In this document: piece by piece, positions 1 to 64,000 of the stretch
Numbering within the stretch: the stretch's first letter is position 1
Layout of the letters: the number at the start of each line of letters is the position of its first letter
Origin: Candidatus Marinacidobacterium sp.
GTDB taxonomy: Bacteria > Acidobacteriota > Vicinamibacteria > Marinacidobacterales > Marinacidobacteraceae
DNA: 64,000 nt
Direction of reading: 5' to 3'
Assembly (NCBI GenBank): GCA_965220965.1
Contig: OZ244852.1
Coordinates: forward strand, 640,001-704,000
Translations under genes and position numbers: made by a program
Notes under the pieces: generated by a model
The model's input: the letters and a program-made list of their open reading frames with translations, nothing else
Databases searched by the model: none
Told to the model about the DNA's origin: nothing

Positions 1-800
1 GCCTCATCTTCGGGCTGGGTCCCTTCCCGGAGCTGGGCCTTCCCGGCGCGGCGGTGGCGACCACGATCGGGCGGGGAACCGGAGTCGCCTACCAGTTCTG
101 GGTGCTGGCGAGGGGGAGGCGGCTCCGGATCCGCCGCGAGGACATCCGGGTCCAGTGGCCGGTGGTGAAGAACCTGTGCCGGGTCTCGGTGGGGGGGATC
201 GGGCAGATGCTCGCGGATGTCCTGCCGTGGCTGGTGCTCATCCGGATCATTTCCGGCTTCGGGTCGGTCGCGGTCGCGGGGTGGGTCATCGCGGTCCGGG
301 TGGCGCTGTTCGTGATCCTGCCGGCGTGGGGACTGTCCAACGCCGCTTCGACGCTCGTCGGACAGAACCTCGGCTCCGGCCAGCCGGAGCGGGCCGAGCG
401 GGCCGTCTGGATCACCGCCTTCTGGAACATGGCGTTCATGGCGGTGGTCACCGTCGGCTTCGTGGTCTTCGCCCCCGACATCGCGGGTCTCTTCGGGGCG
501 GCCCCCGAGGTCGAGGCGCTCGCCGCGACCGCGCTGCGGGTCGTCAGCTACGGCTATGTGGCCTACGCGCTGGGGATGGTGACCCGCCAGGCCTTCAACG
601 GGGCGGGGGATACCCGGACCCCGATCTGGATCGACATCCTGTGCTTCTGGATGTTCGAGATCCCGCTCGCCTGGGGCCTCTCCCGGACGGCGCTGGGCGT
701 GGACGGAGTCTTCTGGGCGGTCGCCATCGCCTACTCGGTCTCGGCCGTCGTCAGCACGCTCTGGTTCCGCCGGGGCAAGTGGAAGACGCAGCAGGTCTGA
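1..800 (+). CDS. MATE family efflux transporter (5'-truncated by window)
   Basis: Frame open from nt 3 (LIFGLGPFPELGLPGAAVATTIGRG); multiple TM helices; MATE motifs 'GLSNAASTLVGQNLGSG' and 'FNGAGDTRTP'. Confidence 0.92.
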   Translation, partial: LIFGLGPFPELGLPGAAVATTIGRGTGVAYQFWVLARGRRLRIRREDIRVQWPVVKNLCRVSVGGIGQMLADVLPWLVLIRIISGFGSVAVAGWVIAVRVALFVILPAWGLSNAASTLVGQNLGSGQPERAERAVWITAFWNMAFMAVVTVGFVVFAPDIAGLFGAAPEVEALAATALRVVSYGYVAYALGMVTRQAFNGAGDTRTPIWIDILCFWMFEIPLAWGLSRTALGVDGVFWAVAIAYSVSAVVSTLWFRRGKWKTQQV

Positions 801-865
801 ATCCAAAGACCCACACCGGGCGCCCCGCCCCGCCCGTGGGAGAATCCCGTTCCGGAGGAGCGGTC

Positions 866-1291
866 ATGAAGTACCGGGCGCGACTGGCTGTGCTCGGCGT
901 CGTCTCGGGCGCCGTGCTCGGGACGGTTCTGGGTAGCGTCGGCCCCGAGATCGGCATCGCGGCGGGGGTGGCGATCGGCGCCGTGACGGGCGCCCTGGCG
1001 GGCGTCGCGGCAGGCGGATTCGGAGGGGAGGACGCGCGGGCGAAAGTTTCGGATCAGCGCGGCTTGCTGTCCGGCGCGAAGCAGGCGGCGATGGGGCTCG
1101 CGGTGGGCGCTGCGGAGGGCGCCGCGCTGGGTGCGGTTCTGGGAATGTTCATCCTCCCCGGAGCGGGCGCCGAGGCGGGCGCCGCCGTGGGTTGCCCGGC
1201 GGCCGCGATCTCCGGCCTCCTTGTCGGGTGGATGGCCCAGACTCCCCCGTTCCGTAGGCACGCCGCGGCGCCGACGCGCCTCTCAGGCTGA
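866..1291 (+). CDS. Small glycine-zipper membrane protein, function unknown
   Basis: ATG at 866 preceded by GGAGGAG RBS (854-860); 141 aa dominated by GxxxG/GAxxGA hydrophobic repeats. Confidence 0.7.
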   Translation: MKYRARLAVLGVVSGAVLGTVLGSVGPEIGIAAGVAIGAVTGALAGVAAGGFGGEDARAKVSDQRGLLSGAKQAAMGLAVGAAEGAALGAVLGMFILPGAGAEAGAAVGCPAAAISGLLVGWMAQTPPFRRHAAAPTRLSG

Positions 1292-1325
1292 GGCGCGCTG
1301 TCCGGAGGACGTCGGTCTTGGGGTG

Positions 1326-3464
1326 TCAGGCGCTCGGCCGGCGCGGAAGCCGGGAGACGCCCACCAGGAAGGCATAGATCTCGGCGATCTCGCCGAGGCC
1401 CCGGTAGCGGCCCGACCGTCCGCCGTGTCCGGCGTCGAGGGTCGTCCGTAGGAGGATCCGCGCGTCCGGATCCGTGTTGCGTTCCCTCAGGCGCTGGACC
1501 CATTTCGTGGGCTCCCAGAACTGGACCTGGGAATCGTGGAGACCGCTCGTCACGAACAGATGGGGCAGCCGGGTGTTCGGGATGTTCTCGTAGGGTGCGT
1601 AGCCGGCGATGCGGTGGAAGAACGCCTCCTCGCGCGGATCCCCCCACTCGTCGTACTCGCTCGTGGTCAGCGGGATCGATTCGTCGAGCATCGTGTTCAG
1701 GCAGTCCACGAAGGGGACCATCGCGACCGCGCCGGCGAACAGATCCGGAGCGCGGTTCACCACCGCGCCCACCAGCAGGCCTCCAGCGCTGCCCCCCATC
1801 GCGAACATCCGGTCCGGGTCGCAGAGCCGCCGGTTCCGCAGGTGGCGGGCGGCGGCGATGAAGTCGGTGAAGGTGTTCTCCTTGGCGTGCTGGCGGCCCG
1901 CCTCGTACCAGGCCCGGCCGAGTTCCTGCCCGCCCCGGATGTGCGCGATCGCAAAGGAGAAGCCCCGGTCCAGCAGGCTGAGCCGGATGCGCGAGAAGGT
2001 CGGATCCATCGGGATGCCGTAGGAGCCGTAGCCGTAGAGCAGCAGCGGCGACCCTGGTCCCGGGGGGTGATCCCGGTGGTGGACGAGGGAAACGGGAACC
2101 CGGACGCCGTCCGGCGCGCGGGCGATGAGCCGCCGCTCGCGGTAGTCCTCCGGACGAAACCCGGGGACCGGGTCGCGCTTCAGTTGCCTTCGCCGCCCGG
2201 TCTTCAGGTGGACCGCGAGGGTGCGGGGAGCGGTCTTCGGTCCGCTGACGACGACCCGGACCTCCGACGCATGCGGTTCGGGGTTGTCCTCGGGGTCGAG
2301 CGCGCGCAGCCGGCCGGGAAGGCGCGCGAGTCGCGACTCCGAGCCGTCCCACGCGAGGAGACGCAGCTCCTGTCGGCCGCCGCGCCGCTCGAAGACGGCG
2401 ATCCCGTCCTCGAACGCCTCGAAGCCCTCGATCTGGGCCCCGTCGCGGGCCGGGACCAGGTCGCTCCAGCGGGTGGGGTCGCCCGGAGCGTCTTCCGGCG
2501 CCGACACCAGCCGGTAGTCCGGCGCATCCCGGTTCGTCCGCAGGAGAAAGCGGTCCCGGAAGTGGTCCAGCTCGAACAGATGCCGGCTTCCCCGGGGGAC
2601 GAGGCGGCGCGGCGCGGCCTCCGGCTTCCCGGCCGGCACGGCCCAGGCCTCCGCGTCGTCGGTCTGCTGGCAGTGGATCAGCAGGAATTTCCGGGAGCGG
2701 CTCTCCTCGACGCTCACCGAGAATTCCTCGTCGGTCTCTTCGAAGACGAGCCGGTCCGCCGCCGGCGGGTCGCCGAGGCGGTGGTGGACCACCTGGAACC
2801 ACCGCAGGGTCTCCGGGTCCAGACGGGTGTAGAAGACGCCGCGACCCGAAGCGGTCCAGGCCAGGTTCGGCGCGGCGCCGGGAAGACGGTCCGCGAGGAA
2901 TCGGCCGGTCCGGGTGTCGAGGAACCGGACTTCGTAGGTCCGGCGGCCCACGGTGTCCACCGCGATCGCGACCAGGTCGTGCTCCGGCGCCACCTCCATG
3001 GCGCCCAGGTCGAAGTGCCCGTCCCCCGCCGCGCCGTGTTCCTCCGCGGCCATGCGGTTCAGATCGAAGAGGATCTCCTCCGGGCCGCGGCGGCCGCCGG
3101 GCCGGGCGGGGCGCCGCCTTCGCCAGAGGACGGGGTACTCCTGCCCGCGCTGGTAGCGCGAACCGTAAAGAAACGGACCGTGGCGAACCGGGGGGGACGC
3201 GTCGTCGGGAACGATCCGGTCCCGGAACTCCTGCTCGATCCGGTCGCGGAGCGCGCCCCACGGCGCCATGACCTGGTCGGTCCAGGCGTTCTCCGCCTCC
3301 AGGTGGCGGAGCGTCGCCGGATCCTCCCGGTCCCGGATCCATGCCCACGGATCGGTGAAACCCCTTCCGAACCGCTCCCAGGTCGTGGGACGTCGCGGGG
3401 CGCGCGGCGGCCCGGCCTGCGGGCCGCGATGGGAATTGGGAGCGGGCTCCCCGCGGTCCGGCAT
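1326..3464 (-). CDS. ptrB: Oligopeptidase B (S9A prolyl oligopeptidase family)
   Basis: 'DPWAWIR..HLEAENAWT', 'LLYGYGSYG', 'HIRGGQELGRAWY', nucleophile 'GGSAGG', 'HDSQV' Asp, 'AGHGG' His. Start placed at ATG 3464. Confidence 0.93.
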   Translation of the reverse strand: MPDRGEPAPNSHRGPQAGPPRAPRRPTTWERFGRGFTDPWAWIRDREDPATLRHLEAENAWTDQVMAPWGALRDRIEQEFRDRIVPDDASPPVRHGPFLYGSRYQRGQEYPVLWRRRRPARPGGRRGPEEILFDLNRMAAEEHGAAGDGHFDLGAMEVAPEHDLVAIAVDTVGRRTYEVRFLDTRTGRFLADRLPGAAPNLAWTASGRGVFYTRLDPETLRWFQVVHHRLGDPPAADRLVFEETDEEFSVSVEESRSRKFLLIHCQQTDDAEAWAVPAGKPEAAPRRLVPRGSRHLFELDHFRDRFLLRTNRDAPDYRLVSAPEDAPGDPTRWSDLVPARDGAQIEGFEAFEDGIAVFERRGGRQELRLLAWDGSESRLARLPGRLRALDPEDNPEPHASEVRVVVSGPKTAPRTLAVHLKTGRRRQLKRDPVPGFRPEDYRERRLIARAPDGVRVPVSLVHHRDHPPGPGSPLLLYGYGSYGIPMDPTFSRIRLSLLDRGFSFAIAHIRGGQELGRAWYEAGRQHAKENTFTDFIAAARHLRNRRLCDPDRMFAMGGSAGGLLVGAVVNRAPDLFAGAVAMVPFVDCLNTMLDESIPLTTSEYDEWGDPREEAFFHRIAGYAPYENIPNTRLPHLFVTSGLHDSQVQFWEPTKWVQRLRERNTDPDARILLRTTLDAGHGGRSGRYRGLGEIAEIYAFLVGVSRLPRRPSA

Positions 3465-3475
3465 CGGCCGGAAGG

Positions 3476-5542
3476 TTACTGGCCGACCGGCACTTCGTCG
3501 CGCGGCGGCAGCGGCTCCTCGGGAGCGCCCAGATGCCCCGCCTCCAGGAACGCCATGACCCCGAAGAGCGCGCCCCAACTGTGGAAGGGGTCGCTCGAGA
3601 GGCGCTCGTCGTCCCCGGCCCCGGTGATCGAGGAGTAGTTCTCGCTCACGTATCCCTTGCGCCGCCACTCCGAGAGGAACATGTCGAGCGAGCGTTCGGA
3701 CAGCTCGGCGGCCGTCTCCCGCTCGCCGGCGGCGCGGAGCCCGAGGTAGGTGAGGAAGTTCAGGGGCGGCCAGATCGCCCCCTTCCAGTAGCGCTGGCGG
3801 GGGAAGGAGGGATCGTCGCGGGTCGTGGAGGGAAGGATGAACTCGCCCCAGAACTCCTCGGGATTTCTCAGGTGCTCATGGATCAGCCGCGCGGCCCGCT
3901 CCGGCGAGGGGACGCCGGCAAGCAGCGGGTAGAAGAGGGTGGGGGAGCGCCGGCGGGAAGGCCGCTCGAGGTCCGTGCGGTAGTTCAGGTAATACCCCGC
4001 GTCCTCGACCCAGAGCCCCTCGAGCGCCTCGGCGTAGCGGTCGCCGCGCTCGGTGAGCTCCTCGGCTTCAGCAACCCGGCCGAGGCGGAGCGCCAGCTCG
4101 GTCAGCGCCCGGCAATCGGCGATGTAGAGGCTGGTGAGGCCCACGTCCTGGAGCTCGAGGGTGTTCTTCTCCCGATTGAACGGAACGTCCTCATACATCG
4201 GCGAGTCGTCCATCCCCGACTCGTAGCCCGCCGCGGTCTTCGTCCGGACGACCGGCTCCCGGAACGGGTTCTTCGCGGCGTGCGACCCGTAGGAGAGGAG
4301 ACCCCCGTTGTCCCGGGCGGTTGGCCACCACCGGTTCCATTCCAGGAGCGGGTCGAACGCGGCCTCCTCGAACCACCGCTCGGGGAACCGGCGGATGATC
4401 TCGCGGACCATGATGCCTCCCACCGGGGGCTGGGAGCGGTCCCACGATTTGGAGCCGTTCCCGCGGTTGTCGTTCGGGAGGAACCCCTCCGGGGTGCGGC
4501 CGCGGAGATGCTCGATGGCGTTTGCGAGCGCCAGATCCCGGCTCTCGAGTCCGGCGAGCCAGGCGAGGAAGAAGTTGTCCCAGCCGAAGAGCGCGAAGCC
4601 GCCGTACTCCTCGTTCCAGAGCCGGCCCACCGTGGAGACCACCCGTTCGTCGCGCGGCTCGTAGACCGTGTTCCAGCCGAGGCTGGAGGTCACGGCGATC
4701 CACGCCTCCGCGAGGTCGCCGTAGGCCGCCGCCCGCCGCTCCAGCGCAGCGCGGGCCTCCTCGAGTCTTGCGCCGAGGTCCTCGAGGGTCGGCGCGCCCG
4801 CCCCGGTGTGAAGGCCCACCGGCTGATCGAGCCGGACCACCCGGTGCGGCGCCAGCCCTCCGGTGTAGGGGTCGTCATCCGGCGTCCCCAGAACCCGGAC
4901 CCGCTGGCGCCCCGAGGGGAGCGTCGCGATGAACCCGGCCTCGTCCGTCGCGACCGAGCCCGGGCGATTCCAGACGGTCCCGACGCTCACCACCAGCTCG
5001 AAGGGATACGGCGCCGGGGCGCCGGGGGAGACGAGCACGATGAGGTCTTCGCCGCTTCGGCCGAACTCGATGCGCGCCTTGAGCCCCTTCCATTCGAGGT
5101 CGAGCCGCCCGTAGGACCCGTCGATCGCGCGGGGTCCCGGGCGGACCAGCTCGGCCTCCGGCCCGGAGCGGCCGATGAGGGTGGTGGGCAGGAAGTCCTC
5201 TTCGAGGAAGTCGTGCCGCTTGAGCGCGAGGTCCACCGCCAGGCCCTCCGGCAGCAGGACCCAGCGAAGCACGCTCCGGTTGTCCCAGGTGTTCCAGCCG
5301 GTGGCGAGCCGCTGCTGGATCTCGCGGTACTCGGGTCCGTTCCCGAGCTCCTCGTCGTACTCCGCGTATCGGTCCGGCCAGTCCGGTTCGGCGTCCGACT
5401 CGACAGCCGGCTCCACGGAGGGCGTCGCGGGCTCGCCGCAGCCGCCACCGGCGATCGCCGCCAGCAGGACCAGCAGCGTCGCCGGGCCGCGGACCCCCGG
5501 GATGAACCCGGCGAGCGCTCCAAGCCCCCTCGGGGGCGTCAC
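3476..5542 (-). CDS. (alpha/alpha)6 glycoside hydrolase, GH63/MGH1-trehalase-like, probable lipoprotein
   Basis: 'GWDNFF', 'SQPP', 'ESGMDDSP', 'YWKGAIW', 'ENY' motifs; N-terminal hydrophobic stretch ending AGGGC; GTG start overlaps upstream TGA. Confidence 0.8.
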   Translation of the reverse strand: MTPPRGLGALAGFIPGVRGPATLLVLLAAIAGGGCGEPATPSVEPAVESDAEPDWPDRYAEYDEELGNGPEYREIQQRLATGWNTWDNRSVLRWVLLPEGLAVDLALKRHDFLEEDFLPTTLIGRSGPEAELVRPGPRAIDGSYGRLDLEWKGLKARIEFGRSGEDLIVLVSPGAPAPYPFELVVSVGTVWNRPGSVATDEAGFIATLPSGRQRVRVLGTPDDDPYTGGLAPHRVVRLDQPVGLHTGAGAPTLEDLGARLEEARAALERRAAAYGDLAEAWIAVTSSLGWNTVYEPRDERVVSTVGRLWNEEYGGFALFGWDNFFLAWLAGLESRDLALANAIEHLRGRTPEGFLPNDNRGNGSKSWDRSQPPVGGIMVREIIRRFPERWFEEAAFDPLLEWNRWWPTARDNGGLLSYGSHAAKNPFREPVVRTKTAAGYESGMDDSPMYEDVPFNREKNTLELQDVGLTSLYIADCRALTELALRLGRVAEAEELTERGDRYAEALEGLWVEDAGYYLNYRTDLERPSRRRSPTLFYPLLAGVPSPERAARLIHEHLRNPEEFWGEFILPSTTRDDPSFPRQRYWKGAIWPPLNFLTYLGLRAAGERETAAELSERSLDMFLSEWRRKGYVSENYSSITGAGDDERLSSDPFHSWGALFGVMAFLEAGHLGAPEEPLPPRDEVPVGQ

Positions 5543-6699
5543 TCCATCTTCCAGAAGGCCAGCCCCGAAGCCTGTTTGCCGACCTCGACGACGGCTTCGC
5601 GCCGGGTCGTTTCGAGGTTGTAGAACTCGACCCGTCCCGGCTCGCCGCCGATCTCCTCGACGGTGACGATGGCGAAGCGGCTGTCCGGGGTGATCGCGAC
5701 GCCGTGTGTGATGCGGGCCGAGGCCGGGACCGAGGCGCGCTCGCTCCCGGTCTTCAGATCCCAGAATCCCACTGAGCTGTTCGTTTTCTCGGTCACCACC
5801 AGGTGTCGGCCATCGGGGGAGACATCGATGTTGTAGGGGCCGTTCCGCGTGTCGAATCGGCGCCGGGGGGCCCACTCCGCGACGTCGACTTCGAGGACCT
5901 GGTTCGCTCCCTGAAGCGCCACGTAGAGCGAGCGCCCGTCGGGAGTCGGCTGGACCCAGGTCGGGTTGACTCCGGCGGCGCCCCCCATGGCCATGCCGCC
6001 GTGTCCGGCGTGGGCGTCGCCTCCCATCGATTCGACGGCGCCGGTCGTGGCGTTGTCCGCGGTCAGCCGCATCCGCCGACGCGGCTGGAGCGTCATGGAA
6101 TCGATCTCGAACAGCTCCGAACTCATCATCGCCACCGAATACGCCAGCATCCCGTCCGGCCCCAGCCGCGACCCGTGCGGCATGACGCCCTGTTCGATCT
6201 GGGCGATCTCGGTCATGGACACCGTATCGATCACCGAGACGCTCGAGGGGACGTGGTCGCCGTGCAGGTTGAAGTTCACGACGAACAGGAATCCGGTGGT
6301 CGGGCTGATGTCCATCGTCGCCGGAAAGAGCCCGGCGGTCGCATCCGCGACTTCGAGGTCGGTCCCGGTCTCGAACTTGTGGACCGTGCCGTAGGGCATG
6401 CCGTGGGCGATCGAGACATACCAGTGGCGGCCGTCGGGAGACACCTGGATGCCGTGCGGGCCCTCGATCTCGTTCGGGAGGATCCCCACCGGAATGCGGC
6501 GGACCAGTTCCCCGCCGTCCGGCCCGAAGCGGACGAGGTCCACGGTGTCGTCGGACTCCGCGGCCACGTAGACGAAGTAGTCGTGATCGGCGCTGGTCTG
6601 CGCTGAGGCGGTGAGCGGCGCGGCGAGCGCGAGGAGCGCTCCGGAGAGGAGCGGGCGTCGCGTCGACCGCCGGAGTCGGGGGAGATCGGGGAGCGGCAT
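5539..6699 (-). CDS. Secreted YncE/YVTN-family beta-propeller protein
   Basis: Signal peptide (ASA-Q); repeated 'PHGI.VSPDG', 'PYNIDVSPDG', 'HGVAITPDS' blades. Confidence 0.82.
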   Translation of the reverse strand: MPLPDLPRLRRSTRRPLLSGALLALAAPLTASAQTSADHDYFVYVAAESDDTVDLVRFGPDGGELVRRIPVGILPNEIEGPHGIQVSPDGRHWYVSIAHGMPYGTVHKFETGTDLEVADATAGLFPATMDISPTTGFLFVVNFNLHGDHVPSSVSVIDTVSMTEIAQIEQGVMPHGSRLGPDGMLAYSVAMMSSELFEIDSMTLQPRRRMRLTADNATTGAVESMGGDAHAGHGGMAMGGAAGVNPTWVQPTPDGRSLYVALQGANQVLEVDVAEWAPRRRFDTRNGPYNIDVSPDGRHLVVTEKTNSSVGFWDLKTGSERASVPASARITHGVAITPDSRFAIVTVEEIGGEPGRVEFYNLETTRREAVVEVGKQASGLAFWKME

Positions 6700-6758
6700 G
6701 GGGAGGCGACCGATTCTATGGGGAGGCCGCGGAAAGGCGTCGGGCCGCGCCGAATTGC

Positions 6759-7697
6759 TCAGCGGCCGGAGACCTCCATGGGCCGCAGCTCCTTCCAGCG
6801 CTCGATGAACGCGACCGCCGCGTCCACGAAGGCCTCCGCCTCCCTTCGGCCCCGCTCGACGCTCGAGGCCTCCAGATCGCGAACGCTCCAGACGCCGGTG
6901 TCCGTGAGCTCCCGGGTGGACGTCCCCTTGCCGGTCTCCTCGGCCTTCAGGCTCTCGGCGAGGAACACCCGAAGCGCGGTGGGATCCCCGTCGACCACCT
7001 CGGGGAGCATCCGCTCCAGGTGCTCGGGCATCGTCAGGGTCGTGTCCAGGGCCTGTCCCAGATCGACCAGATCGGGGATCAGGTAGAGCGAGCTCGAGGT
7101 CTCGCCGACCCCGCCGTGGCGATCGAACACCGGGCCCCCCGGGGCCGGCTCGCGCGCCGGCGCCTGTCGGAACGGCGTGGCCGCGGCGCCCAGCTCGACG
7201 GCGATGCCCTCGGTCTCGTGGTTGATCCGGTCGGCGATGTACTGCGAGATGACCCGGTTGCCGCCGTGCGAGTTGAGGATCAGGAACCGGCGGAAACCGT
7301 GGCGCATGAGGCTCTGCGCCGCTTCGAAGAAGACCTCCTGGATCAGTTCCGCGGGCAGGCTGATCGTGCCGGCGAATCCCAGGTGGTAGGGCGAGTTGCC
7401 CGGAAAGAGGATCGGCGCCACCAGCACATCGGTTCGCTGGGCGACGAGCTTGGCGCGCTCCAGCCCGTTCAGGATGTCGGTTCCGATCGGCAGATGGGCG
7501 CCGTGCTGCTCGAGGGCCCCGACCGGCAGGATGACCATGTCGGTCCGGGTGAGCAGCTCCTCGACTTCCGTCCAGCTCATGTGGGGCAGGTAGTTGCGGA
7601 CCTTCGTTTCTCCCCAGAGCGGATTCGTCTGGGCCCCGGCGAAGCCCGCGGTGAGGAAAACGGCGAGGATCGCCGGAGTGAAGAGCTTGCTGGACAT
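6759..7697 (-). CDS. Creatininase/creatinine amidohydrolase family protein with signal peptide
   Basis: 'PVGALEQHG.HLP.GTD', 'NSHGGN', 'HGG.GETS' motifs; Sec-type N-terminus MSSKLFTPAILAVFLTAGFAGA. Confidence 0.9.
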   Translation of the reverse strand: MSSKLFTPAILAVFLTAGFAGAQTNPLWGETKVRNYLPHMSWTEVEELLTRTDMVILPVGALEQHGAHLPIGTDILNGLERAKLVAQRTDVLVAPILFPGNSPYHLGFAGTISLPAELIQEVFFEAAQSLMRHGFRRFLILNSHGGNRVISQYIADRINHETEGIAVELGAAATPFRQAPAREPAPGGPVFDRHGGVGETSSSLYLIPDLVDLGQALDTTLTMPEHLERMLPEVVDGDPTALRVFLAESLKAEETGKGTSTRELTDTGVWSVRDLEASSVERGRREAEAFVDAAVAFIERWKELRPMEVSGR

Positions 7698-7758
7698 GGG
7701 ACGGCCTCCGGGGGCGAAGGTATCCCACCGCGGGGCGGACCGCCCCGCGCGCTCCGGA

Positions 7759-8547
7759 CTATTCGGACGCGCGCTGCATGCGAATGATCTGGGCCACCGC
7801 CGGAGCCTCGAAGTACGGAGGGACGTCGAGGAGCGCGATCGGCTCGCGGGGCAGGGTGTCCTCCGACTTGAACTCGAAGTCCTCTCCGGTGGCCGTCCCG
7901 GCGTCGTAGGCGACCAGTTCCGCCGCCACCGCGTCATGCCAGCGGCCATCGGCGTCCGTCGCGCAGATGTCGGAGAACCCGACGAACCAGTCGGCGCTCG
8001 GGTCGATCATCTGCGCGTACGAGAAGCACGGCTTTTCGAGCGAGATCTCGACCGACGGGTCGGGAGTGAAGAAAAGGGCCAGCATCTCGGCGAGGCTCCG
8101 GAAGACGATCTCGCCTCCGGCGGCCTCCGCCTCGGCGAGAAGCGCAGCGGAGCTTCCGGTCTCGGCCAGGATCTTGAGCCCGTCCGAGGCGGTCTCGCCC
8201 GGCTTCCATGGAGCCTCGCCGGGCGCGTGCGCCACCATCGCCAGCGGCGGGGCGAAGTCCACTCCCTCCGGCAGCGATCCCGGCACGCGGGGGCTGATCA
8301 GCGGCTCCGGCTGGAGGAAGGTGTAGGTGGCGGTGGCGGGTTCGGGTTCGGGGGCCGGCGCCGGCGCCGGGGTGGGAGCGGGCGTCGGGGCGGGGGTCTC
8401 GGAGTCCCCGCAGGAGGCGAAAGCGGCCGCGGCGGCGAACAGGAGAACCTGGCCGGCGAAGCGGGTCAGTCGCTGGCGTTCAGGAAGAGATGGATGGGCG
8501 TTCAAGGGGGTCCTTCGCTGGCTTGGATCGGAACGGTGGGCGGACAT
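7759..8547 (-). CDS. Spondin_N domain lipoprotein (start may be slightly downstream)
   Basis: 'ASDGLK.LAETG', 'MIDPSADWFVG', 'YDAGT..G..F' spondin motifs; lipobox FASC followed by Pro/Ala linker. Confidence 0.8.
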   Translation of the reverse strand: MSAHRSDPSQRRTPLNAHPSLPERQRLTRFAGQVLLFAAAAAFASCGDSETPAPTPAPTPAPAPAPEPEPATATYTFLQPEPLISPRVPGSLPEGVDFAPPLAMVAHAPGEAPWKPGETASDGLKILAETGSSAALLAEAEAAGGEIVFRSLAEMLALFFTPDPSVEISLEKPCFSYAQMIDPSADWFVGFSDICATDADGRWHDAVAAELVAYDAGTATGEDFEFKSEDTLPREPIALLDVPPYFEAPAVAQIIRMQRASE

Positions 8548-8648
8548 CCGGTTCGGTCCGGCTGGTGAGATGGAGGAGACGAAACCTGATACCGGGAATC
8601 AGGTTCAGAACGTTACCGCGGCTCACGCCCGCACGGGGGGCCGCCGGC

Positions 8649-10409
8649 TCACCCCTGGCTTGCGCGGCGAAGCGCGAAGGCGGATGCGGTGCGCACCGGG
8701 TCTACGCCCGGCTGGAAGATGCGTTCGGACGCCGCTTTCGCCAGGGCGATCCCGCTGGGGCGCCCGAAGTGGCCGGTGAGGGCGGTCTCGGCGCGAATCT
8801 CGACATCGTGTCCGCGCTCTTCCAGCAGGCGCGCCACCTCGGAAGCCGAGGGGGTTCTCTCGTCGAGGCTGAGCGGGCCGGTGTCGGCGTGAAACCCCGG
8901 CCCCTCCGCGGCTTCCGGCAGGGAGACCCCGCGGCCGAGAGCCCGCGCCAGCATGATCGCCACCGCCGAGATGAGCCGGCGGCCCCCCGGAGAGCCGGCG
9001 ACGACCTCGAGCTCGCCGTCCCGGCAGACCAGCGCGGGCGCCGCCGCGTGGAGCGCGCGGCGACCCGGGGCGGGGGAGATCCTGTTCCCCGGCCTCGGGT
9101 CGAACCACATCATCCCGTTGTTCAGGGGATATCCGAGCCCGGGAACCGCGAACGCCGACCCGAACCGACCGCCGAGGGTCGCGGTGAAGGCGACCGCCAT
9201 CCCGTCCTCGTCCGCGACGTTCATGTGGGTGGTGCAGTCCCCCGCCGCGGCGGCCGGCGCGGCAGTGGCGTCGTCCGGGGCGCCGGCCGGCGCGGTCTCG
9301 GCCAGGGTCGGCGCCCGCGGTCCGTCCGCGGTCATCCCCGACCGCCGGGCCGCGAGATACGCGGGCTCGAGCAGCCCCGCGAGCGGGACCGGAACGCTCT
9401 CCGGGTCGCCCAGCCACCGGAAGCGGTCGTCGAACGCGAGCCGCAGCGCCTCCGCCGCGGCGTGCAGGAAGCGCGCGGTCCCGGCCGGCGCGGGATCCGC
9501 CGCCAGCGCCGCGGGGAAAGCGTCCAGGTGCGCGAGCGCCGCCAGCAGCGTCGGGCCGCCGGAGTTCGCCGGGAGCGTGACGACCTCCCGACCGAAGGCG
9601 GTTATCCGGATCGGATCCACCTCGCGGGCCGCCTCGGCGGCGAAGTCCTCGGGGGCGAGCACGCCGCCGGCTTCCCGCACGCCGTCCGCAAGCCGGCGGG
9701 CGAGGTCTCCCCGATAGAACGGCTCCGCGCCGTCCCGCGCGAAGCGACGCAGGCTGGCGGCGAGGTCCGGCAGCCGGAGCCGGTCGCTCTCGCCGGTCGG
9801 GACGAACGGACTCCCGTCGGGGCGGGTGTAGAGCGGGAACGCTCCGGGGGAGCGGCGCAGGCGCCGATAACCGGCGGCGGCGTGGACCGCGAAGACCCAG
9901 TCGGGGACGAAACCCTCGGAGGCCAGCCGTATCGCCGGTTCTACGGTCGTCTCGAAGGGGAGGCGGCCGAACCGGGCGTGGAGCGCGGCGAGCACCGCGG
10001 GAGCGGTCGGGACAAGGGCTGAGAGCGGGCCGGTCTCCGCCCGGTCTCCCTTCGTCGGAGGGAACCCGTAGAGCCCGCCGCCTACGCCGGGCAGGGGCTC
10101 GAACATGTCCTCGCGGGTCGACGCCGGACAGCGCGCGGCGCCCTCGAGCGCGGTGATGCGGGACCCGGCGACATCGCTCCCGGGCGCGCACACCAGGGCG
10201 TAGGCCGTTCCTCCCAGGCCGCTCATCGCGGGCTCCACAACGCCCGAGGCCAGCGCCGTCGCCACCGCGGCGTCCGCGGCGTTTCCGCCGGCGGCCAGGG
10301 TCTCCGCCCCGACCCGCGCTGCGATCCGGGACATCGCGGTGACGGCGCCGGCGTTCCCCCGGACCCGGAAACGTCCCGGCCGGGGAACGGCCTCGCGCAG
10401 GGTCAGCAC
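8649..10409 (-). CDS. Gamma-glutamyltransferase family (Ntn hydrolase)
   Basis: 'GGNAADAAVA', 'VVEP.MSGLGG', autoprocessing Thr in 'CTTHMNVAD', 'FGS..PGLG..LNNGM', 'GSPGG'. Confidence 0.9.
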   Translation of the reverse strand: MLTLREAVPRPGRFRVRGNAGAVTAMSRIAARVGAETLAAGGNAADAAVATALASGVVEPAMSGLGGTAYALVCAPGSDVAGSRITALEGAARCPASTREDMFEPLPGVGGGLYGFPPTKGDRAETGPLSALVPTAPAVLAALHARFGRLPFETTVEPAIRLASEGFVPDWVFAVHAAAGYRRLRRSPGAFPLYTRPDGSPFVPTGESDRLRLPDLAASLRRFARDGAEPFYRGDLARRLADGVREAGGVLAPEDFAAEAAREVDPIRITAFGREVVTLPANSGGPTLLAALAHLDAFPAALAADPAPAGTARFLHAAAEALRLAFDDRFRWLGDPESVPVPLAGLLEPAYLAARRSGMTADGPRAPTLAETAPAGAPDDATAAPAAAAGDCTTHMNVADEDGMAVAFTATLGGRFGSAFAVPGLGYPLNNGMMWFDPRPGNRISPAPGRRALHAAAPALVCRDGELEVVAGSPGGRRLISAVAIMLARALGRGVSLPEAAEGPGFHADTGPLSLDERTPSASEVARLLEERGHDVEIRAETALTGHFGRPSGIALAKAASERIFQPGVDPVRTASAFALRRASQG

Positions 10410-10459
10410 GGAAGCGTCCCGGTCCGGCGTTTCATGCTCGGCGCTTCATGCCCGGCGGT

Positions 10460-11434
10460 TCATGCAAGGACATCCGCGAGCAGCCCCGCTTCGGCGTTCC
10501 CTCCGCACAGCGGCAGCACGAGCCGCCGGTCGGCGAAGCGGTCCCGGTGCTCCAGCGCGGCGGCCACCCCGGCGGCGCCGGCGGGCTCCACGACGAGACC
10601 GAGCGTCCGGTGCAGCAGGCGAACCGCCTCCCGAAGCGAGTCCTCGCGCACCGCGAGGACTTCGTCGACCACCGAGCGCATGACCTCGACCGCCTCCGGG
10701 ACCGGGACCCGCACCGCGATCCCGTCGGCGATCGTCGCGGGCGCATCGGCCGCCGCCGAAGCGTCCCCGGTTTCGAACGCCCGTCGCATGACCGGCGCCG
10801 TCCCGGCGACGACCCCGATCACCCGAACGTCGGGACGGTATGCGCGGCAGTAGAGCCCCATGCCGCCGATCAGGGCGCCGTTCCCGACCGGAGAGACGAG
10901 CAGGTCGCCGGCGTCCGCCTCGAAGCACTCGAGCGCGATCGTTCCCGCGCCCTCGGTGATCTCCGGCTCCCGGCCGTCCTCCACGAACGCGGCGCCGGTC
11001 TCGTCGGCGAAGCCGCGCGCCGCCTCCTTGGCGGCGTCGAAGTCGTCGCCCTCGAGGCGGACCTCGGCCCCCAGCCGGCGCATCGCCGCGACCTTGTCCG
11101 GATTGGCCCGGACCGAAGAGAACACCGTGATCGGGATGGCGGCCCGGCGGGCGGCGAAGGCGAGCCCCTGTCCGAAGTTGCCGGCCGACCCGGTGACCCA
11201 GCCGGCCCGGCCGCCCGAGGCGTCCCGCTTCGCTTCCGCGCCGCGGCGGGCGCCGAACCAGCAAGCGCCCCGGGCCTTGAAGCTCCGGATGGGATTCAGC
11301 GTCTCGACCTTTACGAAGGCCCGGGCGCCGAGCGCTTCGGAGAGGTCCGCCGAGACGAACTGCGGGGTGTCGCGGAACTCCGCGGGAATTGCGCCGTGGG
11401 CCGGCTCGATCCGGTCGGCGCGGGGAGGGTCCAT
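10460..11434 (-). CDS. PLP-dependent threonine/serine dehydratase family
   Basis: 'KVETLNPIRSFKARGA' PLP lysine, 'SAGNFGQG', 'PVGNGALIGG', 'EPAGA', 'CGGN'. Confidence 0.9.
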   Translation of the reverse strand: MDPPRADRIEPAHGAIPAEFRDTPQFVSADLSEALGARAFVKVETLNPIRSFKARGACWFGARRGAEAKRDASGGRAGWVTGSAGNFGQGLAFAARRAAIPITVFSSVRANPDKVAAMRRLGAEVRLEGDDFDAAKEAARGFADETGAAFVEDGREPEITEGAGTIALECFEADAGDLLVSPVGNGALIGGMGLYCRAYRPDVRVIGVVAGTAPVMRRAFETGDASAAADAPATIADGIAVRVPVPEAVEVMRSVVDEVLAVREDSLREAVRLLHRTLGLVVEPAGAAGVAAALEHRDRFADRRLVLPLCGGNAEAGLLADVLA

Positions 11435-11547
11435 GGGCGCCCGGATGGTAGTCGGGCGGCCGCGCCGCCCGGACTGGTCGGCTCCGCATACACTCCGTCG
11501 GGTTCGCGGTGGCCGCCTGGCCGCCGGAGGCCATCAGGAGAACGAGC

Positions 11548-12696
11548 ATGAAGCGAGAGACGACACCGGACGCGCGCGGGGTGACCCGGCGGCAATTCGT
11601 GAAGGCGGGGGCGGCGGGAGCGGCGGCCCTCTCGACCGGGATCGCCCGGCCGGCGCGCGGCGCTCCGGCCGTCCAGAGTTCCGGGCCCCGGCCGGTCGTC
11701 ATTTCGTCCGGCAACGGGAACCGCTACAGGAACGGCGGCGACGAGGTCGTCGTCGAGCGCGCCTTCCGGATGATGACCGAGGGCGAGGACATCCTCGAGA
11801 GCCTGATCGCCGGCGTGAACATCGTCGAGCTCGACCCCGAGGACGCGAGCGTGGGCTACGGCGGCCTTCCGAACGCCGACGGCGTCGTCCAGCTCGACTC
11901 CTGCTGCATGCACGGTCCGCTGCGGCGGGCCGGAGGGGTGGCCGGGCTCGAAGGGGTCCGCACTCCGTCGAACGTGGCCCACCATGTCCTCCAGATCACC
12001 GACCATCACCTGCTGGTGGGGAAGGGCGCCCAGGTCTTCGCCCGCAACATGGGTCTCAAGATCGAGGACGACCTCAACTCCGACCGGTCCCGGGCGATGT
12101 GGCTCGAGTGGAAGCGGCGGATCGACCCGCGGCACTATCTCGACCCGAAGACGCGCGCCGACGCCGGTCACGCGGCGGGGCTCTCGATGGTCCGGGACGG
12201 GCTGATCCCCGAAGAGGACTACTACGGGACGATCAACTGCGACGGCCTCAACGCGAACGGCGACCTCGCGGGCGTCACCACCACCAGCGGGCTGGCGTGG
12301 AAGATCCCGGGACGGGTGGGAGACTCGCCCATCCTCGGCGCCGGCCTGTATGTGGACAACGAAGTCGGCGCGGCCGGCTCGACGGGCCGGGGCGAGGCGA
12401 ACCTCTACGGCCTGTGCTCGTACCTGGTCGTGGAAGAGATGCGCCGCGGAGCGCACCCGAAGGACGCCGCGATGACGGCGCTCGCCCGGGTCAAGGAGAA
12501 CACCGTCGAAAAGCGCCTCCTGAACAGCCGCGGCCTTCCGGCTTTCGGGCTGTCCTTCTACGTCCTGAACAAGGCGGGCGAGTACGCCGGCGTCTCGATG
12601 TACACCACCGAGCGCTCCACCTTCGCGGTCTGCACCGAGAACGGGCCGGAGTCGGTTCCCATGGAGCCGTACCTGGAGGGTTCCGCCTCCGACTGA
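11548..12696 (+). CDS. N(4)-(beta-N-acetylglucosaminyl)-L-asparaginase / isoaspartyl peptidase family, Tat-exported
   Basis: Tat signal 'TRRQFVK'; 'SVGYGGLPN', 'GTI', 'TTTSGLAWKIPGRVGDSPILGAG', 'TGRGE'; AGGAG RBS. Confidence 0.92.
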   Translation: MKRETTPDARGVTRRQFVKAGAAGAAALSTGIARPARGAPAVQSSGPRPVVISSGNGNRYRNGGDEVVVERAFRMMTEGEDILESLIAGVNIVELDPEDASVGYGGLPNADGVVQLDSCCMHGPLRRAGGVAGLEGVRTPSNVAHHVLQITDHHLLVGKGAQVFARNMGLKIEDDLNSDRSRAMWLEWKRRIDPRHYLDPKTRADAGHAAGLSMVRDGLIPEEDYYGTINCDGLNANGDLAGVTTTSGLAWKIPGRVGDSPILGAGLYVDNEVGAAGSTGRGEANLYGLCSYLVVEEMRRGAHPKDAAMTALARVKENTVEKRLLNSRGLPAFGLSFYVLNKAGEYAGVSMYTTERSTFAVCTENGPESVPMEPYLEGSASD

Positions 12697-12697
12697 T

Positions 12698-13069
12698 TTG
12701 GGTCACTCTCGTTTCGGAAAGGGGCGCCGCGGCCGCTTCCCGGCGGTCGGCGCCCTGATCGTCGGGCTGTTCGTCGGCGGCGTTGCGTTCGCGCAGCCCC
12801 CGAAAGCGGAAGAGGAAGAGGAGCCGCTCCCGCCTCCTCCGTCGATCTTCGATCTCTCCTACGAGGTGAGGAACCCGAGGGAACTGGGTCCCAAGGACTT
12901 CCAGAACCGCTGGCGGCGCATCTGGGGAGCGCTCGGGATGCGCGCCCACTACTACCCGTCACAGCTCAGCGGACCGGAGAACTGGCCCCCGCACCTCTAC
13001 GGCGGCGGGATGAACTACAGCATCTGGCGGGACACAGTCACCGGCTGGCATCAGGGCACACCGCCTTGA
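12698..13069 (+). CDS. Hypothetical secreted protein
   Basis: Signal-peptide-like N-terminus (AFA-Q), acidic/Pro linker, Trp/Tyr-rich C-terminus; fills the gap in a co-oriented gene run. TTG start uncertain. Confidence 0.55.
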   Translation: MGHSRFGKGRRGRFPAVGALIVGLFVGGVAFAQPPKAEEEEEPLPPPPSIFDLSYEVRNPRELGPKDFQNRWRRIWGALGMRAHYYPSQLSGPENWPPHLYGGGMNYSIWRDTVTGWHQGTPP

Positions 13070-13117
13070 ACCGCGCGTTGCGCGGAAGGGGCCGCGGCGT
13101 AAGCCATCCCTGACGCC

Positions 13118-14422
13118 TTGCGGGTCCTGAGCTTCACCGCCGGCGCGGGGGAGATGCTCTGCGGGAGCTGCATCCGCGACAACACCCTCGCCCGCGAGCT
13201 GGGACGCCGCGGGCACGAGGTCCGGCTCGCGCCGCTCTACCAGCGCAGCCGGACGGACGAGGAGAGCGTCTCCGACCCGTCGGTGCGCTTCGGCGGCGTC
13301 TCGGTGTTCCTGCAGCACGCCGCCCCCCTGTTCGGGCGGCTGGGCTTCGTGAACGCGTTCCTCGATTCGGGCCCGGTCGTGCGCCTCGCCGGGCGCTTCT
13401 CCGGTTCGACCGAGGCGAGTCGCCTCGGCCCGCTGACCGTGACCACGCTGCTGGCGGAGCGCGGGCCGGCGCGACGCGCCGTCGAGTCGCTCATGGCCTC
13501 GCTGTCCGGAGAGCGGTTCGATCTCGTCATGCTGCCGAACTCGTTGCTCCTCGGACTGGTCGCGCCCCTCAGGGCGGCCCTCGGCGCCCCGGTGATCGTC
13601 ACCTTCTCGGGCGAGGATCTCTTCCTCTCGCAGCTTCCCGAGGAGGACCGGAACGCGGCGCTCGACCTCATGCGGGAGGCGGCCCGCGAGGTGGACCTCT
13701 TCGTGGGCGTCACCGCTCACCACGCGAAGGACATGGCGCGCCGCCTCGGGGCGCCCGAGTCCCGGGTTGCGGTGGTCCGCCTGGGGGTCGACCCGGCCGG
13801 CTTCCCCGACGCGCCGAAGCCGGCCCCGGCGGATCCGCCCGACGAGGTCACGATCGCGTATCTCTCCCGCATCGCCCCCGAGAAGGGCCTCGACCGGTTG
13901 GCGGACGCCGTCGCCTCGGTCAGCCGGGCCGGGGGGCCGCGGCTCCGCGTCCGCGCCGCCGGGTGGATGGCGCGGAGCCAGCGCGGCTACCTGGCCGGCG
14001 TGCGCGCCCGTTTCGCGTCCGAGGCGCCGGGCGTCCGGTTCGACTACGAGGGGAGCCCGGACCGCGAGGGGAAGCTGCGGCTGCTGCGCGAGGCGGATGT
14101 GTTCGCGTTGCCCGCTGTCTTCCCCGAGCCCAAGGGCATTCCCCCGATCGAGGCGATGATGGCGGGAACCCCGGTCGTGCTGCCCGCGACCGGGGCCTAC
14201 CCGGACCTGATCCGCCGCACCGGCGGCGGCGTCCTGGCCCGCAGCGCCGATCCCGGGGACTTCGCGGCGGCGCTCGGGGACCTGCTGCGGGATCCGGAGG
14301 AACGCTCCCGCCTCGGCGCGGAAGGATTCCGGCGGGTGCGCGAGGAGCACTCCGCCCACCGCATGGCGGAAGACATGGAGGCCGCCTGGCGCGAGGCCGT
14401 CCGCATCCGCCGCGCCGCCTGA
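13118..14422 (+). CDS. Glycosyltransferase family 4 (GT-B)
   Basis: 'YLSRIAPEKG', 'EPKGIPPIEAMMAGTPVV' nucleotide-sugar motif; N-terminal 'AGAGEMLCGSCIRD'. Confidence 0.9.
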   Translation: MRVLSFTAGAGEMLCGSCIRDNTLARELGRRGHEVRLAPLYQRSRTDEESVSDPSVRFGGVSVFLQHAAPLFGRLGFVNAFLDSGPVVRLAGRFSGSTEASRLGPLTVTTLLAERGPARRAVESLMASLSGERFDLVMLPNSLLLGLVAPLRAALGAPVIVTFSGEDLFLSQLPEEDRNAALDLMREAAREVDLFVGVTAHHAKDMARRLGAPESRVAVVRLGVDPAGFPDAPKPAPADPPDEVTIAYLSRIAPEKGLDRLADAVASVSRAGGPRLRVRAAGWMARSQRGYLAGVRARFASEAPGVRFDYEGSPDREGKLRLLREADVFALPAVFPEPKGIPPIEAMMAGTPVVLPATGAYPDLIRRTGGGVLARSADPGDFAAALGDLLRDPEERSRLGAEGFRRVREEHSAHRMAEDMEAAWREAVRIRRAA

Positions 14423-14434
14423 CAACCTGATTTC

Positions 14435-15541
14435 ATGACCGATCCGCACGAATCCCGTCCTCATCCCGACGCGGTCGCATCCGCCCGCGCCGGGCTCGAC
14501 AGCCACGTCCGCGACATCGTCCGCTGGCACTTCTCGGAAGACACCGGCTGCTCCTTCTGGCTCGACTTTCGCGAGCGGCTGGACTTCGATCCGCTCACCG
14601 ACATCCGGGGTTTCGACGACCTCCGGCGCTTTCCTCCCTTCGAGGACGACTGGCTCCGGGGCGGGCCGGTCCGGCGGTGGGTCCCGAAGCCCTGGCAGGA
14701 CCGGCCCCTCTTCGTCTTCGAGACCGGGGGGACGACCGGCATTCCCAAGAGCCGCGTCGGCATCACCGACTTTCGCGAGGACTACGAGCTGTTCAGCGAG
14801 CTGCTTCCCGACGAGCACTTTCCCCGCGGCTCGAACTGGCTCATGCTCGGTCCCACCGGACCGCGCCGTCTTCGGCTCTCGGTCGAACACCTCGCCCAGC
14901 ACCGCGGCGGGATCGCGTTCTGCCTGGACCTCGACCCCCGCTGGGTCATCAAGCTGATCCGGAAGAACTGGCTGGAGCATCTCCAGGAGTACCAGCGCCA
15001 CTGCATCGACCAGGCGCTCACGATCCTCTCGGCGGGCCATGACATCCAGTGCCTGTTCACGACGCCCAAGCTGCTCGAGGCGCTCTGCCTGGCGCTCGAG
15101 GACCGCGGAAGCAGCCTCCGGGAGACGGGGATCCGCGGCATCTTTTCCGGGGGCACGGAGTTCACCCCCCAGTGGACGCGGTTCGCGGTCGAGGAACTGC
15201 TCGACGGGGTCTACCTCCAGCCCACCTACGGCAACACGCTCATGGGCCTCGCGCCCGCCCGTCCCCCGACGCCGGCCGACGGCTACACGATCGCCTATTA
15301 CCCGCCGATGCCACGGGCCGTGCTCGAGGTGGTCGACCCCGACAGCGGCGAGCTGGTGGACTACGGCGGGACCGGGCGCGTGCGCCTCACGACCCTGACC
15401 CGCGAGTTCTTCGTTCCCGGCTTTCTCGAGCGCGACGAGGGCGAACGCGAACGACCCTGGGGGCCCTACGCCTGGGACGGCGTCAGCGGGGTGCGCCCGT
15501 TCGGCCAGCTCCCCGGCGGCACGACCGTCGGGGTCTACTGA
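14435..15541 (+). CDS. EhpF/GriC-like truncated ANL-superfamily adenylating enzyme
   Basis: 'WHFSEDTGCSFWL...FDP', P-loop 'ETGGTTGIPK', 'DLDPRWV', 'TTPKLL', 'GGTE', 'YGNT', 'ERD', C-terminal 'GVY': the motif order I recall for EhpF; 368 aa, lacking the small C-terminal ANL domain. Confidence 0.78.
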   Translation: MTDPHESRPHPDAVASARAGLDSHVRDIVRWHFSEDTGCSFWLDFRERLDFDPLTDIRGFDDLRRFPPFEDDWLRGGPVRRWVPKPWQDRPLFVFETGGTTGIPKSRVGITDFREDYELFSELLPDEHFPRGSNWLMLGPTGPRRLRLSVEHLAQHRGGIAFCLDLDPRWVIKLIRKNWLEHLQEYQRHCIDQALTILSAGHDIQCLFTTPKLLEALCLALEDRGSSLRETGIRGIFSGGTEFTPQWTRFAVEELLDGVYLQPTYGNTLMGLAPARPPTPADGYTIAYYPPMPRAVLEVVDPDSGELVDYGGTGRVRLTTLTREFFVPGFLERDEGERERPWGPYAWDGVSGVRPFGQLPGGTTVGVY

Positions 15542-15562
15542 GCCTCGGCGGCCCGCCCCGGA

Positions 15563-15605
15563 AGTCCTCCCGCACCCCGGTTCGGGACCCCGGTTCGGGA
15601 GGACT
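15563..15605. terminator. Hairpin between convergent genes (possible bidirectional terminator) enclosing a 13-bp tandem duplication
   Basis: AGTCCTCCCG (15563-72) / CGGGAGGACT (15596-605) inverted repeat; ACCCCGGTTCGGG x2 at 15574-15599; no U-tract. Confidence 0.4.
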
Positions 15606-15614
15606 CGGCCGGCC

Positions 15615-17666
15615 TCAGTTGGTTTCGGACGCCGTGGTGCGGTAGCGCTCGAACCAGGCGAGGATGTTGGCGATCTTGCCGATGAGCTGGCTCGGCCGCC
15701 GGCTCATGTCGTGCGAAGCCCCCGGAAGCCGGACCACGCCGGTGTCGATCCGCCGCATCTTGAGCGCGTGGAAGAGCTGGTACGACTCGGACAGGGGTGT
15801 CCTCAGGTCCGCCGACCCGGTCACGATCAGGGTGGGCGTCGTGATGTTCTCCGCCAGCGAGAGCGGCGAGAACTTCCAGTAGGGGGCCGGGTCCTCCCAT
15901 GGGAGGCCCTCGTAGCGGCTGTGGAAGTAGCCGTACCAGTTGTCGGCGGTGAGCGTCTTGCTGATCCAGTTGACCACCGGCTTCTGGGAGACCGCGGCGC
16001 GGAACCGGTCCGTCTTGCCGACGATCCAGGCGGTCAGGATGCCGCCCGCGCTCCCGCCGGTCACGAAGAGGTTGTCCGGGTCGATGTAGCCGCGGGCGAT
16101 CACCGCGTCCACCCCCGAGATGACGTCGTCGTAGTCCTCGCCCGGGTAGTTGTGGTAGAGCAGATCCCCGAACTCCTCGCCGTAGCTGGTGCTGCCCCGG
16201 GGGTTCGGGTAGAGGACCACGTATCCGGCGGCCGCCATCAGCTGCATCTCCGCCGAGAAGCGGTCCCCGTAGTTCGAGATCGGCCCGCCGTGGATTTCGA
16301 GGATGAGCGGGTAGCGACGGGCGGGATCGAAGTCGGGCGGCTTCACGATCCATCCGTGGATCGGGTGGCCGTCGAACGATGAATCCCACCAGATCTCCTC
16401 GACTTCGCCGAGCGTTCGCCCGGAGAGGAGGTCCTCGTTGAGCGCGGTGATCCTCCGGACCTCTCCCCCGGGTCGCCCGAGCGCGACCTCGCCGGGCTGA
16501 TCGGGGCGGGTCTGGTTCATCGCGAACGAGCCGTCGTTCGCGACCGAGAACGATCCGCCCCCGTAGGGCCGGCCGTAGGAGGCGCCTCCGAGGTCGCCCG
16601 CGAGGACGCTGGTCTCCCCGTCGAGGGTGACGAACCCGACCTTCGAGTTGCCGAGGTCGTCGTACTGGAAGTAGACGCCGCTCCCGTCGCGCGCCCACAC
16701 CGGGGCCGACACGCTCCGGTCGAGGCCCGCCGTCAGCACCCGCCGCCCGCTGCCGTCGAGGTTCATCACCTCGAGGCGGCGCACCTGGTAGGTGCGCACG
16801 CGGTCCTCGTTGCTGATGAAGGCCACGCTCTGTCCGTCAGGGGAGACGGCCGGGCTCTGGTCCGGTCCGTTGCGATCGGTCAGCGCGCGGATCTCCCCGC
16901 CGGCCGCCGGCGCGATGTAGAGCTCGGAGTTGCGGTAGTCGTAGACCCAGTCGGGCTTGCGGTTCGAGGAGAACACCAGGTTCTGGCTGTCCGGCGTCCA
17001 GGCGGCCGGGCTGGCGTGATGGAAGTCCCCGGAAGTCACCTGGACCGGGGTGCCCCCTTCGGCCGACACCACGAAGAGGTGCTGGAACCCGAAATCCAGG
17101 TAACCGACGCCGTCCTGCCGGTTCCGGAAACGGTCCTCGAGGATCGGCGGGTCGGCCCACTCGGCGCCCGGCGGCGGCCTCGGCGGCGCCGTCAGGCTCG
17201 GCGCCGGATGGGGAACGAGCATGTTGAACGCGATGTGGCGCCCGTCGGGCGACCAGCGGATCGCGCGCGGGGACTCGAGGAGCTGGGTGAGCGTGGTGGT
17301 GTCTCCGGTGTCCATCCAGCGCAGTTGAATCTGGCCGTCAGCGATGTAGGCCAGCCGGTCGCCGCCCGGGGACCAGCGGGGGGTCGTTCCGGCGCCGAGG
17401 CGGCGGTGGTCCCCTCCGTCGGCGTTCACGACCCACAGTTCGCGCCGCTGCCGGTCGCGCTGGATGTCCATCGACGTGCGGACATAGACCACGCGTTCGC
17501 CGTCGGGAGAGATCTGCGGGTCGGCCGCGAATTCGAGCTGGAACACGTCCATCGGCTCGAAATGGCCCGAGGCCTGGCCGGCCGTCTCGGCCGGATGCAA
17601 CAGCAGGGTCAGCGCCGCCGCGAGCATCCCGGCGGAGAAGGGCGACAGGCGAGAGAACGTAGACAT
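15615..17666 (-). CDS. S9 family (acylaminoacyl/dipeptidyl-type) peptidase, secreted
   Basis: Signal peptide, PD40-like 'WSPDG' repeats, 'IHGGP', 'NPRGS.SYG', 'GGSAGG', 'D.R.P', 'ASH'; AGGAG RBS before ATG 17666. Confidence 0.92.
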   Translation of the reverse strand: MSTFSRLSPFSAGMLAAALTLLLHPAETAGQASGHFEPMDVFQLEFAADPQISPDGERVVYVRTSMDIQRDRQRRELWVVNADGGDHRRLGAGTTPRWSPGGDRLAYIADGQIQLRWMDTGDTTTLTQLLESPRAIRWSPDGRHIAFNMLVPHPAPSLTAPPRPPPGAEWADPPILEDRFRNRQDGVGYLDFGFQHLFVVSAEGGTPVQVTSGDFHHASPAAWTPDSQNLVFSSNRKPDWVYDYRNSELYIAPAAGGEIRALTDRNGPDQSPAVSPDGQSVAFISNEDRVRTYQVRRLEVMNLDGSGRRVLTAGLDRSVSAPVWARDGSGVYFQYDDLGNSKVGFVTLDGETSVLAGDLGGASYGRPYGGGSFSVANDGSFAMNQTRPDQPGEVALGRPGGEVRRITALNEDLLSGRTLGEVEEIWWDSSFDGHPIHGWIVKPPDFDPARRYPLILEIHGGPISNYGDRFSAEMQLMAAAGYVVLYPNPRGSTSYGEEFGDLLYHNYPGEDYDDVISGVDAVIARGYIDPDNLFVTGGSAGGILTAWIVGKTDRFRAAVSQKPVVNWISKTLTADNWYGYFHSRYEGLPWEDPAPYWKFSPLSLAENITTPTLIVTGSADLRTPLSESYQLFHALKMRRIDTGVVRLPGASHDMSRRPSQLIGKIANILAWFERYRTTASETN

Positions 17667-17803
17667 CGGATGACTCCTGGGCGGGCGGGTCGGGACGGGC
17701 GAGTCCCGAAGCGGCGTTTCCGGTTCGCAGATCATGACCGAACCGGGTCAGGGAGATCCCGGCCGCACCCGGAACCGCCGGCGCTCGGTACACTGGCGCC
17801 ACC

Positions 17804-19225
17804 GTGATTCGCGTTCCCGTCCTTCGCTGGGGCCAGCCCTACCAGAGCCTCGAAACCAACACCGTCAGTCACTTCCTGAGCGGTGAAGCGGTCGCTGAAG
17901 TCGACCAGGCGCCCGGGGGGATCGTCCGCCGCGACCTGCGGAAGGCGGGTCGGGCGCGCCAGATCCTCCGCGAGATCCCGAGCCGGGAGATCCTCGGGAT
18001 GATGAAGGAGGCGGCCCGCCTCTACCAGGAGGAGGAGCTCCCTCTGGGCGATGGCCGGCAGTCCCCCTCGGACTTCGTGCGGGCGCAGTCGGCGACGACC
18101 GGCCTGCCCGAGTCCATGTGCCGGGCCAACATGGAGAAGAACCGGTTCGTCCTCGAGCGGATGGACCAGGTCCTCGACTCGCTGACGCGCGGGCTCGACC
18201 TCGACATCCTCGCCAGCGGCCACGGGGTCGAGGACCGGGGCGTGCCGGTGTCCTACCAGGCGCAGACCCCGGTCCTCGGCTGCGTCCTGCCGTCCAACTC
18301 TCCGGGAGTCCACACGCTCTGGCTGCCGGTCATCCCGATGCGGATCGGGCTGGTGCTGAAGCCCGGCCCGGAGGAGCCCTGGACGCCCTACCGGATGGCG
18401 GAGGCGTTCTTCGCCGCCGGCGTTCCCCGCGAGGCCATCGCGGTCTATCCGGGAGGCGCCGATGTGGGCGCCGCCGTCGTCGAGGCCGCCCCAAAGAGCC
18501 TCATCTTCGGAAGCCGCGCCACCGTGGAGCGCTACCGCTCGAATCCCGGCGTCCGGGTGCATGGCCCCGGCTTCTCCAAGATCCTGCTGGGCGACGATGT
18601 TGTGGACGAATGGGAGAAGCACCTCGACCTGCTGGTGGACAGCGTCTTCCAGAACAGCGGCCGTAGCTGCATTTCCTGTTCGGGGATCTGGGCTTCACGC
18701 CACACCGAGGAGATCGCCGAGGCGCTCGCCGAGCGGCTGGGGCCGGTGGCCCCGCGGCCTCCCGAGGACCCGGAGAGCGCGCTCGCGGCGTTCACCGTGC
18801 CCGGCGTGGCCGACGCCATCAATCAGGACATCGACGACCGGGTCGCGGCCGGCGGCGCCGAGGAGGTGACGGCGCCGCTCCGGGGCGGCCCGCGGCTCGT
18901 CAAGGAGGGGAACGCGGCGTGGCTGCGTCCCACCGTCGTCCACTGCGACGGCCCGGAGCGGCAGGCGGCGAACGTGGAATACATGTTCCCCTTCGCCTCG
19001 GTGGTCCGTTGCCCGCAGGAGAAGATGCTCGACCACATCGGGGACACCCTGGTGGCCACCGCGATCACCGGGGACAGCGGTTTTCGCGAGGCGCTCCTCG
19101 AGTCCCCGTCGGTCGACCGCCTGAATCTCGGACCCATCCCCACGAACCGCATCAACTGGCTGCAGCCGCACGAGGGAAACATCCTCGATGTCCTCTACCG
19201 CGCCCGCGCCTTCCAGAGCGCCTGA
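17804..19225 (+). CDS. Aldehyde dehydrogenase-fold protein, EhpG/GriD-like acyl-adenylate reductase candidate
   Basis: 'LPSNSPG', 'LKPG..EP', catalytic Cys in 'NSGRSCISCS', 'EYMFPF'; canonical 'LELGG' replaced by 'VHGPGFSK'. Confidence 0.8.
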   Translation: MIRVPVLRWGQPYQSLETNTVSHFLSGEAVAEVDQAPGGIVRRDLRKAGRARQILREIPSREILGMMKEAARLYQEEELPLGDGRQSPSDFVRAQSATTGLPESMCRANMEKNRFVLERMDQVLDSLTRGLDLDILASGHGVEDRGVPVSYQAQTPVLGCVLPSNSPGVHTLWLPVIPMRIGLVLKPGPEEPWTPYRMAEAFFAAGVPREAIAVYPGGADVGAAVVEAAPKSLIFGSRATVERYRSNPGVRVHGPGFSKILLGDDVVDEWEKHLDLLVDSVFQNSGRSCISCSGIWASRHTEEIAEALAERLGPVAPRPPEDPESALAAFTVPGVADAINQDIDDRVAAGGAEEVTAPLRGGPRLVKEGNAAWLRPTVVHCDGPERQAANVEYMFPFASVVRCPQEKMLDHIGDTLVATAITGDSGFREALLESPSVDRLNLGPIPTNRINWLQPHEGNILDVLYRARAFQSA

Positions 19226-19937
19226 GGGCGCCGCGCTGCGGGAGGCCGGCGAGACGGCTTCGGCGAGCGAGGGCCTGATCGTTCGCGGGCTCGTCAAGGA
19301 CTACGCCGGGCCCGGAGGCCTGCTGCGGGTGCTCGACGGCGTCGACCTCGAGGCCGGTCCCGGGGAGGCGCTCTCGATCATGGGAGCGTCGGGCTGCGGC
19401 AAGAGCACGCTCCTCTTCCTGCTGGGGGCGATCGAGTCGCCCTCCGACGGGGAGGTGCGTCTCGCCGGGGTGGACCCTCACGAACTGGATCCTGACGAGC
19501 AGGCCCGGTTCCGGCGCGACGAGGTGGGGTTCGTGTTCCAGGACCACTGCCTCCTTCCCCAGTGCACCGCGCTCGAGAACGTGCTCACCCCGACTCTTCC
19601 CGACCCGCGGCCCGGCGACCGGGACCGCGCGGTGGAGCTCCTCGACCGGGTGGGGCTGTCGGCGCGCCGCGACCATCTGCCGGCGGAGCTCTCCGGGGGC
19701 GAGAAACAGCGGGTCGCGATCGCGCGCGCGCTCGTGCGGCGACCGGGCCTCCTGCTGTGCGACGAGCCCACCGGGAACCTCGACGGGGAGGCGGCGGCCC
19801 GCGTCGCCGAACTGCTGGTGGATCGCGGCGCGGTGGGCGCGGGATGCATCGTGGTTCTGGTGACCCATGATCCGGGCCTGGGCGCCCGCTTCGACCGGGG
19901 TTACCGCATGGAGCGCGGCCGGCTCAAAGCCGCCTGA
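19188..19937 (+). CDS. ABC transporter ATP-binding protein (LolD/MacB type)
   Basis: Walker A 'GASGCGKS', 'GFVFQ', signature 'LSGGEKQR', Walker B 'LLCDEPTGNLD', 'VTHD'. Confidence 0.95.
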   Translation: MSSTAPAPSRAPEGAALREAGETASASEGLIVRGLVKDYAGPGGLLRVLDGVDLEAGPGEALSIMGASGCGKSTLLFLLGAIESPSDGEVRLAGVDPHELDPDEQARFRRDEVGFVFQDHCLLPQCTALENVLTPTLPDPRPGDRDRAVELLDRVGLSARRDHLPAELSGGEKQRVAIARALVRRPGLLLCDEPTGNLDGEAAARVAELLVDRGAVGAGCIVVLVTHDPGLGARFDRGYRMERGRLKAA

Positions 19938-19949
19938 GGGACGGCGCGG

Positions 19950-22900
19950 ATGGCCCGGGGTTCCGCAGACGTCGTCCGGCCGGCCCTGCGGGGTCTGATC
20001 CACTACCGGCGCGGGCACCTCCTCGTCGCCGCCGCCACCGCGGTTGCGGCGGCAGTTCTCGTCGGAGCGCTCGCGGTGGGCGATTCGGTCCGGGGCAGCC
20101 TCCGCGCCGTCTTCACCGAGCGGCTGGGAGAGGCCGACTTCGCGGTCCTCCCGCGCCATCCGTTCTCCGACGATCCGGCGACCGGGCTCGCGGCGCGGTT
20201 GGCGTCGCAACTCGAGCGGGAAGCTCCCGGATGGTTCGAGTCGCCGGCGCCGGCGCTGCGGCTCATGGGCGCGGTGTTTCTCCCGGACGGAGCTCCGGAG
20301 GCCGTCACCGTGTTCGGCGTCGACGACCGATATTTCGCGCTTCACCGGGTTCCGGGGCCGGTCTCGCCGGGCGCCGTCCGGGTGAGCCCCGGGCTGGCGC
20401 TTCAGGGCATCGAGCCCGGCGACTCGCTGCTGATCCGGGTGGACGGCGTCTCCGGGATCGCCTCGGCGTCGTTCTTCGGAGACAAGGGCGCCTCCGCGCT
20501 CACGTTCCGCCGCACGGTGGAGGCCTGGGCCGAGCCCCGTCCCGGCCCCGCCTCGGGCGGGTTCTCGCTGTTCCCGGTCCAGGGACCGGTGCGAGCCGTC
20601 TTTCTGCCGCTCGGCGAGCTTCGCGCGCTCCTCGACGAGGACTTCGGGGGGCCGCCCCGGGCCAACGCGCTCCTATTCCGGGCCGCCGGCGCGGCTGGCG
20701 CCGGGGACGAGGGAGAGGCGGTGCTGGCCGCCGCCCTCGATGCGACCGCCTCGCTGGACGACCGCGGGCTCGGACTGCGCCGGGGCGAGTCCGGCGACCT
20801 GGTGCTGGAGAGCCGGAGCCTCGCGCTCGCCGACCACGAGGTGGACGGGGCGGTCCGCGCCGCCGAGGCCCGGGGACTTCGGGCAGCGCCGGTGCTTACC
20901 TGGCTCGCGACCTCGATGGCGGCGAACGGACGCGAGACTCCGTATTCGCTGGTGGCCGGGCTTCCCGAGGGCTGGTTCCCTCCGGACGACGACCCCGGCG
21001 ATGTTCTGCTCCCCGGGCCCTGGCTCACCGAGGATCTCGACCTAACCGGGGGCGACGCGATCGAGGTGTCCTACCTTGTTTGGGACGAGGCGGGACGGTT
21101 CGAGGCCGCCGCCGCCTCGCTGCCGGTGGGGCCGGGGGTCGCCCTCGACGGGGTGTTCCGCGATACCACCCTGGCCCCGGAGTTGCCCGGCGTCACCGAC
21201 TCGGCGCGGATGGGCGACTGGGACCCGCCGTTTCCGCTGGACCTGAGCCGGATCCGGGACCGGGACGAAGAGTACTGGGACGACTTCGGCGCGCTTCCGA
21301 AGGCGTTCGTGCCCTACGCCACCGCGCGGCGCCTCTGGGAGATGCGACAGGGGAGCGCAACATCTGTCAGGTTCCGGAGCGAGGGGAGCGCGTCTCTGGA
21401 TCCCCTCCCGCTCGAAGAATCGCTCGTGGCGGAGCTTCCCGCCGCCGACTTCGGGCTCGCTCCGGTCGCGGTGCGGGCGCAGGGGCTCGAGGCCTCCCGG
21501 GGCGCGACCGACTTCGGGATCTATTTCCTCTACTTCTCGTGGTTCCTGCTGGTCTCGGCGTTCGTTCTCATCGCCCTGCTGTTCCGGCTGGGGATCGAGC
21601 GGCGGCTGCGGGAGATCGGCCTCCTGCTCGCCTGCGGCTGGCCGCCGAAGCGGGTCTCGCGGACGCTCCTCCTCGAGTCCCTGATCGTCGCCACTGTCGG
21701 CGTCGTGGTGGGTTCGGCGCTCGGCCTTCTCTATGCCCGGGGCATGGTGGGGCTTCTCTCCGGCGTGTGGGGGGGCGCGGTGACCGGGACGCTCGCCGCC
21801 TCCGACGGAGGGGCGGAGGCGCCGCTTCAGCTCTTCGTGAGCTGGGGTTCGGTCACCATGGGGGCGCTGGGCGCGCTCGAGATGGCCCTGATCGCCGCCT
21901 GGTGGACCACCCGGCGGCTCGTAAGACTCCCCCCGCGACCCCTCCTCGCCGGGAGCCTGCCGACCAGCGACGCGGCCGGCCCGCTCCCGGCGCCCGATCC
22001 CGGACGCCGCGCGCGTCGGCTGGCCGTCGGTCTCGCGGTCGTCGGCGTCGGCCTCGCGGGGGCGGCCGCGGCCGGGATCGTTCCGGAGACGGGCGGTTTC
22101 TTCGGAGCGGGGTCGGCGCTGCTCGCGGCCGGGCTCGCCGCCGGCTGGCGGCGCCTGGTGGCCGCCGGGGCCGGAGGCGCGCTCGCCGGGTTGCGGGAAC
22201 TCGCTTTCCGGGCGGCCGGTTTCCGCCCGGGCCGAAGTCTCGCCGCCATGGCGCTGGTGGCCTTCGCGGCCTTCACCCTGGTCGCGGTGGAGTCGTTCCG
22301 CAAGCAGTCGGGCGCCGGTGGTCTGCCCGAAGGCGTCGGCGGGGTCCTTGCGCTCACCGAGACGGTGCTGGGGGCGCCGTGGGACCCGACGACCGCCGAG
22401 GGGCAGGAGGCGCTCAACCTGCCGGCCGGCCTCGAAGGGTTCCGGGTGAGCCCGCTTCGTCTCGCCGGCCACGAGGACGCCAGTTGTCTCAATCTCTACC
22501 GCCCGGCGCGGCCGCGGGTGCTGGGCGTCCCCCCGACGCTGCGCGAGGAGAACCGGTTCCCGTTCGCGGCGCACATGGGCGAGACCGCGGCGGAGACCGC
22601 GAATCCCTGGCGCCTCCTCGAGCGCGCGCGGGCGCCCTCGGACCCCATCCCGGTGATCGGCGACCAGAACTCGATGACGTACGTCCTCAAGTGGCCGGTC
22701 GGCGAGGAGCGTTCCTACCCCATCGGGGACGGGGGCGCTCCGGTCCGGTTGCGGCTGGTGGCGACGCTTTGGGACAGCCTCTTCCAGGGGGAGCTGCTGA
22801 TGGCGGAGGAGGATCTGCTGGACTCGCTGCCGGTCGAGGACGGCTACCGCATGTTCCTGGTGGACCGGCCCGGCGAGGTCCCGGTCGGCGCCGAGGCGCT

Positions 22901-23393
22901 CGCTGCGGCGGAGTCCGCAGCCACGGCGCTCCTCGCCGATGCGCTCTCGGACTACGGAGCGGCCTCCACCGCCGCCCGCGCCCGGCTCGAGAGCTTCCAC
23001 CAGGTGGAGAACACTTACCTCTCCACCTTCCAGGCGCTCGGCGGCCTCGGGCTCCTGCTCGGAACGCTGGGGCTCGGCGCGGTGCTCCTGCGGAACGCCG
23101 ACGAGCGGAAGAAGGAGTGGGCGCTGCTCGCGGCGGCGGGCTACCGGCGGCGCGACTTCGCTTCGCTCGGTTTCTGGGAGAACGCGCTCCTCCTCCTCGC
23201 CGGCGTCGGGGTCGGCGCCGGCGCGGCCATCGTCTCGGTCCTCCCGGTGCTCGGCCAGCGGGGCGCCGGCGGGAGTCTCGGGCTCCTCGCCGTTCTCCTC
23301 TCCGGGATCGTGGCGTTCGGCCTGCTCACCGGCGCGCTCGCCGCCCGCCGCGCCGCCACCCGACCCATCCTCCCGGCGCTCCGCGCCGAGTGA
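19950..23393 (+). CDS. Large FtsX-like ABC permease (duplicated MacB/FtsX domains)
   Basis: 1147 aa; two periplasmic domains plus TM clusters; 'RLREIGLLLACG' and 'ERKKEWALLAAAG' FtsX motifs; C-terminal 'ALRAE'. Confidence 0.9.
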   Translation: MARGSADVVRPALRGLIHYRRGHLLVAAATAVAAAVLVGALAVGDSVRGSLRAVFTERLGEADFAVLPRHPFSDDPATGLAARLASQLEREAPGWFESPAPALRLMGAVFLPDGAPEAVTVFGVDDRYFALHRVPGPVSPGAVRVSPGLALQGIEPGDSLLIRVDGVSGIASASFFGDKGASALTFRRTVEAWAEPRPGPASGGFSLFPVQGPVRAVFLPLGELRALLDEDFGGPPRANALLFRAAGAAGAGDEGEAVLAAALDATASLDDRGLGLRRGESGDLVLESRSLALADHEVDGAVRAAEARGLRAAPVLTWLATSMAANGRETPYSLVAGLPEGWFPPDDDPGDVLLPGPWLTEDLDLTGGDAIEVSYLVWDEAGRFEAAAASLPVGPGVALDGVFRDTTLAPELPGVTDSARMGDWDPPFPLDLSRIRDRDEEYWDDFGALPKAFVPYATARRLWEMRQGSATSVRFRSEGSASLDPLPLEESLVAELPAADFGLAPVAVRAQGLEASRGATDFGIYFLYFSWFLLVSAFVLIALLFRLGIERRLREIGLLLACGWPPKRVSRTLLLESLIVATVGVVVGSALGLLYARGMVGLLSGVWGGAVTGTLAASDGGAEAPLQLFVSWGSVTMGALGALEMALIAAWWTTRRLVRLPPRPLLAGSLPTSDAAGPLPAPDPGRRARRLAVGLAVVGVGLAGAAAAGIVPETGGFFGAGSALLAAGLAAGWRRLVAAGAGGALAGLRELAFRAAGFRPGRSLAAMALVAFAAFTLVAVESFRKQSGAGGLPEGVGGVLALTETVLGAPWDPTTAEGQEALNLPAGLEGFRVSPLRLAGHEDASCLNLYRPARPRVLGVPPTLREENRFPFAAHMGETAAETANPWRLLERARAPSDPIPVIGDQNSMTYVLKWPVGEERSYPIGDGGAPVRLRLVATLWDSLFQGELLMAEEDLLDSLPVEDGYRMFLVDRPGEVPVGAEALAAAESAATALLADALSDYGAASTAARARLESFHQVENTYLSTFQALGGLGLLLGTLGLGAVLLRNADERKKEWALLAAAGYRRRDFASLGFWENALLLLAGVGVGAGAAIVSVLPVLGQRGAGGSLGLLAVLLSGIVAFGLLTGALAARRAATRPILPALRAE

Positions 23394-23432
23394 GGGCGGG
23401 ACCCGGGCGTACGATTCAGCAGCGGAGCCTTC

Positions 23433-24698
23433 ATGGCATATCCCGCGCCGTCCCGCAGCCGGTCCGAAGTGGACCGCGCGGGCGAGGTTCTGGCCGGGCC
23501 CAGGGACGAGGGGTGCGCTGCGGCGCGTCAGGTGGCCAGCGACTGGCGGGCCGCGCACGCCTACCCGCTGCTCGCGCTCCGGAAGCTTCTGGCGCGGAGG
23601 GCGCGCGAGGCCGACCCCGACGGCGACAGCCTGGTGGCGCTGCGACGTAACGGCCTGTTGGCGAAGTCCCGTGCAGCGCCGAGAGCGGTGAGGCGCCCGT
23701 CCGACAAGGCGCGTGAGCGAGGAATATCGGGAATATTCCGAGCGAAACGGAACGATGAGCGCCCCGAAGGGGCGCGGTTCGGGCGGGATGCATCGCCGCT
23801 CGAACGCCGCGTGACTTTGTCAATAGGCCGTTGAGCGACTGGTCTCGGTGGAGGCCAAGCTCCGGCGGTTCTCCGGGATGCGGCTCTCCCGGATGCAGGA
23901 CCTCGGCGGCTGCCGCGCCATCCTCTCCGATGTGGGGAGCGTGGACCGGCTGGTCCGGATCTACGCGGACCGGCGGCAGAGCCACGATCTGGTCAGGAGC
24001 GACGACTACATCGCGGAACCCAAGGCCGATGGATACCGGGGCGTCCACCTGGTCTACCGCTACCGCTCGCGGAGCGACGCCGGCGCCGTCTGGAACGGCC
24101 TGCGGATCGAGGTGCAGATGCGCTCGAGGCTCCAGCACGCCTGGGCCGCCGCGGTCGAGACCGTGGATGCGATCCGGGGTACGCGGCTCAAACGGGGGGG
24201 CCGGGCAACGGCCGCTGGGACCGGTTCTTCGCGCTCATGGGCAGCGTCCTGGCGATCCGGGAGAGGAGGCCAGCGGTTCCGGGAACGCCCACCGCCCTCG
24301 CGGAACTCCGGGACGAGGCGACGACGCTCGAACGGGAGCTGGGGGTCATGTCCACGCTGCTGACGCTGGGCGTGGCGGTTCACCGCGTGGATCGGGTTGC
24401 TGGACTCATCAGGGACTTTCGCCGGGTGGCCGCCTGGTACCTGCTGACAGTCGATTCCCGGACCGCCACGACCTCGGTCCGCGGCTATGGCGCGACGGCG
24501 TTCGAGGACGCGCGCGCCGAGTACCTTCGCCGCGAGGAACAGCATCGGGACAGCCCCGGGATTCAGGTCTGCCTGGTCTCCACGACCTCCGCCGAGGCGC
24601 TGCGAAGGGCCTATCCCAACTACCATCTCAATTCGCAGGACTTCCTGGGCGCGGTCGCCGAGCTGTACGAGCGGGGATCCCGGAGGGTTGGCCCGTGA
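23433..24698 (+). pseudogene. RelA/SpoT (alarmone-synthetase-like nucleotidyltransferase) domain gene disrupted by a MITE and a frameshift
   Basis: Three fragments: 'SRSEVDRAG..WRAAHAYPL' | 'KLRR..LSRMQDLGGCRAI..DYI..PK.DGYRGVHLV..IEVQMRSRLQHAWA.AVE' | 'W.RFFALM..AYPNY'. Deleting 23650-23833 and adding one G at 24194-24200 gives one continuous ORF. Confidence 0.85.
23650..23831. mobile_element. 182-bp non-autonomous MITE-like insertion
   Basis: Imperfect terminal inverted repeats ACGGCCTGTTGGCGAAGTC / GACTTTGTCAATAGGCCGT (16/19); flanked by TA and TG (degenerate TA duplication); internal hairpins; sits inside the conserved RxK motif. Confidence 0.8.
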
Positions 24699-24756
24699 AC
24701 ATCGCCCGCGGTCCCGTCGTTTCGTCGGGCGTACCAGGCATGCCGGAGGCGCGACC

Positions 24757-25038
24757 GTGAAGAGCAGGACTACGTACGAGCTGGACGCCAGGTCTGTCCG
24801 CGTGCTGAAGCGGCTCGCGCGCCGCTGGGGCGTTTCGGAGTCGGAGGCGCTTGGCCGGGCGATCCGCAGCGAGGGCTGCCGGCAGATGCGGAACGAGGAC
24901 GCCATTGCCGCACTTCAGGAGCTGCAGGCCTCGCTCCGGAGGAAGGGGGTCGACGTCGCCCGGTGGGAGCGCGAGGCGCGCGAGGAGCGGCGCGCCTCTT
25001 GGGGCCCCGGCCGAGCGTCGCCGGGGCCTCCTACGTAA
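24757..25038 (+). CDS. Ribbon-helix-helix (CopG/VapB-like) protein, antitoxin-like
   Basis: GGAGG RBS, GTG start; 'RTTYELD...LKRLARRWGVSESEAL.RAI' RHH pattern. Confidence 0.7.
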   Translation: MKSRTTYELDARSVRVLKRLARRWGVSESEALGRAIRSEGCRQMRNEDAIAALQELQASLRRKGVDVARWEREAREERRASWGPGRASPGPPT

Positions 25039-25047
25039 ACGGCTCCG

Positions 25048-26247
25048 CTACTCGGGAAAGACGCTCTTCGGGATGTAGCCGGTGACGACCTGGGTGAGGT
25101 CCACGACCTCGCTCACCCGGAAGTCCACCGCGATGCTCGTGAGCGAGAGCGCCTCGGCGGGGGAGTGACCCTTCTCCTCGACGAGGAACTCCACGACTCC
25201 CCGGGTGGCCTTGACCGCCGCCCGGTCCAGATCGAGGTCGATCCCCATGATCATGATGTGGTCGGCGTCCTCCGCGCGCGGCGCGGTGAGGGTGCGGCCC
25301 TTGTGGACCGCGAACCGGAACACCATGGACAGCGACTGCTCGATGGCGGTGCCGCTCACCTCGCCGTCACCCTGCGCGCCGTGGGGGTCCCCGGCGTAGA
25401 ACAGAGCTCCCGGGTGGAAGACCGGCAGGTAGAGCGTCGTTCCCGCTTTCAGGTCCTTCACGTCGAGGTTGCCGCCGAAGAGGCCGGGAGGGCGGGAGCC
25501 CTGGACCCCGGGGACGGTCACTCCCGGTTCCCCGAGCACCGGATCGGGCGCGACCGCCAGGATGCCGGGGAAGGGCGCCAGCGGGACCTCGACGCCGTGC
25601 GGCAGGAAGGCGACCTCGCGCCCGCCGGAGAAGCCGGTCCGGATCAGATGCCGGGTTCCCGGCGGGATGTCGAACGCGGGATCTCCCGGCCGAAAGCCCG
25701 GATAGCTCTCCGAAAACACCCCGCCCCGCGCCGAGGTGTTGTTGATGCCCCAGGGAACGCGGGTCGTCACCTCGAGGATCCGGATCTCGAGAACATCTCC
25801 GGGCTCGGCGCCCTCGATATGGATCGGGCCGGTGATCACGTGGCCGCTCCGCCCCTCGCGCGGGCGATCCCCCCGGGACGCCCAGAAGTCGAGCACGTCC
25901 TGGGGGATCTCCTCGCGGGGAACGCCGAGGCCGGTGAGCCAGGCGACCGGTTCTTCGTCCTGAACTGCGCCGGCGTGGGTCAGGGTGTCCACCCGGACGG
26001 TCGCGCCGGGCTCGACCCGGAGCACCGGCTCGCGATCCGTCGGGAACCAGCCCCAGACGACGTTGTCCGGAGTCGAGGGGACGAAGTGATCCGCTTCGAT
26101 GGGCGACTCGGCCGGAGGCGCCGCACTCCCGGCCTCCGCTTCGGTTCCCGGATCCGGCGCCGCACAACCGGCGAGGGCGACCAGGCATCCGGCAAGCCAG
26201 GCGGCCGCCGGGTGAAGCGATGTCCGGAATGTCAGGCGGCGTCCCAC
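25048..26247 (-). CDS. Acetamidase/formamidase family lipoprotein
   Basis: Lipobox LAGC; 'H.ITGPI.IEGAEPGDVL', 'GGNLD', 'GDPHGAQGDGEVSGTAIE'. Confidence 0.92.
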   Translation of the reverse strand: MGRRLTFRTSLHPAAAWLAGCLVALAGCAAPDPGTEAEAGSAAPPAESPIEADHFVPSTPDNVVWGWFPTDREPVLRVEPGATVRVDTLTHAGAVQDEEPVAWLTGLGVPREEIPQDVLDFWASRGDRPREGRSGHVITGPIHIEGAEPGDVLEIRILEVTTRVPWGINNTSARGGVFSESYPGFRPGDPAFDIPPGTRHLIRTGFSGGREVAFLPHGVEVPLAPFPGILAVAPDPVLGEPGVTVPGVQGSRPPGLFGGNLDVKDLKAGTTLYLPVFHPGALFYAGDPHGAQGDGEVSGTAIEQSLSMVFRFAVHKGRTLTAPRAEDADHIMIMGIDLDLDRAAVKATRGVVEFLVEEKGHSPAEALSLTSIAVDFRVSEVVDLTQVVTGYIPKSVFPE

Positions 26248-26275
26248 GGCGATTCCTCCCTGGAGAGCGGGCCCC

Positions 26276-27958
26276 TCAGCGGGTCAGCCGCTCGCCGGTC
26301 ATCGAGAGCGGACCCCGGTTCGGACCGGTGAAGTCGGGACGGACTTCGGAGTCCGCCAGATCCCAGGCCAACTGGTAGACCAGGCGCACGATCCGCTCCA
26401 GCTTTTCGTACTCGATCTTTTCCGGGGTGTCGTAGATCGTGTGGTAATCGGGGTGGAGCCCGGTGTGGAAGAACAGCGCCGGAACGCCGCTCTGGAGGAA
26501 GGGCCACTGGTCGCTTCGGCGCAGCAGGTTCGAGGAGTTGTTGTCGTAGCGCATCCGCAGGTCGAGTTCGGACTCGCGGTTCGCCGCGCGGACCATGTCG
26601 GTCAGGGTCCGGCTGTAGCTGTACCCAAGGATGTTGACGGCGTTCCGGTTCGACTCGGCCGTCTGGGGCTCCAGACCCCCGAACCGGCGGCCGCCTCCCC
26701 GGCGCACCTCCTCGCTCCTCCCGATCATGTCCATGTTGAGCACGGCCACCGTGTCGGCGAGCGGATGGAGCGGGTCCTCGGTATACGCCCAGGCGCCGAT
26801 CAGACCCCGCTCCTCGGAGTTCCAGGCCGCCAGCAGGATGCTCCGCCGGGGCCGTTGTCCGGCGGCGGCGGCGCGTCCGAGCGCCTCGGCGATCCCGATC
26901 AGCGCGACCGTGCCCGAGGCGTCATCGTCGGCGCCCGGAAACACCAGGTCCCCGTCGGCGCCGTTGTGGTCGTAATGGGCGGTGAGCAGGATCCACTCGT
27001 CCGGGGTTTCGGCGCCGCGCAGGAGGCCGACCACGTTCCGGTCGGGGACGCTCGTCCGGACCACGGATGTCGCGAGCCGCACCCGCCGCCCCAGGGGGAC
27101 CGCTTCGTCCATGCCGCCGTCGGCGAGCCGCCCCAGTTCCGTCAGGCTGCGACCTCCCGGGCGGAGGAGCCCGGAAGCGGTCCGGGGCGAGATCACCGCC
27201 GCCGGGATCGTCACCCTCTCCACCCACGAGGCGAGTTGATACCGCGGGATCCTCCGGGGCGCGTCGGGCCAGGCGCCGCGCGCCGCCGCGGAGAAGTCGA
27301 ACGGGCCGGGGTGCTGGTGGACGTCCCGCACGAACAGGATGCCCGAGGCGCCGGCGCGGGCCGCCGCCAGCGCCTTCCGCAGCGCCCGGGAGGGCTCCGA
27401 GCTGACGACGCCGTCGAACCGGCTCCCCGGGTCGTTTTCTCCCGGTTCGTGGTCCAGAACGAGGGCGATCTTCCCGGCGACGTCGACGCCTTCCCAGTCG
27501 TTCCAGCCGTAGTCCGGGGCGTCCATCCCGAACCCGACGAACGCGACCTCGCCTTCCGCGGTGGCCGAGGGCGAAAACGCCTGCGGATAGAAGTCCTCGC
27601 CCACCTGCGCCGTCCGGGTGACCTCGCCGAGGAGATCCAGCCGGTTGGGCTCCGAGAGCGCGGCGCGCACGAGCCGATATCCGTGGAAATAGCTCCCGCC
27701 GGGCGGCGCGAGGCCGGCGCGGGCGAACCGGGAGGCGATGAACTCCGCCGCGAGCCGGTTTTCGGGCGTGTCGGTGAGGCGCCCCCGCATGTTGTCCGAG
27801 GCCAGGAAGAACAGGTCGGCCCGCAGATCGGCCGCGGTGATGGACTCCGCCGCTGGGGCCGGCGACTGGGTTCCGGACTGGGCGAAGGCCGCTCCGGCGC
27901 CGAGCACGCCGAGAAGAACCGCTCCCCCCAGCCAGCGGTGTGACGACCGTCTGTCCAT
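26276..27958 (-). CDS. M28 family aminopeptidase with PA domain, secreted
   Basis: 'LASDNMRGR', 'AHYDH', 'GADDDASG', 'EERGL.G', 'NMDMIG', 'RSD', 'YH...D'. Confidence 0.92.
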   Translation of the reverse strand: MDRRSSHRWLGGAVLLGVLGAGAAFAQSGTQSPAPAAESITAADLRADLFFLASDNMRGRLTDTPENRLAAEFIASRFARAGLAPPGGSYFHGYRLVRAALSEPNRLDLLGEVTRTAQVGEDFYPQAFSPSATAEGEVAFVGFGMDAPDYGWNDWEGVDVAGKIALVLDHEPGENDPGSRFDGVVSSEPSRALRKALAAARAGASGILFVRDVHQHPGPFDFSAAARGAWPDAPRRIPRYQLASWVERVTIPAAVISPRTASGLLRPGGRSLTELGRLADGGMDEAVPLGRRVRLATSVVRTSVPDRNVVGLLRGAETPDEWILLTAHYDHNGADGDLVFPGADDDASGTVALIGIAEALGRAAAAGQRPRRSILLAAWNSEERGLIGAWAYTEDPLHPLADTVAVLNMDMIGRSEEVRRGGGRRFGGLEPQTAESNRNAVNILGYSYSRTLTDMVRAANRESELDLRMRYDNNSSNLLRRSDQWPFLQSGVPALFFHTGLHPDYHTIYDTPEKIEYEKLERIVRLVYQLAWDLADSEVRPDFTGPNRGPLSMTGERLTR

Positions 27959-28066
27959 GAGCTTCCGATCTCCTTCGGCGCGAATCAGTTATACCAGCCG
28001 CGCGGCTCGCCGGTCCCACCGCCGCGGGGGGTTCGGGAGGGTCCCCGGCGGATACGATAGGTCGCC

Positions 28067-30247
28067 ATGCCGCTCCTCGCGTCCCTCCTTCTGTTTGTCC
28101 TTTCCGTCCTCCTCGCCGTCCCGGCGGTCGCGCAGGACGCCGATCCGCCGCGCGGCTTCCTGCCCGGCCAGTGGGAGGAACAGCGCGCGATCGAGGAGCG
28201 GTTCCGGGCGGTTCCGGACCCGGCCCGGCTGCGCGAGTACATGGAGTACATGGCGGGCGAGCCCCACATCGCCGGCTTCGGGGGCGGCAGCCTCCGGGTG
28301 GCGGAATACGCCCTCGAGAAGTTCCGGTCCTTCGGGCTGGAGGCCGAGATCGAGGAGACCGAGGCGCTCATGCCGCTGCCGACCGAACGCTTCGTCGAGG
28401 TCGTCGGCCCCGAGCCCTACACACTCCGGCTCGAGGAGCTGGCCGTCGCGGAAGACCCGGACACTTCCGACGACGGGCTGCTGCCCACCTTCAACCCCTA
28501 CGCCGCCGACGGTGACGTCCGGGGCGAAGTCGTCTTTGTGAACTACGGCATCCCCGAGGATTACGAGATGCTCGCCGAACTCGGCATTTCCGTCGAGGGG
28601 AAGATCGTCCTGGCCCGTTACGGCCGGAGCTGGCGCGGGATCAAGGCCAAGCTGGCGCAGGAAAACGGCGCCGTTGGCGCGCTCATGTACTCGGATCCGG
28701 AGGAGGACGGCTACTACCAGGGCCTGACCTATCCCGAAGGGCCCTACCGTCCGGAGTGGGGCGTCCAGCGCGGCTCCATCCTGGACATGCCGGTTCACCC
28801 CGGAGATCCGCTGACGCCCGGCTGGGGGGCCACCGAGGATCGCGAGAAGCTGACCCGGGAGACGGCGCGGACCCTCGTCCGGATTCCGGTGCTCCCGATC
28901 TCCTGGGGAGACGCGCTTCCGATCCTGAAGCAGCTCCGGGGGACGCCGGCGCCGAACGACGACTGGAAGGGGGCGCTCCCGATCACCTACCACATCGGTC
29001 CGGGACCGGCCGAAGTCAGGATGCGCACCGCCTACGACTGGCGGGTGCGGCCGATCTACAACGTCGTGGCGCGGATCGAGGGCTCCCACGAGCCCGACCA
29101 GTGGATCGTCCACGGGAACCACCACGACGCGTGGTGCAACGGGGCGACGGACCCGATCAGCGGGGCGGTCCAGCTCATGGAGACCGCGCGCGGGTTCGGC
29201 GAACTCCTTCGCGCCGGGATCCGGCCGCGGCGGACGGTGATCTTCGCGCTCTGGGACGCCGAGGAATGGGGTCTGCTGGGCTCCACCGAATGGGCCGAGA
29301 CCCACCGCGAGGATCTCGGTGAGAACGGAGTCGTCTACATCAACACCGACAGCACCGGGAAGGGCTGGCTCAGCATGGCGGGCAGCCACACCCTGCAGCG
29401 GTTCCTGAACGAGGTCGCCCGGGACATCGAGGATCCCGAGCGCGGCGTCAGCGTGTTCGAGGCCGCGCGGGCGCGGCGGCTGGAGACCGCGGCGAACCCC
29501 GATCTCCGGCGCGAGATCGAGCAGAGCGACGACCTCCGGCTGGCGGCCCTCGGCTCGGGCTCCGACTACACCGTCTTCATCGACCACCTCACCATGGCCT
29601 CGCTGAACCTCGGGTTCGGCGGCGACAGTCCGGGCGGGGTCTATCACTCGAACTACGACACCTTCCACTGGTACAACGAGTTCTCGGACAGCGACTTCGT
29701 GTTCGGTCGCGCCCTGTCGCAGCTCACCGGCACCGCGATCCTGCGCCTCGCGAACGCGGCGATCCTCCCCTTCGGCTTCACCGATCTGGCGGACGCGATG
29801 CGGGACTATGTCGGAGAGATCCGCGAGACGCACGCGGCGATGGACACCTCGGAGGAGATCGACTTCGCCGCCCTGGAGGGCGCCCTCGATGCGCTCGACG
29901 AAGCCGGCGAGGGGTATGAGGGCGCCCTCGCGCGCCTCGGGGACGCTTCGGTGGAGGCGACGCTCGCCAACCCGGAGGCTTCGCGGCTGAACCGGCTCCT
30001 CTACACGACCGAGCGTCGGCTCGGCTCCGAGGAGGGGCTGCCCCAGCGGGAGTGGTTCCGCCACCAGGTCTACGCCCCCGGCTTCTACACCGGCTACGGC
30101 GTGAAGACGATCCCGGGCGTCCGCGAGGGGATCGAGGAAGAGGAGTGGGAGGCGGCGCGCTTCTATGTCCGCGTCGTGAGCGACGCCCTCGCCGCGCTCA
30201 CCGGTCAGGTGCGCGAGGCCGAGCGGATCCTGGGCGAACTCCGCTAG
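28067..30247 (+). CDS. M28B glutamate carboxypeptidase II / transferrin-receptor-like peptidase
   Basis: 'VNYG..EDY', 'VQRGS', 'NHHDAW..GA.DP.SG', 'WDAEEWGLLGSTEW', 'GSGSDY', 'YHS.YD', 'WFRH..YAPG'. Confidence 0.93.
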   Translation: MPLLASLLLFVLSVLLAVPAVAQDADPPRGFLPGQWEEQRAIEERFRAVPDPARLREYMEYMAGEPHIAGFGGGSLRVAEYALEKFRSFGLEAEIEETEALMPLPTERFVEVVGPEPYTLRLEELAVAEDPDTSDDGLLPTFNPYAADGDVRGEVVFVNYGIPEDYEMLAELGISVEGKIVLARYGRSWRGIKAKLAQENGAVGALMYSDPEEDGYYQGLTYPEGPYRPEWGVQRGSILDMPVHPGDPLTPGWGATEDREKLTRETARTLVRIPVLPISWGDALPILKQLRGTPAPNDDWKGALPITYHIGPGPAEVRMRTAYDWRVRPIYNVVARIEGSHEPDQWIVHGNHHDAWCNGATDPISGAVQLMETARGFGELLRAGIRPRRTVIFALWDAEEWGLLGSTEWAETHREDLGENGVVYINTDSTGKGWLSMAGSHTLQRFLNEVARDIEDPERGVSVFEAARARRLETAANPDLRREIEQSDDLRLAALGSGSDYTVFIDHLTMASLNLGFGGDSPGGVYHSNYDTFHWYNEFSDSDFVFGRALSQLTGTAILRLANAAILPFGFTDLADAMRDYVGEIRETHAAMDTSEEIDFAALEGALDALDEAGEGYEGALARLGDASVEATLANPEASRLNRLLYTTERRLGSEEGLPQREWFRHQVYAPGFYTGYGVKTIPGVREGIEEEEWEAARFYVRVVSDALAALTGQVREAERILGELR

Positions 30248-30301
30248 GGAACCGCCCCCGCCCGGACGCCAACTCCGCCGCGGCGCGCCTTCGCCGGGAC
30301 C

Positions 30302-31192
30302 ATGAAGGGTCTCGCATTCGCGGCGATCTACCTCATCTGGGGGTCCACCTATCTGGCGATCGGGGTGGCGGTGCGCGAGGTCCCGCCCTGGATCGTCGCC
30401 GGATCCCGGTTCCTCATCGCGGGCGCCCTGGTGTACGCCTTCGCCCGCCGGACCGCTCCGGCGCTCACCCGGCGCGAGTGGCTCGAGGCCGGGTTCGCCG
30501 GGCTGCTCTTCTTCGGCGTTTCGCACGGTCTCGGCCACTGGGCGCAGGTGCGCGTCCCCTCCGGGATTACGGCCGTCCTGATCGCGACGGTGGGGCTGTG
30601 GATGCCGGGGCTCGAGGCGCTCTTCGTGACCCGACGCCCTCCGGCGGCGATCACCGCGGGATGCGCGCTCGTCGGCTTCGCCGGGGTCGTGGTGCTGCTC
30701 GCGCCCTGGTGGCCGGGGGCGGCGCTCGACCGCTCCGGCGTTGCGGCGATCCTGCTGGCGCCAGTCGCCTGGTCCGTCGCGAGCCTCTGGTCGCGCCGCC
30801 CCACGATGCCTACCCGGCTGCTCTCCTCGGTCGGAGCCCAGATGCTGGTGGGCGGGGCCGCGCTGCTCGTCCTCGCCACCCTGACGGGGAGCTGGGCCGA
30901 TCTGGATCCGGGGGCGATTCGTCTCCGGGCGGTGGTCGCCTGGCTCCACCTGCTCATCTTCGGCTCGATCGTGGCGTTCCTCGCCTACCAGTACCTGCTG
31001 CGGCGGGTGCGGCCCGCGCTCGCCGCGACCTACGCCTTCGTCAACCCGCTGATCGCCGTTCTGCTCGGCGCGCTCGTTCTCGGCGAGGAGCTCTCGCCCC
31101 GCGTCGCCATCGCCACGGTTCTCATCGTCACGCCGGTCGCCGTCCTCCAGATCCGCGAAATCCGGCGTCCCCGCGGTCGCGCCGAGCTCTGA
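30302..31192 (+). CDS. EamA/DMT family transporter
   Basis: 'IYLIWGSTYLAI', 'GSIVAF.AY.YLL', 'TYAFVNPLIAVLLG'; about 10 TM helices. Confidence 0.92.
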   Translation: MKGLAFAAIYLIWGSTYLAIGVAVREVPPWIVAGSRFLIAGALVYAFARRTAPALTRREWLEAGFAGLLFFGVSHGLGHWAQVRVPSGITAVLIATVGLWMPGLEALFVTRRPPAAITAGCALVGFAGVVVLLAPWWPGAALDRSGVAAILLAPVAWSVASLWSRRPTMPTRLLSSVGAQMLVGGAALLVLATLTGSWADLDPGAIRLRAVVAWLHLLIFGSIVAFLAYQYLLRRVRPALAATYAFVNPLIAVLLGALVLGEELSPRVAIATVLIVTPVAVLQIREIRRPRGRAEL

Positions 31193-31243
31193 CCCGCGCG
31201 CCGCGCTGATCCGCGCGCCGAAAGCTAGGATCCGCGCCGGTTC

Positions 31244-33754
31244 GTGTTTCCGGACAGGCGTCGCGTGGGTGGCTTTCGGCGGTTCGTCGCGATTGGTTTC
31301 TTTGCAGCGGTCAGCGCCGTAGCGCCGCCGGTCGCCGGGGCCGAAGCGTTCGGGTGGCGCCAGGAGCAGCAGGCTCCGGAACCTCCCGAGTCCCCGGTAG
31401 AGATCCGCGGGCGCGTCGTGGACCGCGCCACCGGGGAACCGATCGCCGGGGCGACCGTCGGGGGCATTGGAGCGGTCGCGGTGACCGACGCCGAGGGCCG
31501 CTTCGTCCTCGAGGCGCCGTTTCGGCTGAGCGCAGTCAGCGCGTCCGCCGAGGGCTACTTCGAACTCTCGGTCGCGGTCCCGGCCGAGGGTCCGGTCGAG
31601 ATCGGGCTCGTCTCGCAGCGCATCGAGGAGACGGTGGAGGTCGTCGCCGAGAGTCCCGAGGTGGACCGACCGGCCGCCGTCCGCGTCGAGTCCCGGGAGG
31701 TTCTCGAGACCGCCGGTTCGGTGGACAACATCTTCCGGGCGCTGGGAACGCTCCCGGGAGTCGCGCAGACCACCGACTTCGGGAGCTTTCTCTCGGTGCG
31801 CGGCGGAGGCCCCGACGAGAACCTCACCCTCATGGACGGGGTCGAGATCCACAATCCCTACCGCCTGTTCGGGCTGGTGAGCGCGTTCCATCCGGAGACG
31901 GTGGATGACTTTTCGCTCTCCGCCGGCGGGTTCGGGGCGGCCTACGGGGACCGGCTCTCCTCCCTCCTGATCGTCAGGAACCGGGGGGGCAGGCGGGACT
32001 TCGGCGCCAGCTCGTCGCTCAGCATCACCGACGGCAACTTCGTCGGCGAGGGACCGATCGCCGGGCGGGGCTCCTGGCTGCTGAGCGCCCGACGGACCTA
32101 CTACGACGTGGTCGTGGGCCGCATCTTCGACCAGAACTTCCCCTCGTTCTCCGACATCCAGTTCCGGACCGACTGGGAGTGGGGGCCGGGGCACCGCCTC
32201 ACCCTGACCGGGCTCAGAAGCAGGGAGAACACCGACTTCTCGATCGAGGACGACGACGAGCCGGACGAGATGGTGGACTTCCAGGGCGACACGACGAACG
32301 ACCTGGTCTCGGCCCGCCTGGACGCCGTCATTTCCGATCAGGCCACCTCCTCGACCGTCCTGGCGTGGTACCGGAACGCGGAGCTTCTCGACTTCCTGGG
32401 TCTGTTGCGCACCGGTACGCGGGGCGCCGGCGATGCGAGCGAGGAGGAGACCGAGCCGCTGGACCGCATCGCGTTCCGCCGTGAGCTGGCGGTGCGCGAC
32501 TTCTCGCTGCGCCAGGAGTTCGGCTTCGAGATCGGGAGCCGGCACTTCCTCGGGATGGGCCTCGAGCTCCACCGCATCCGCTCCGGCCTCGACCAGACCA
32601 TCGACGGGGTCCGCAACACCACCGCCGCCGACCCGACGAGCATCCAGGGGGGCTCGGCCCTTCCCGATTTCCTGGCGTCCGAGCTCGTTGGAACCCGCGG
32701 AGGGGCCTGGATCCAGGAGACCTACCGGATGACGGACCGGTTCTCGCTGGAGCCCGGGCTCCGTCTCGAGTGGAGCACCGTGAACGGGCGGAGCACGCTG
32801 TCGCCGCGGTTCGCGGCGGGCTACGACCTGGGCGCCGGGTTCCGGCTGCGGGCCGCCGGAGGGCTCTACACCCAGAGCCCGGGCTGGGAGAAGCTGCTGG
32901 CCTCGGACAACCTCCTCGATCTGAACGCGGTGGACCGCCTGGCCTTCGAGCGGGCGGTCCACGCCGTCCTCGGGGTGGAGAAGTCGCTGGGGGCCGGCGC
33001 CCGGTTCCGCGTCGAGGCCTACTGGAAGCGCTACGAGGACCTGCTCTCCGGACGTCTGGAGACTCCCGCAGAGACCGCGTTCCGGGTCTCGCGCTACGCG
33101 TTCCCCGACGAGCTCGCCGCAGCGGTCCCCAGCGCGGCGCAGATCACGATCGATCCGGAGAACGGGGCTCGCGGCTCGGCGCGCGGACTCGATGTCTACG
33201 TCGAGCGCAACGACCCCTCGGCCCGCCTGGTGGGGTGGATTTCGTGGTCGCTGGGCCGCGCCGAGCGCGAGGTCTGGGGCGCCCGGTTCCCCTTCGACTA
33301 CGACCGGCCGCAGGCGCTCAACGTCGTCAGCGTGCTGCGGATCTCGGACCGCTGGAGCCTCGCGGGCACCGGGCGCTTCGCCAGCGGCTTCCCCTACACC
33401 CCGGCGGTGGGCGTGCGGGTGGCCGCCACCGAGGACGAGCGGGGACTCCTCGTCCCGGAGACCGACGGCCTCGGGAACCTGATCTACACGGTGGATCTCG
33501 GCGGGTTCGACAACCGGAACGCCGCCCGCCTCCCGAACTACGCCCGGCTCGACCTGCGCCTCACCTACCAGCACGGCGGACCGACCGGCCGCTGGTCGGT
33601 CTACGCCGAGGTCATCAACGCCACCGGACGGGAAAACGGCACCGCGATCGAGCAGGAAGTCGTCGCGGGTCCGGGCGGCGTTCCCACAGTCGAGGAGTAC
33701 CCGGAGTTCGGCTTCCCGCGCATCCCCACGATCGGGATCCGGTTCCGCTTCTGA
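31244..33754 (+). CDS. TonB-dependent outer-membrane receptor
   Basis: Carboxypeptidase-like N-domain 'GRVVDRATGEPIAGA', plug 'LPGV...SVRGGGPDEN..LMDG', 'GGFGA.YGDRLSS', 'LSPR', C-terminal Phe. Confidence 0.92.
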   Translation: MFPDRRRVGGFRRFVAIGFFAAVSAVAPPVAGAEAFGWRQEQQAPEPPESPVEIRGRVVDRATGEPIAGATVGGIGAVAVTDAEGRFVLEAPFRLSAVSASAEGYFELSVAVPAEGPVEIGLVSQRIEETVEVVAESPEVDRPAAVRVESREVLETAGSVDNIFRALGTLPGVAQTTDFGSFLSVRGGGPDENLTLMDGVEIHNPYRLFGLVSAFHPETVDDFSLSAGGFGAAYGDRLSSLLIVRNRGGRRDFGASSSLSITDGNFVGEGPIAGRGSWLLSARRTYYDVVVGRIFDQNFPSFSDIQFRTDWEWGPGHRLTLTGLRSRENTDFSIEDDDEPDEMVDFQGDTTNDLVSARLDAVISDQATSSTVLAWYRNAELLDFLGLLRTGTRGAGDASEEETEPLDRIAFRRELAVRDFSLRQEFGFEIGSRHFLGMGLELHRIRSGLDQTIDGVRNTTAADPTSIQGGSALPDFLASELVGTRGGAWIQETYRMTDRFSLEPGLRLEWSTVNGRSTLSPRFAAGYDLGAGFRLRAAGGLYTQSPGWEKLLASDNLLDLNAVDRLAFERAVHAVLGVEKSLGAGARFRVEAYWKRYEDLLSGRLETPAETAFRVSRYAFPDELAAAVPSAAQITIDPENGARGSARGLDVYVERNDPSARLVGWISWSLGRAEREVWGARFPFDYDRPQALNVVSVLRISDRWSLAGTGRFASGFPYTPAVGVRVAATEDERGLLVPETDGLGNLIYTVDLGGFDNRNAARLPNYARLDLRLTYQHGGPTGRWSVYAEVINATGRENGTAIEQEVVAGPGGVPTVEEYPEFGFPRIPTIGIRFRF

Positions 33755-33789
33755 GGCGCCGACCCACCGGACTGCGAAGACAGCGTGTC

Positions 33790-34095
33790 ATGCGGGAACC
33801 CATCCACCCCGGGGAGACGCTGCGGGAGGATCTCGAAGCGCTAGGGATGAGCGCCGCGGAACTGGCGCGGCGGATCGAGGTCCCGGCGAGCCGCATCACC
33901 GGGATCCTGAACGGCCGGCGGCCCGTAACGGCCGACACGGCGCTCCGGCTCGGGCGCTTCTTCGGCACCTCGGGGGAGTTCTGGCTCAACGTCCAGAAGA
34001 TCTACGAGTTGCGCCTCGCGGAGCAGGAACATGGCGCGGAGATCGCCCGACTGCCGTCGCTGGCGGTCCGCAAGCCCTCGCCGGTCGCGAGTTGA
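33790..34095 (+). CDS. higA: HigA/VapI-family HTH antitoxin
   Basis: 'PIHPGETLREDL...SAAELA...RI..ILNGRR.VTADTALRLGRFFGTS.EFWLN.Q..YEL'. Confidence 0.92.
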   Translation: MREPIHPGETLREDLEALGMSAAELARRIEVPASRITGILNGRRPVTADTALRLGRFFGTSGEFWLNVQKIYELRLAEQEHGAEIARLPSLAVRKPSPVAS

Positions 34096-34148
34096 GTCGG
34101 GCCCTTATCCCACCACCGGGATCCGGGTCCGCTGTTGAGGCGTCCTGA

Positions 34149-35477
34149 CTAGGGGCGGGGACCTCCGGTTCCGAAGCCGCGGACGCCCACCCGCCTCGGG
34201 ATGTAGTGGTCCGGGTCCACGGTCCGGTGGTAGACGATCCGCCCGTTGCTCATGACGAACATCGGCTCGTGGGTGGCGTAGATGTCCTCGACCGGGTTGC
34301 CGTCCACCGAGACGAGATCGGCTTCGAGGCCGACCGCGATCCGCCCGGTCCGGTCCTCGACGCCGTAGACCTCCGCCGAGCGGATCGTCGCGGACTGGAG
34401 CGCCTGGAGCGGGGTCATCCCCATCTCCACGAAGTGGGTCATCTCGCGGTAGACCCGGTTGTTGCTCCTCGGGGAGTACTGGGTGTCGGTCGCCGTCAGG
34501 ATCGTCACTCCCAGTTCGAGCGCCCGCCGGAACCCTTTCTCCAGGTAGTGGAGCAGGTGCGATCCGCGCTGGAAGCTGGCGGATGAGTCGTAGTCGTCGT
34601 GGGGAAGCAGGAATCCGACGACCGAGGTGTAGGTGGGGACCCACGCGGTACCGCGCTCCAGCATCATCTGAAGCCCCTCCTCGTCCACGTAGGAGCCGTG
34701 CTCGATCGTTGCGCATCCGGCGACGATGGCGTTGCGAACCACTTCCGCGCCGTGGGCGTGGCACGCCACCTTGACGCCGAGCGCATCGGCCTCCTCGACG
34801 ATCGCGGTGAGCTCGTCGACGCTGTAGACCATCATCTTGGGATCCGGCCCGTCGGGGCCGGAAGTCGTGCCGCCGGAACGGGTCTTGATCCATCGCGCGC
34901 CCCGCGAGACATCCACCTGGACGACCTCCCGGACCGCCTCCGCGCCGCGCACTTCGCGGTTCAGGTACTTGTAGAGCCGGGGATCCGCGAGCGCCGATTG
35001 GCCCAGGTTCGGGAGAACGTAGACGCCGGCGGCGAAGATCTCCGGCCCGGCGATGTAGCCCTGTTCGACCATGTCGTTCATGCGGACATCCAGAAAGCTC
35101 CCGACCGCGGCGCTCTTCATCGTGGTGACCCCCGACTCGAGGGCGCGATAGAGCCCGTCGAGGGTCCGGCCGTGCCAGTGGCCGTCGAACAGCCCCGGGA
35201 TGAGATGCCGGCCTCCCATGTCGAGGATGTGCGCCCCCTCGGGCGGCGGGCCGGTCCCGACGGACTCGATGAGGCCGTCGCGCACAACGACGACGGCGTC
35301 CTCGGTGACCTCGCCGTTTTCGACATGGACGACATGGGCGTTCACCAGCGCGACGTGCGGCTGCGGCAGAACCCCGTCCTCCCCCGGCAGGTGGGGAACG
35401 GTGGGCTGGGCCGCGCCCGGGGCCGGGAGCGCGAGGAGCAGCAGACCGACGAGCAGGAACAGGCGGGTTCGGGACAT
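34149..35477 (-). CDS. Metal-dependent amidohydrolase (imidazolonepropionase/Xaa-Pro dipeptidase-like), secreted
   Basis: 'IPGLFDGHWH', 'CHAHG', 'IEHG', 'ATDT', 'GRIAVG.EADLV..DGNP'; signal peptide. Confidence 0.9.
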   Translation of the reverse strand: MSRTRLFLLVGLLLLALPAPGAAQPTVPHLPGEDGVLPQPHVALVNAHVVHVENGEVTEDAVVVVRDGLIESVGTGPPPEGAHILDMGGRHLIPGLFDGHWHGRTLDGLYRALESGVTTMKSAAVGSFLDVRMNDMVEQGYIAGPEIFAAGVYVLPNLGQSALADPRLYKYLNREVRGAEAVREVVQVDVSRGARWIKTRSGGTTSGPDGPDPKMMVYSVDELTAIVEEADALGVKVACHAHGAEVVRNAIVAGCATIEHGSYVDEEGLQMMLERGTAWVPTYTSVVGFLLPHDDYDSSASFQRGSHLLHYLEKGFRRALELGVTILTATDTQYSPRSNNRVYREMTHFVEMGMTPLQALQSATIRSAEVYGVEDRTGRIAVGLEADLVSVDGNPVEDIYATHEPMFVMSNGRIVYHRTVDPDHYIPRRVGVRGFGTGGPRP

Positions 35478-35563
35478 GAGGCGCTCCTTCGGGCCATGCG
35501 GCCCGTTCCGATGGTACGTTGCAGAAACGCCGGAGCCCCTGCGCTCCGGGAAGGAGTCGCGAC

Positions 35564-36850
35564 GTGTTGCATCGAAGGGCCTTTCTGGCGGCCGCCGGCG
35601 GCGCGCTGACCGCGCTCCAGGCCGACGCCGCATCGCGGATCGCGGAAGCCGTCTCCGGCGTCGGCGCGACAAGCGCCCAGGAAGTCGCCAGCGACGAGGA
35701 CTTCTGGTTCCAGGTGCGGCAGGCGTTCACCATCGACCGGAACCACATCAATCTGAACTCGGGCAGCGTGAGCCCGGCGCCCACGCCGGTCCAGCGGGCG
35801 ATGCGCCAGTACTGGGAGATCACCAACATGGGGCCCTCGCTCTATGTGGACGAGCTCCTCGGACCCCGGATCGAGGTGGCCCGGCGGCGGCTCGCTGACG
35901 CGTTCGGCGCGAGCCCCGACGAGATCGCCTTCACCCGCAACGCCAGCGAGGCCATGGAGATCATCCAGTTCGGCCTTCCGCTCGAGGCCGGAGACGAGGT
36001 CCTGACCACGACGCAGGACTATCCGCGGATGCTCATGACGTTCCGCCAGCGGGAGCGCCGCGACGGGATCGTGCTCCGCACTGTCCCCTATCCGACGCCC
36101 CCCGAGGACCTCTCCGAGCTGACGCACATCCTCGAGCGCGCCATCACCCCGAGGACGAAGCTGCTGCTCATCTGCCACACCACCTTCACCACCGGCCAGA
36201 TCTTCCCGGTGGGCGAGATCTGCCGGATGGCGCGGCGTCACGGCGTCGAGACGATCGTGGACGGGGCGCACGGTTTCGCGCACTTCCCGTTCACCCGGGA
36301 TGAGCTCGACTGCGACTACTACGGAACCAGCCTCCACAAGTGGCTCTTCGCCCCGGTCGGGACCGGCTTCCTCTACGTGCGGAAGGACAAGATCCCGCGG
36401 GTCTGGCCGCTCATGAGCGCCCCCGCGAGCCAGGACGACGACATCCGCAAGTTCGAGCAGATCGGCACGAACCCGATCGCGGTGCGAGGCCCGATCACCG
36501 AGGCGCTCACCTTCCACGACGGCCTGGGGCCGGAGCGCAAGGCGGAGCGGCTCGTCTACCTTCGCCGCCGGTGGGCGGAGCGCGTCAAGGAGCTTCCCGG
36601 GGTCCAGGTCCTGAACCCGCCGGACATCCGCCAGGCGTGCGGCATCGGCGCCATGCGGATCGACGGCGTGGACTCCGGAGAGCTCACCGACTTCCTCGAG
36701 CGCAAGTACCGGATCCACGTCCGGCCCCGGTTCGTCAGGGGAGAGTTCGACTGCATCCGCGTTTCGCCGAGCGTGTTCACCACCCTCGAGGAGGTGGATC
36801 TGTTCTCGACCGGGATCGAGGACGCCGCCCGGAACGGAGTCGCGCTGTGA
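35564..36850 (+). CDS. Class V aminotransferase / cysteine desulfurase-isopenicillin N epimerase-like PLP enzyme, Tat-exported
   Basis: AAGGAG RBS, GTG start, 'HRRAFL' Tat motif; 'VDGAH', 'SLHKWL.AP.GTG', 'IRVSP'. Confidence 0.9.
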   Translation: MLHRRAFLAAAGGALTALQADAASRIAEAVSGVGATSAQEVASDEDFWFQVRQAFTIDRNHINLNSGSVSPAPTPVQRAMRQYWEITNMGPSLYVDELLGPRIEVARRRLADAFGASPDEIAFTRNASEAMEIIQFGLPLEAGDEVLTTTQDYPRMLMTFRQRERRDGIVLRTVPYPTPPEDLSELTHILERAITPRTKLLLICHTTFTTGQIFPVGEICRMARRHGVETIVDGAHGFAHFPFTRDELDCDYYGTSLHKWLFAPVGTGFLYVRKDKIPRVWPLMSAPASQDDDIRKFEQIGTNPIAVRGPITEALTFHDGLGPERKAERLVYLRRRWAERVKELPGVQVLNPPDIRQACGIGAMRIDGVDSGELTDFLERKYRIHVRPRFVRGEFDCIRVSPSVFTTLEEVDLFSTGIEDAARNGVAL

Positions 36851-38046
36851 GCGGCGGAGACGGGTTCTCCCGACGCGCGCTTCTCAAGGGAGTTCTGGCG
36901 GCGGCCCCGGTCTCGGCGGCGTGCGCCAACGGGCAGGAGCCTGCGCCGACGACCGAGGGCGGGCCACCCTCGGGCGTGGCGCTCTGGGGTCAGGACCTCG
37001 GGCTCGGCGAGATGTTCCGGAGCGCGAACGGCGAAACCGAGGTCGAGGCCTACATCAGGAAGTGCGCCGACCACGGGGTCTCCCGGGTCTTCGCGCCCGG
37101 CGCATCGGAGGACCTGGTCCAGACCGGGCGCGACCACGGCGTGACCGTCCACCCCTACAAGGCGGTCGCCTCCCACGGCGGCATCCGGATGTATCCCGCC
37201 TGGTCGTCCAACTTCATGGTCCCGCGCTTCGGGACCGAGGAAGGGCGCATCACCCTCGACGCGCACCGTCCGATCTGGAGTCATCCGCAGCGCATCGAGA
37301 GCCTGAGCGACTTCCTGCGGGAGAACCCGCAACACCGTCACCGGAACCGGTCGCTCTCCGACGAAATGCAGCCCTACGAGCGCGTGTTCCTCAGCCCCGG
37401 CCTCCCGGAGGGAAGAGCGGAGGAGGCGCGGGCGTTCGCCGATCTCCTCACGAGCAGCGGGGGTCTCGGGATCCAGGCCGAATTCGTGTCGATCAACGAG
37501 GACGAGGACGGGGTGAGCACCGACGGCTACGAGGACTCGATCGCCTCAGCCTTCAGAGAGGCCACCGGCCGCGACCCGTTCGACATCCCGAACGCCGATC
37601 CCGACTGGGTGGACTTCCGGGCAGCCCGCTGGACCGACATGGTGCGCGCGATCCGCGACGCCGTGAAGGCCGTCCGCTCCGACGCGGTCTTCACGATCAC
37701 CGTGATCAACCGGGATCCCGACGGATACCGGACGCGCATGCAGGACTGGCCCACGTGGGTGGACGAGGGCCTCGCCGACGAGATGCACCTCTGGTTCCGC
37801 TCCACGACGGATCTCGGAGTGATCGAACGCCAGGCGCGGCACATGGTCGACACTGTCCGCGGCCGGGTTCCGGTGGTGGCGGAGTTCTCCTGCTACCACC
37901 CCGGCAGTCTCCAGACGGCCGACGCGATGATGGACGCGGCCCGCGCCACCCGCGCCGCCGGCGTGGACGGCCTCGGGATCTACCGCAGCCACGCGGTGGA
38001 GCAGCTCCGGTTCTGGCCGCTCCTCGAAGCGATGACGCAGTTGTAG
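36847..38046 (+). CDS. Tat lipoprotein, family-10 glycosylhydrolase-like (GHL10/DUF187) TIM barrel
   Basis: 'SRRALLK...SAAC'; 'F..ATG.DP..IPN.DP.WVDFR', 'QDW.TW..EGL.D' resemble GHL10; GTG overlaps upstream TGA. Confidence 0.6.
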   Translation: MSGGDGFSRRALLKGVLAAAPVSAACANGQEPAPTTEGGPPSGVALWGQDLGLGEMFRSANGETEVEAYIRKCADHGVSRVFAPGASEDLVQTGRDHGVTVHPYKAVASHGGIRMYPAWSSNFMVPRFGTEEGRITLDAHRPIWSHPQRIESLSDFLRENPQHRHRNRSLSDEMQPYERVFLSPGLPEGRAEEARAFADLLTSSGGLGIQAEFVSINEDEDGVSTDGYEDSIASAFREATGRDPFDIPNADPDWVDFRAARWTDMVRAIRDAVKAVRSDAVFTITVINRDPDGYRTRMQDWPTWVDEGLADEMHLWFRSTTDLGVIERQARHMVDTVRGRVPVVAEFSCYHPGSLQTADAMMDAARATRAAGVDGLGIYRSHAVEQLRFWPLLEAMTQL

Positions 38047-38191
38047 CGGGATCGGGTTCCAGAGCTGCGGGTTCGCTCAGCCTCCCTCCTGTTCCCCGGG
38101 GAAGTCCGGTTCCTCTCGGTTCACTCGCGCGCGCAACGCTTCGGTCTGCGGGCCGGCTTCGACTCCGGTGGTGTCCCGGCCGGAGCAACCC

Positions 38192-39451
38192 TCAGCGCAC
38201 GCGGATGGCGTCCCAGTTGTCCCAGGCGGAGGTGTCCGAGAGGACGACCTCATCACCTTCGGTGAGGCCGTCCAGCACTTCGATGCGGTTCACCGATCCA
38301 CGGCCCAGCCGGACCGGGATGCGCTCGGCGGTGGCGCCGTCCGGGCTGATCCGGAAGAGACCAACCGTGCTCCCCGGCTGGCCGTAGGCGGGACGGCCCA
38401 CGTGGAGCGTGTCGGGGATGCGGTCGAGCTGGATCGAGCCGTCCACCGAGAGGTCGGGCCGGGCGCCGCGGGGCAGGGCGCCTTCGAGGCGGATGTCCAC
38501 CCGGACGGCCCCGTCCCGGACGGCCGGATCCACTCGCGAGACGACTCCCGGGATGACGCCGTTTCTGGTGTCCACCAGGGCGGTCTGCCCCGGGGTGAGA
38601 TCGCCCGCCTGGGTCTCGGGAATGCGGAGGACGGCGCGGAGCTCGCTCACGTTGGCGACGCGGGCCAGGTTGTCCCCCGGACTCACCTCCTGGCCGACCT
38701 CCACCGGGGTCTCGAGCAGGACGCCGGCGCGCCCGGCGCGGACGGTGAGGGCCTCGAGCTGTCGGGTGCGGAGCTCGACGACCGCCTGGTGGCGGGCCAC
38801 GGTCGCCTCCTTCGAAGCGAGCTGCGCTTCGGAGGAGCCGGCGAGGGTCTCGAGACGCTCCTGCTCGAGGTCGCGCCGGACCTCGAGCTCCTCGGCGCGG
38901 ACGAGGCTTCGGCGGTGGATGAGCTCGCCGATGACGCCGGCCTGGAGGAGTTTCGCGTCGGCGTCCGCGCGCCGGCGGGCGCTCTCCGAAGAGGTCCGGA
39001 GCTGGTTGGCGGCGTTCTCCTGTTCGAGCAGGTCCGAGCGGATCCGGTCACGGAGGCGGCGAAGTTCGGCTTCCTGGCCGCGGAGCTGGAGCTCCGCCTC
39101 CCGGGTCTGCTGGACGAGCGTCGGGTTCGAGAGGACGAGCAGCACGGTGTCGGCTTCGACCGGCGTCCCGGGAAGGATCCGGCGCTCCTCGACCCGTCCG
39201 CGGGTTTCGGCCGCCAGCCAGCGGACTTCTTCGGGCGGGACTTCGAGGACGCCGGGGCCTCGGACCCTCCGGACGAGCTCACCCCGCTCGACGACTCCGG
39301 TCCACAGGGTGGATCGGCTCACCTCGGGCGCTCCCGGAGCGAGCCGGGTGAGCAGCCAGAGCGCGGTCGCCGCGCCCGCGATCCCAGCGGCCCAGAGGAG
39401 GAGCCGTCGCCGCCTGCGCTTGCGCTGCCGGTCGGCGATCTGGAAGTCCAT
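38192..39451 (-). CDS. Efflux periplasmic adaptor subunit (HlyD/MFP)
   Basis: N-terminal TM, 'V.RG.L.R.VRGPG.L.P', coiled coil, 'VRAG..GVL', 'ARPDLSVDG.I', 'GL..GDEV.LSD'. Confidence 0.9.
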   Translation of the reverse strand: MDFQIADRQRKRRRRRLLLWAAGIAGAATALWLLTRLAPGAPEVSRSTLWTGVVERGELVRRVRGPGVLEVPPEEVRWLAAETRGRVEERRILPGTPVEADTVLLVLSNPTLVQQTREAELQLRGQEAELRRLRDRIRSDLLEQENAANQLRTSSESARRRADADAKLLQAGVIGELIHRRSLVRAEELEVRRDLEQERLETLAGSSEAQLASKEATVARHQAVVELRTRQLEALTVRAGRAGVLLETPVEVGQEVSPGDNLARVANVSELRAVLRIPETQAGDLTPGQTALVDTRNGVIPGVVSRVDPAVRDGAVRVDIRLEGALPRGARPDLSVDGSIQLDRIPDTLHVGRPAYGQPGSTVGLFRISPDGATAERIPVRLGRGSVNRIEVLDGLTEGDEVVLSDTSAWDNWDAIRVR

Positions 39452-39477
39452 GTCTCAGGCCGCTCCAGTGACTCGCC

Positions 39478-41367
39478 TTAGTCGAAGACGAGGGCGGGGA
39501 GCGTCAGCGTGAGCCAGGGGGCGTAGGTCACCAGCAGCACGGCGCCGGCGCGGATCGCGAGAAACGGCAGCGCGGCCCGGTAGACCTCGCCGAGCGGCCG
39601 CCGGAACCGGTAGGACGCGAGGAAGAGGTTCATGCCGACCGGGGGCGTCAGGTAGCCGAGCTCCAGGTTCGTCAGAAAGATGACCCCGAGATGGATGGGA
39701 TCGACCCCGTAGGCGAGGCCCAGCGGGGCGATCAGCGGCACGACCACCACGATGGCCGAGTAGATGTCCATGAGACACCCGGCGACCAGCAGGACCAGGT
39801 TCAGCAGCAGCAGGAAGAACAGCGGGGACTCGACGAAGGACTGGACCCACGCCACCGCGGTCGCCGGGATGTCGGCGAAGATCAGGTAGTTCGTCAGGCC
39901 GAGCGCGCAACCCAGGATGAGCAGCACGCCGCCGATCAGGGTCACCGCGTTCCCTCCGGTGCGCACCAGGTCGCCGAGGCCCTTGCCCTCGCGGTGGACG
40001 ACGTACTCCACGAAGAGGACGTAGAGCACGGTGATCGCGGCGGCCTCGACCAGGGTTGCGATCCCGCCGAGGATGACCCCGATCACCACCACCGGGATCG
40101 CCGCCTCCCACTTGGCCTCCCACAGCGCAGAGAGCGCCGTCCGGATCCTGAACGGCGTCGTCCCGCCGGCTGGCGCCGATCCCTCCGCCGGCCGCCGTCC
40201 CACCCGGCGGGCGACCAGGATCGTGAACCCGGCGACGAGCCCGATCTCCAGCAGCGCCGGCACGAACCCGGCGACGAAGAGCCGCTGGATGTCCACCTCG
40301 GCGACCAGCCCGTAGAGGATCACCGCCAGCGACGGCGGGAACAGCAGTCCGAGCGAGCCCGCCGAGGTGAGGAGGCCGGTCGAGAACTTCGCGCGGTGGC
40401 CGTCGGCGACCAGCATCGGGAACATGAGCCCGCCGATCGCCAGGATCGTGACGCCGCTTCCCCCGGTGAACGAGGTGAAGAAGGCTGAGACCACGATCGC
40501 CACGATCGCGACGCCGCCGGGGATCCAGCCGAACATTCCCCGGAAGAGCTTCACCAGTCGCCGGGGCGCGCCGCCATCCGCCAGGATGTAGCCGGCGAGC
40601 GTGAACAGCGGGATCGTGGGCAGCGTGGGCTTGCTCACCATCCCGTAGGCCTCGGCGGGGATCGCCGAGACCGGGTCCCAGTTCGCCCATAGCAGCACGG
40701 CGGCCGCGCCGCCGAGCGCCACGAAGATGGGCGCTCCGCCGGCGGCCGCGATCAGGATCAACGCCAGAAGCGGCCAGGCGATCCCGGTCTCGGTCAGGTC
40801 GAACCCGGAGACGCCCTCGTGGAGCAGAAGGGGAACGGCGAGCGCGACGAGCGCTCCGACCTTCCCCCAGCGGGTGGGGATCCGCCGCCAGATCCTCCAG
40901 CCGATGAGCGCGAAGCCGAGCGGCATGACGCCCTCGGCCACCCACACCGGGACGCCGAGGGCGAGCTCGCGTCCGCCTTCCCACTCGGCGCGGATCAGGA
41001 CTACGCTGGCGTAGGCCAGCGCTGCGGAGACGGCGACCCCGACGCCGCCGGACAGCGAGGCGATCACCGGCTTCCACCGCTCGGGCGCGGCGCTCGGTCC
41101 GGCGGTGAGCGCAAGCAGCTCCCCGCGGCGGGCGGCCACCGCGGCGCCGAGGAAACCCACCCAGAGCGCCAGGTGCTGCACCCACATCGAGGATCCCGGG
41201 ATCCCGGTGGGGAAGAACGGACGGATCGCCGCCTCCACGATGGGGATCGCGGCCATCAGGATCAGCGCGGTCAGCGAGACCGCCTCCTCGAAGACCGCGA
41301 TGCGGCCGCCGGCGCGCGAAACCGGCGCGCCTCCGGCGGCGGCCGGGGCGGGGTCCGGGCTGCTCAT
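39478..41367 (-). CDS. TRAP transporter fused small+large permease (DctQM)
   Basis: 'IPLFTLAGY', 'FTGGSGVTI.A.G', 'GSLGLLFPPS', 'DPIHLGVIFL.NLELGYLTPPVGMNLF'. Confidence 0.93.
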   Translation of the reverse strand: MSSPDPAPAAAGGAPVSRAGGRIAVFEEAVSLTALILMAAIPIVEAAIRPFFPTGIPGSSMWVQHLALWVGFLGAAVAARRGELLALTAGPSAAPERWKPVIASLSGGVGVAVSAALAYASVVLIRAEWEGGRELALGVPVWVAEGVMPLGFALIGWRIWRRIPTRWGKVGALVALAVPLLLHEGVSGFDLTETGIAWPLLALILIAAAGGAPIFVALGGAAAVLLWANWDPVSAIPAEAYGMVSKPTLPTIPLFTLAGYILADGGAPRRLVKLFRGMFGWIPGGVAIVAIVVSAFFTSFTGGSGVTILAIGGLMFPMLVADGHRAKFSTGLLTSAGSLGLLFPPSLAVILYGLVAEVDIQRLFVAGFVPALLEIGLVAGFTILVARRVGRRPAEGSAPAGGTTPFRIRTALSALWEAKWEAAIPVVVIGVILGGIATLVEAAAITVLYVLFVEYVVHREGKGLGDLVRTGGNAVTLIGGVLLILGCALGLTNYLIFADIPATAVAWVQSFVESPLFFLLLLNLVLLVAGCLMDIYSAIVVVVPLIAPLGLAYGVDPIHLGVIFLTNLELGYLTPPVGMNLFLASYRFRRPLGEVYRAALPFLAIRAGAVLLVTYAPWLTLTLPALVFD

Positions 41368-41401
41368 GGGAGGCCCGGAGAGACTACCGGGCGGCTTGGG
41401 A

Positions 41402-42424
41402 TCAGTCGCGGTCCGGGCTGCTCTGTCCGGCGCGGAACTCGTCGCGGATCCGGATCACCCGGTCGAGCACCGGACCCGGAACCAGCCGGTCGCGCACCAT
41501 CGGGAAGGACTTCTCGGCGAGACCCTCCCAGGCCGCGAGGAAGTCCGGCGACGCTTCGATGACCTGGAGCCCGCGTCGCTCCATCGCGGCGAGGGAGCGC
41601 TCCTCGGTCTCGCGGTTCGAGCTGCGGAACTCGGCGGCGGCGGCGTCGGCGTGACGGGTCACTACCTCGCGCTGTTCGGGGGTCAGCCGCTCCCAGCCGT
41701 TGTCGTGGATGATGAGCGCGCCCTGGAGCGGGGCCCAGCGGAGGCTGTTCATGAACCCGGCGGAGCGGTAGACCTGCGAGCCCTCGGCGAAGACGATGGG
41801 CAGCGGCGCGGCTTCGACGAGCCCGGTCTGGAACCCGCTCACCAGCTCGACCGAATTCACCTGGACCGGATCGAAACCCGCCCACCGCAGGAGGTCCACC
41901 GCGGTCGGATCCCCGGCGGCGCCCGCGAGGCGGAGGCCCTGGAGGTCCTCGACGGTATTGACCGGCTGGCTCGAGAAGAAATGGAGCCAGCCCACGTCGG
42001 CCCAGGCGAGCGCGCGAAACCCGTGCTCCTCGAGCGCCGCGCCGATCGCCGGGTTCATGACGTCCCGCACGTGGTCCCACTCGGCGTAGTCGTCGAACAC
42101 CATCGGGATCGAGAGCGTCCAGGCGCTGGCGTCGAGCTCGGCGAGCCCCACGTTCGTGACCGCCGCCATCTGGACCTGGCCGATCCGCATCTTCCGGATC
42201 ATGTCGGACTCGTCGCCGGCGGATCCCCCGCTGATGATGCGGATGCGGACCTCGCCGTCGGTGTCCTTGCCGATGTCGGCCGCCATCTTGCGGAGCGTGA
42301 TGTGCCAGCTCGAGCCGTTCGGCGCGAGGGTGGCGAGCCGCAGGTTCACCCGCGCCTCGACCGCGGTGGCGGCGAGGAGCAGCGCCGCCAGCGCGGCCCC
42401 GGTGATGCGGGTCCCGTTCTTCAT
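41402..42424 (-). CDS. dctP: TRAP substrate-binding protein (DctP/TatP)
   Basis: Signal peptide then 'LRLATLAPNGSSW', 'GG.AGDESDMIRKMRIGQ'. Confidence 0.92.
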   Translation of the reverse strand: MKNGTRITGAALAALLLAATAVEARVNLRLATLAPNGSSWHITLRKMAADIGKDTDGEVRIRIISGGSAGDESDMIRKMRIGQVQMAAVTNVGLAELDASAWTLSIPMVFDDYAEWDHVRDVMNPAIGAALEEHGFRALAWADVGWLHFFSSQPVNTVEDLQGLRLAGAAGDPTAVDLLRWAGFDPVQVNSVELVSGFQTGLVEAAPLPIVFAEGSQVYRSAGFMNSLRWAPLQGALIIHDNGWERLTPEQREVVTRHADAAAAEFRSSNRETEERSLAAMERRGLQVIEASPDFLAAWEGLAEKSFPMVRDRLVPGPVLDRVIRIRDEFRAGQSSPDRD

Positions 42425-42435
42425 GATGCCGTCCC

Positions 42436-43398
42436 TCACTCGTCGTCGAGGAAGTAGTCGTCGGTGCGCTCGATGAGCCACGCTGCCCTCTCCTGCGCCA
42501 CGCGGTTCAGCAGCCGCGCCTCCGGAAAGCTGTGGATGTCGAAGTCGAGCGTCTGCCGCAGCAGGCGCTCGAACTCGGCCCGGTCCCCGGTGGCGATCGA
42601 GCCGCTCTCGGCCCAGTTCGCCCAAAGGACCGGATGCCGCTCGGGACCGATCTCGAGGGCGTGCTCCCACAGCTCCCGGGCCCGCTCCAGCGAGCCGCCC
42701 GGGCGGATCGCCTCGTAGAGGCTCAGGTAGTCGTAGGCCACCCCGGCGTCCACCATCTCGTCGAGTTCCAGAACGCGCTCGAGGAGCGCGCCCATGACCG
42801 CGAGGTCGGCGGTGGCCTCGGGGTCCGCGGTGTTCATCGAGATCCACGCCCCGGTGGCGGTTCCGGTCCACAGCGCCAGCCCCGCGTCCTCTTCCTCGAG
42901 TTCGGCGGCGGCGGCCCAGGGATCCCGGCTGAGGCGCTCCCGGATGCCCGGGTGGTTGGCCTCCAGCCCCTGGAGCCCGAATTCGCGGGATCGCTCGTAG
43001 AGACGGGCGGCCCGGGCCCGGACGGCCTGCTCCTCCTCGAACTGGGTGAAGTCCAGCTCGAACAGGTTCGGCTCCACGAAGGCGTAGGCGTAGAGCGCGA
43101 ACCCCTTGGCGGCGGCGAGGAGCATGAGCCGGTGCTCGGGCTCCTGGAGGAGGAGCGACTCGACCGTCTTCAGGTTGAACGCGAGCGCCCGGCCCACGAG
43201 CTCGAGGTCGTCGTCGGAGCGATAGACGGCTTCGCCCTCGGCGAGCACCTCGGCGAGGGAGTTCACCGCGACCCCGGTCACGAGCGAACAGCCGGGGGAG
43301 AGCGCGGCGGCCAGGATCAGCGCCAGCAGCGCCGGGACTCCGGCGGCGCGCGGTGTCCGGCGGGCCCCGTTCGGGGGGAAATACGGCGCCTCGCCCAC
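42436..43398 (-). CDS. tatT: TRAP T-component (TatT) lipoprotein
   Basis: Lipobox SPGC; 'DDD.ELV..AL.F.LK..ESLL...P', 'G+..YA.AFV', 'A..LY.R', 'D...F..LL...L', 'A..RA.WL' typical of TatT; immediately upstream of dctP-dctQM. Confidence 0.85.
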   Translation of the reverse strand: MGEAPYFPPNGARRTPRAAGVPALLALILAAALSPGCSLVTGVAVNSLAEVLAEGEAVYRSDDDLELVGRALAFNLKTVESLLLQEPEHRLMLLAAAKGFALYAYAFVEPNLFELDFTQFEEEQAVRARAARLYERSREFGLQGLEANHPGIRERLSRDPWAAAAELEEEDAGLALWTGTATGAWISMNTADPEATADLAVMGALLERVLELDEMVDAGVAYDYLSLYEAIRPGGSLERARELWEHALEIGPERHPVLWANWAESGSIATGDRAEFERLLRQTLDFDIHSFPEARLLNRVAQERAAWLIERTDDYFLDDE

Positions 43399-43491
43399 GG
43401 CCGGAAAAGGTTACTTCAACGCCGGGCGGGCCGTTGAGCGCGCCCCGTCGCCGTTCGCTCCCCGGAAGCCGGTACGCTCGCCCCGATCACC

Positions 43492-44043
43492 ATGGCTCTG
43501 CTTTCCCGTCCCGCCTTCCTTCGCTTCGCGGCTCTGGTCGCGGCTTCGGCCTTCGTCGCCCCGGGCTGCGGCCCGCCGGACCCGGGCGAAACCGCCCCGG
43601 CGCCAGTGGCCGAAAGCGCCGCGCCCGACCCGCTCCTCGGGAGCTGGCGGCCGCAGACCTACCGGATCGGCGGGGAGGAGCCCACCGAGCTGCCGGTGGA
43701 TGGCCGGATCGTCTTCCTGCCCGGTTCCGGGGAAGACCCCGGCGAGTGGTCCGTGCTGTTCTTCGTGAACGACGAGGGCGGCGAGCCCCGGCGAGGTTCA
43801 GCCGAGGGCGGCCAGTGGTTCCGCGAGGGGGAGACGCTGGTGCTGACCCATGCGTGGCATCTGTCCGCGGGCGCGGCGGTGGGCCCGCTGTCCGAGGCGC
43901 CGCTACGGATGGAGCTGCGCTCCATGGAGACCGCGGCGCGCGACCACCGGGAGCCGTGCCGGGTCGGGATCGAGGGGGACGGGATGACCCTCTTCTTCCC
44001 GAGCGGGAACTCGATGTCCTTCGTCCGGATCAGCGGTCCCTGA
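43492..44043 (+). CDS. Lipocalin-like lipoprotein
   Basis: Lipobox APGC; 'LLGSWR' (GxW) start of an all-beta domain. Confidence 0.6.
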   Translation: MALLSRPAFLRFAALVAASAFVAPGCGPPDPGETAPAPVAESAAPDPLLGSWRPQTYRIGGEEPTELPVDGRIVFLPGSGEDPGEWSVLFFVNDEGGEPRRGSAEGGQWFREGETLVLTHAWHLSAGAAVGPLSEAPLRMELRSMETAARDHREPCRVGIEGDGMTLFFPSGNSMSFVRISGP

Positions 44044-44521
44044 CGCCCCCGCTCCGGAGAAGCAGTTCCGGGGGTTCGCGCACCGGCTCGCCTTCCGGGC
44101 TGCAGAGGCGCACCATGAGCAGGGTGGCGTCGACGACGGCGCGCATGCGAAGCGCGGCGGGATCGAGGGTGGCGAGCTGGATCTCCCTCGGCGAAAGGCC
44201 GTCTTCCACCAGCCGGGCGACGGTGTCCTCGGCGCCGTCCACGAACTCCTCGGCGATCTGGCGGACCCGCTGATCCAGCTCCGTGGCGAGGCGGCATTCC
44301 CGCGTGAGCGGTTCCTCGGGCAACGCCTCGCGGAAGCTCTGAAGAAAGGAATCGTCCAGAACCATCCGGATGATGTTCCGATGCGCGGCCGAGGGCCCCG
44401 CCGGCTGGGAAGCCGGCCGGGCCGACTTCCCGGGGGGAGAAGGCGGCGCCGCGGCGCCCGCCGCCTCGCCGAGGGTCACCAGGGGGAATGTCGCCAGCAG
44501 AAAGGCCAGGAACCGGACCAT
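44030..44521 (-). CDS. Hypothetical secreted protein
   Basis: GAGGAGG RBS upstream, signal-like N-terminus, plausible codon usage; no motif recognised. Confidence 0.55.
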   Translation of the reverse strand: MVRFLAFLLATFPLVTLGEAAGAAAPPSPPGKSARPASQPAGPSAAHRNIIRMVLDDSFLQSFREALPEEPLTRECRLATELDQRVRQIAEEFVDGAEDTVARLVEDGLSPREIQLATLDPAALRMRAVVDATLLMVRLCSPEGEPVREPPELLLRSGGVRDR

Positions 44522-44595
44522 CGCAGTCCTCCTCGGTCCGGCGACGGCCGGACCCGATGATTCGAGTCTACCGGGCGACCTCGTCGCCCTTCCAG

Positions 44596-46011
44596 TCAGT
44601 TCTCTGGCGTTGCGAACTGGTATCCCCGGGCGCGGAGCGCCTCGATCAGCTCGGCGGGCAGCGGTTCGAGCTCCTCGCCGTCCGCGTTCTCCTGGCGCCA
44701 GGCGACCGTCTGGATCCGCCGGGTCTCGAGCTCGGCCCGCAGCGGTTCGGTGCTCATCCGGCCCTCGGCGTAGCGGTTCTCCGCCTCGTTCGGGTCGCGC
44801 ACCGTGTTGAACAGCGCGAACTGGGGCTCGGGCTGTCCCGGGACCGGCACCCGCAGCATCCGGAGTCGCCCGTCGAAGATCGAGAAGAGACCGCCGTCCG
44901 TCTCCGAGTAGAGGCGACGGTGGGGGCGCGGATTCTGACCCCGGAGCGACGGGACCAGCGACGTTCCGAAGTACCCGATGGGTCGCGGATCGGGGATGGC
45001 CTGCGGCGAACCGATGAGTTCCAGCGCCGTGGGCGCAAGATCTGCAAGGCTCACGACCCCGGGAAAGCGCACCTCCGAGGGGAGGCGGTCGGCTTCGGCG
45101 CCCGGCCAGCCGAAGACCAGCGGGACCCGCACGGTCTCGCGGAACAGGCCGCGCGGGCGATCGAAGACCGGGCCGCGCTCGCCCAGCGACTCGCCGTGGA
45201 GCCCGGCCACCACCACGAGCGTCTCCCCATCGAGGGGTCCCGCGCGCACCGCGTCGAGGATCTCGCCCACCGCGATGTCCACGCTCCGGATCGCGGCGTC
45301 GTAGCGGTCCACGCTCTCGCCGTACCCGCCGCCCGGATCCGGCGCGAGCGCCGACGCCGGGACCGGCCCGGGCCGGAGCCGGGGCGCCTCGGGCGTCAGG
45401 TTGTCGCCCCAGGACGGGTCCTCACCGGGAGGATGCGGTGGTTCTGGTCCGGCGAAGTGGAGCCACAGGAAGAGCGGCGCGGCGGTCGCGGCGGCGGAAT
45501 CCGCCGGAGCCGGCGCCGTCAGGATCTCGCGCGCCATGGCCACGACCTCGGCGGACGGATCCGCCGTCTCCGCATCGAAGAACTCGCGGTACTCCGCAAA
45601 GCCCGCCGAGAATCCGAGTTGCGACGCGAGCGCCGGGTGGGTCACCGCCGCCCGGGTCCGGTAGCCGGCGGCCGACAGGAGTTCCGCGAGACCTGCGCCG
45701 GGGAGGAGCCGCGCCGGCGCCCCCCGGGTGATGCGCGCCGGGTCCATTCCGGTGAGGACGGCCGCGGCGGCGACGCCGGTCTCGGGCCAGGGAGTCACCC
45801 CCTCCGACAGGATGGCGCCGGCGGCGGCGAAGAGATCCAGCCGGGGGGTGGCGTTCCTGACGTAACCGGAGATCCCGAGGTGATCGCTCCGCAGCGAGGA
45901 CACCGTGATGAGCACGAGGTTCCGCGACGGCTCGGGGACCCCGGCGTCTCCGCCGCAACCCGCGAGCGTGACGAGCGCCGTGAGCAGCGCGCTCCGCCGG
46001 AGGCCGCTCAT
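44596..46011 (-). CDS. Sulfatase/alkaline-phosphatase-superfamily lipoprotein (degenerate active site)
   Basis: Lipobox LAGC; 'NLVLIT..LRSDHL..GY...TP.LD', 'YD..I..VD', 'HGE.LGE', 'VPL', 'SL.D..PT'. Confidence 0.8.
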   Translation of the reverse strand: MSGLRRSALLTALVTLAGCGGDAGVPEPSRNLVLITVSSLRSDHLGISGYVRNATPRLDLFAAAGAILSEGVTPWPETGVAAAAVLTGMDPARITRGAPARLLPGAGLAELLSAAGYRTRAAVTHPALASQLGFSAGFAEYREFFDAETADPSAEVVAMAREILTAPAPADSAAATAAPLFLWLHFAGPEPPHPPGEDPSWGDNLTPEAPRLRPGPVPASALAPDPGGGYGESVDRYDAAIRSVDIAVGEILDAVRAGPLDGETLVVVAGLHGESLGERGPVFDRPRGLFRETVRVPLVFGWPGAEADRLPSEVRFPGVVSLADLAPTALELIGSPQAIPDPRPIGYFGTSLVPSLRGQNPRPHRRLYSETDGGLFSIFDGRLRMLRVPVPGQPEPQFALFNTVRDPNEAENRYAEGRMSTEPLRAELETRRIQTVAWRQENADGEELEPLPAELIEALRARGYQFATPEN

Positions 46012-46481
46012 CGGACGTTCCCCGCTCGCCGGACCTCGATGCGCCGGGTCCCGTCGGGCTCCGGCGCGAGTTCGACCTCGAGCGCGTCGTCGCGTCGGAA
46101 CCGGCCCAGCCGGTCCGGCCACTCCACAATGACCACGGCGTCTTCCTCCTCCATCTCCTCGATGCCCAGTTCCTCGAGTTCCGCCGGTTTCTCGATCCGG
46201 TAGAGATCGATGTGGTAGACCGGGCGCGCGCCCTCGGCGTAGCCCTGGACGAGGGCGAATGTCGGGCTCGTGACCTGGCGCGGGTCCACCGCGTAGTGGC
46301 GGGCGAGCCCCTTGGCGAAGACCGTCTTGCCGGCCCCCAGGGGTCCGTTCAGGTAGAACGCCCGCGCCGCGGGGAAGCGCGAGGCGAGCCGGTCGCCGGC
46401 GCGGAGCGTCTCGTCGGGATCCCGGGTGCGAAAGCGCGCCACGACCGCGGAAGCCTCCGGCGTGGGGAGAGCCGGCGTCAT
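46008..46481 (-). CDS. tsaE: tRNA t6A37 biosynthesis ATPase TsaE
   Basis: 'GPLGAGKTVFAKG', 'VTSPTF', 'HIDLYR', 'IVEWP'; coupled to nnr. Confidence 0.95.
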   Translation of the reverse strand: MTPALPTPEASAVVARFRTRDPDETLRAGDRLASRFPAARAFYLNGPLGAGKTVFAKGLARHYAVDPRQVTSPTFALVQGYAEGARPVYHIDLYRIEKPAELEELGIEEMEEEDAVVIVEWPDRLGRFRRDDALEVELAPEPDGTRRIEVRRAGNVR

Positions 46482-48052
46482 TGCTGTTTCCTTTCCTGAA
46501 GACGTTGCATGGCGCCGCCGATCGCGGCGGCGATCTCCGAGGCGGTGACCGCGTCCGCGCCGAGCCGTCGGCTCGCCTCCGCGCCGGCCGCTCCGTGCAC
46601 GAACACGGCGGCGCCCAGCGCCTCGGTGGGCGACAGGCCGCGCGCGAGAAGAGTCCCCGCGACGCCGGTGAGGACATCCCCCGAGCCGCCGGTCGCGAGC
46701 TCGGGACCGCCGGACAGGTTGACCGAAGCGGCGCCGTCCGGCGCGGCGACCAGCGTGCCCGGTCCCTTGTAGGCCACGACGCTCCCGGTGGCGCGCGCCA
46801 GCACGCGGGCCGCGGCGAGCCGGTCGGCGGGCGGGGGCGTGGCGCCCAGAAGCCGCGCCCCTTCGCCGCCGTGGGGGGTCAGCGCAAGACCTTCCCGTTC
46901 GCGCAGCTCCTCCGCCCGGCCGGCGAAGGCGTTCAGGCCGTCGGCGTCGAGCACCGCCGGGGCGGTCGTGGCCGCGACCAGGCGCCGCACCGCCTCGGCG
47001 CAGGCGTCGGATCCCCCGAGTCCCGGCCCCACCGCGAGGGCGTCGGCCCGAAAGGAACCAGCGAAGTCGCTCACCACGGCGGCCGCTTCCGGCGCCAACT
47101 GGCCATCCTCTCCGGCCGGGAGCGGGAGCCGCATGGCCTCGGGAGGCAGCCCGGTGAGCGCTTCCGACGGCCCCGCCACCGTCAGAAGCCCCACCCCCGC
47201 CGCCAGCGCCCCCCGCGCGGCGAGGGCCGCGGCGCCGGGCATCCGGCGCGAGCCGGCGACGAGCAGCAGGCGCCCCAGCTCCCCCTTGTGGGCCCCCGGC
47301 GCCCGCGTCGGGAGGAGTTCCGCCGCCTCCGGCGCGCCGATCGCGCGAAGCCCCTCGGGACCGGAGGAAAGCCACTGGTCCGGGATGCCGATCCGGGCGA
47401 CCCGCAGTTCCCCGCACGCCGAGCTCGCCGGGAAGACGACATGGCACACCTTGGCGGCGGCGAGGGCGACGGTGACGTCGGCGCGGAGCGCCACCCGAGG
47501 AAGTGCGCCGCTGTCGGTGGCCAGCCCGGTGGGGATGTCCACCGCCACCCGGGCCACGTCTTCGAACCGCGACTCCAGGTCGAGGACGACGCGTTCCAGC
47601 AGGCCCTCGAGCGGGCGGGTGACGCCGGTTCCGAGGATCGCGTCCACGATCACGTCGAGCGGCGACCCGCCGAGGGGTCTGTCGCCGAGCGCCCGGCGCC
47701 AGGCGTCCTCGTCGGGGATCTCGCGGACATCGAGCCCGAGCCGCTGCGCGGTCTCGAGGTTCGCCCGGGTGTCCGGCGCCAGCCGGTCCGCGGAGGCGAG
47801 GACGACGGCGGTCGCGGCGAGGCCCCGCTCGGCGAGCGCCCGCAGGATGACCAGGCCGTCGCCGCCGTTGCCGCCCCGTCCGCACAGGATGAGGATCCGC
47901 CCGCCGCCCCGGACGCGCTCCCGGACGAGCCCGGAAACGACCCGCGCCGCCTCCCGCCCGGCGTTCTCCATGAGGACCCGCGAAGGGATCCCGGCCTCCT
48001 CGATCGTTCGTCGGTCCGCCTCCCGCATGCGGGCGGCGGTGAGCACGTCCAT
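46478..48052 (-). CDS. nnr: Bifunctional NAD(P)HX epimerase/dehydratase
   Basis: 'LMENAG', 'GRGGNGGDG', 'VDAILGTG', 'VDIPTG', 'HKG..G', 'GPGLG', 'DADGL', 'TPH.GE', 'ATGGSGDVL.G'. Confidence 0.95.
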   Translation of the reverse strand: MDVLTAARMREADRRTIEEAGIPSRVLMENAGREAARVVSGLVRERVRGGGRILILCGRGGNGGDGLVILRALAERGLAATAVVLASADRLAPDTRANLETAQRLGLDVREIPDEDAWRRALGDRPLGGSPLDVIVDAILGTGVTRPLEGLLERVVLDLESRFEDVARVAVDIPTGLATDSGALPRVALRADVTVALAAAKVCHVVFPASSACGELRVARIGIPDQWLSSGPEGLRAIGAPEAAELLPTRAPGAHKGELGRLLLVAGSRRMPGAAALAARGALAAGVGLLTVAGPSEALTGLPPEAMRLPLPAGEDGQLAPEAAAVVSDFAGSFRADALAVGPGLGGSDACAEAVRRLVAATTAPAVLDADGLNAFAGRAEELREREGLALTPHGGEGARLLGATPPPADRLAAARVLARATGSVVAYKGPGTLVAAPDGAASVNLSGGPELATGGSGDVLTGVAGTLLARGLSPTEALGAAVFVHGAAGAEASRRLGADAVTASEIAAAIGGAMQRLQERKQQ

Positions 48053-48117
48053 GAGCCCTGGGATTCTGACGGATGGGGCGCTCCGGAGCCGGGTTCGACG
48101 GGCGTACTCTTTCCGGG

Positions 48118-49089
48118 ATGACCCCGTACTTCTCCGAGGAACTCGTCTCGGAAGCGCTGCCGATGGCCGACGCGGTCCGGGCGGTGGAGGCGGTGTTCGC
48201 CGAACTCGGCGCGGGAGGGGCTGAGAATCGTCCCCGCCAGCGGGTCCGGGTTCCCGGCCGGATGCTCCACACCATGAGCGCCGGGAGCGCCGAGCTCGGG
48301 TTCTGCGGGCTCAAGACCTACCTGACCGGACGCGACGGCGCCCGCTTCGTGGTGCTGCTGTTCGACGTCCGGACCGGTTCGCTCGCCGCGGTCATGGAGG
48401 CCGAGGCGCTCGGCCGGATCCGCACCGGCGCCGCCACCGGAGTCGCGGCGGATTACCTGGCGCCGACCGAGGCCCGCGCCTGCGGGATCGTGGGGTGCGG
48501 GTTCCAGGCCGGCGCGCAACTGGAGGCGCTCGCGGTCGTCCGTCCGCTCGAGCGGGTCGCGGCCTACTGCCGCGCGCCCGACCGGCGCCGCGCGTTCGCG
48601 GAGGAGATGAGCCGGCGTCTGGAGATCCCGGTGGCGCCCGCGCCCAGCGCGGAGGCGGCGGTCGCCGGGATGGACATCGTGGTCGCCGCCACCAGCGCCC
48701 GCGAGCCGGTGATCCATGGGGCGTGGCTCACCCCGGGAGCGTTCGTCGCCGGGATCGGGGGGAACTCGCTCCGTCGCCGCGAGCTGGACCGGGAGACGGT
48801 CCTCGGCGCCGAGCGCATCGTCGTGGACGATCTCGAGCAGGCGAAGATCGAGTGCGGGGATCTCGCCGCGGTGGTGGAGACCGGGGATCTCGCCTGGGAC
48901 CGGGTCGAGACGCTCGGCGCGGTCGTGGCGGCGGGGGCGAGAGCCGCGCCTCCCGGGGGCGCGCTGTTCGAGTCCCAGGGGATCGCCGCCGAGGACATCG
49001 CCGCGGCCGCCGTCGTCTACCGGCGCGCGCTCGGCGAGGCGGTTTCCCTGCCGATCCGGGGCCTCGAGACGCCGGATACCAACCCGTAG
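48118..49089 (+). CDS. Ornithine cyclodeaminase / mu-crystallin family
   Basis: 'RIRTGAA.GVA', 'GCGFQA', 'AAT.A.EP', 'ELD', 'FESQG.A.ED.A.A'. Confidence 0.92.
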   Translation: MTPYFSEELVSEALPMADAVRAVEAVFAELGAGGAENRPRQRVRVPGRMLHTMSAGSAELGFCGLKTYLTGRDGARFVVLLFDVRTGSLAAVMEAEALGRIRTGAATGVAADYLAPTEARACGIVGCGFQAGAQLEALAVVRPLERVAAYCRAPDRRRAFAEEMSRRLEIPVAPAPSAEAAVAGMDIVVAATSAREPVIHGAWLTPGAFVAGIGGNSLRRRELDRETVLGAERIVVDDLEQAKIECGDLAAVVETGDLAWDRVETLGAVVAAGARAAPPGGALFESQGIAAEDIAAAAVVYRRALGEAVSLPIRGLETPDTNP

Positions 49090-49098
49090 GATCGCCTC

Positions 49099-49257
49099 AT
49101 GGCGCCGCCCCTCCTGCTTTTCGGGCCGTTCGAGGCCACCGAACTGCTCGTCGCCTGGGGGGTGGCTACGCTCGTCCTCTGGGGGTCTCCGCTCGTGCTG
49201 CTCGCGCTCTGGCTCCACCGTCGACGCCGGCGCCGAACCGGTAGAATCCGGCCATGA
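49099..49257 (+). CDS. Unannotated 52-aa membrane protein with TatA-like N-terminus
   Basis: [52 protein letters not shown]; stop overlaps the tatA start (ATGA); shares LLFGPF.ATELL with TatA, mostly via synonymous differences. Confidence 0.6.
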
Positions 49258-49475
49258 CCTTCCCGCTCCAGGTACCGGTCCTCCTTTTCGGACCGTTCGG
49301 CGCCACCGAGCTCCTCATCATCCTGGGGATCGTGATCCTGATCTTCGGGGCCTCGAAGCTGCCGCAACTGGGCGCAGGTCTCGGGCAGGGGATCCGCAAC
49401 TTCCGGCACTCGATGAAGACGATCACGTCGCCCGGATCGGACGAGCCGTCGGAGGGCGAGTCGAAGAAGGAATAG
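49254..49475 (+). CDS. tatA: Twin-arginine translocase subunit TatA/E
   Basis: '[32 protein letters not shown]'. Confidence 0.93.
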
Positions 49476-49534
49476 CGCTCCGAAAGCCCCACCTCCATCC
49501 GGCCGGGGCGCTTCCGGCGCGGGTGAGCGCGGCG

Positions 49535-50617
49535 TCAGACGATGACGCGCAGGCCGTCGTGGGCCAGGTCGAAGACCGGGTCCGGGGTCTCCATCACGGC
49601 TTCCCCGGTGTGAACCAGCAGCACGCGCTTCGCCCGCAGGCGGGGAGCGGCCTCCTCGAGGTCGCGGAGGGCGGTGTGTCCGGGGAGCGGGTCCACATCG
49701 GTGCACTCGTGGATCAGCAGGTCCGCCCCGGCCGCCTCCCGGATCATCCGTGAGGTGAGCCCGGAGTCGCCCGAGGCCACGATCCGGCGTCCGCCGAGCC
49801 GCAGGGTCCACGAGAGCGCCCACCCGCCCGGCTGGTGGTCCGCGGCGAACGCGACCGCCGAGCCGCCTCCGGCGCTCTCCGGGAGCCGGACGCCCTCCCC
49901 CGGCAGGACCTCCACGATCCGGGTGGGTGATGGTGGCGTGAATCCGGGATAGAGGCACTCGCGCAGCGCGGGGAGCCGGTCCCGGGCCCCCGGGGGCGCG
50001 ATGACCAGCAGCGGTTCGCTTCGCCCGGTGCGCAGCCCGTCCAGCTCGAGGAACGGGACCCCCCCGAAGTGATCCCCGTGGAAGTGGCTCAGGAGCACGG
50101 CGGCGACATCGGAGGGGGACAGGCCCTCGGCCCGCAGGCCGCCGGCGCACCCCGGTCCGGCGTCGAGCAGGATGCCGAGTCGCTGGCCCCGGACCCGGAG
50201 AAAGACGGCGGCGTTTCGCTTGCCGCCGGAGCCGAAGGCGTCGCCCGTGCCGAGGAAACGGACCTCGACGCCGTCCCCCTCGCCGGAGGCGGGGTCCGTC
50301 GCCCCCTCGGCGGCCTCCCGCTGGCAGTCGCGGCAGACGAAGGGCCGCCGCGCCTCGTCCTCGGCTTCCGGGTCGCCGACTTTCTCGCAGCGGCGGCAGC
50401 TCATCCGGGCGTCGCCGAGCGCGTCGCGACGCCGCTCGAGCAGTCCGGCGATGTGCCGGACGATCTCCTCGCGGTCCCCGGCGGCGAACAGCCGGGAGTC
50501 CTCCAGCGGGTCTTCCTCGGGCCGCCGCCGCGCCGTGACCCGGACTTCGACGGTTCGTCCCGGGTCCGCCTCGTCCTCGTCGTCGGGGTCGGCGAGGACG
50601 AGGAGCTCGAGAGACAT
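49535..50617 (-). CDS. RNase Z/BN-like MBL-fold hydrolase with N-terminal C4 zinc-finger domain
   Basis: 'FLGTGDAFGSGG', 'LLDAG', 'SHFHGDHFGG', 'SGDS', 'LIHECT', 'LVH'; N-terminal CRRC-x17-CRDC. Confidence 0.85.
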   Translation of the reverse strand: MSLELLVLADPDDEDEADPGRTVEVRVTARRRPEEDPLEDSRLFAAGDREEIVRHIAGLLERRRDALGDARMSCRRCEKVGDPEAEDEARRPFVCRDCQREAAEGATDPASGEGDGVEVRFLGTGDAFGSGGKRNAAVFLRVRGQRLGILLDAGPGCAGGLRAEGLSPSDVAAVLLSHFHGDHFGGVPFLELDGLRTGRSEPLLVIAPPGARDRLPALRECLYPGFTPPSPTRIVEVLPGEGVRLPESAGGGSAVAFAADHQPGGWALSWTLRLGGRRIVASGDSGLTSRMIREAAGADLLIHECTDVDPLPGHTALRDLEEAAPRLRAKRVLLVHTGEAVMETPDPVFDLAHDGLRVIV

Positions 50618-50627
50618 CCCGCCCGGA

Positions 50628-51518
50628 TCAGCCCGGCGCCGGCTGTCCGGTCCGGAGCTCCTGAGACGCGAGGAACACCAGGTCCTTCTCCGGATCCGGT
50701 GGCCTCGCCGAACCCGCCGGCCGGTAGCCCCGCAGGTCGACGGCGGCCCGGGGATATCCGGCCGCCCGGAGCCCGGCGGCGAGCCGTCGCCGCATCTCCG
50801 GCGCCAGCGCGAGGCGGATGTCGTCCGGAGCGAGTTCGATCCTCGCCATCTCCCCGTCATCCCGGACCCGGAAGGCGGAGAAGCCGAGGTTCCGGACCGC
50901 CGCCTCTCCCGCCTCCACGCGTCCCAGCGCTCCGGCGGTGATCGGAACCAGACGCTCAACGCGGGAAGCGAGGCACGCCGAGGCGGGCTCCTCGGCGACC
51001 GGCAGACCGGCCTCGCGCGCCAGCGCCCGGATCTCCTCCTTCCCGAGTCCCGCCTCCAGAAACGGCGAACGGACGCCGTGGACCGAGGCGGCGCGGCGGC
51101 CTGGCCGATGGTCCCCGAGGTCGTCGCGGTTCGTCCCGTCGAGCACGGTCGCGAAGCCGCGGGAGCGGGCAAGTCTCCGCAACGTTCCGTAGAGCTCGTC
51201 CTTGCAGAAGAAGCACCGGTCGGCGCCGTTTCGGCGATAGGACGCGTCCTCGATCTCGTTCGTGTCGATCCACTCGTGCGGCATCGGGCTCTCGTTCAGC
51301 ACCGCCTCCACCAGGCCCCGCTGGTAGGACGAGAGGCTCGGACTCACCCCGGTCACCGCGAGGCTCCGGGCGCCCAGCACGCGGAAGGCGTGGTGGGCGA
51401 GCGTGGCGCTGTCGACCCCTCCGCTGAGCGCCACGACCGCCGATCCGCAGTCCTCGAGGACGTTCGTCAGGGAGGCCAGCGCGGCCTCCGCGGACCCCGC
51501 GTTAGCTGTCCCGGACAC
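50628..51518 (-). CDS. larE: LarE-family ATP-dependent sulfur transferase
   Basis: PP-loop 'SGGVDS', 'RCFFCK', 'DGTN.DD..D.RPG', 'CLASR', 'RVR....ARIE'. Confidence 0.9.
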
Positions 51519-52008
51519 CGTCGCTCCGCCTCCAGGGGCCGCTCTTGCCGCCGCGTTTCTCGAGGAGCCGCACGGCGCCGATCTCCATGCCCCGGTCGAT
51601 GGCCTTGAGCATGTCGTAGACGGTCAGCGCCGCAACCGAGACTGCGGTGAGCGCCTCCATCTCGGCGCCGGTGGACGCCCGGCACCGGACCCGCGACCGG
51701 AGTCGGACGCCGCGCTCCTCGAACTCGGCGGTGACCTCCACGTCGTCGAGGGGCAGGGGATGGCACAGCGGGATCAGCGAGGCGCACGCCTTCGCGGCCT
51801 GGATGCCGGCGATCCGCGCGGTCTCGAGGACGCTTCCCTTCGGCGCATTGCCCGTCCGGGCCGCTTCGAGCGCCTCCGGCGAGACCGAGACGAAACCCTC
51901 GGCGGCGGCCTCCCGCCGGGTGACCGGCTTGGCGCCGACGTCCACCATGCGCGCGCCGCCACGGTCGTCCACGTGGCTGAGCGCTCCCGGTCCCGGCGCG
52001 GAGCTCAT
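51502..52008 (-). CDS. moaC: Cyclic pyranopterin monophosphate synthase MoaC
   Basis: 'LSH.D..G.ARMVDV..K', 'LIPLCHPL', 'TG.EMEAL', 'YDMLKA', 'K.GGKSG'. Confidence 0.97.
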
Positions 52009-53288
52009 GTCCGCGAATCCTCCCACCAGGACCCTGCGTCCGGAAAGCCCTCGAGCGGCATGGCCAGGATCTCCTCGCCGGCGGGAATCACCCCGGCGTT
52101 CTCCGGCGCGACGAGAAGGGCGTTCGCCTGTCCCAGCGCGCCGATGTCCGCCGACCCCACGGAACGGACCGGCCGGGCTTCGAGCGAGCCATCCGGCCCC
52201 GAGGCGACGCGCCCCGGGAGGAAGGCGCGACGGCCTCCGCGGTTCGTCAGCGGGGCGGCGAGGCGCGCCCGGACCCGCGGGCGATCGGGATGCGACATCC
52301 CCTCCAGCCGGTCGAGCGCCGGGCGGGTCAGCACTTCGAAGGTGGTGAACGCCGACACCGGGTTCCCCGGCAGCCCGAAGATCAGCCGGCGGCTCTCCTG
52401 GCCGTCGTCACGCACGCCGAAGACGAAGGGCTTTCCCGGCCGGATCCGGACGGCGGTGACCAGCAGCCGCGCGCCGAGCCCTTCGAGCACGGGCTCGACG
52501 AAGTCGAACCGACCCATCGAGACGCCGCCGGAGAGCAGGAGGACATCGGACTCGAGGCCCACGCGCATCGCCCGGGCGAGCGCCGCCGGATCGTCCCGCA
52601 CGATGCCGAGCCGCCGCACCGGAAGCCCGAGGCTGCGGGCGCGGGCCGCGATGAGGTGGCTGTTCGCGTCCCGGATGCGCGCGGGTCCCGGCGCCCGGGC
52701 GCGCGGATGGACCAGTTCGTCTCCGGTGGAGACGACCGCGATCCGGGGGCGCCGTCCCACCAGCACCCGGGTTCTGCCGACGGCGGCGAGCACCCCGGTC
52801 GCGGGGGAGGAGAGACGGACGCCGGGGGTCAGGAGCGGCGCGCCCGCCCGGATTTCGGCGCCCCGCGGAGACACCCGCGTTCCCGGGCGGACCGGAGGCG
52901 GGGTCGTCCCCGGCGCCGGCCAGGAGACGAATTCGGTTCCCCCCTGGGTTTCCCGGACGGTGTGCTCCACCATGATGGCGGCGTCGGCGCCGGCCGGCAT
53001 CGGCGCTCCGGTCATGACCGCCACCGCCTCGCCCGGACCCACCGGGACGCGGGGCCACTGGCCGGCGGCGACTTCGCCCACCACCCGGAGCCGCCCGCCC
53101 CCGGCCAGCGAAGCCGCGCGGACCGCGTAACCGTCCACCGAGGCCCGGTCGAACGGCGGCTGGTCGCGGTCGGCGGCCACCGCCTCGCGAAGCACGCGTC
53201 CCCGGGCCGAACCCAGCCCGACCACCTCGGCGGGAAGCGGCCGGGTGTGCTCGAGGACGACGGCGGTCGCCTCCTCGACGCTCAGCAT
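52005..53288 (-). CDS. moeA: Molybdopterin molybdotransferase MoeA
   Basis: 'PPFDRA.VDGYAV', 'MTGAPMP.GADA', 'STGDEL', 'SGGVSMG..D', 'RPGKP', 'GLPGNPVS'. Confidence 0.96.
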
Positions 53289-53382
53289 CCCGGCCCCCGG
53301 GCGGTCGCTCCCGCGCCGGCGCCCGGCTCGCCGCCGGATCGGGGGTCGCTGGCCGCTCGCCGGCGCCGCGGGCGATCCGGAG

Positions 53383-53730
53383 TCAGGCGTCCGCCTCGAA
53401 GCTCGCCACCGCCTCGTCCTCGGTCTCGTAGACCTCGAAGAGCGGCAGCACCCGGGCCACATCGAGGGCGCGGGCGACGCGCTCCCGGGGGTGGAGCGCC
53501 TTCAGCGCGCCTCCCGCTTCTCCGACCCGGCGCGCGGAGGCCACGAGTTCGCCGAGGCCGCCGCTGTCGATCACGCTCACTTCGCTCAGGTCCACCACGA
53601 TCCGGGTCCGACCCGACTCCACGAGCACGTTCACCGCCTCGCGCAACTGCGCGTCGCCGTGGCCGTCCACCAGACGTCCGTTGAGCTGCAGCACCGCGAC
53701 GCGGCCCCGGTCCTTCAGGTCGAGTTGCAT
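53383..53730 (-). CDS. STAS-domain anti-sigma factor antagonist
   Basis: 'L.GRL', 'IVVDLSEV..IDSGGLGELV' phosphorylatable Ser motif, 'E.EAVASF'. Confidence 0.92.
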   Translation of the reverse strand: MQLDLKDRGRVAVLQLNGRLVDGHGDAQLREAVNVLVESGRTRIVVDLSEVSVIDSGGLGELVASARRVGEAGGALKALHPRERVARALDVARVLPLFEVYETEDEAVASFEADA

Positions 53731-53735
53731 CCGGC

Positions 53736-55637
53736 CTACCCGATCAGCGAATGGAGCGCCTGCCGGTCGATGCGGATCTGGTAGCTCTCCTGGACGGTGG
53801 CGAGGAAAGCGGACCACAGGCGAGACCTCTTCTCCTCGGCCATCTGGGCCCGGAAGGGCTCCTTCTGCTCCTCGAACTCGGCTTCGTCGTAGCCCGCGAG
53901 GCTGTTTACGCGGATGACGGCGTAGCCCCGATCGGCCTCCACCGGCCCGAGAGTCTCGCCGGGCGCCGCCGCGAAGACCGCACCTTCCGCCGCGGGAAGG
54001 ATCCCGGCCGCGCCCAGCGGACTGCCGCGGAACCAGGTCGGCAGCGGCGTGGGGTCGGTCGGCGGGGTCTCGCCGGCGGTCGTCGCGGCGAGAACGCTCC
54101 CGGCCTCCTCCCGCGCGAGCTCCATCGCGCGCTCGTTGCGCATCTCGCTCATCAGTTCATCGCGGACCGCATCGAACTCCGGCACGTGGGGCGCCCGCTC
54201 CTCGGTCACCTCGATGAACGCAACCCCGGTGGCGAGGGCGACCGGGCCGCCCACGTCGCCGACATCCAGCGCGAAGGCCACGCTCGCCGCCTCGGCCGAG
54301 GCCAGTTCGAAGACGACTTCGCCCTCGGCGAAGAAGTCGGTCTCCTGCACCATGACGAGCGGATTTCCGCCGAGGAGGTCTTCGAGGCGCCCGGCGCCGG
54401 ACACCAGCTCTTCGAGTTCGATGACCCGCGTCTGCAGCAGTTCCGACGCCTTCTCCCGGCGAATCGTGGATTCGATGTCCTCCTGCACTTCGGAGAGCTC
54501 CTGCGTTTCCGCCGCCTCCAGACGCTCGAGGCGGACCACGTGAAAGCCGTAATCGGTCCGGATCGGATCGCTGATTTCCCCGGGCGCCAGAGCGAAGACC
54601 GCCTCCGAGAACTCGGGGAGCATCTCCTCCGGACCGAACACTCCGAGGGCTCCGCCGTCGCCGGCGGTCATCTCGTCCGCCGAGTAGGTGCGCGCCAGCT
54701 CGGCGAAGTCCTCTCCCTCCCGGGCCCGGTCGGCCAGCCGGGCGGCGAGCGTGCGCGTCGCCTCCTCATCGCCTTCGGACTCGGGCTGGAGCAGGATGTG
54801 GCTGGCTTCGGCGCGCTCGCCGGTCTGGTACTGGAAGAGGTTGCGGTCGTAGTAGCGCTGCACTTCCCGCTGGCGCACCGCGACTTCCTCGGCGATGGTC
54901 TGCTCCGAGAGCGTGAAGTAACGGATCCGCCGCTGCTGCGGGAGTTCGAGCGCCGCGGGGTTCTCGTCGTAGCGCGCCCGCGCCTCCGCCTCGCTCACCT
55001 CGACCTCTCCGAGGCGCGCCGCCGAGGAGACGAACCAGACATCCAGCGAGGCGCTCTCGTTCCGGCGGCGGTATTCCTCGAGCAGCTCCAGGTCCGAGAC
55101 ATGCGGGGACTGGGTGACGAGCGCCCGCAGCTTCTCCGCAAGCAGATCCGACCGGACCGAGTCCTCGAAGGTCCGGGGGTCGAGCCGCGCCGAGCGCAGC
55201 AGGTCCAGATAGGCGGCGGTTCCGATGAACGCCCCTTCACGCTGGAAGGCCGGCGAGTTGGCGATGGCTGCGCCCACCTCCGCGTCGGTCACCCGTAAAC
55301 CATGGCGCCCGGCTTCCAGAACGAGCATCCGGTCGCGGATCAGATCCGTCGCGACCTGTTCCGGAATCCCGAGCTGACGCGCGAGGTTGGCCGAGAACTG
55401 GCCGCTGGTCTGCTCCTGATACTGCTGCGCCACCTGGCGATAGCGGTCCAGAAAGGCGGAGGCCCGGATCGGCTCGCCGTCGACCCACGCCACGCCTCGC
55501 CGCATGGCGGCGGTGGCCGGGTCCCCCATGAAGTCGGGGAAGTAGAGGGCCACGAAGGCCAGGATGACGAGCGCGAGCAGCCCGGCTCCGAAGAACCAGC
55601 CGAACGACTTGCGGTTGCGGAAATACTCGAGGATCAT
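53736..55637 (-). CDS. ppiD: PpiD-like membrane-anchored parvulin peptidyl-prolyl isomerase/chaperone
   Basis: N-terminal TM, SurA_N domain, 'ASHIL', 'DFAELA..YS.D', 'GG.LG', 'TDYGFHV'. Confidence 0.88.
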   Translation of the reverse strand: MILEYFRNRKSFGWFFGAGLLALVILAFVALYFPDFMGDPATAAMRRGVAWVDGEPIRASAFLDRYRQVAQQYQEQTSGQFSANLARQLGIPEQVATDLIRDRMLVLEAGRHGLRVTDAEVGAAIANSPAFQREGAFIGTAAYLDLLRSARLDPRTFEDSVRSDLLAEKLRALVTQSPHVSDLELLEEYRRRNESASLDVWFVSSAARLGEVEVSEAEARARYDENPAALELPQQRRIRYFTLSEQTIAEEVAVRQREVQRYYDRNLFQYQTGERAEASHILLQPESEGDEEATRTLAARLADRAREGEDFAELARTYSADEMTAGDGGALGVFGPEEMLPEFSEAVFALAPGEISDPIRTDYGFHVVRLERLEAAETQELSEVQEDIESTIRREKASELLQTRVIELEELVSGAGRLEDLLGGNPLVMVQETDFFAEGEVVFELASAEAASVAFALDVGDVGGPVALATGVAFIEVTEERAPHVPEFDAVRDELMSEMRNERAMELAREEAGSVLAATTAGETPPTDPTPLPTWFRGSPLGAAGILPAAEGAVFAAAPGETLGPVEADRGYAVIRVNSLAGYDEAEFEEQKEPFRAQMAEEKRSRLWSAFLATVQESYQIRIDRQALHSLIG

Positions 55638-55865
55638 GCGTCTGGAGGAGGGGGGTCGCCGGCCGCCGGATCCCGGTCCGGCGGGAATCGTCCGGGCGCC
55701 TGCGGGTGGCGCGGACGGGGCAACCCCTCATCGTACCGCCGCCTCTGTACGCCGGGCAAACCGGCTGTAGACTTTGGCGCGGATGCGGACCGTCCGGGGA
55801 ATCTCCGGGGCGAAATCCGAACCTTCCCGCCGCCTCGACCAGCGCCACCCTGAGGGCCCGGACTC

Positions 55866-56891
55866 ATGCTTCGCTATCTCCTGAGCCTGTTCTCGCTGGA
55901 CCTCGCGGTGGATCTGGGCACCGCCAACACCCTGATCTTCACCCAGGAGTCCGGGATCATCCTCCGGGAGCCCTCGGTGGTGGCGGTGAACCAGAGCACC
56001 AAGCGGGTGGAGGCGGTGGGCCACGAGGCCTACGCGATGGTCGGGAAGACGCCCGGCCACATCCAGGCGATCCGGCCGCTGCAGGACGGGGTGATCGCCG
56101 ACTTCGAGGCCGCGGAGCGGATGATCAACCACTTCGTGATGAAGGCCATCGGGCGTCGCTGGTGGGCCGCGCCCCGGATGGTGGTCGGCGTCCCGCTGAA
56201 CATCACGCCGGTCGAACGGCGCGCGGTCAAGGACTCGATCCTGCGGGCGCGAGCGAGCGAGGTGTTCCTCGTGGATCAGCCGGTCGCGGCGGCCATCGGG
56301 GCCGGCGTCGACGTGTCGAGTCCGGAGGGCAACTGCATCGTGGACATCGGCGGGGGGACCACCGACATCGCCGTCACCTCGCTCTCCGGGATCGCCGCCG
56401 GGACGTCGGTGCGCGCGGCCGGGGACATGTTCACCCGCTCGATCGCCGAGCACCTGCGGCTGAACTTCGGTCTGGCCGTGGGGGAGCGGACCGCCGAGCA
56501 GATCAAGATGCAGGTCGGCACGGCGGTGCCCCAGGACGAGCCGCTTCGGATGGAAGTGCGGGGGCGGCACCTCACCCGTATGGCGCCGGCCACGCTCGAG
56601 GTGACGGACGAGGACATCCGGCAGGGTCTCCAGCAGCCGCTCAACGAGCTGCTCCGGGCCATCCGCGTCGTCCTCGAGCAGACCGACCCGGAGCTGTCGT
56701 CCGATCTGGTGGATCGGGGCATCGTGCTGACCGGGGGAGGGGCGCTTCTCCGGGGCCTGCCGGAGTTCATCGCCGAGGACACGCACCTCCAGGTGAACGT
56801 GGCTGACAACCCCCTCGACTGCGTCGTGAACGGGGCTGGCATCATGCTGGATCAGATGGATCTGCTCCAGCGGGTTTCGAAGGCGGCATGA
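55866..56891 (+). CDS. mreB: Rod shape-determining protein MreB
   Basis: 'DLGTANT', 'EPSVVA', 'RPL.DGVIADF', 'DIGGGTTD', 'GERTAE.IK', 'LTGGGALL'. Confidence 0.97.
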   Translation: MLRYLLSLFSLDLAVDLGTANTLIFTQESGIILREPSVVAVNQSTKRVEAVGHEAYAMVGKTPGHIQAIRPLQDGVIADFEAAERMINHFVMKAIGRRWWAAPRMVVGVPLNITPVERRAVKDSILRARASEVFLVDQPVAAAIGAGVDVSSPEGNCIVDIGGGTTDIAVTSLSGIAAGTSVRAAGDMFTRSIAEHLRLNFGLAVGERTAEQIKMQVGTAVPQDEPLRMEVRGRHLTRMAPATLEVTDEDIRQGLQQPLNELLRAIRVVLEQTDPELSSDLVDRGIVLTGGGALLRGLPEFIAEDTHLQVNVADNPLDCVVNGAGIMLDQMDLLQRVSKAA

Positions 56892-56958
56892 CGTCGCGGC
56901 GGGCGGCGGGCGCTTCCCGGGCCCGGCTCATCGCATGAGGTGACGCGGGGAGCCGGAA

Positions 56959-57813
56959 TTGCCCAGGCGCAGAGGTCACGGGGCCGTCCTGCTCGTCGTG
57001 CTCGGGGTGAATTTCCTCGGGCTCACCTACCAGTTCCGGACCGGGACCGACATTCCCGTCCGGAATGCGCTCACCACCGTGTTCGGCGGCGCGCAGCAGC
57101 TCGTCGCCAGCGGCTTCCGGACCGCCGGGGACTGGGCGGGCGCGATCCGGGAAGCGCGCGAGGGGCGCGGCCGGCGGGACGATCTGCGGTCCCGGCTGGC
57201 GCGGAAGGAGTGGGAGCTGACGGTGATGCGCGGGCTCCTCGCGCGGGCCGAGGGACTGACCGCGCTGGACCGCGAAGAGTTCGCCCTGCGGGAGCCCATT
57301 GCCGGTGAGGTCGTGGGCGTCGGGGCGTCGCCGCTCGACCGGACGCTCACGGTGAACCGGGGGTCGAGTCACGGTGTCCGCCGGGACAGCCCGGTGATGG
57401 CGGCGTCCGGTCTGGTGGGACGGGTCGTTTCCGTGGGGATCCTCTCCAGCCAGGTCGAAGTGATCACCGGGGCCCGTTCCGGCGTGGCGGCCCTCACCTC
57501 CGAAAACCGGACGCGCGGGATCATCCACCGCTCCACCCAACCGGTGGAGGCGGGCGAGGATCTGATCCTCGACTACGTGCCCGTCGGCCAGCGGGTGGAC
57601 GTCGGGGAGCTCGTGATCTCGAGCGGCCTGGATCAGTTGTTTCCCAAGGGGCTGGTCGTGGGCGAAGTCGTGCGCGTGAGCGAGGGCTCGGGAATGTTGC
57701 TCGAGGTGGGCGTCCGGGCCGCGGTCGACTTCGACACGCTCGAGCGGGTGTTCGTCCTCGACGCCTCGACGCCGGCTTTCGCCGATCCGCCGACGGGGGT
57801 CGCCTCGCCGTGA
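56959..57813 (+). CDS. mreC: Rod shape-determining protein MreC
   Basis: TM plus coiled coil, 'N.GS..GV', 'GLVGRV', 'SSGLD.LFPKG..VG', 'DF..LE.V'; follows mreB. Confidence 0.93.
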   Translation: MPRRRGHGAVLLVVLGVNFLGLTYQFRTGTDIPVRNALTTVFGGAQQLVASGFRTAGDWAGAIREAREGRGRRDDLRSRLARKEWELTVMRGLLARAEGLTALDREEFALREPIAGEVVGVGASPLDRTLTVNRGSSHGVRRDSPVMAASGLVGRVVSVGILSSQVEVITGARSGVAALTSENRTRGIIHRSTQPVEAGEDLILDYVPVGQRVDVGELVISSGLDQLFPKGLVVGEVVRVSEGSGMLLEVGVRAAVDFDTLERVFVLDASTPAFADPPTGVASP

Positions 57814-58349
57814 ACGTGCTGGAGCCCCGCCCGCGGCGTCGCGGCGGCGCCCGGTTCGCCGCGGCGCTGTTCGTCGGCTTCCTTCTCCAGACGGTGGTCG
57901 TGCCAACGTCGTGGGCCGAGGTCCTCGCGCCGGACTTCATCCTGGCGGCGGTCGCCGGGATCGCCATGGCCGGCGGCGCCGGCGCGGCGATCGGTTACGG
58001 CGCCCTCGCGGGGCTCCTCCAGGACTCCTTTTCCGGCGGATTCCTCGGGATGCACGGGTTTTCCAAGCCCCTGGTCGCGTTTGCGGTCGCCCGACTGGCG
58101 AGGGTGGTGCGCACCAGCTCCAGGTCGGCGACCCTGGCGCTCGTGCTCTTCGCGGTGGTCGCCGATGTGATGGTCCTGTGGGTCCTCGGCGTGATGGCGG
58201 GGGAAGGGGTGGTTCCCGGACGGATGGGCGCGATCGTCGCCGGCTTCGGGCTGACCGTTCCCGCCGGGTGGCTGGCGGCGCGCCTGCTGCGCCAGCCGAG
58301 GCGGGAGGAGTTCGGGATGCGGGAGGGACAGCGGCATGCTCCGGTCTGA
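57810..58349 (+). CDS. mreD: Rod shape-determining protein MreD
   Basis: Hydrophobic; 'G..AGLLQD.FSGG.LG..G.SK'; between mreC and mrdA. Confidence 0.85.
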   Translation: MNVLEPRPRRRGGARFAAALFVGFLLQTVVVPTSWAEVLAPDFILAAVAGIAMAGGAGAAIGYGALAGLLQDSFSGGFLGMHGFSKPLVAFAVARLARVVRTSSRSATLALVLFAVVADVMVLWVLGVMAGEGVVPGRMGAIVAGFGLTVPAGWLAARLLRQPRREEFGMREGQRHAPV

Positions 58350-60117
58350 TTGGGTCGCCACCATCCGGCGGCGACTCGGACTGCTCCACTATGCGCTGCT
58401 GATCGTGGCGGCGCTGCTCGGGCTGCGCTTCTGGAACCTGCAGATCGTGCGCGGCGACGAGTTCGCCGAGATCGCGCGCCACAACTACCTGCGCAGTGAG
58501 CGCCTGAGAGCCCCCCGGGGACTCGTTCTGGATCGGAAGGGAAGGACCCTCGCGGAAAGCGAGCCCTCGTTCGCGCTGATCGCCGACGCCCCGGGCATCG
58601 CCCGCCTCGAGGAACTCGGAGCGCTGCCGGATGCGGACGCCGGGGAGCTCGACGCGCTCCGGAGGCGCGCCGCTCGCGGGCCGGCCGTCGTGCGGACCGG
58701 CCTCGACTTCGAGGAGGTCGCTTACCTCGACGCCCGCCGCAGCGACCTGCCGGGGGTGCAGGTCGACTTCATTCCGGTCCGGCGATACCCGCTGGGGGCC
58801 GCAACCGCCCACCTGCTCGGCTACGCCGCGGAAGTCACCCCCGCGCAACTGCTGCTGGAGGAGTTCGTCGCCGCCTCGGACGGCGACATCGTCGGGCACA
58901 CCGGGGTCGAGCGGGCGTACAACACGCTGCTTTCGGGCGTGGACGGGCAAGTCGACCTGATCGTCGACAGCCGGGAGCGGATCCGCGGCGGGCCCGGGGT
59001 GCGGGCCACCGACCCCGTCCGCGGCGGCACTCTGCGGCTCAGCGTGAGCGGCGCGCTTCAGGAGGCGGCGCTCGCGGCGTTCGGCGAGGAGAGCGGCGCC
59101 TTCGCCGCGCTCGACATCGCGACGGGAGCCATCCTGGGGCTCGGGAGCTATCCCGCCGAGGACCCGACGCTCTTTCGTCGCGACGCCAGCGTGTTCCGCG
59201 AACTGCTCCGCCACCCGCGGACCCCGCTTCTGAACCGGGCGATCCAGGGCGGATTCCCGCCGGGCTCCGGGTTCAAGCTCATCACCGCGGCGGCGGCGCT
59301 CGCCGAGGGCGTGGTGGACGAGGACCACCGCGTCAACTGCACCGGCCGGACCAGGGTCGGGGGCCGCACCTTCCATTGCCACCGCACTGATGGGCACGGA
59401 GAGGTGAACCTTCTGAGGGCGCTCGCCGAGTCGTGCAACGTCTACTTCTACCGGATCGCGTCGCAGATGGATGTCGACGTCCTCGCCGGGTATGCGCGCG
59501 CGTTCGGCCTTGGCGCGCCCACCGGGGTGGACCTCCTGGGTGAAGTCTCCGGCCTCGTTCCGACGAGGGAGTGGAAGCGGGAGACCTACGGAGAGCGCTG
59601 GTACCCGAGCGAGACCGCCTCGGTCGCGGTCGGACAGGGGGCGATGGTCGTGACGCCACTGCAGATGGCGCGGGTCGTCGCCGCCATCGCCTCCGGGGGA
59701 AGACTCCTCAGCCCGGGCCTCACCGAGCCCGGCCCCGCCGGCGTCGTGGAGGGGATCGCTCCGGAACACCTCGAACTGATCCGGGCCGGCATGCGCGAGG
59801 CGGTGCTCAGCGGAACCGCGGCGCGCGCCCGGATCCCGGGGTTTGCGGCGGCCGGCAAGACCGGGACGGCGCAGGTCGCGAGCGCCGAGCGGGTGGCGGA
59901 TGAGAACGAGGACCGTCCCTGGGAGTTCCGCACCCACGCCTGGTTCCTGGGGTTCGCGCCGTATGAGGATCCGGAGATCGCGATCGCGGTCCTGGTGGAG
60001 CACGGCGGGGCGGGCTCTTCGGCGGCCACCCCGATCGGCCGGGAGATCCTGACGACGTGGCGGGACGAGCGGAGTTCCGGCGAGGGGGGCGCGGTTGATC
60101 TCGCTGCGGCCCGCTGA
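58336..60117 (+). CDS. mrdA: Penicillin-binding protein 2
   Basis: 'APRG...DR.G', 'RYP', SxxK 'PGSGFK', SxN 'SCN', 'KTGT'. Confidence 0.95.
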   Translation: MLRSDWVATIRRRLGLLHYALLIVAALLGLRFWNLQIVRGDEFAEIARHNYLRSERLRAPRGLVLDRKGRTLAESEPSFALIADAPGIARLEELGALPDADAGELDALRRRAARGPAVVRTGLDFEEVAYLDARRSDLPGVQVDFIPVRRYPLGAATAHLLGYAAEVTPAQLLLEEFVAASDGDIVGHTGVERAYNTLLSGVDGQVDLIVDSRERIRGGPGVRATDPVRGGTLRLSVSGALQEAALAAFGEESGAFAALDIATGAILGLGSYPAEDPTLFRRDASVFRELLRHPRTPLLNRAIQGGFPPGSGFKLITAAAALAEGVVDEDHRVNCTGRTRVGGRTFHCHRTDGHGEVNLLRALAESCNVYFYRIASQMDVDVLAGYARAFGLGAPTGVDLLGEVSGLVPTREWKRETYGERWYPSETASVAVGQGAMVVTPLQMARVVAAIASGGRLLSPGLTEPGPAGVVEGIAPEHLELIRAGMREAVLSGTAARARIPGFAAAGKTGTAQVASAERVADENEDRPWEFRTHAWFLGFAPYEDPEIAIAVLVEHGGAGSSAATPIGREILTTWRDERSSGEGGAVDLAAAR

Positions 60118-61216
60118 ACGCCCCTCCCCCCGACGGACCGATGTCGGGCTGCTGCTCTCGGCGTCGCTGCTCACGCTCGTCTCGATCGTCGTCCTCTACA
60201 GCGTGCTGGTCGGCGGCGCGGAAGCGGCGACCTTCACCGACCACGTCACCCGGATCGTCCTCGCGGCGGGCGTGGCGGCCGCCGCGTACTGGATGGACCA
60301 CCGCGTGCTGGCGCGACTGTCGCCGCTGCTGTTCGGGCTGGCGCTGGCGCTTGCGGCCTACGCCAACGTGGCCGCGGCGCTCCGCGCCGGGACCCGGCGC
60401 TGGCTGGACATCGGCGCGATCACGCTTCAGCCGGGGGAAATGGCCAAACTGGCCCTGGTCCTCCTCCTGGCCCACCTGATCGGTCGATCCGGCCACGAGC
60501 CGCTGAGCCGGCGCGCCAAGGTGGGCTGGTTCGTGGCCGCCGCGGCGCTGGTGCTCGCGGTGGCGGCGCAGCCGGATCTCGGCAGCGCGGCCATCCTGGT
60601 GGGTGTCGGGGCCGGCATGGTCTTTCTGGGGGGGCTCCGGCTCTCCCGCCGGCTGGTCGCCTGGGCGGTGGCGGGAGGGCTCGCCGCCGCGCCGCTGCTC
60701 TGGACGTTCGGGCTGCGCGACTACCAGCGCGCCCGCGTGCTCGCGTTCCTGAGCCCGGACAGCGACCCCCTAGGCGCGGGGTACCAATCGCTCCAGGCCT
60801 CCGTCGCGGTGGGTTCGGGCGGGTTCTGGGGGGCGGGCTGGATGCGGGGATCCCAGACCGCCTACGAGTTCCTGCCAGCGCCCCACACCGACTTCGTGTT
60901 CGCGGTGATGGCCGAGGAGTTCGGCTTTGTGGGCGTCGCCCTGGTGCTCGGGCTCTACGTCTGGCTGGGGCTGCGGCTGCTGGCGATCGCGATAGCCGCC
61001 GTGGACAACCACGACCCCACCGGTGCGCTGATCGTCGGCGGGCTCTTCCTGATGCTCCACCTCCAGGCGGTCTACAACATCGCGATGGTGGCGGGGCTGG
61101 TTCCGATCAAGGGGTTTCCGTTGCCGCTGATGAGCTACGGAGGCAACTCGCTGCTCGTCACCGGGGCGGCGATCGGCCTCGCGGCCTCGGTCAACCGGAG
61201 GAAGTGGCTGTCCTGA
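60095..61216 (+). CDS. rodA: SEDS peptidoglycan glycosyltransferase RodA
   Basis: 'RW......QP.E.AK', 'QPDLG', 'YQ..R', 'GYQ..Q...A.GSGG', 'P.PHTDF.F', 'P..G.PLP..SYGG'. Confidence 0.95.
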   Translation: MISLRPAERPSPRRTDVGLLLSASLLTLVSIVVLYSVLVGGAEAATFTDHVTRIVLAAGVAAAAYWMDHRVLARLSPLLFGLALALAAYANVAAALRAGTRRWLDIGAITLQPGEMAKLALVLLLAHLIGRSGHEPLSRRAKVGWFVAAAALVLAVAAQPDLGSAAILVGVGAGMVFLGGLRLSRRLVAWAVAGGLAAAPLLWTFGLRDYQRARVLAFLSPDSDPLGAGYQSLQASVAVGSGGFWGAGWMRGSQTAYEFLPAPHTDFVFAVMAEEFGFVGVALVLGLYVWLGLRLLAIAIAAVDNHDPTGALIVGGLFLMLHLQAVYNIAMVAGLVPIKGFPLPLMSYGGNSLLVTGAAIGLAASVNRRKWLS

Positions 61217-61239
61217 CCCGGTTCTGACGCAAACGGACC

Positions 61240-61735
61240 GCGACGCGCCTCCCGGTCCGGCGCGCCGTGCGCCGCCCGGAAGGGGCCGCCCCCCAGAAAT
61301 CGAAGCCGTGCGACGCGCAGGTCAGCGTGGCTGTCGTAGCGCAACGCCCGTCCCCGGGGGGAGGGTTCGGGAGGGGGTTTCCCCCTCCCGAGAGAGAAAG
61401 TCCGCTTCATCGTGACTTGACGCGGAGCGCAAGTCACGATGACGGCCCGGAGGGCCGTGCGGTGCGAGCGGCGGGGCGGCGGGTGGCGCTCGGAAGGAGG
61501 GCGCCCGGGGCTCGGGACGGCCGCCCCGCCGCTCGCACCGCGTGGATTCGAGGCGGAGGGCTCGGGAGGGGGTGTCCCCCTCCCGCAAATTAGTAATTTC
61601 GAATCGGAAACTCGCGCGCAGCGCAGTTTTCGATTCACGGCCCGGAGGGCCGTGCGTAGGGCGGGGAGGGCCGCCCCCCAGAAATCGAAGCATTGCGATG
61701 CGCATGCCGGAGCGGCCCCTCCCGCCCTACGCCCA
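61240..61735. repeat. Structured intergenic array of hairpin modules with ~195-nt period (REP/BIME-like element or structured RNA leader)
   Basis: CGGGAGGGGGT(T/G)TCCCCCTCCCG at 61368 and 61563; ACGGCCCGGAGGGCCGTGCG at 61442 and 61637; GGGCCGCCCCCCAGAAATCGAAGC at 61283 and 61668; additional long stems. Confidence 0.8.
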
Positions 61736-61816
61736 GCTCCCCCGTGCTAGGTTTTTGGGCTGGGAGACCCGAGCCTGGCTTTGGCCGCAACGGCCCGGTT
61801 CCCCGAAGTCGCCGCC

Positions 61817-63373
61817 GTGGTCCGTGAACTGATCGTCACCAGTCTGCCCGGCGAGACGCGCATGGCGCTGCTCGAGGACGGGGCGATCGTCGAACTCGGC
61901 GTCGAGCACCGGTCCGGGCAGAGCGTCCTTCACGGCATCTATCGGAGTCGCGTCCAGCGCGTTGTCCCCGGGACCCAGGCGGCCTTCCTCGACCTGGGCC
62001 TGCACCGGAACGGCTTCCTCCAGACGGACCAGATCCCTCCGGGGGCTGTCGAGGATTCGAGCGGGCAGGGCGAAGGACGGTCCGCCGGCGCCCGCCCCCG
62101 ACTCGAGGAGCTTCTCAAACCCGGACAGACAGTCCTCGTCCAGGTCGTGCGGGAGCCGCTCGGCCCCAAGGGCTACAAGGTCAGTTGCGATCTGCGCCTG
62201 CAGGGACGGTTCTTCGACTTTCGTCCGTTCGCTCCGGAGGGCGCCATCGTCAACCGCGCCACCGCGGGTCCCAGGGAGCAGTTGCGACTGGCCGCGCTGG
62301 TGCGACGCCGCACCGAGACGAAGGGGGAGTGGGCGGCGCGTCCGGCGGCCGAACAGATCGATGAAGAGACGCTGGCGGCCGATATCGCCCGGATCGAGGC
62401 GGACTGGGCCGACATCCGCAGGCAGGGCGCCGAGGGCCCTCCGTCCTGCCTGCGATCCGAAGTGCCCATGGTGTTCCGCTACGTCCGGGACGTTCTGGCC
62501 TCGGGATTCGACAGCATCCGGGTGGACGACGAGCGGCTCTACGGGCGCCTGCTCAACTTCGTGCGCCAGTTTCTTCCCGGTCTGGAGCACCGGATCCGCT
62601 TCTACTCGCGGAACTACCCGATCTTCCAGGAATATGGCGTGGAAGAGGCCTTCCGCCAGGCGACCCGGCGACGGGTGAAGCTCCCCTCCGGGGGCTCCAT
62701 CGTGATCGACCAGACCGAGGCGCTGGTCGCGGTGGATGTGAACACCGGGAGTTTCGGGGGCGAGACGAGCCGGCGCGACGAGACGAACACCGCCACGAAT
62801 CTCGAAGCCGCCGCCGAGACCGCGCGCCAGCTTCGTCTGCGCGGGCTGGGCGGGATCGTGGCGATCGATTTCATCGACATGAAGGAGGCGCGCAACCGGG
62901 ACCGGGTCTACCGCGCGCTCCAGTCGCACCTCAAGAAGGATCCGGCCTTCACCCGGGCCTCGCCCCCCGAGCCCCGGGCCGGGCTCGTCATCGTGACCCG
63001 CAAGCGCGAGCGGCCGTCGCTCGAGGCGGTCCTGCTGTCCGCCTGCGCGGTCTGCCGCGGGACGGGCAAGGTCGCTTCCGCTGGGGCGGTCTGCCAGGAA
63101 ATCCTGACCCGCGTCCAGAAGCGCGCCCGCGAGTTCGCATCGGGGCTGAACATCGAGGCGGCGCCTGAACTGGCCGCGGCGCTCCGGCGCTCCGGAGTGC
63201 TCCCCGAGATCGCCGGGATGCTCGCCGGACCGGTCCAGGTCCATGACGACCCCAACCTCGCCGAGCCCCGCTACGTCCTGGCGTCTCCCGCGGAGTCTCC
63301 GGACGGACTCGAGGAACTGGACGCATCCGCCGTGGTCGGCGAGCCCGAGGAATCGGCCGCTCCGGTGGCCTGA
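61817..63373 (+). CDS. rng: Ribonuclease G/E family
   Basis: S1 domain 'IY...V.RV.PG.QAAF.D.G', 'V.LPSGGSIVIDQTEALVAVDVNTG', 'TNLEAA...ARQLRLR.LGG...IDFIDM', Zn-link 'CAVCRGTG'. Start GTG 61817 (alternative TTG 61781). Confidence 0.93.
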   Translation: MVRELIVTSLPGETRMALLEDGAIVELGVEHRSGQSVLHGIYRSRVQRVVPGTQAAFLDLGLHRNGFLQTDQIPPGAVEDSSGQGEGRSAGARPRLEELLKPGQTVLVQVVREPLGPKGYKVSCDLRLQGRFFDFRPFAPEGAIVNRATAGPREQLRLAALVRRRTETKGEWAARPAAEQIDEETLAADIARIEADWADIRRQGAEGPPSCLRSEVPMVFRYVRDVLASGFDSIRVDDERLYGRLLNFVRQFLPGLEHRIRFYSRNYPIFQEYGVEEAFRQATRRRVKLPSGGSIVIDQTEALVAVDVNTGSFGGETSRRDETNTATNLEAAAETARQLRLRGLGGIVAIDFIDMKEARNRDRVYRALQSHLKKDPAFTRASPPEPRAGLVIVTRKRERPSLEAVLLSACAVCRGTGKVASAGAVCQEILTRVQKRAREFASGLNIEAAPELAAALRRSGVLPEIAGMLAGPVQVHDDPNLAEPRYVLASPAESPDGLEELDASAVVGEPEESAAPVA

Positions 63374-63388
63374 GACCGGAGGTTCGGA

Positions 63389-63823
63389 ATGCTCGTCCGG
63401 CTCGATGTCGAGACCCGGATCGAGTGGGTCGAGGTGCTGCTCGGCGTGTTCGAGAGGCACTGCCGCCAGTGCGGCTACGACGCGGACGCCACCCACTGGA
63501 TGGGCGCGGCGCTTCGGGAGGCGGTCACCAACGGGATGCGTCACGGCAACCGGATGGACCCGAACAAGCGGCTCCTCGTCCGGATCGAGACCCGCTCCGA
63601 CGGGGACGGCGGGCCGGCGGTGCGGGTTCTGGTCGAGGACGAAGGGGAAGGGTTCGACTGCGACGAGGTGCCGGACCCCCTGAACGAGGACAACCTGCTG
63701 AAGGAGAGTGGCCGCGGCATCTTCTTCATGCGCCAGTTCATGGATTCGGTCACCTGGTCCCGCACGCCGCGCGGAGGCACCCGGGTCGAGCTGCTCCAGC
63801 AGCGCGTGTCCAGCGCGTCGTGA
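63389..63823 (+). CDS. RsbW/SpoIIAB-like anti-sigma factor / Ser kinase
   Basis: GGAGG RBS; 'EAVTN..RHGN', 'DEGEGFD', 'SGRGIF.M..FMD'. Confidence 0.92.
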   Translation: MLVRLDVETRIEWVEVLLGVFERHCRQCGYDADATHWMGAALREAVTNGMRHGNRMDPNKRLLVRIETRSDGDGGPAVRVLVEDEGEGFDCDEVPDPLNEDNLLKESGRGIFFMRQFMDSVTWSRTPRGGTRVELLQQRVSSAS

Positions 63824-64000
63824 ACACGGCTCCCGGCCGCGCCTGCGTCGAGGCCTGCTCGGCCGGGGCCCGCGTGATTCGCGAGGCGCACGCCGCCCGC
63901 CTGGCGGACCCGGGGACGGGACGCTTCTCGGTGGATCGGAAGAGCCGCATCGACCTGGTCACCTCGGTGGATCACGAGGCGGAGAGCGCGGTGGTCGCGA
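63820..64000 (+). CDS. Inositol monophosphatase family (SuhB-like), 3'-truncated
   Basis: GTG overlaps upstream TGA; translation MNTAPGRACVEACSAGARVIRE...RKSRIDLVTSVDHEAESAV matches the IMPase 'K...DLVT..D...E' motif. Confidence 0.8.
   Translation, partial: MNTAPGRACVEACSAGARVIREAHAARLADPGTGRFSVDRKSRIDLVTSVDHEAESAVVA

Follow-up and report, generated by a model that had tools for sequence, protein, structure and literature searches.

The closest described counterparts of the genes analysed here are two pairs of enzymes. EhpF and EhpG belong to the D-alanylgriseoluteic acid phenazine cluster of Pantoea agglomerans (EhpF structures PDB 3HGU and 3L2K) and combine a truncated ANL adenylating enzyme ending in GVY with an ALDH-fold partner that has no general-base Glu. 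In the grixazone biosynthesis of Streptomyces griseus, GriC and GriD take an acid through the acyl-AMP to the aldehyde in a two-protein reaction, as described in the accessible part of PMC10179220. Two further comparisons concern halogenation. The accessible part of a recent preprint describes Halo_AMP orphan clusters of sponge microbiomes, in which a halogenase and an AMP-binding enzyme are often accompanied by PQQ-like domains, GT, TE, radical SAM and TonB genes, and takes what they make to be small, halogenated and peptidic, with barettins as a tentative identification; the terms 'FtsX', 'glycosyltransferase' and 'aldehyde dehydrogenase' are absent from its text (bioRxiv 10.64898/2026.08.03.742642). 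In Planctomycetales strain 10988, the adjacent chorismate lyase and halogenase genes baaA and baaB were assigned to 3,5-dibromo-p-anisic acid, according to the accessible part of bioRxiv 10.1101/723874.

Our window, a stretch of 64,000 nucleotides, contains five co-oriented genes on the plus strand, and every ORF was found where a preliminary description of this DNA had placed it. The GT4 glycosyltransferase (13118-14422, Pfam PF00534/PF13439) is followed after a 12-nt gap by a truncated, EhpF-type ANL adenylating enzyme (14435-15541) with a weak AMP-binding match (E 7e-8). The EhpG-type ALDH-fold reductase (17804-19225, weak Aldedh match, E 4e-18) shares 38 nt with the ORF, taken from its first ATG, of a LolD/MacB-type ABC ATPase (19188-19937, ABC_tran), and another 12-nt gap separates the ATPase from a fused two-half FtsX/MacB-type (type VII) permease (19950-23393, two FtsX matches). 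The run is interrupted on the minus strand by an S9 prolyl-oligopeptidase-family peptidase (15615-17735, Pfam Peptidase_S9), so the five genes should be unable to form a single transcript; a scan for promoters and terminators gave 0 and 4 sites, the same as in shuffled sequence.

We compared the locus with the best 80 related loci, many of which end at contig ends. Thirteen of them repeat the order GT4-ANL-ALDH-ABC-FtsX (3 of 17 ABC matches were weak, at most 66 bits, and were set aside), and the ALDH lies within 10 kb of the ANL gene in 73. The S9 peptidase was rejected as a member of the system and is a lineage-specific insertion, found near the ANL gene in a single locus of the 80 and with 20 tblastn matches in its own genome. 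The neighbouring asparaginase was also rejected, despite synteny in 16 loci, as 57 of 141 genomes have it and 23 of these fall within the set of 36 defined below. Operon maps are approximate because our home-made gene caller drops or shortens genes, such as the GT4 of the window; one clustering merged ABC ATPases under the label 'GT4', and these were separated by length and sequence. Co-occurrence was counted in 141 Acidobacteriota and 111 Planctomycetota genomes, and the counts overstate the match since related genomes are not independent. G023 enters only the denominator of 141 and otherwise figures as a weak outside match, and it supports none of the claims.

The adenylating enzyme has 368 aa. 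EhpF was its best PDB match by sequence (E 1.6e-42, about 32 % identity) and headed the Foldseek search (E 1.9e-28, against 8e-15 for PaaK-type structures). The alignment runs through the last residue of EhpF, both proteins ending in GVY, and the EhpF motif order given in the preliminary description, terminal GVY included, agrees with the PDB sequence. Pfam gave no match to the C-terminal domain (AMP-binding_C). Relatives of the protein carry PaaK-like automated names; an ordinary PaaK ligase is nevertheless contradicted by the EhpF-like fold match, by the lack of the C-terminal domain and by the presence of a true PaaK-like ligase as a separate gene in full operons, a paralogue that forms the outgroup in the ANL tree. 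The window-type enzymes form a clade apart from EhpF (support 83/94), with a clade-specific GPRRLRL at the place of GPHIVG in EhpF. This Arg-rich motif suggests a substrate more anionic than plain hydroxybenzoate. Plasmid proteins named 'arylcarboxylate reductase' match the enzyme at 33-38 %. An orthologue is present in 36 of the 141 Acidobacteriota and 21 of the 111 Planctomycetota genomes, counts that leave out G025 (33 %) and 11 planctomycete matches (32-38 %), which belong to another EhpF-like clade. The gene is single-copy, with 58-70 % identity across the phylum.

Its partner is likewise EhpG-like, as had been proposed. The protein is 25 % identical to the ALDH of the Pantoea ehp cluster (pairwise E 1e-30), and structure comparison bears out the ALDH fold. 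In the alignment, Cys289 is invariant and HGPG sits at the position of the general-base Glu, which is required for hydrolytic oxidation; GPG.SK, the Cys and a C-terminal PH.G are common to the protein and EhpG. The ALDH was found in exactly the same 36 Acidobacteriota genomes as the ANL enzyme. Neither protein matched LuxE or LuxC in Pfam at E 0.01, and none was among the Foldseek matches listed. Taken together, the comparisons support a two-protein carboxylate reductase of the EhpF/EhpG type, predicted to reduce an aryl acid at the expense of ATP and NAD(P)H, and we are fairly confident that the pair works in the reductase direction. The likeness to GriC/GriD lies in the two-protein logic, drawn from their chemistry as described in the accessible text rather than from their sequences.

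A plain tailoring pair for phenazines (EhpF/G) or 3,4-AHBA (GriC/D), or a common PaaK ligase, would account for the homology to EhpF/EhpG and for the automated names. This explanation is largely refuted, and we give it very little credence, as the clade stands apart from EhpF, the C-terminal domain is lacking and neither a phz core nor GriH was found in the genome. In the genome, which is 94 % complete, tblastn with Pantoea proteins recovered no match for PhzA/B, PhzD or PhzG and only 26-27 % matches for PhzE and PhzF, so no complete phenazine pathway, named beforehand as a source of the known substrate, was found elsewhere in it. A Pfam search for PhzA/B was empty and its positive control was also silent. 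DHQS-II/GriH (PF01959) was not found by a search whose positive control was detected in 3 of 14 cases, and no phenoxazinone synthase was noticed in the loci examined. The partners also differ from those of EhpF/EhpG, being a GT4, an Fe-ADH, a type VII exporter and propellers.

Near its N-terminus the GT4 carries a CxxC (C15, C18) that is invariant, and it also has an EX7E motif. It is present in 37 of the 141 genomes, the 36 ANL-positive ones and G086, and is the universal core of the system; a metagenome scan with the GT4 alone returned 2 close loci, the other 6 matches being unrelated GT4s. The permease, preceded immediately by the ABC ATPase in related loci, is predicted to cross the membrane 8 times and has two domains in the periplasm; its Cys846 (SCLNL) is invariant, and a DWDPPFP motif is also present. 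In its family FtsX was found in 30 of 30 members and MacB_PCD in 13 of 30. With a LolD/MacB-type ATPase and large periplasmic domains, the two proteins have the features expected of a type VII (MacB/FtsX) ABC system. The permease occurs in 38 Acidobacteriota genomes, the 36 and 2 more. All 36 genomes with ANL and ALDH also have the CxxC-GT4 and the permease, even where the genes are unlinked, and this joint inheritance, with the recurring gene order, bears out the expected co-occurrence of the five genes elsewhere.

The five genes form the later, conserved half of a pathway that is widespread in bacteria but uncharacterised, and that probably converts an aromatic acid to a sugar-linked product that is moved across the inner membrane. 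Of the preliminary description, the EhpF/EhpG-type pair and the co-inheritance are supported and the activate/reduce, glycosylate and export scheme is a prediction; its five genes make up only about a third of a system of some 17. Operons of 17 genes (loci L158, L161 and L163) add genes for an Fe-ADH, a symporter, a chorismate-lyase-like protein, a PaaK-like CoA ligase, a halogenase, a radical SAM enzyme and a thioesterase, and many operons include a TonB receptor with the symporter. Radical SAM was found in 32, the halogenase in 31 (E<1e-100) and the symporter in 28 of the 141 genomes, all within the set of 36; 4 halogenase matches outside the set (E 1e-62 to 1e-78) were not counted, and the symporter count includes G016, G049 and G132, where matches cover only half of the query. 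The halogenase is a PltA-like flavoenzyme; in the accessible part of bioRxiv 10.1101/723874 BaaB is compared with Bmp5. The adjacency of our halogenase gene to the chorismate-lyase-like gene (L158, L160, L161 and L163) resembles baaA/baaB as described there. Support for the chorismate-lyase assignment is weak (PDB E 6e-4, no Pfam family, Atlas families on 11-19 % of members), and neither this gene nor the PaaK-like one was found in the 4 closest relatives by searches of which the first was run without a positive control. The gene set of full operons points to a modified 4-hydroxybenzoate as the acid, and we lean towards a substrate of the hydroxybenzoate type.

Regarding the genome under study, the set is reduced. 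PQQ_A-PQQ_B-FeADH-PQQ_C lies away from the window at C1:1161561-1167669, and the symporter at C1:1745128. The halogenase and radical SAM genes, present in all 4 closest relatives, have been cleanly deleted, leaving a 90-bp junction at their site, and the mid-contig position of this junction rules out an assembly gap. Because both genes are gone and the importer is kept, the genome looks like a salvage version of the pathway; the loss shows that this cell need not carry out halogenation itself. A flavin halogenase beside an AMP-binding enzyme, the hallmark of Halo_AMP clusters, is found in relatives but not here. Locus L194 of a close relative has the make-up of the Halo_AMP CC A core (A, FDH, rSAM, P450), by gene content as given in the accessible text, and its FDH and rSAM share 53 % and 56 % identity with those of this system.

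Clusters of this kind are framed by the preliminary description and the Halo_AMP preprint as sources of a secreted specialised metabolite, which would here be a halogenated aryl glycoside. The characterised relatives of the pair are all in antibiotic or pigment clusters, most carriers have the halogenase, and the dibromo-p-anisic acid assignment cited above, as far as its accessible text goes, involves the same adjacent gene types. We nevertheless consider it improbable. The genes of the system are single-copy and highly conserved, show a strict tie to periplasmic propellers and are retained together even when divided over several loci, and the late half persists here after halogenase loss. 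Of the two products envisaged earlier, a freely secreted glycoside and a cell-envelope modification, the former is the weaker.

The tie to propellers is seen in the co-distribution. The PQQ-like propeller family occurs in the same 38 Acidobacteriota genomes as the permease, with no exception, and the remaining 103 have neither; in Planctomycetota both are present in 29 genomes, one alone in 2 and neither in 80. The family is scattered and multi-copy (1 to 14 or more matches per carrier genome), and its paralogues are divergent, with distinct conserved motifs. PQQ and mycofactocin show such a pattern, in which single-copy maturation and uptake genes are co-distributed with scattered multi-copy client enzymes and salvage variants exist. 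The pattern here is similar, a cofactor being our proposal, and no precursor peptide or pqq genes were seen; a search of the genome for pqqC gave no match, as did its positive control. The best PDB sequence match of the propeller is tetrathionate hydrolase, followed by BamB, neither of which is known to be a quinoprotein, so the propellers may need no cofactor. A predicted complex of the two periplasmic domains of the permease with PQQ_C scored 0.00 in a run whose controls did not fold. That the propellers use the pathway product is close to an even call. An inward catabolic or detoxifying route would instead have them release an aromatic unit, which the TonB receptor and symporter import for interconversion of alcohol, aldehyde and acid before CoA activation. 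The importers within the operon and the possibility that multi-copy secreted propellers are hydrolases suit this route, as does the ability of Fe-ADH, ALDH and ligase to work in the oxidative direction. It is nonetheless unlikely, given the biosynthetic types of the chorismate-lyase-like, halogenase and radical SAM genes, the missing Glu of the ALDH and the fact that we noticed no genes for ring cleavage in the loci examined.

Other genomes replace the reductase by terpenoid-type enzymes and a redox chain. In these ANL-less variants the GT4/ABC/FtsX/PQQ_C core stands beside polyprenyl synthase-DUF116, prenyltransferase and squalene-cyclase-like genes and adjoins NuoEF, NuoG/GltD-like and membrane ferredoxin genes. 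The former neighbours, the type VII permease with its LolD-like ATPase, and BamB among the nearest solved propellers would suit an aryl- or terpenoid-linked envelope glycolipid or glycoconjugate, extracted from the inner membrane by FtsX/ABC as LolCDE does with lipoproteins, the propellers being carriers or assembly factors. We regard this as rather doubtful, since it does not account for the propeller paralogues, which number a dozen or more, are scattered and divergent and differ in their conserved motifs, for the TonB receptor and symporter of many operons, or for the NuoEF/ferredoxin chain, which fits a redox role.

The reading we prefer, with a probability of roughly 0.45, is that the pathway builds a small glycosylated aromatic molecule delivered to the periplasmic PQQ-like beta-propellers as a shared ligand, cofactor or modification. 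From the observed identities, operon anatomy, co-distribution and deletion we infer reduction, glycosylation, export and all further chemistry. A UbiC-like enzyme would convert chorismate to 4-hydroxybenzoate, the PaaK-like ligase would form its CoA thioester, the PltA-type flavoenzyme and radical SAM enzyme would halogenate and modify it, and a 4HBT thioesterase would free the modified acid, which could alternatively enter through the SSS symporter; this genome, without halogenase and radical SAM, would salvage imported acid. The EhpF-like enzyme would adenylate the acid and, having no C-terminal domain, transfer the acyl group to Cys289 of its EhpG-like partner for reduction to the aldehyde with NAD(P)H. 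The Fe-ADH would yield the benzyl alcohol, the GT4 would attach the sugar, and the ABC/FtsX unit would move or extract the product into the periplasm. A bolder version, which we hold only tentatively, has the system make, salvage and deliver to the periplasm a glycosylated and halogenated aromatic redox cofactor, so far undescribed, for the expanded family of 'empty' PQQ-like propellers of both phyla, the invariant Cys residues of PQQ_C and of the permease taking part in its loading, with a prenyl-type version recharged by a NuoEF-ferredoxin chain in ANL-less genomes. Against the preferred reading, a single small aromatic cofactor is hard to reconcile with the terpenoid-type rather than aromatic enzymes of those variants.

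We found no description of a link between the reductase, GT4, FtsX and propellers in the literature searched, whose coverage excludes most subscription journals. Roughly one in four of the Acidobacteriota and Planctomycetota genomes sampled has the system, whose steps are uncharacterised in the literature found. It links the rare chemistry known from EhpF/EhpG and GriC/GriD to an apparently conserved envelope physiology rather than to an antibiotic cluster, and offers an alternative reading for some of the Halo_AMP clusters proposed for barettins. It also gives a handle on the many PQQ-like propeller paralogues of both phyla. Should the product prove to be a cofactor, a new one would be at work in many enzymes of bacteria that are abundant in soil, the sea and sponges.

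The five co-oriented ORFs of the preliminary description and the opposite-strand peptidase were recovered at exactly the coordinates claimed: GT4 (13118-14422), the EhpF-type adenylating enzyme (ANL, 14435-15541), the peptidase (15615-17735), ALDH (17804-19225), ABC (19188-19937) and FtsX (19950-23393). Gaps of 12 nt lie 3′ of GT4 and 5′ of the permease. Pfam and NCBIfam assign them to GT4, AMP-binding (weak), Peptidase_S9, Aldedh (weak), a LolD-like ATPase and a two-half FtsX permease. GT4, ANL, ALDH and FtsX are each present once in the genome (G000; 3.25 Mb in 2 contigs, 94 % complete), and the nearest related loci come from Acidobacteriota MAGs. The stretch in which the ANL and peptidase genes end convergently (~15564-15605) contains a 9-bp inverted repeat that encloses a direct repeat, a possible bidirectional terminator that the terminator scan did not flag. 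Directly upstream of GT4, a gene for a 123-aa protein (12698-13069, +) that has a single hydrophobic segment and matches no Pfam family recurs in 7 of the 80 top-ranked among 342 related loci, inverted in some. The preceding TAT-signal Asparaginase_2 protein (11509-12696, +) is syntenic in 16 of these 80 and its distribution does not follow the system. Downstream, at 23831-24760 (+), ORFs 23848-24363 and 24237-24698 overlap in different frames; by motif likeness they may be a single RelA/SpoT-domain gene split by a frameshift.

The proposed EhpF/EhpG-like nature of the pair was borne out. Along its length, the 14435 protein matches EhpF (E 1.6e-42; next match 1.5e-3), a profile from 21 relatives aligns through the last residue of EhpF (GVY), and the predicted model (pLDDT 83) has EhpF as top match (E 1.9e-28 vs 8e-15 for PaaK-type). 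PaaK itself was ruled out because the protein has no C-terminal subdomain. The 17804 protein, which is ALDH-folded, shares 25 % identity (pairwise E 1e-30) with the ALDH encoded downstream of the EhpF homologue in a phenazine cluster of Pantoea. Both retain the catalytic Cys and carry GPG.SK at the position of the general-base Glu of hydrolysing ALDHs; a missing Glu is a mark of acylating or reducing ALDHs. According to published accounts, GriC/GriD convert an acid via acyl-AMP to the aldehyde (PMC10179220) and EhpF-O convert PDC to AGA (PMC3175449). The window's ANL sits in a separate clade (tree support 83/94) with GPRRLRL in place of the GPHI(V/I)G seen in EhpF and three further groups, so a different substrate is probable. 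A phenazine, AHBA or PaaK identity is very improbable. A search of the 94 % complete genome yielded no PhzA/B, PhzD, PhzG or GriH. A second EhpF-like clade (32-38 %; L098, L166, L167) adjoins a class III aminotransferase and, presumably, a large U32-like and an MMPL-like protein, in genomes without the present system. On a Streptomyces plasmid (L177, 8938-18050), an 'arylcarboxylate reductase' homologue lies upstream of a type I PKS, and that stretch contains no ALDH partner.

Regarding conservation, ALDH lies within 10 kb of ANL in 73 of the 80 loci, and the order GT4-ANL-ALDH-ABC-FtsX recurs in 13. Whole-genome searches used a single set of 141 Acidobacteriota genomes (≥90 % complete), whose counts include related, non-independent genomes. 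ANL orthologues were found in 36 (one extra match at 33 % was left out), ALDH in the identical 36, GT4 in these plus G086, and FtsX in these plus G086 and G094, frequently at unlinked loci. The control gene, the asparaginase just upstream, occurs in 57 genomes, 23 of them inside the 36. The 36 span 19 families and are patchy inside the class of G000. The genes co-occur as one inherited system.

The operon survey covered 40 regions from Acidobacteriota carriers and 20 from Planctomycetota. The fullest clusters (L158, L161, L163) read PQQ-like beta-propellers A and B, DUF3311, SSS symporter, ANL, ALDH, Fe-ADH, propeller C, HemN-like radical SAM, an unnamed 190-aa protein, a flavoenzyme, GT4, 4HBT thioesterase, small membrane protein, PaaK-like ligase, ABC and FtsX; many Acidobacteriota clusters have an additional TonB receptor. 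The 190-aa protein had no Pfam match but resembles chorismate lyase (PDB 2NWI, E 6e-4), and its Atlas clusters carry PF04345/PF01947 on 11-19 % of members; a putative chorismate lyase is a lead. The flavoenzyme is nearest to PltA-type halogenases and retains the conserved Lys and WxWxIP, both halogenase motifs. Radical SAM (32/141), halogenase (31/141, E<1e-100) and symporter (28/141) all fall within the 36. This gene set suggests that the acid is a modified 4-hydroxybenzoate. In L006 (6088-11074) and ~27 similar loci of the Thermoanaerobaculia type, ALDH and ANL diverge and enclose genes for a Rieske protein and for a full-length PQQ dehydrogenase, possibly a client or an insertion.

A 2026 preprint (10.64898/2026.08.03.742642) describes 'Halo_AMP' clusters of sponges in which PQQ-like domains are common, and their CC A core resembles, by gene make-up, L194 of a close relative. 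There, AMP-binding, halogenase, radical SAM and P450 genes are consecutive (7898-13330), the halogenase and radical SAM being orthologous to those of the present system. Planctomycete 3,5-dibromo-p-anisic acid was assigned to a chorismate lyase and a halogenase encoded side by side (2019 preprint, 10.1101/723874); genes of these two types are also adjacent in L158, L160, L161 and L163. Our literature search found no account of a reductase-GT4-FtsX-propeller link.

G000 has a reduced version. Propellers A and B, Fe-ADH and propeller C lie together (contig C1:1161561-1167669), the symporter at C1:1745128 and the small membrane protein at C1:573866; no orthologue of the radical SAM, halogenase, lyase-like, PaaK-like or thioesterase genes was found in the genome. 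Radical SAM and halogenase occur in all four closest relatives. Their loss is a real deletion, because 90 bp in mid-contig connect flanks that in two relatives are 2.9 and 5.4 kb apart, with both genes in between. The lyase-like gene (searched without a positive control) and the PaaK-like gene had no match in these four relatives; together with the deletion, this makes the lineage look set to import the acid. A TAXI-TRAP transporter adjoins the propeller array in G000 (C1:1179193-1181992) and lies 3′ of the biosynthetic block in relatives without the symporter (L183, 12875-15726); it is a possible alternative importer.

The ANL orthologue is missing in 10 FtsX-positive Planctomycetota and in G086. 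In most such loci read, GT4, ABC, FtsX and propeller C stand beside NuoEF and a NuoG/GltD-like protein, and a TAT ferredoxin and membrane polyferredoxin also adjoin; GT4 was present in 4 of 5 cases searched. Several have polyprenyl-synthase, prenyltransferase and squalene-cyclase-like genes and a different radical SAM gene. L172 and L173 combine propellers, an NHL protein, TAT ferredoxin, membrane polyferredoxin, NuoEF and NuoG/GltD-like genes with GT4, radical SAM, terpenoid-type genes, ABC and FtsX. Judged by what these loci keep, the core is GT4, ABC, FtsX and propeller C, and of the two modules that feed it the reductase pair is one. A cofactor as product is favoured by the redox genes, a lipid by the terpenoid genes. 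An envelope glycolipid with the propellers as carriers is rather improbable.

A propeller query from G000, which has about a dozen, matched (E<1e-20) in 38/141 genomes, which are precisely those that carry FtsX; each has 1 to 14 matches (a lower bound, ~13 candidates scored). Among 111 Planctomycetota genomes of unreported quality, FtsX occurs in 30, the propeller in 30, both in 29 and neither in 80; FtsX is found in 20/21 ANL carriers. A dispersed family of many copies that is accompanied by maturation and uptake genes in single copy shows the pattern of cofactor systems. Propeller subfamilies carry distinct conserved motifs, propellers A, B and C have signal-peptide-like N-terminal segments wherever the start was called, and permease and propeller C each have one invariant periplasmic Cys. 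We tentatively favour, at a probability of roughly 0.45, an aromatic-acid product that is reduced, glycosylated and delivered to the propellers by a type VII unit. The acid would become acyl-AMP, then acyl-Cys289 and the aldehyde, then the alcohol and its glycoside, which the ABC/FtsX unit would hand over. The nearest solved propeller structures, tetrathionate hydrolase and BamB, count against this delivery reading. A secreted metabolite is unlikely, and inward catabolism equally so.

The system is real, widespread and uncharacterised, and its reductase pair, of the EhpF/EhpG type, represents a new clade in a new setting. Should its product prove to be a cofactor, which we consider somewhat improbable, the system would be of a categorically new kind.
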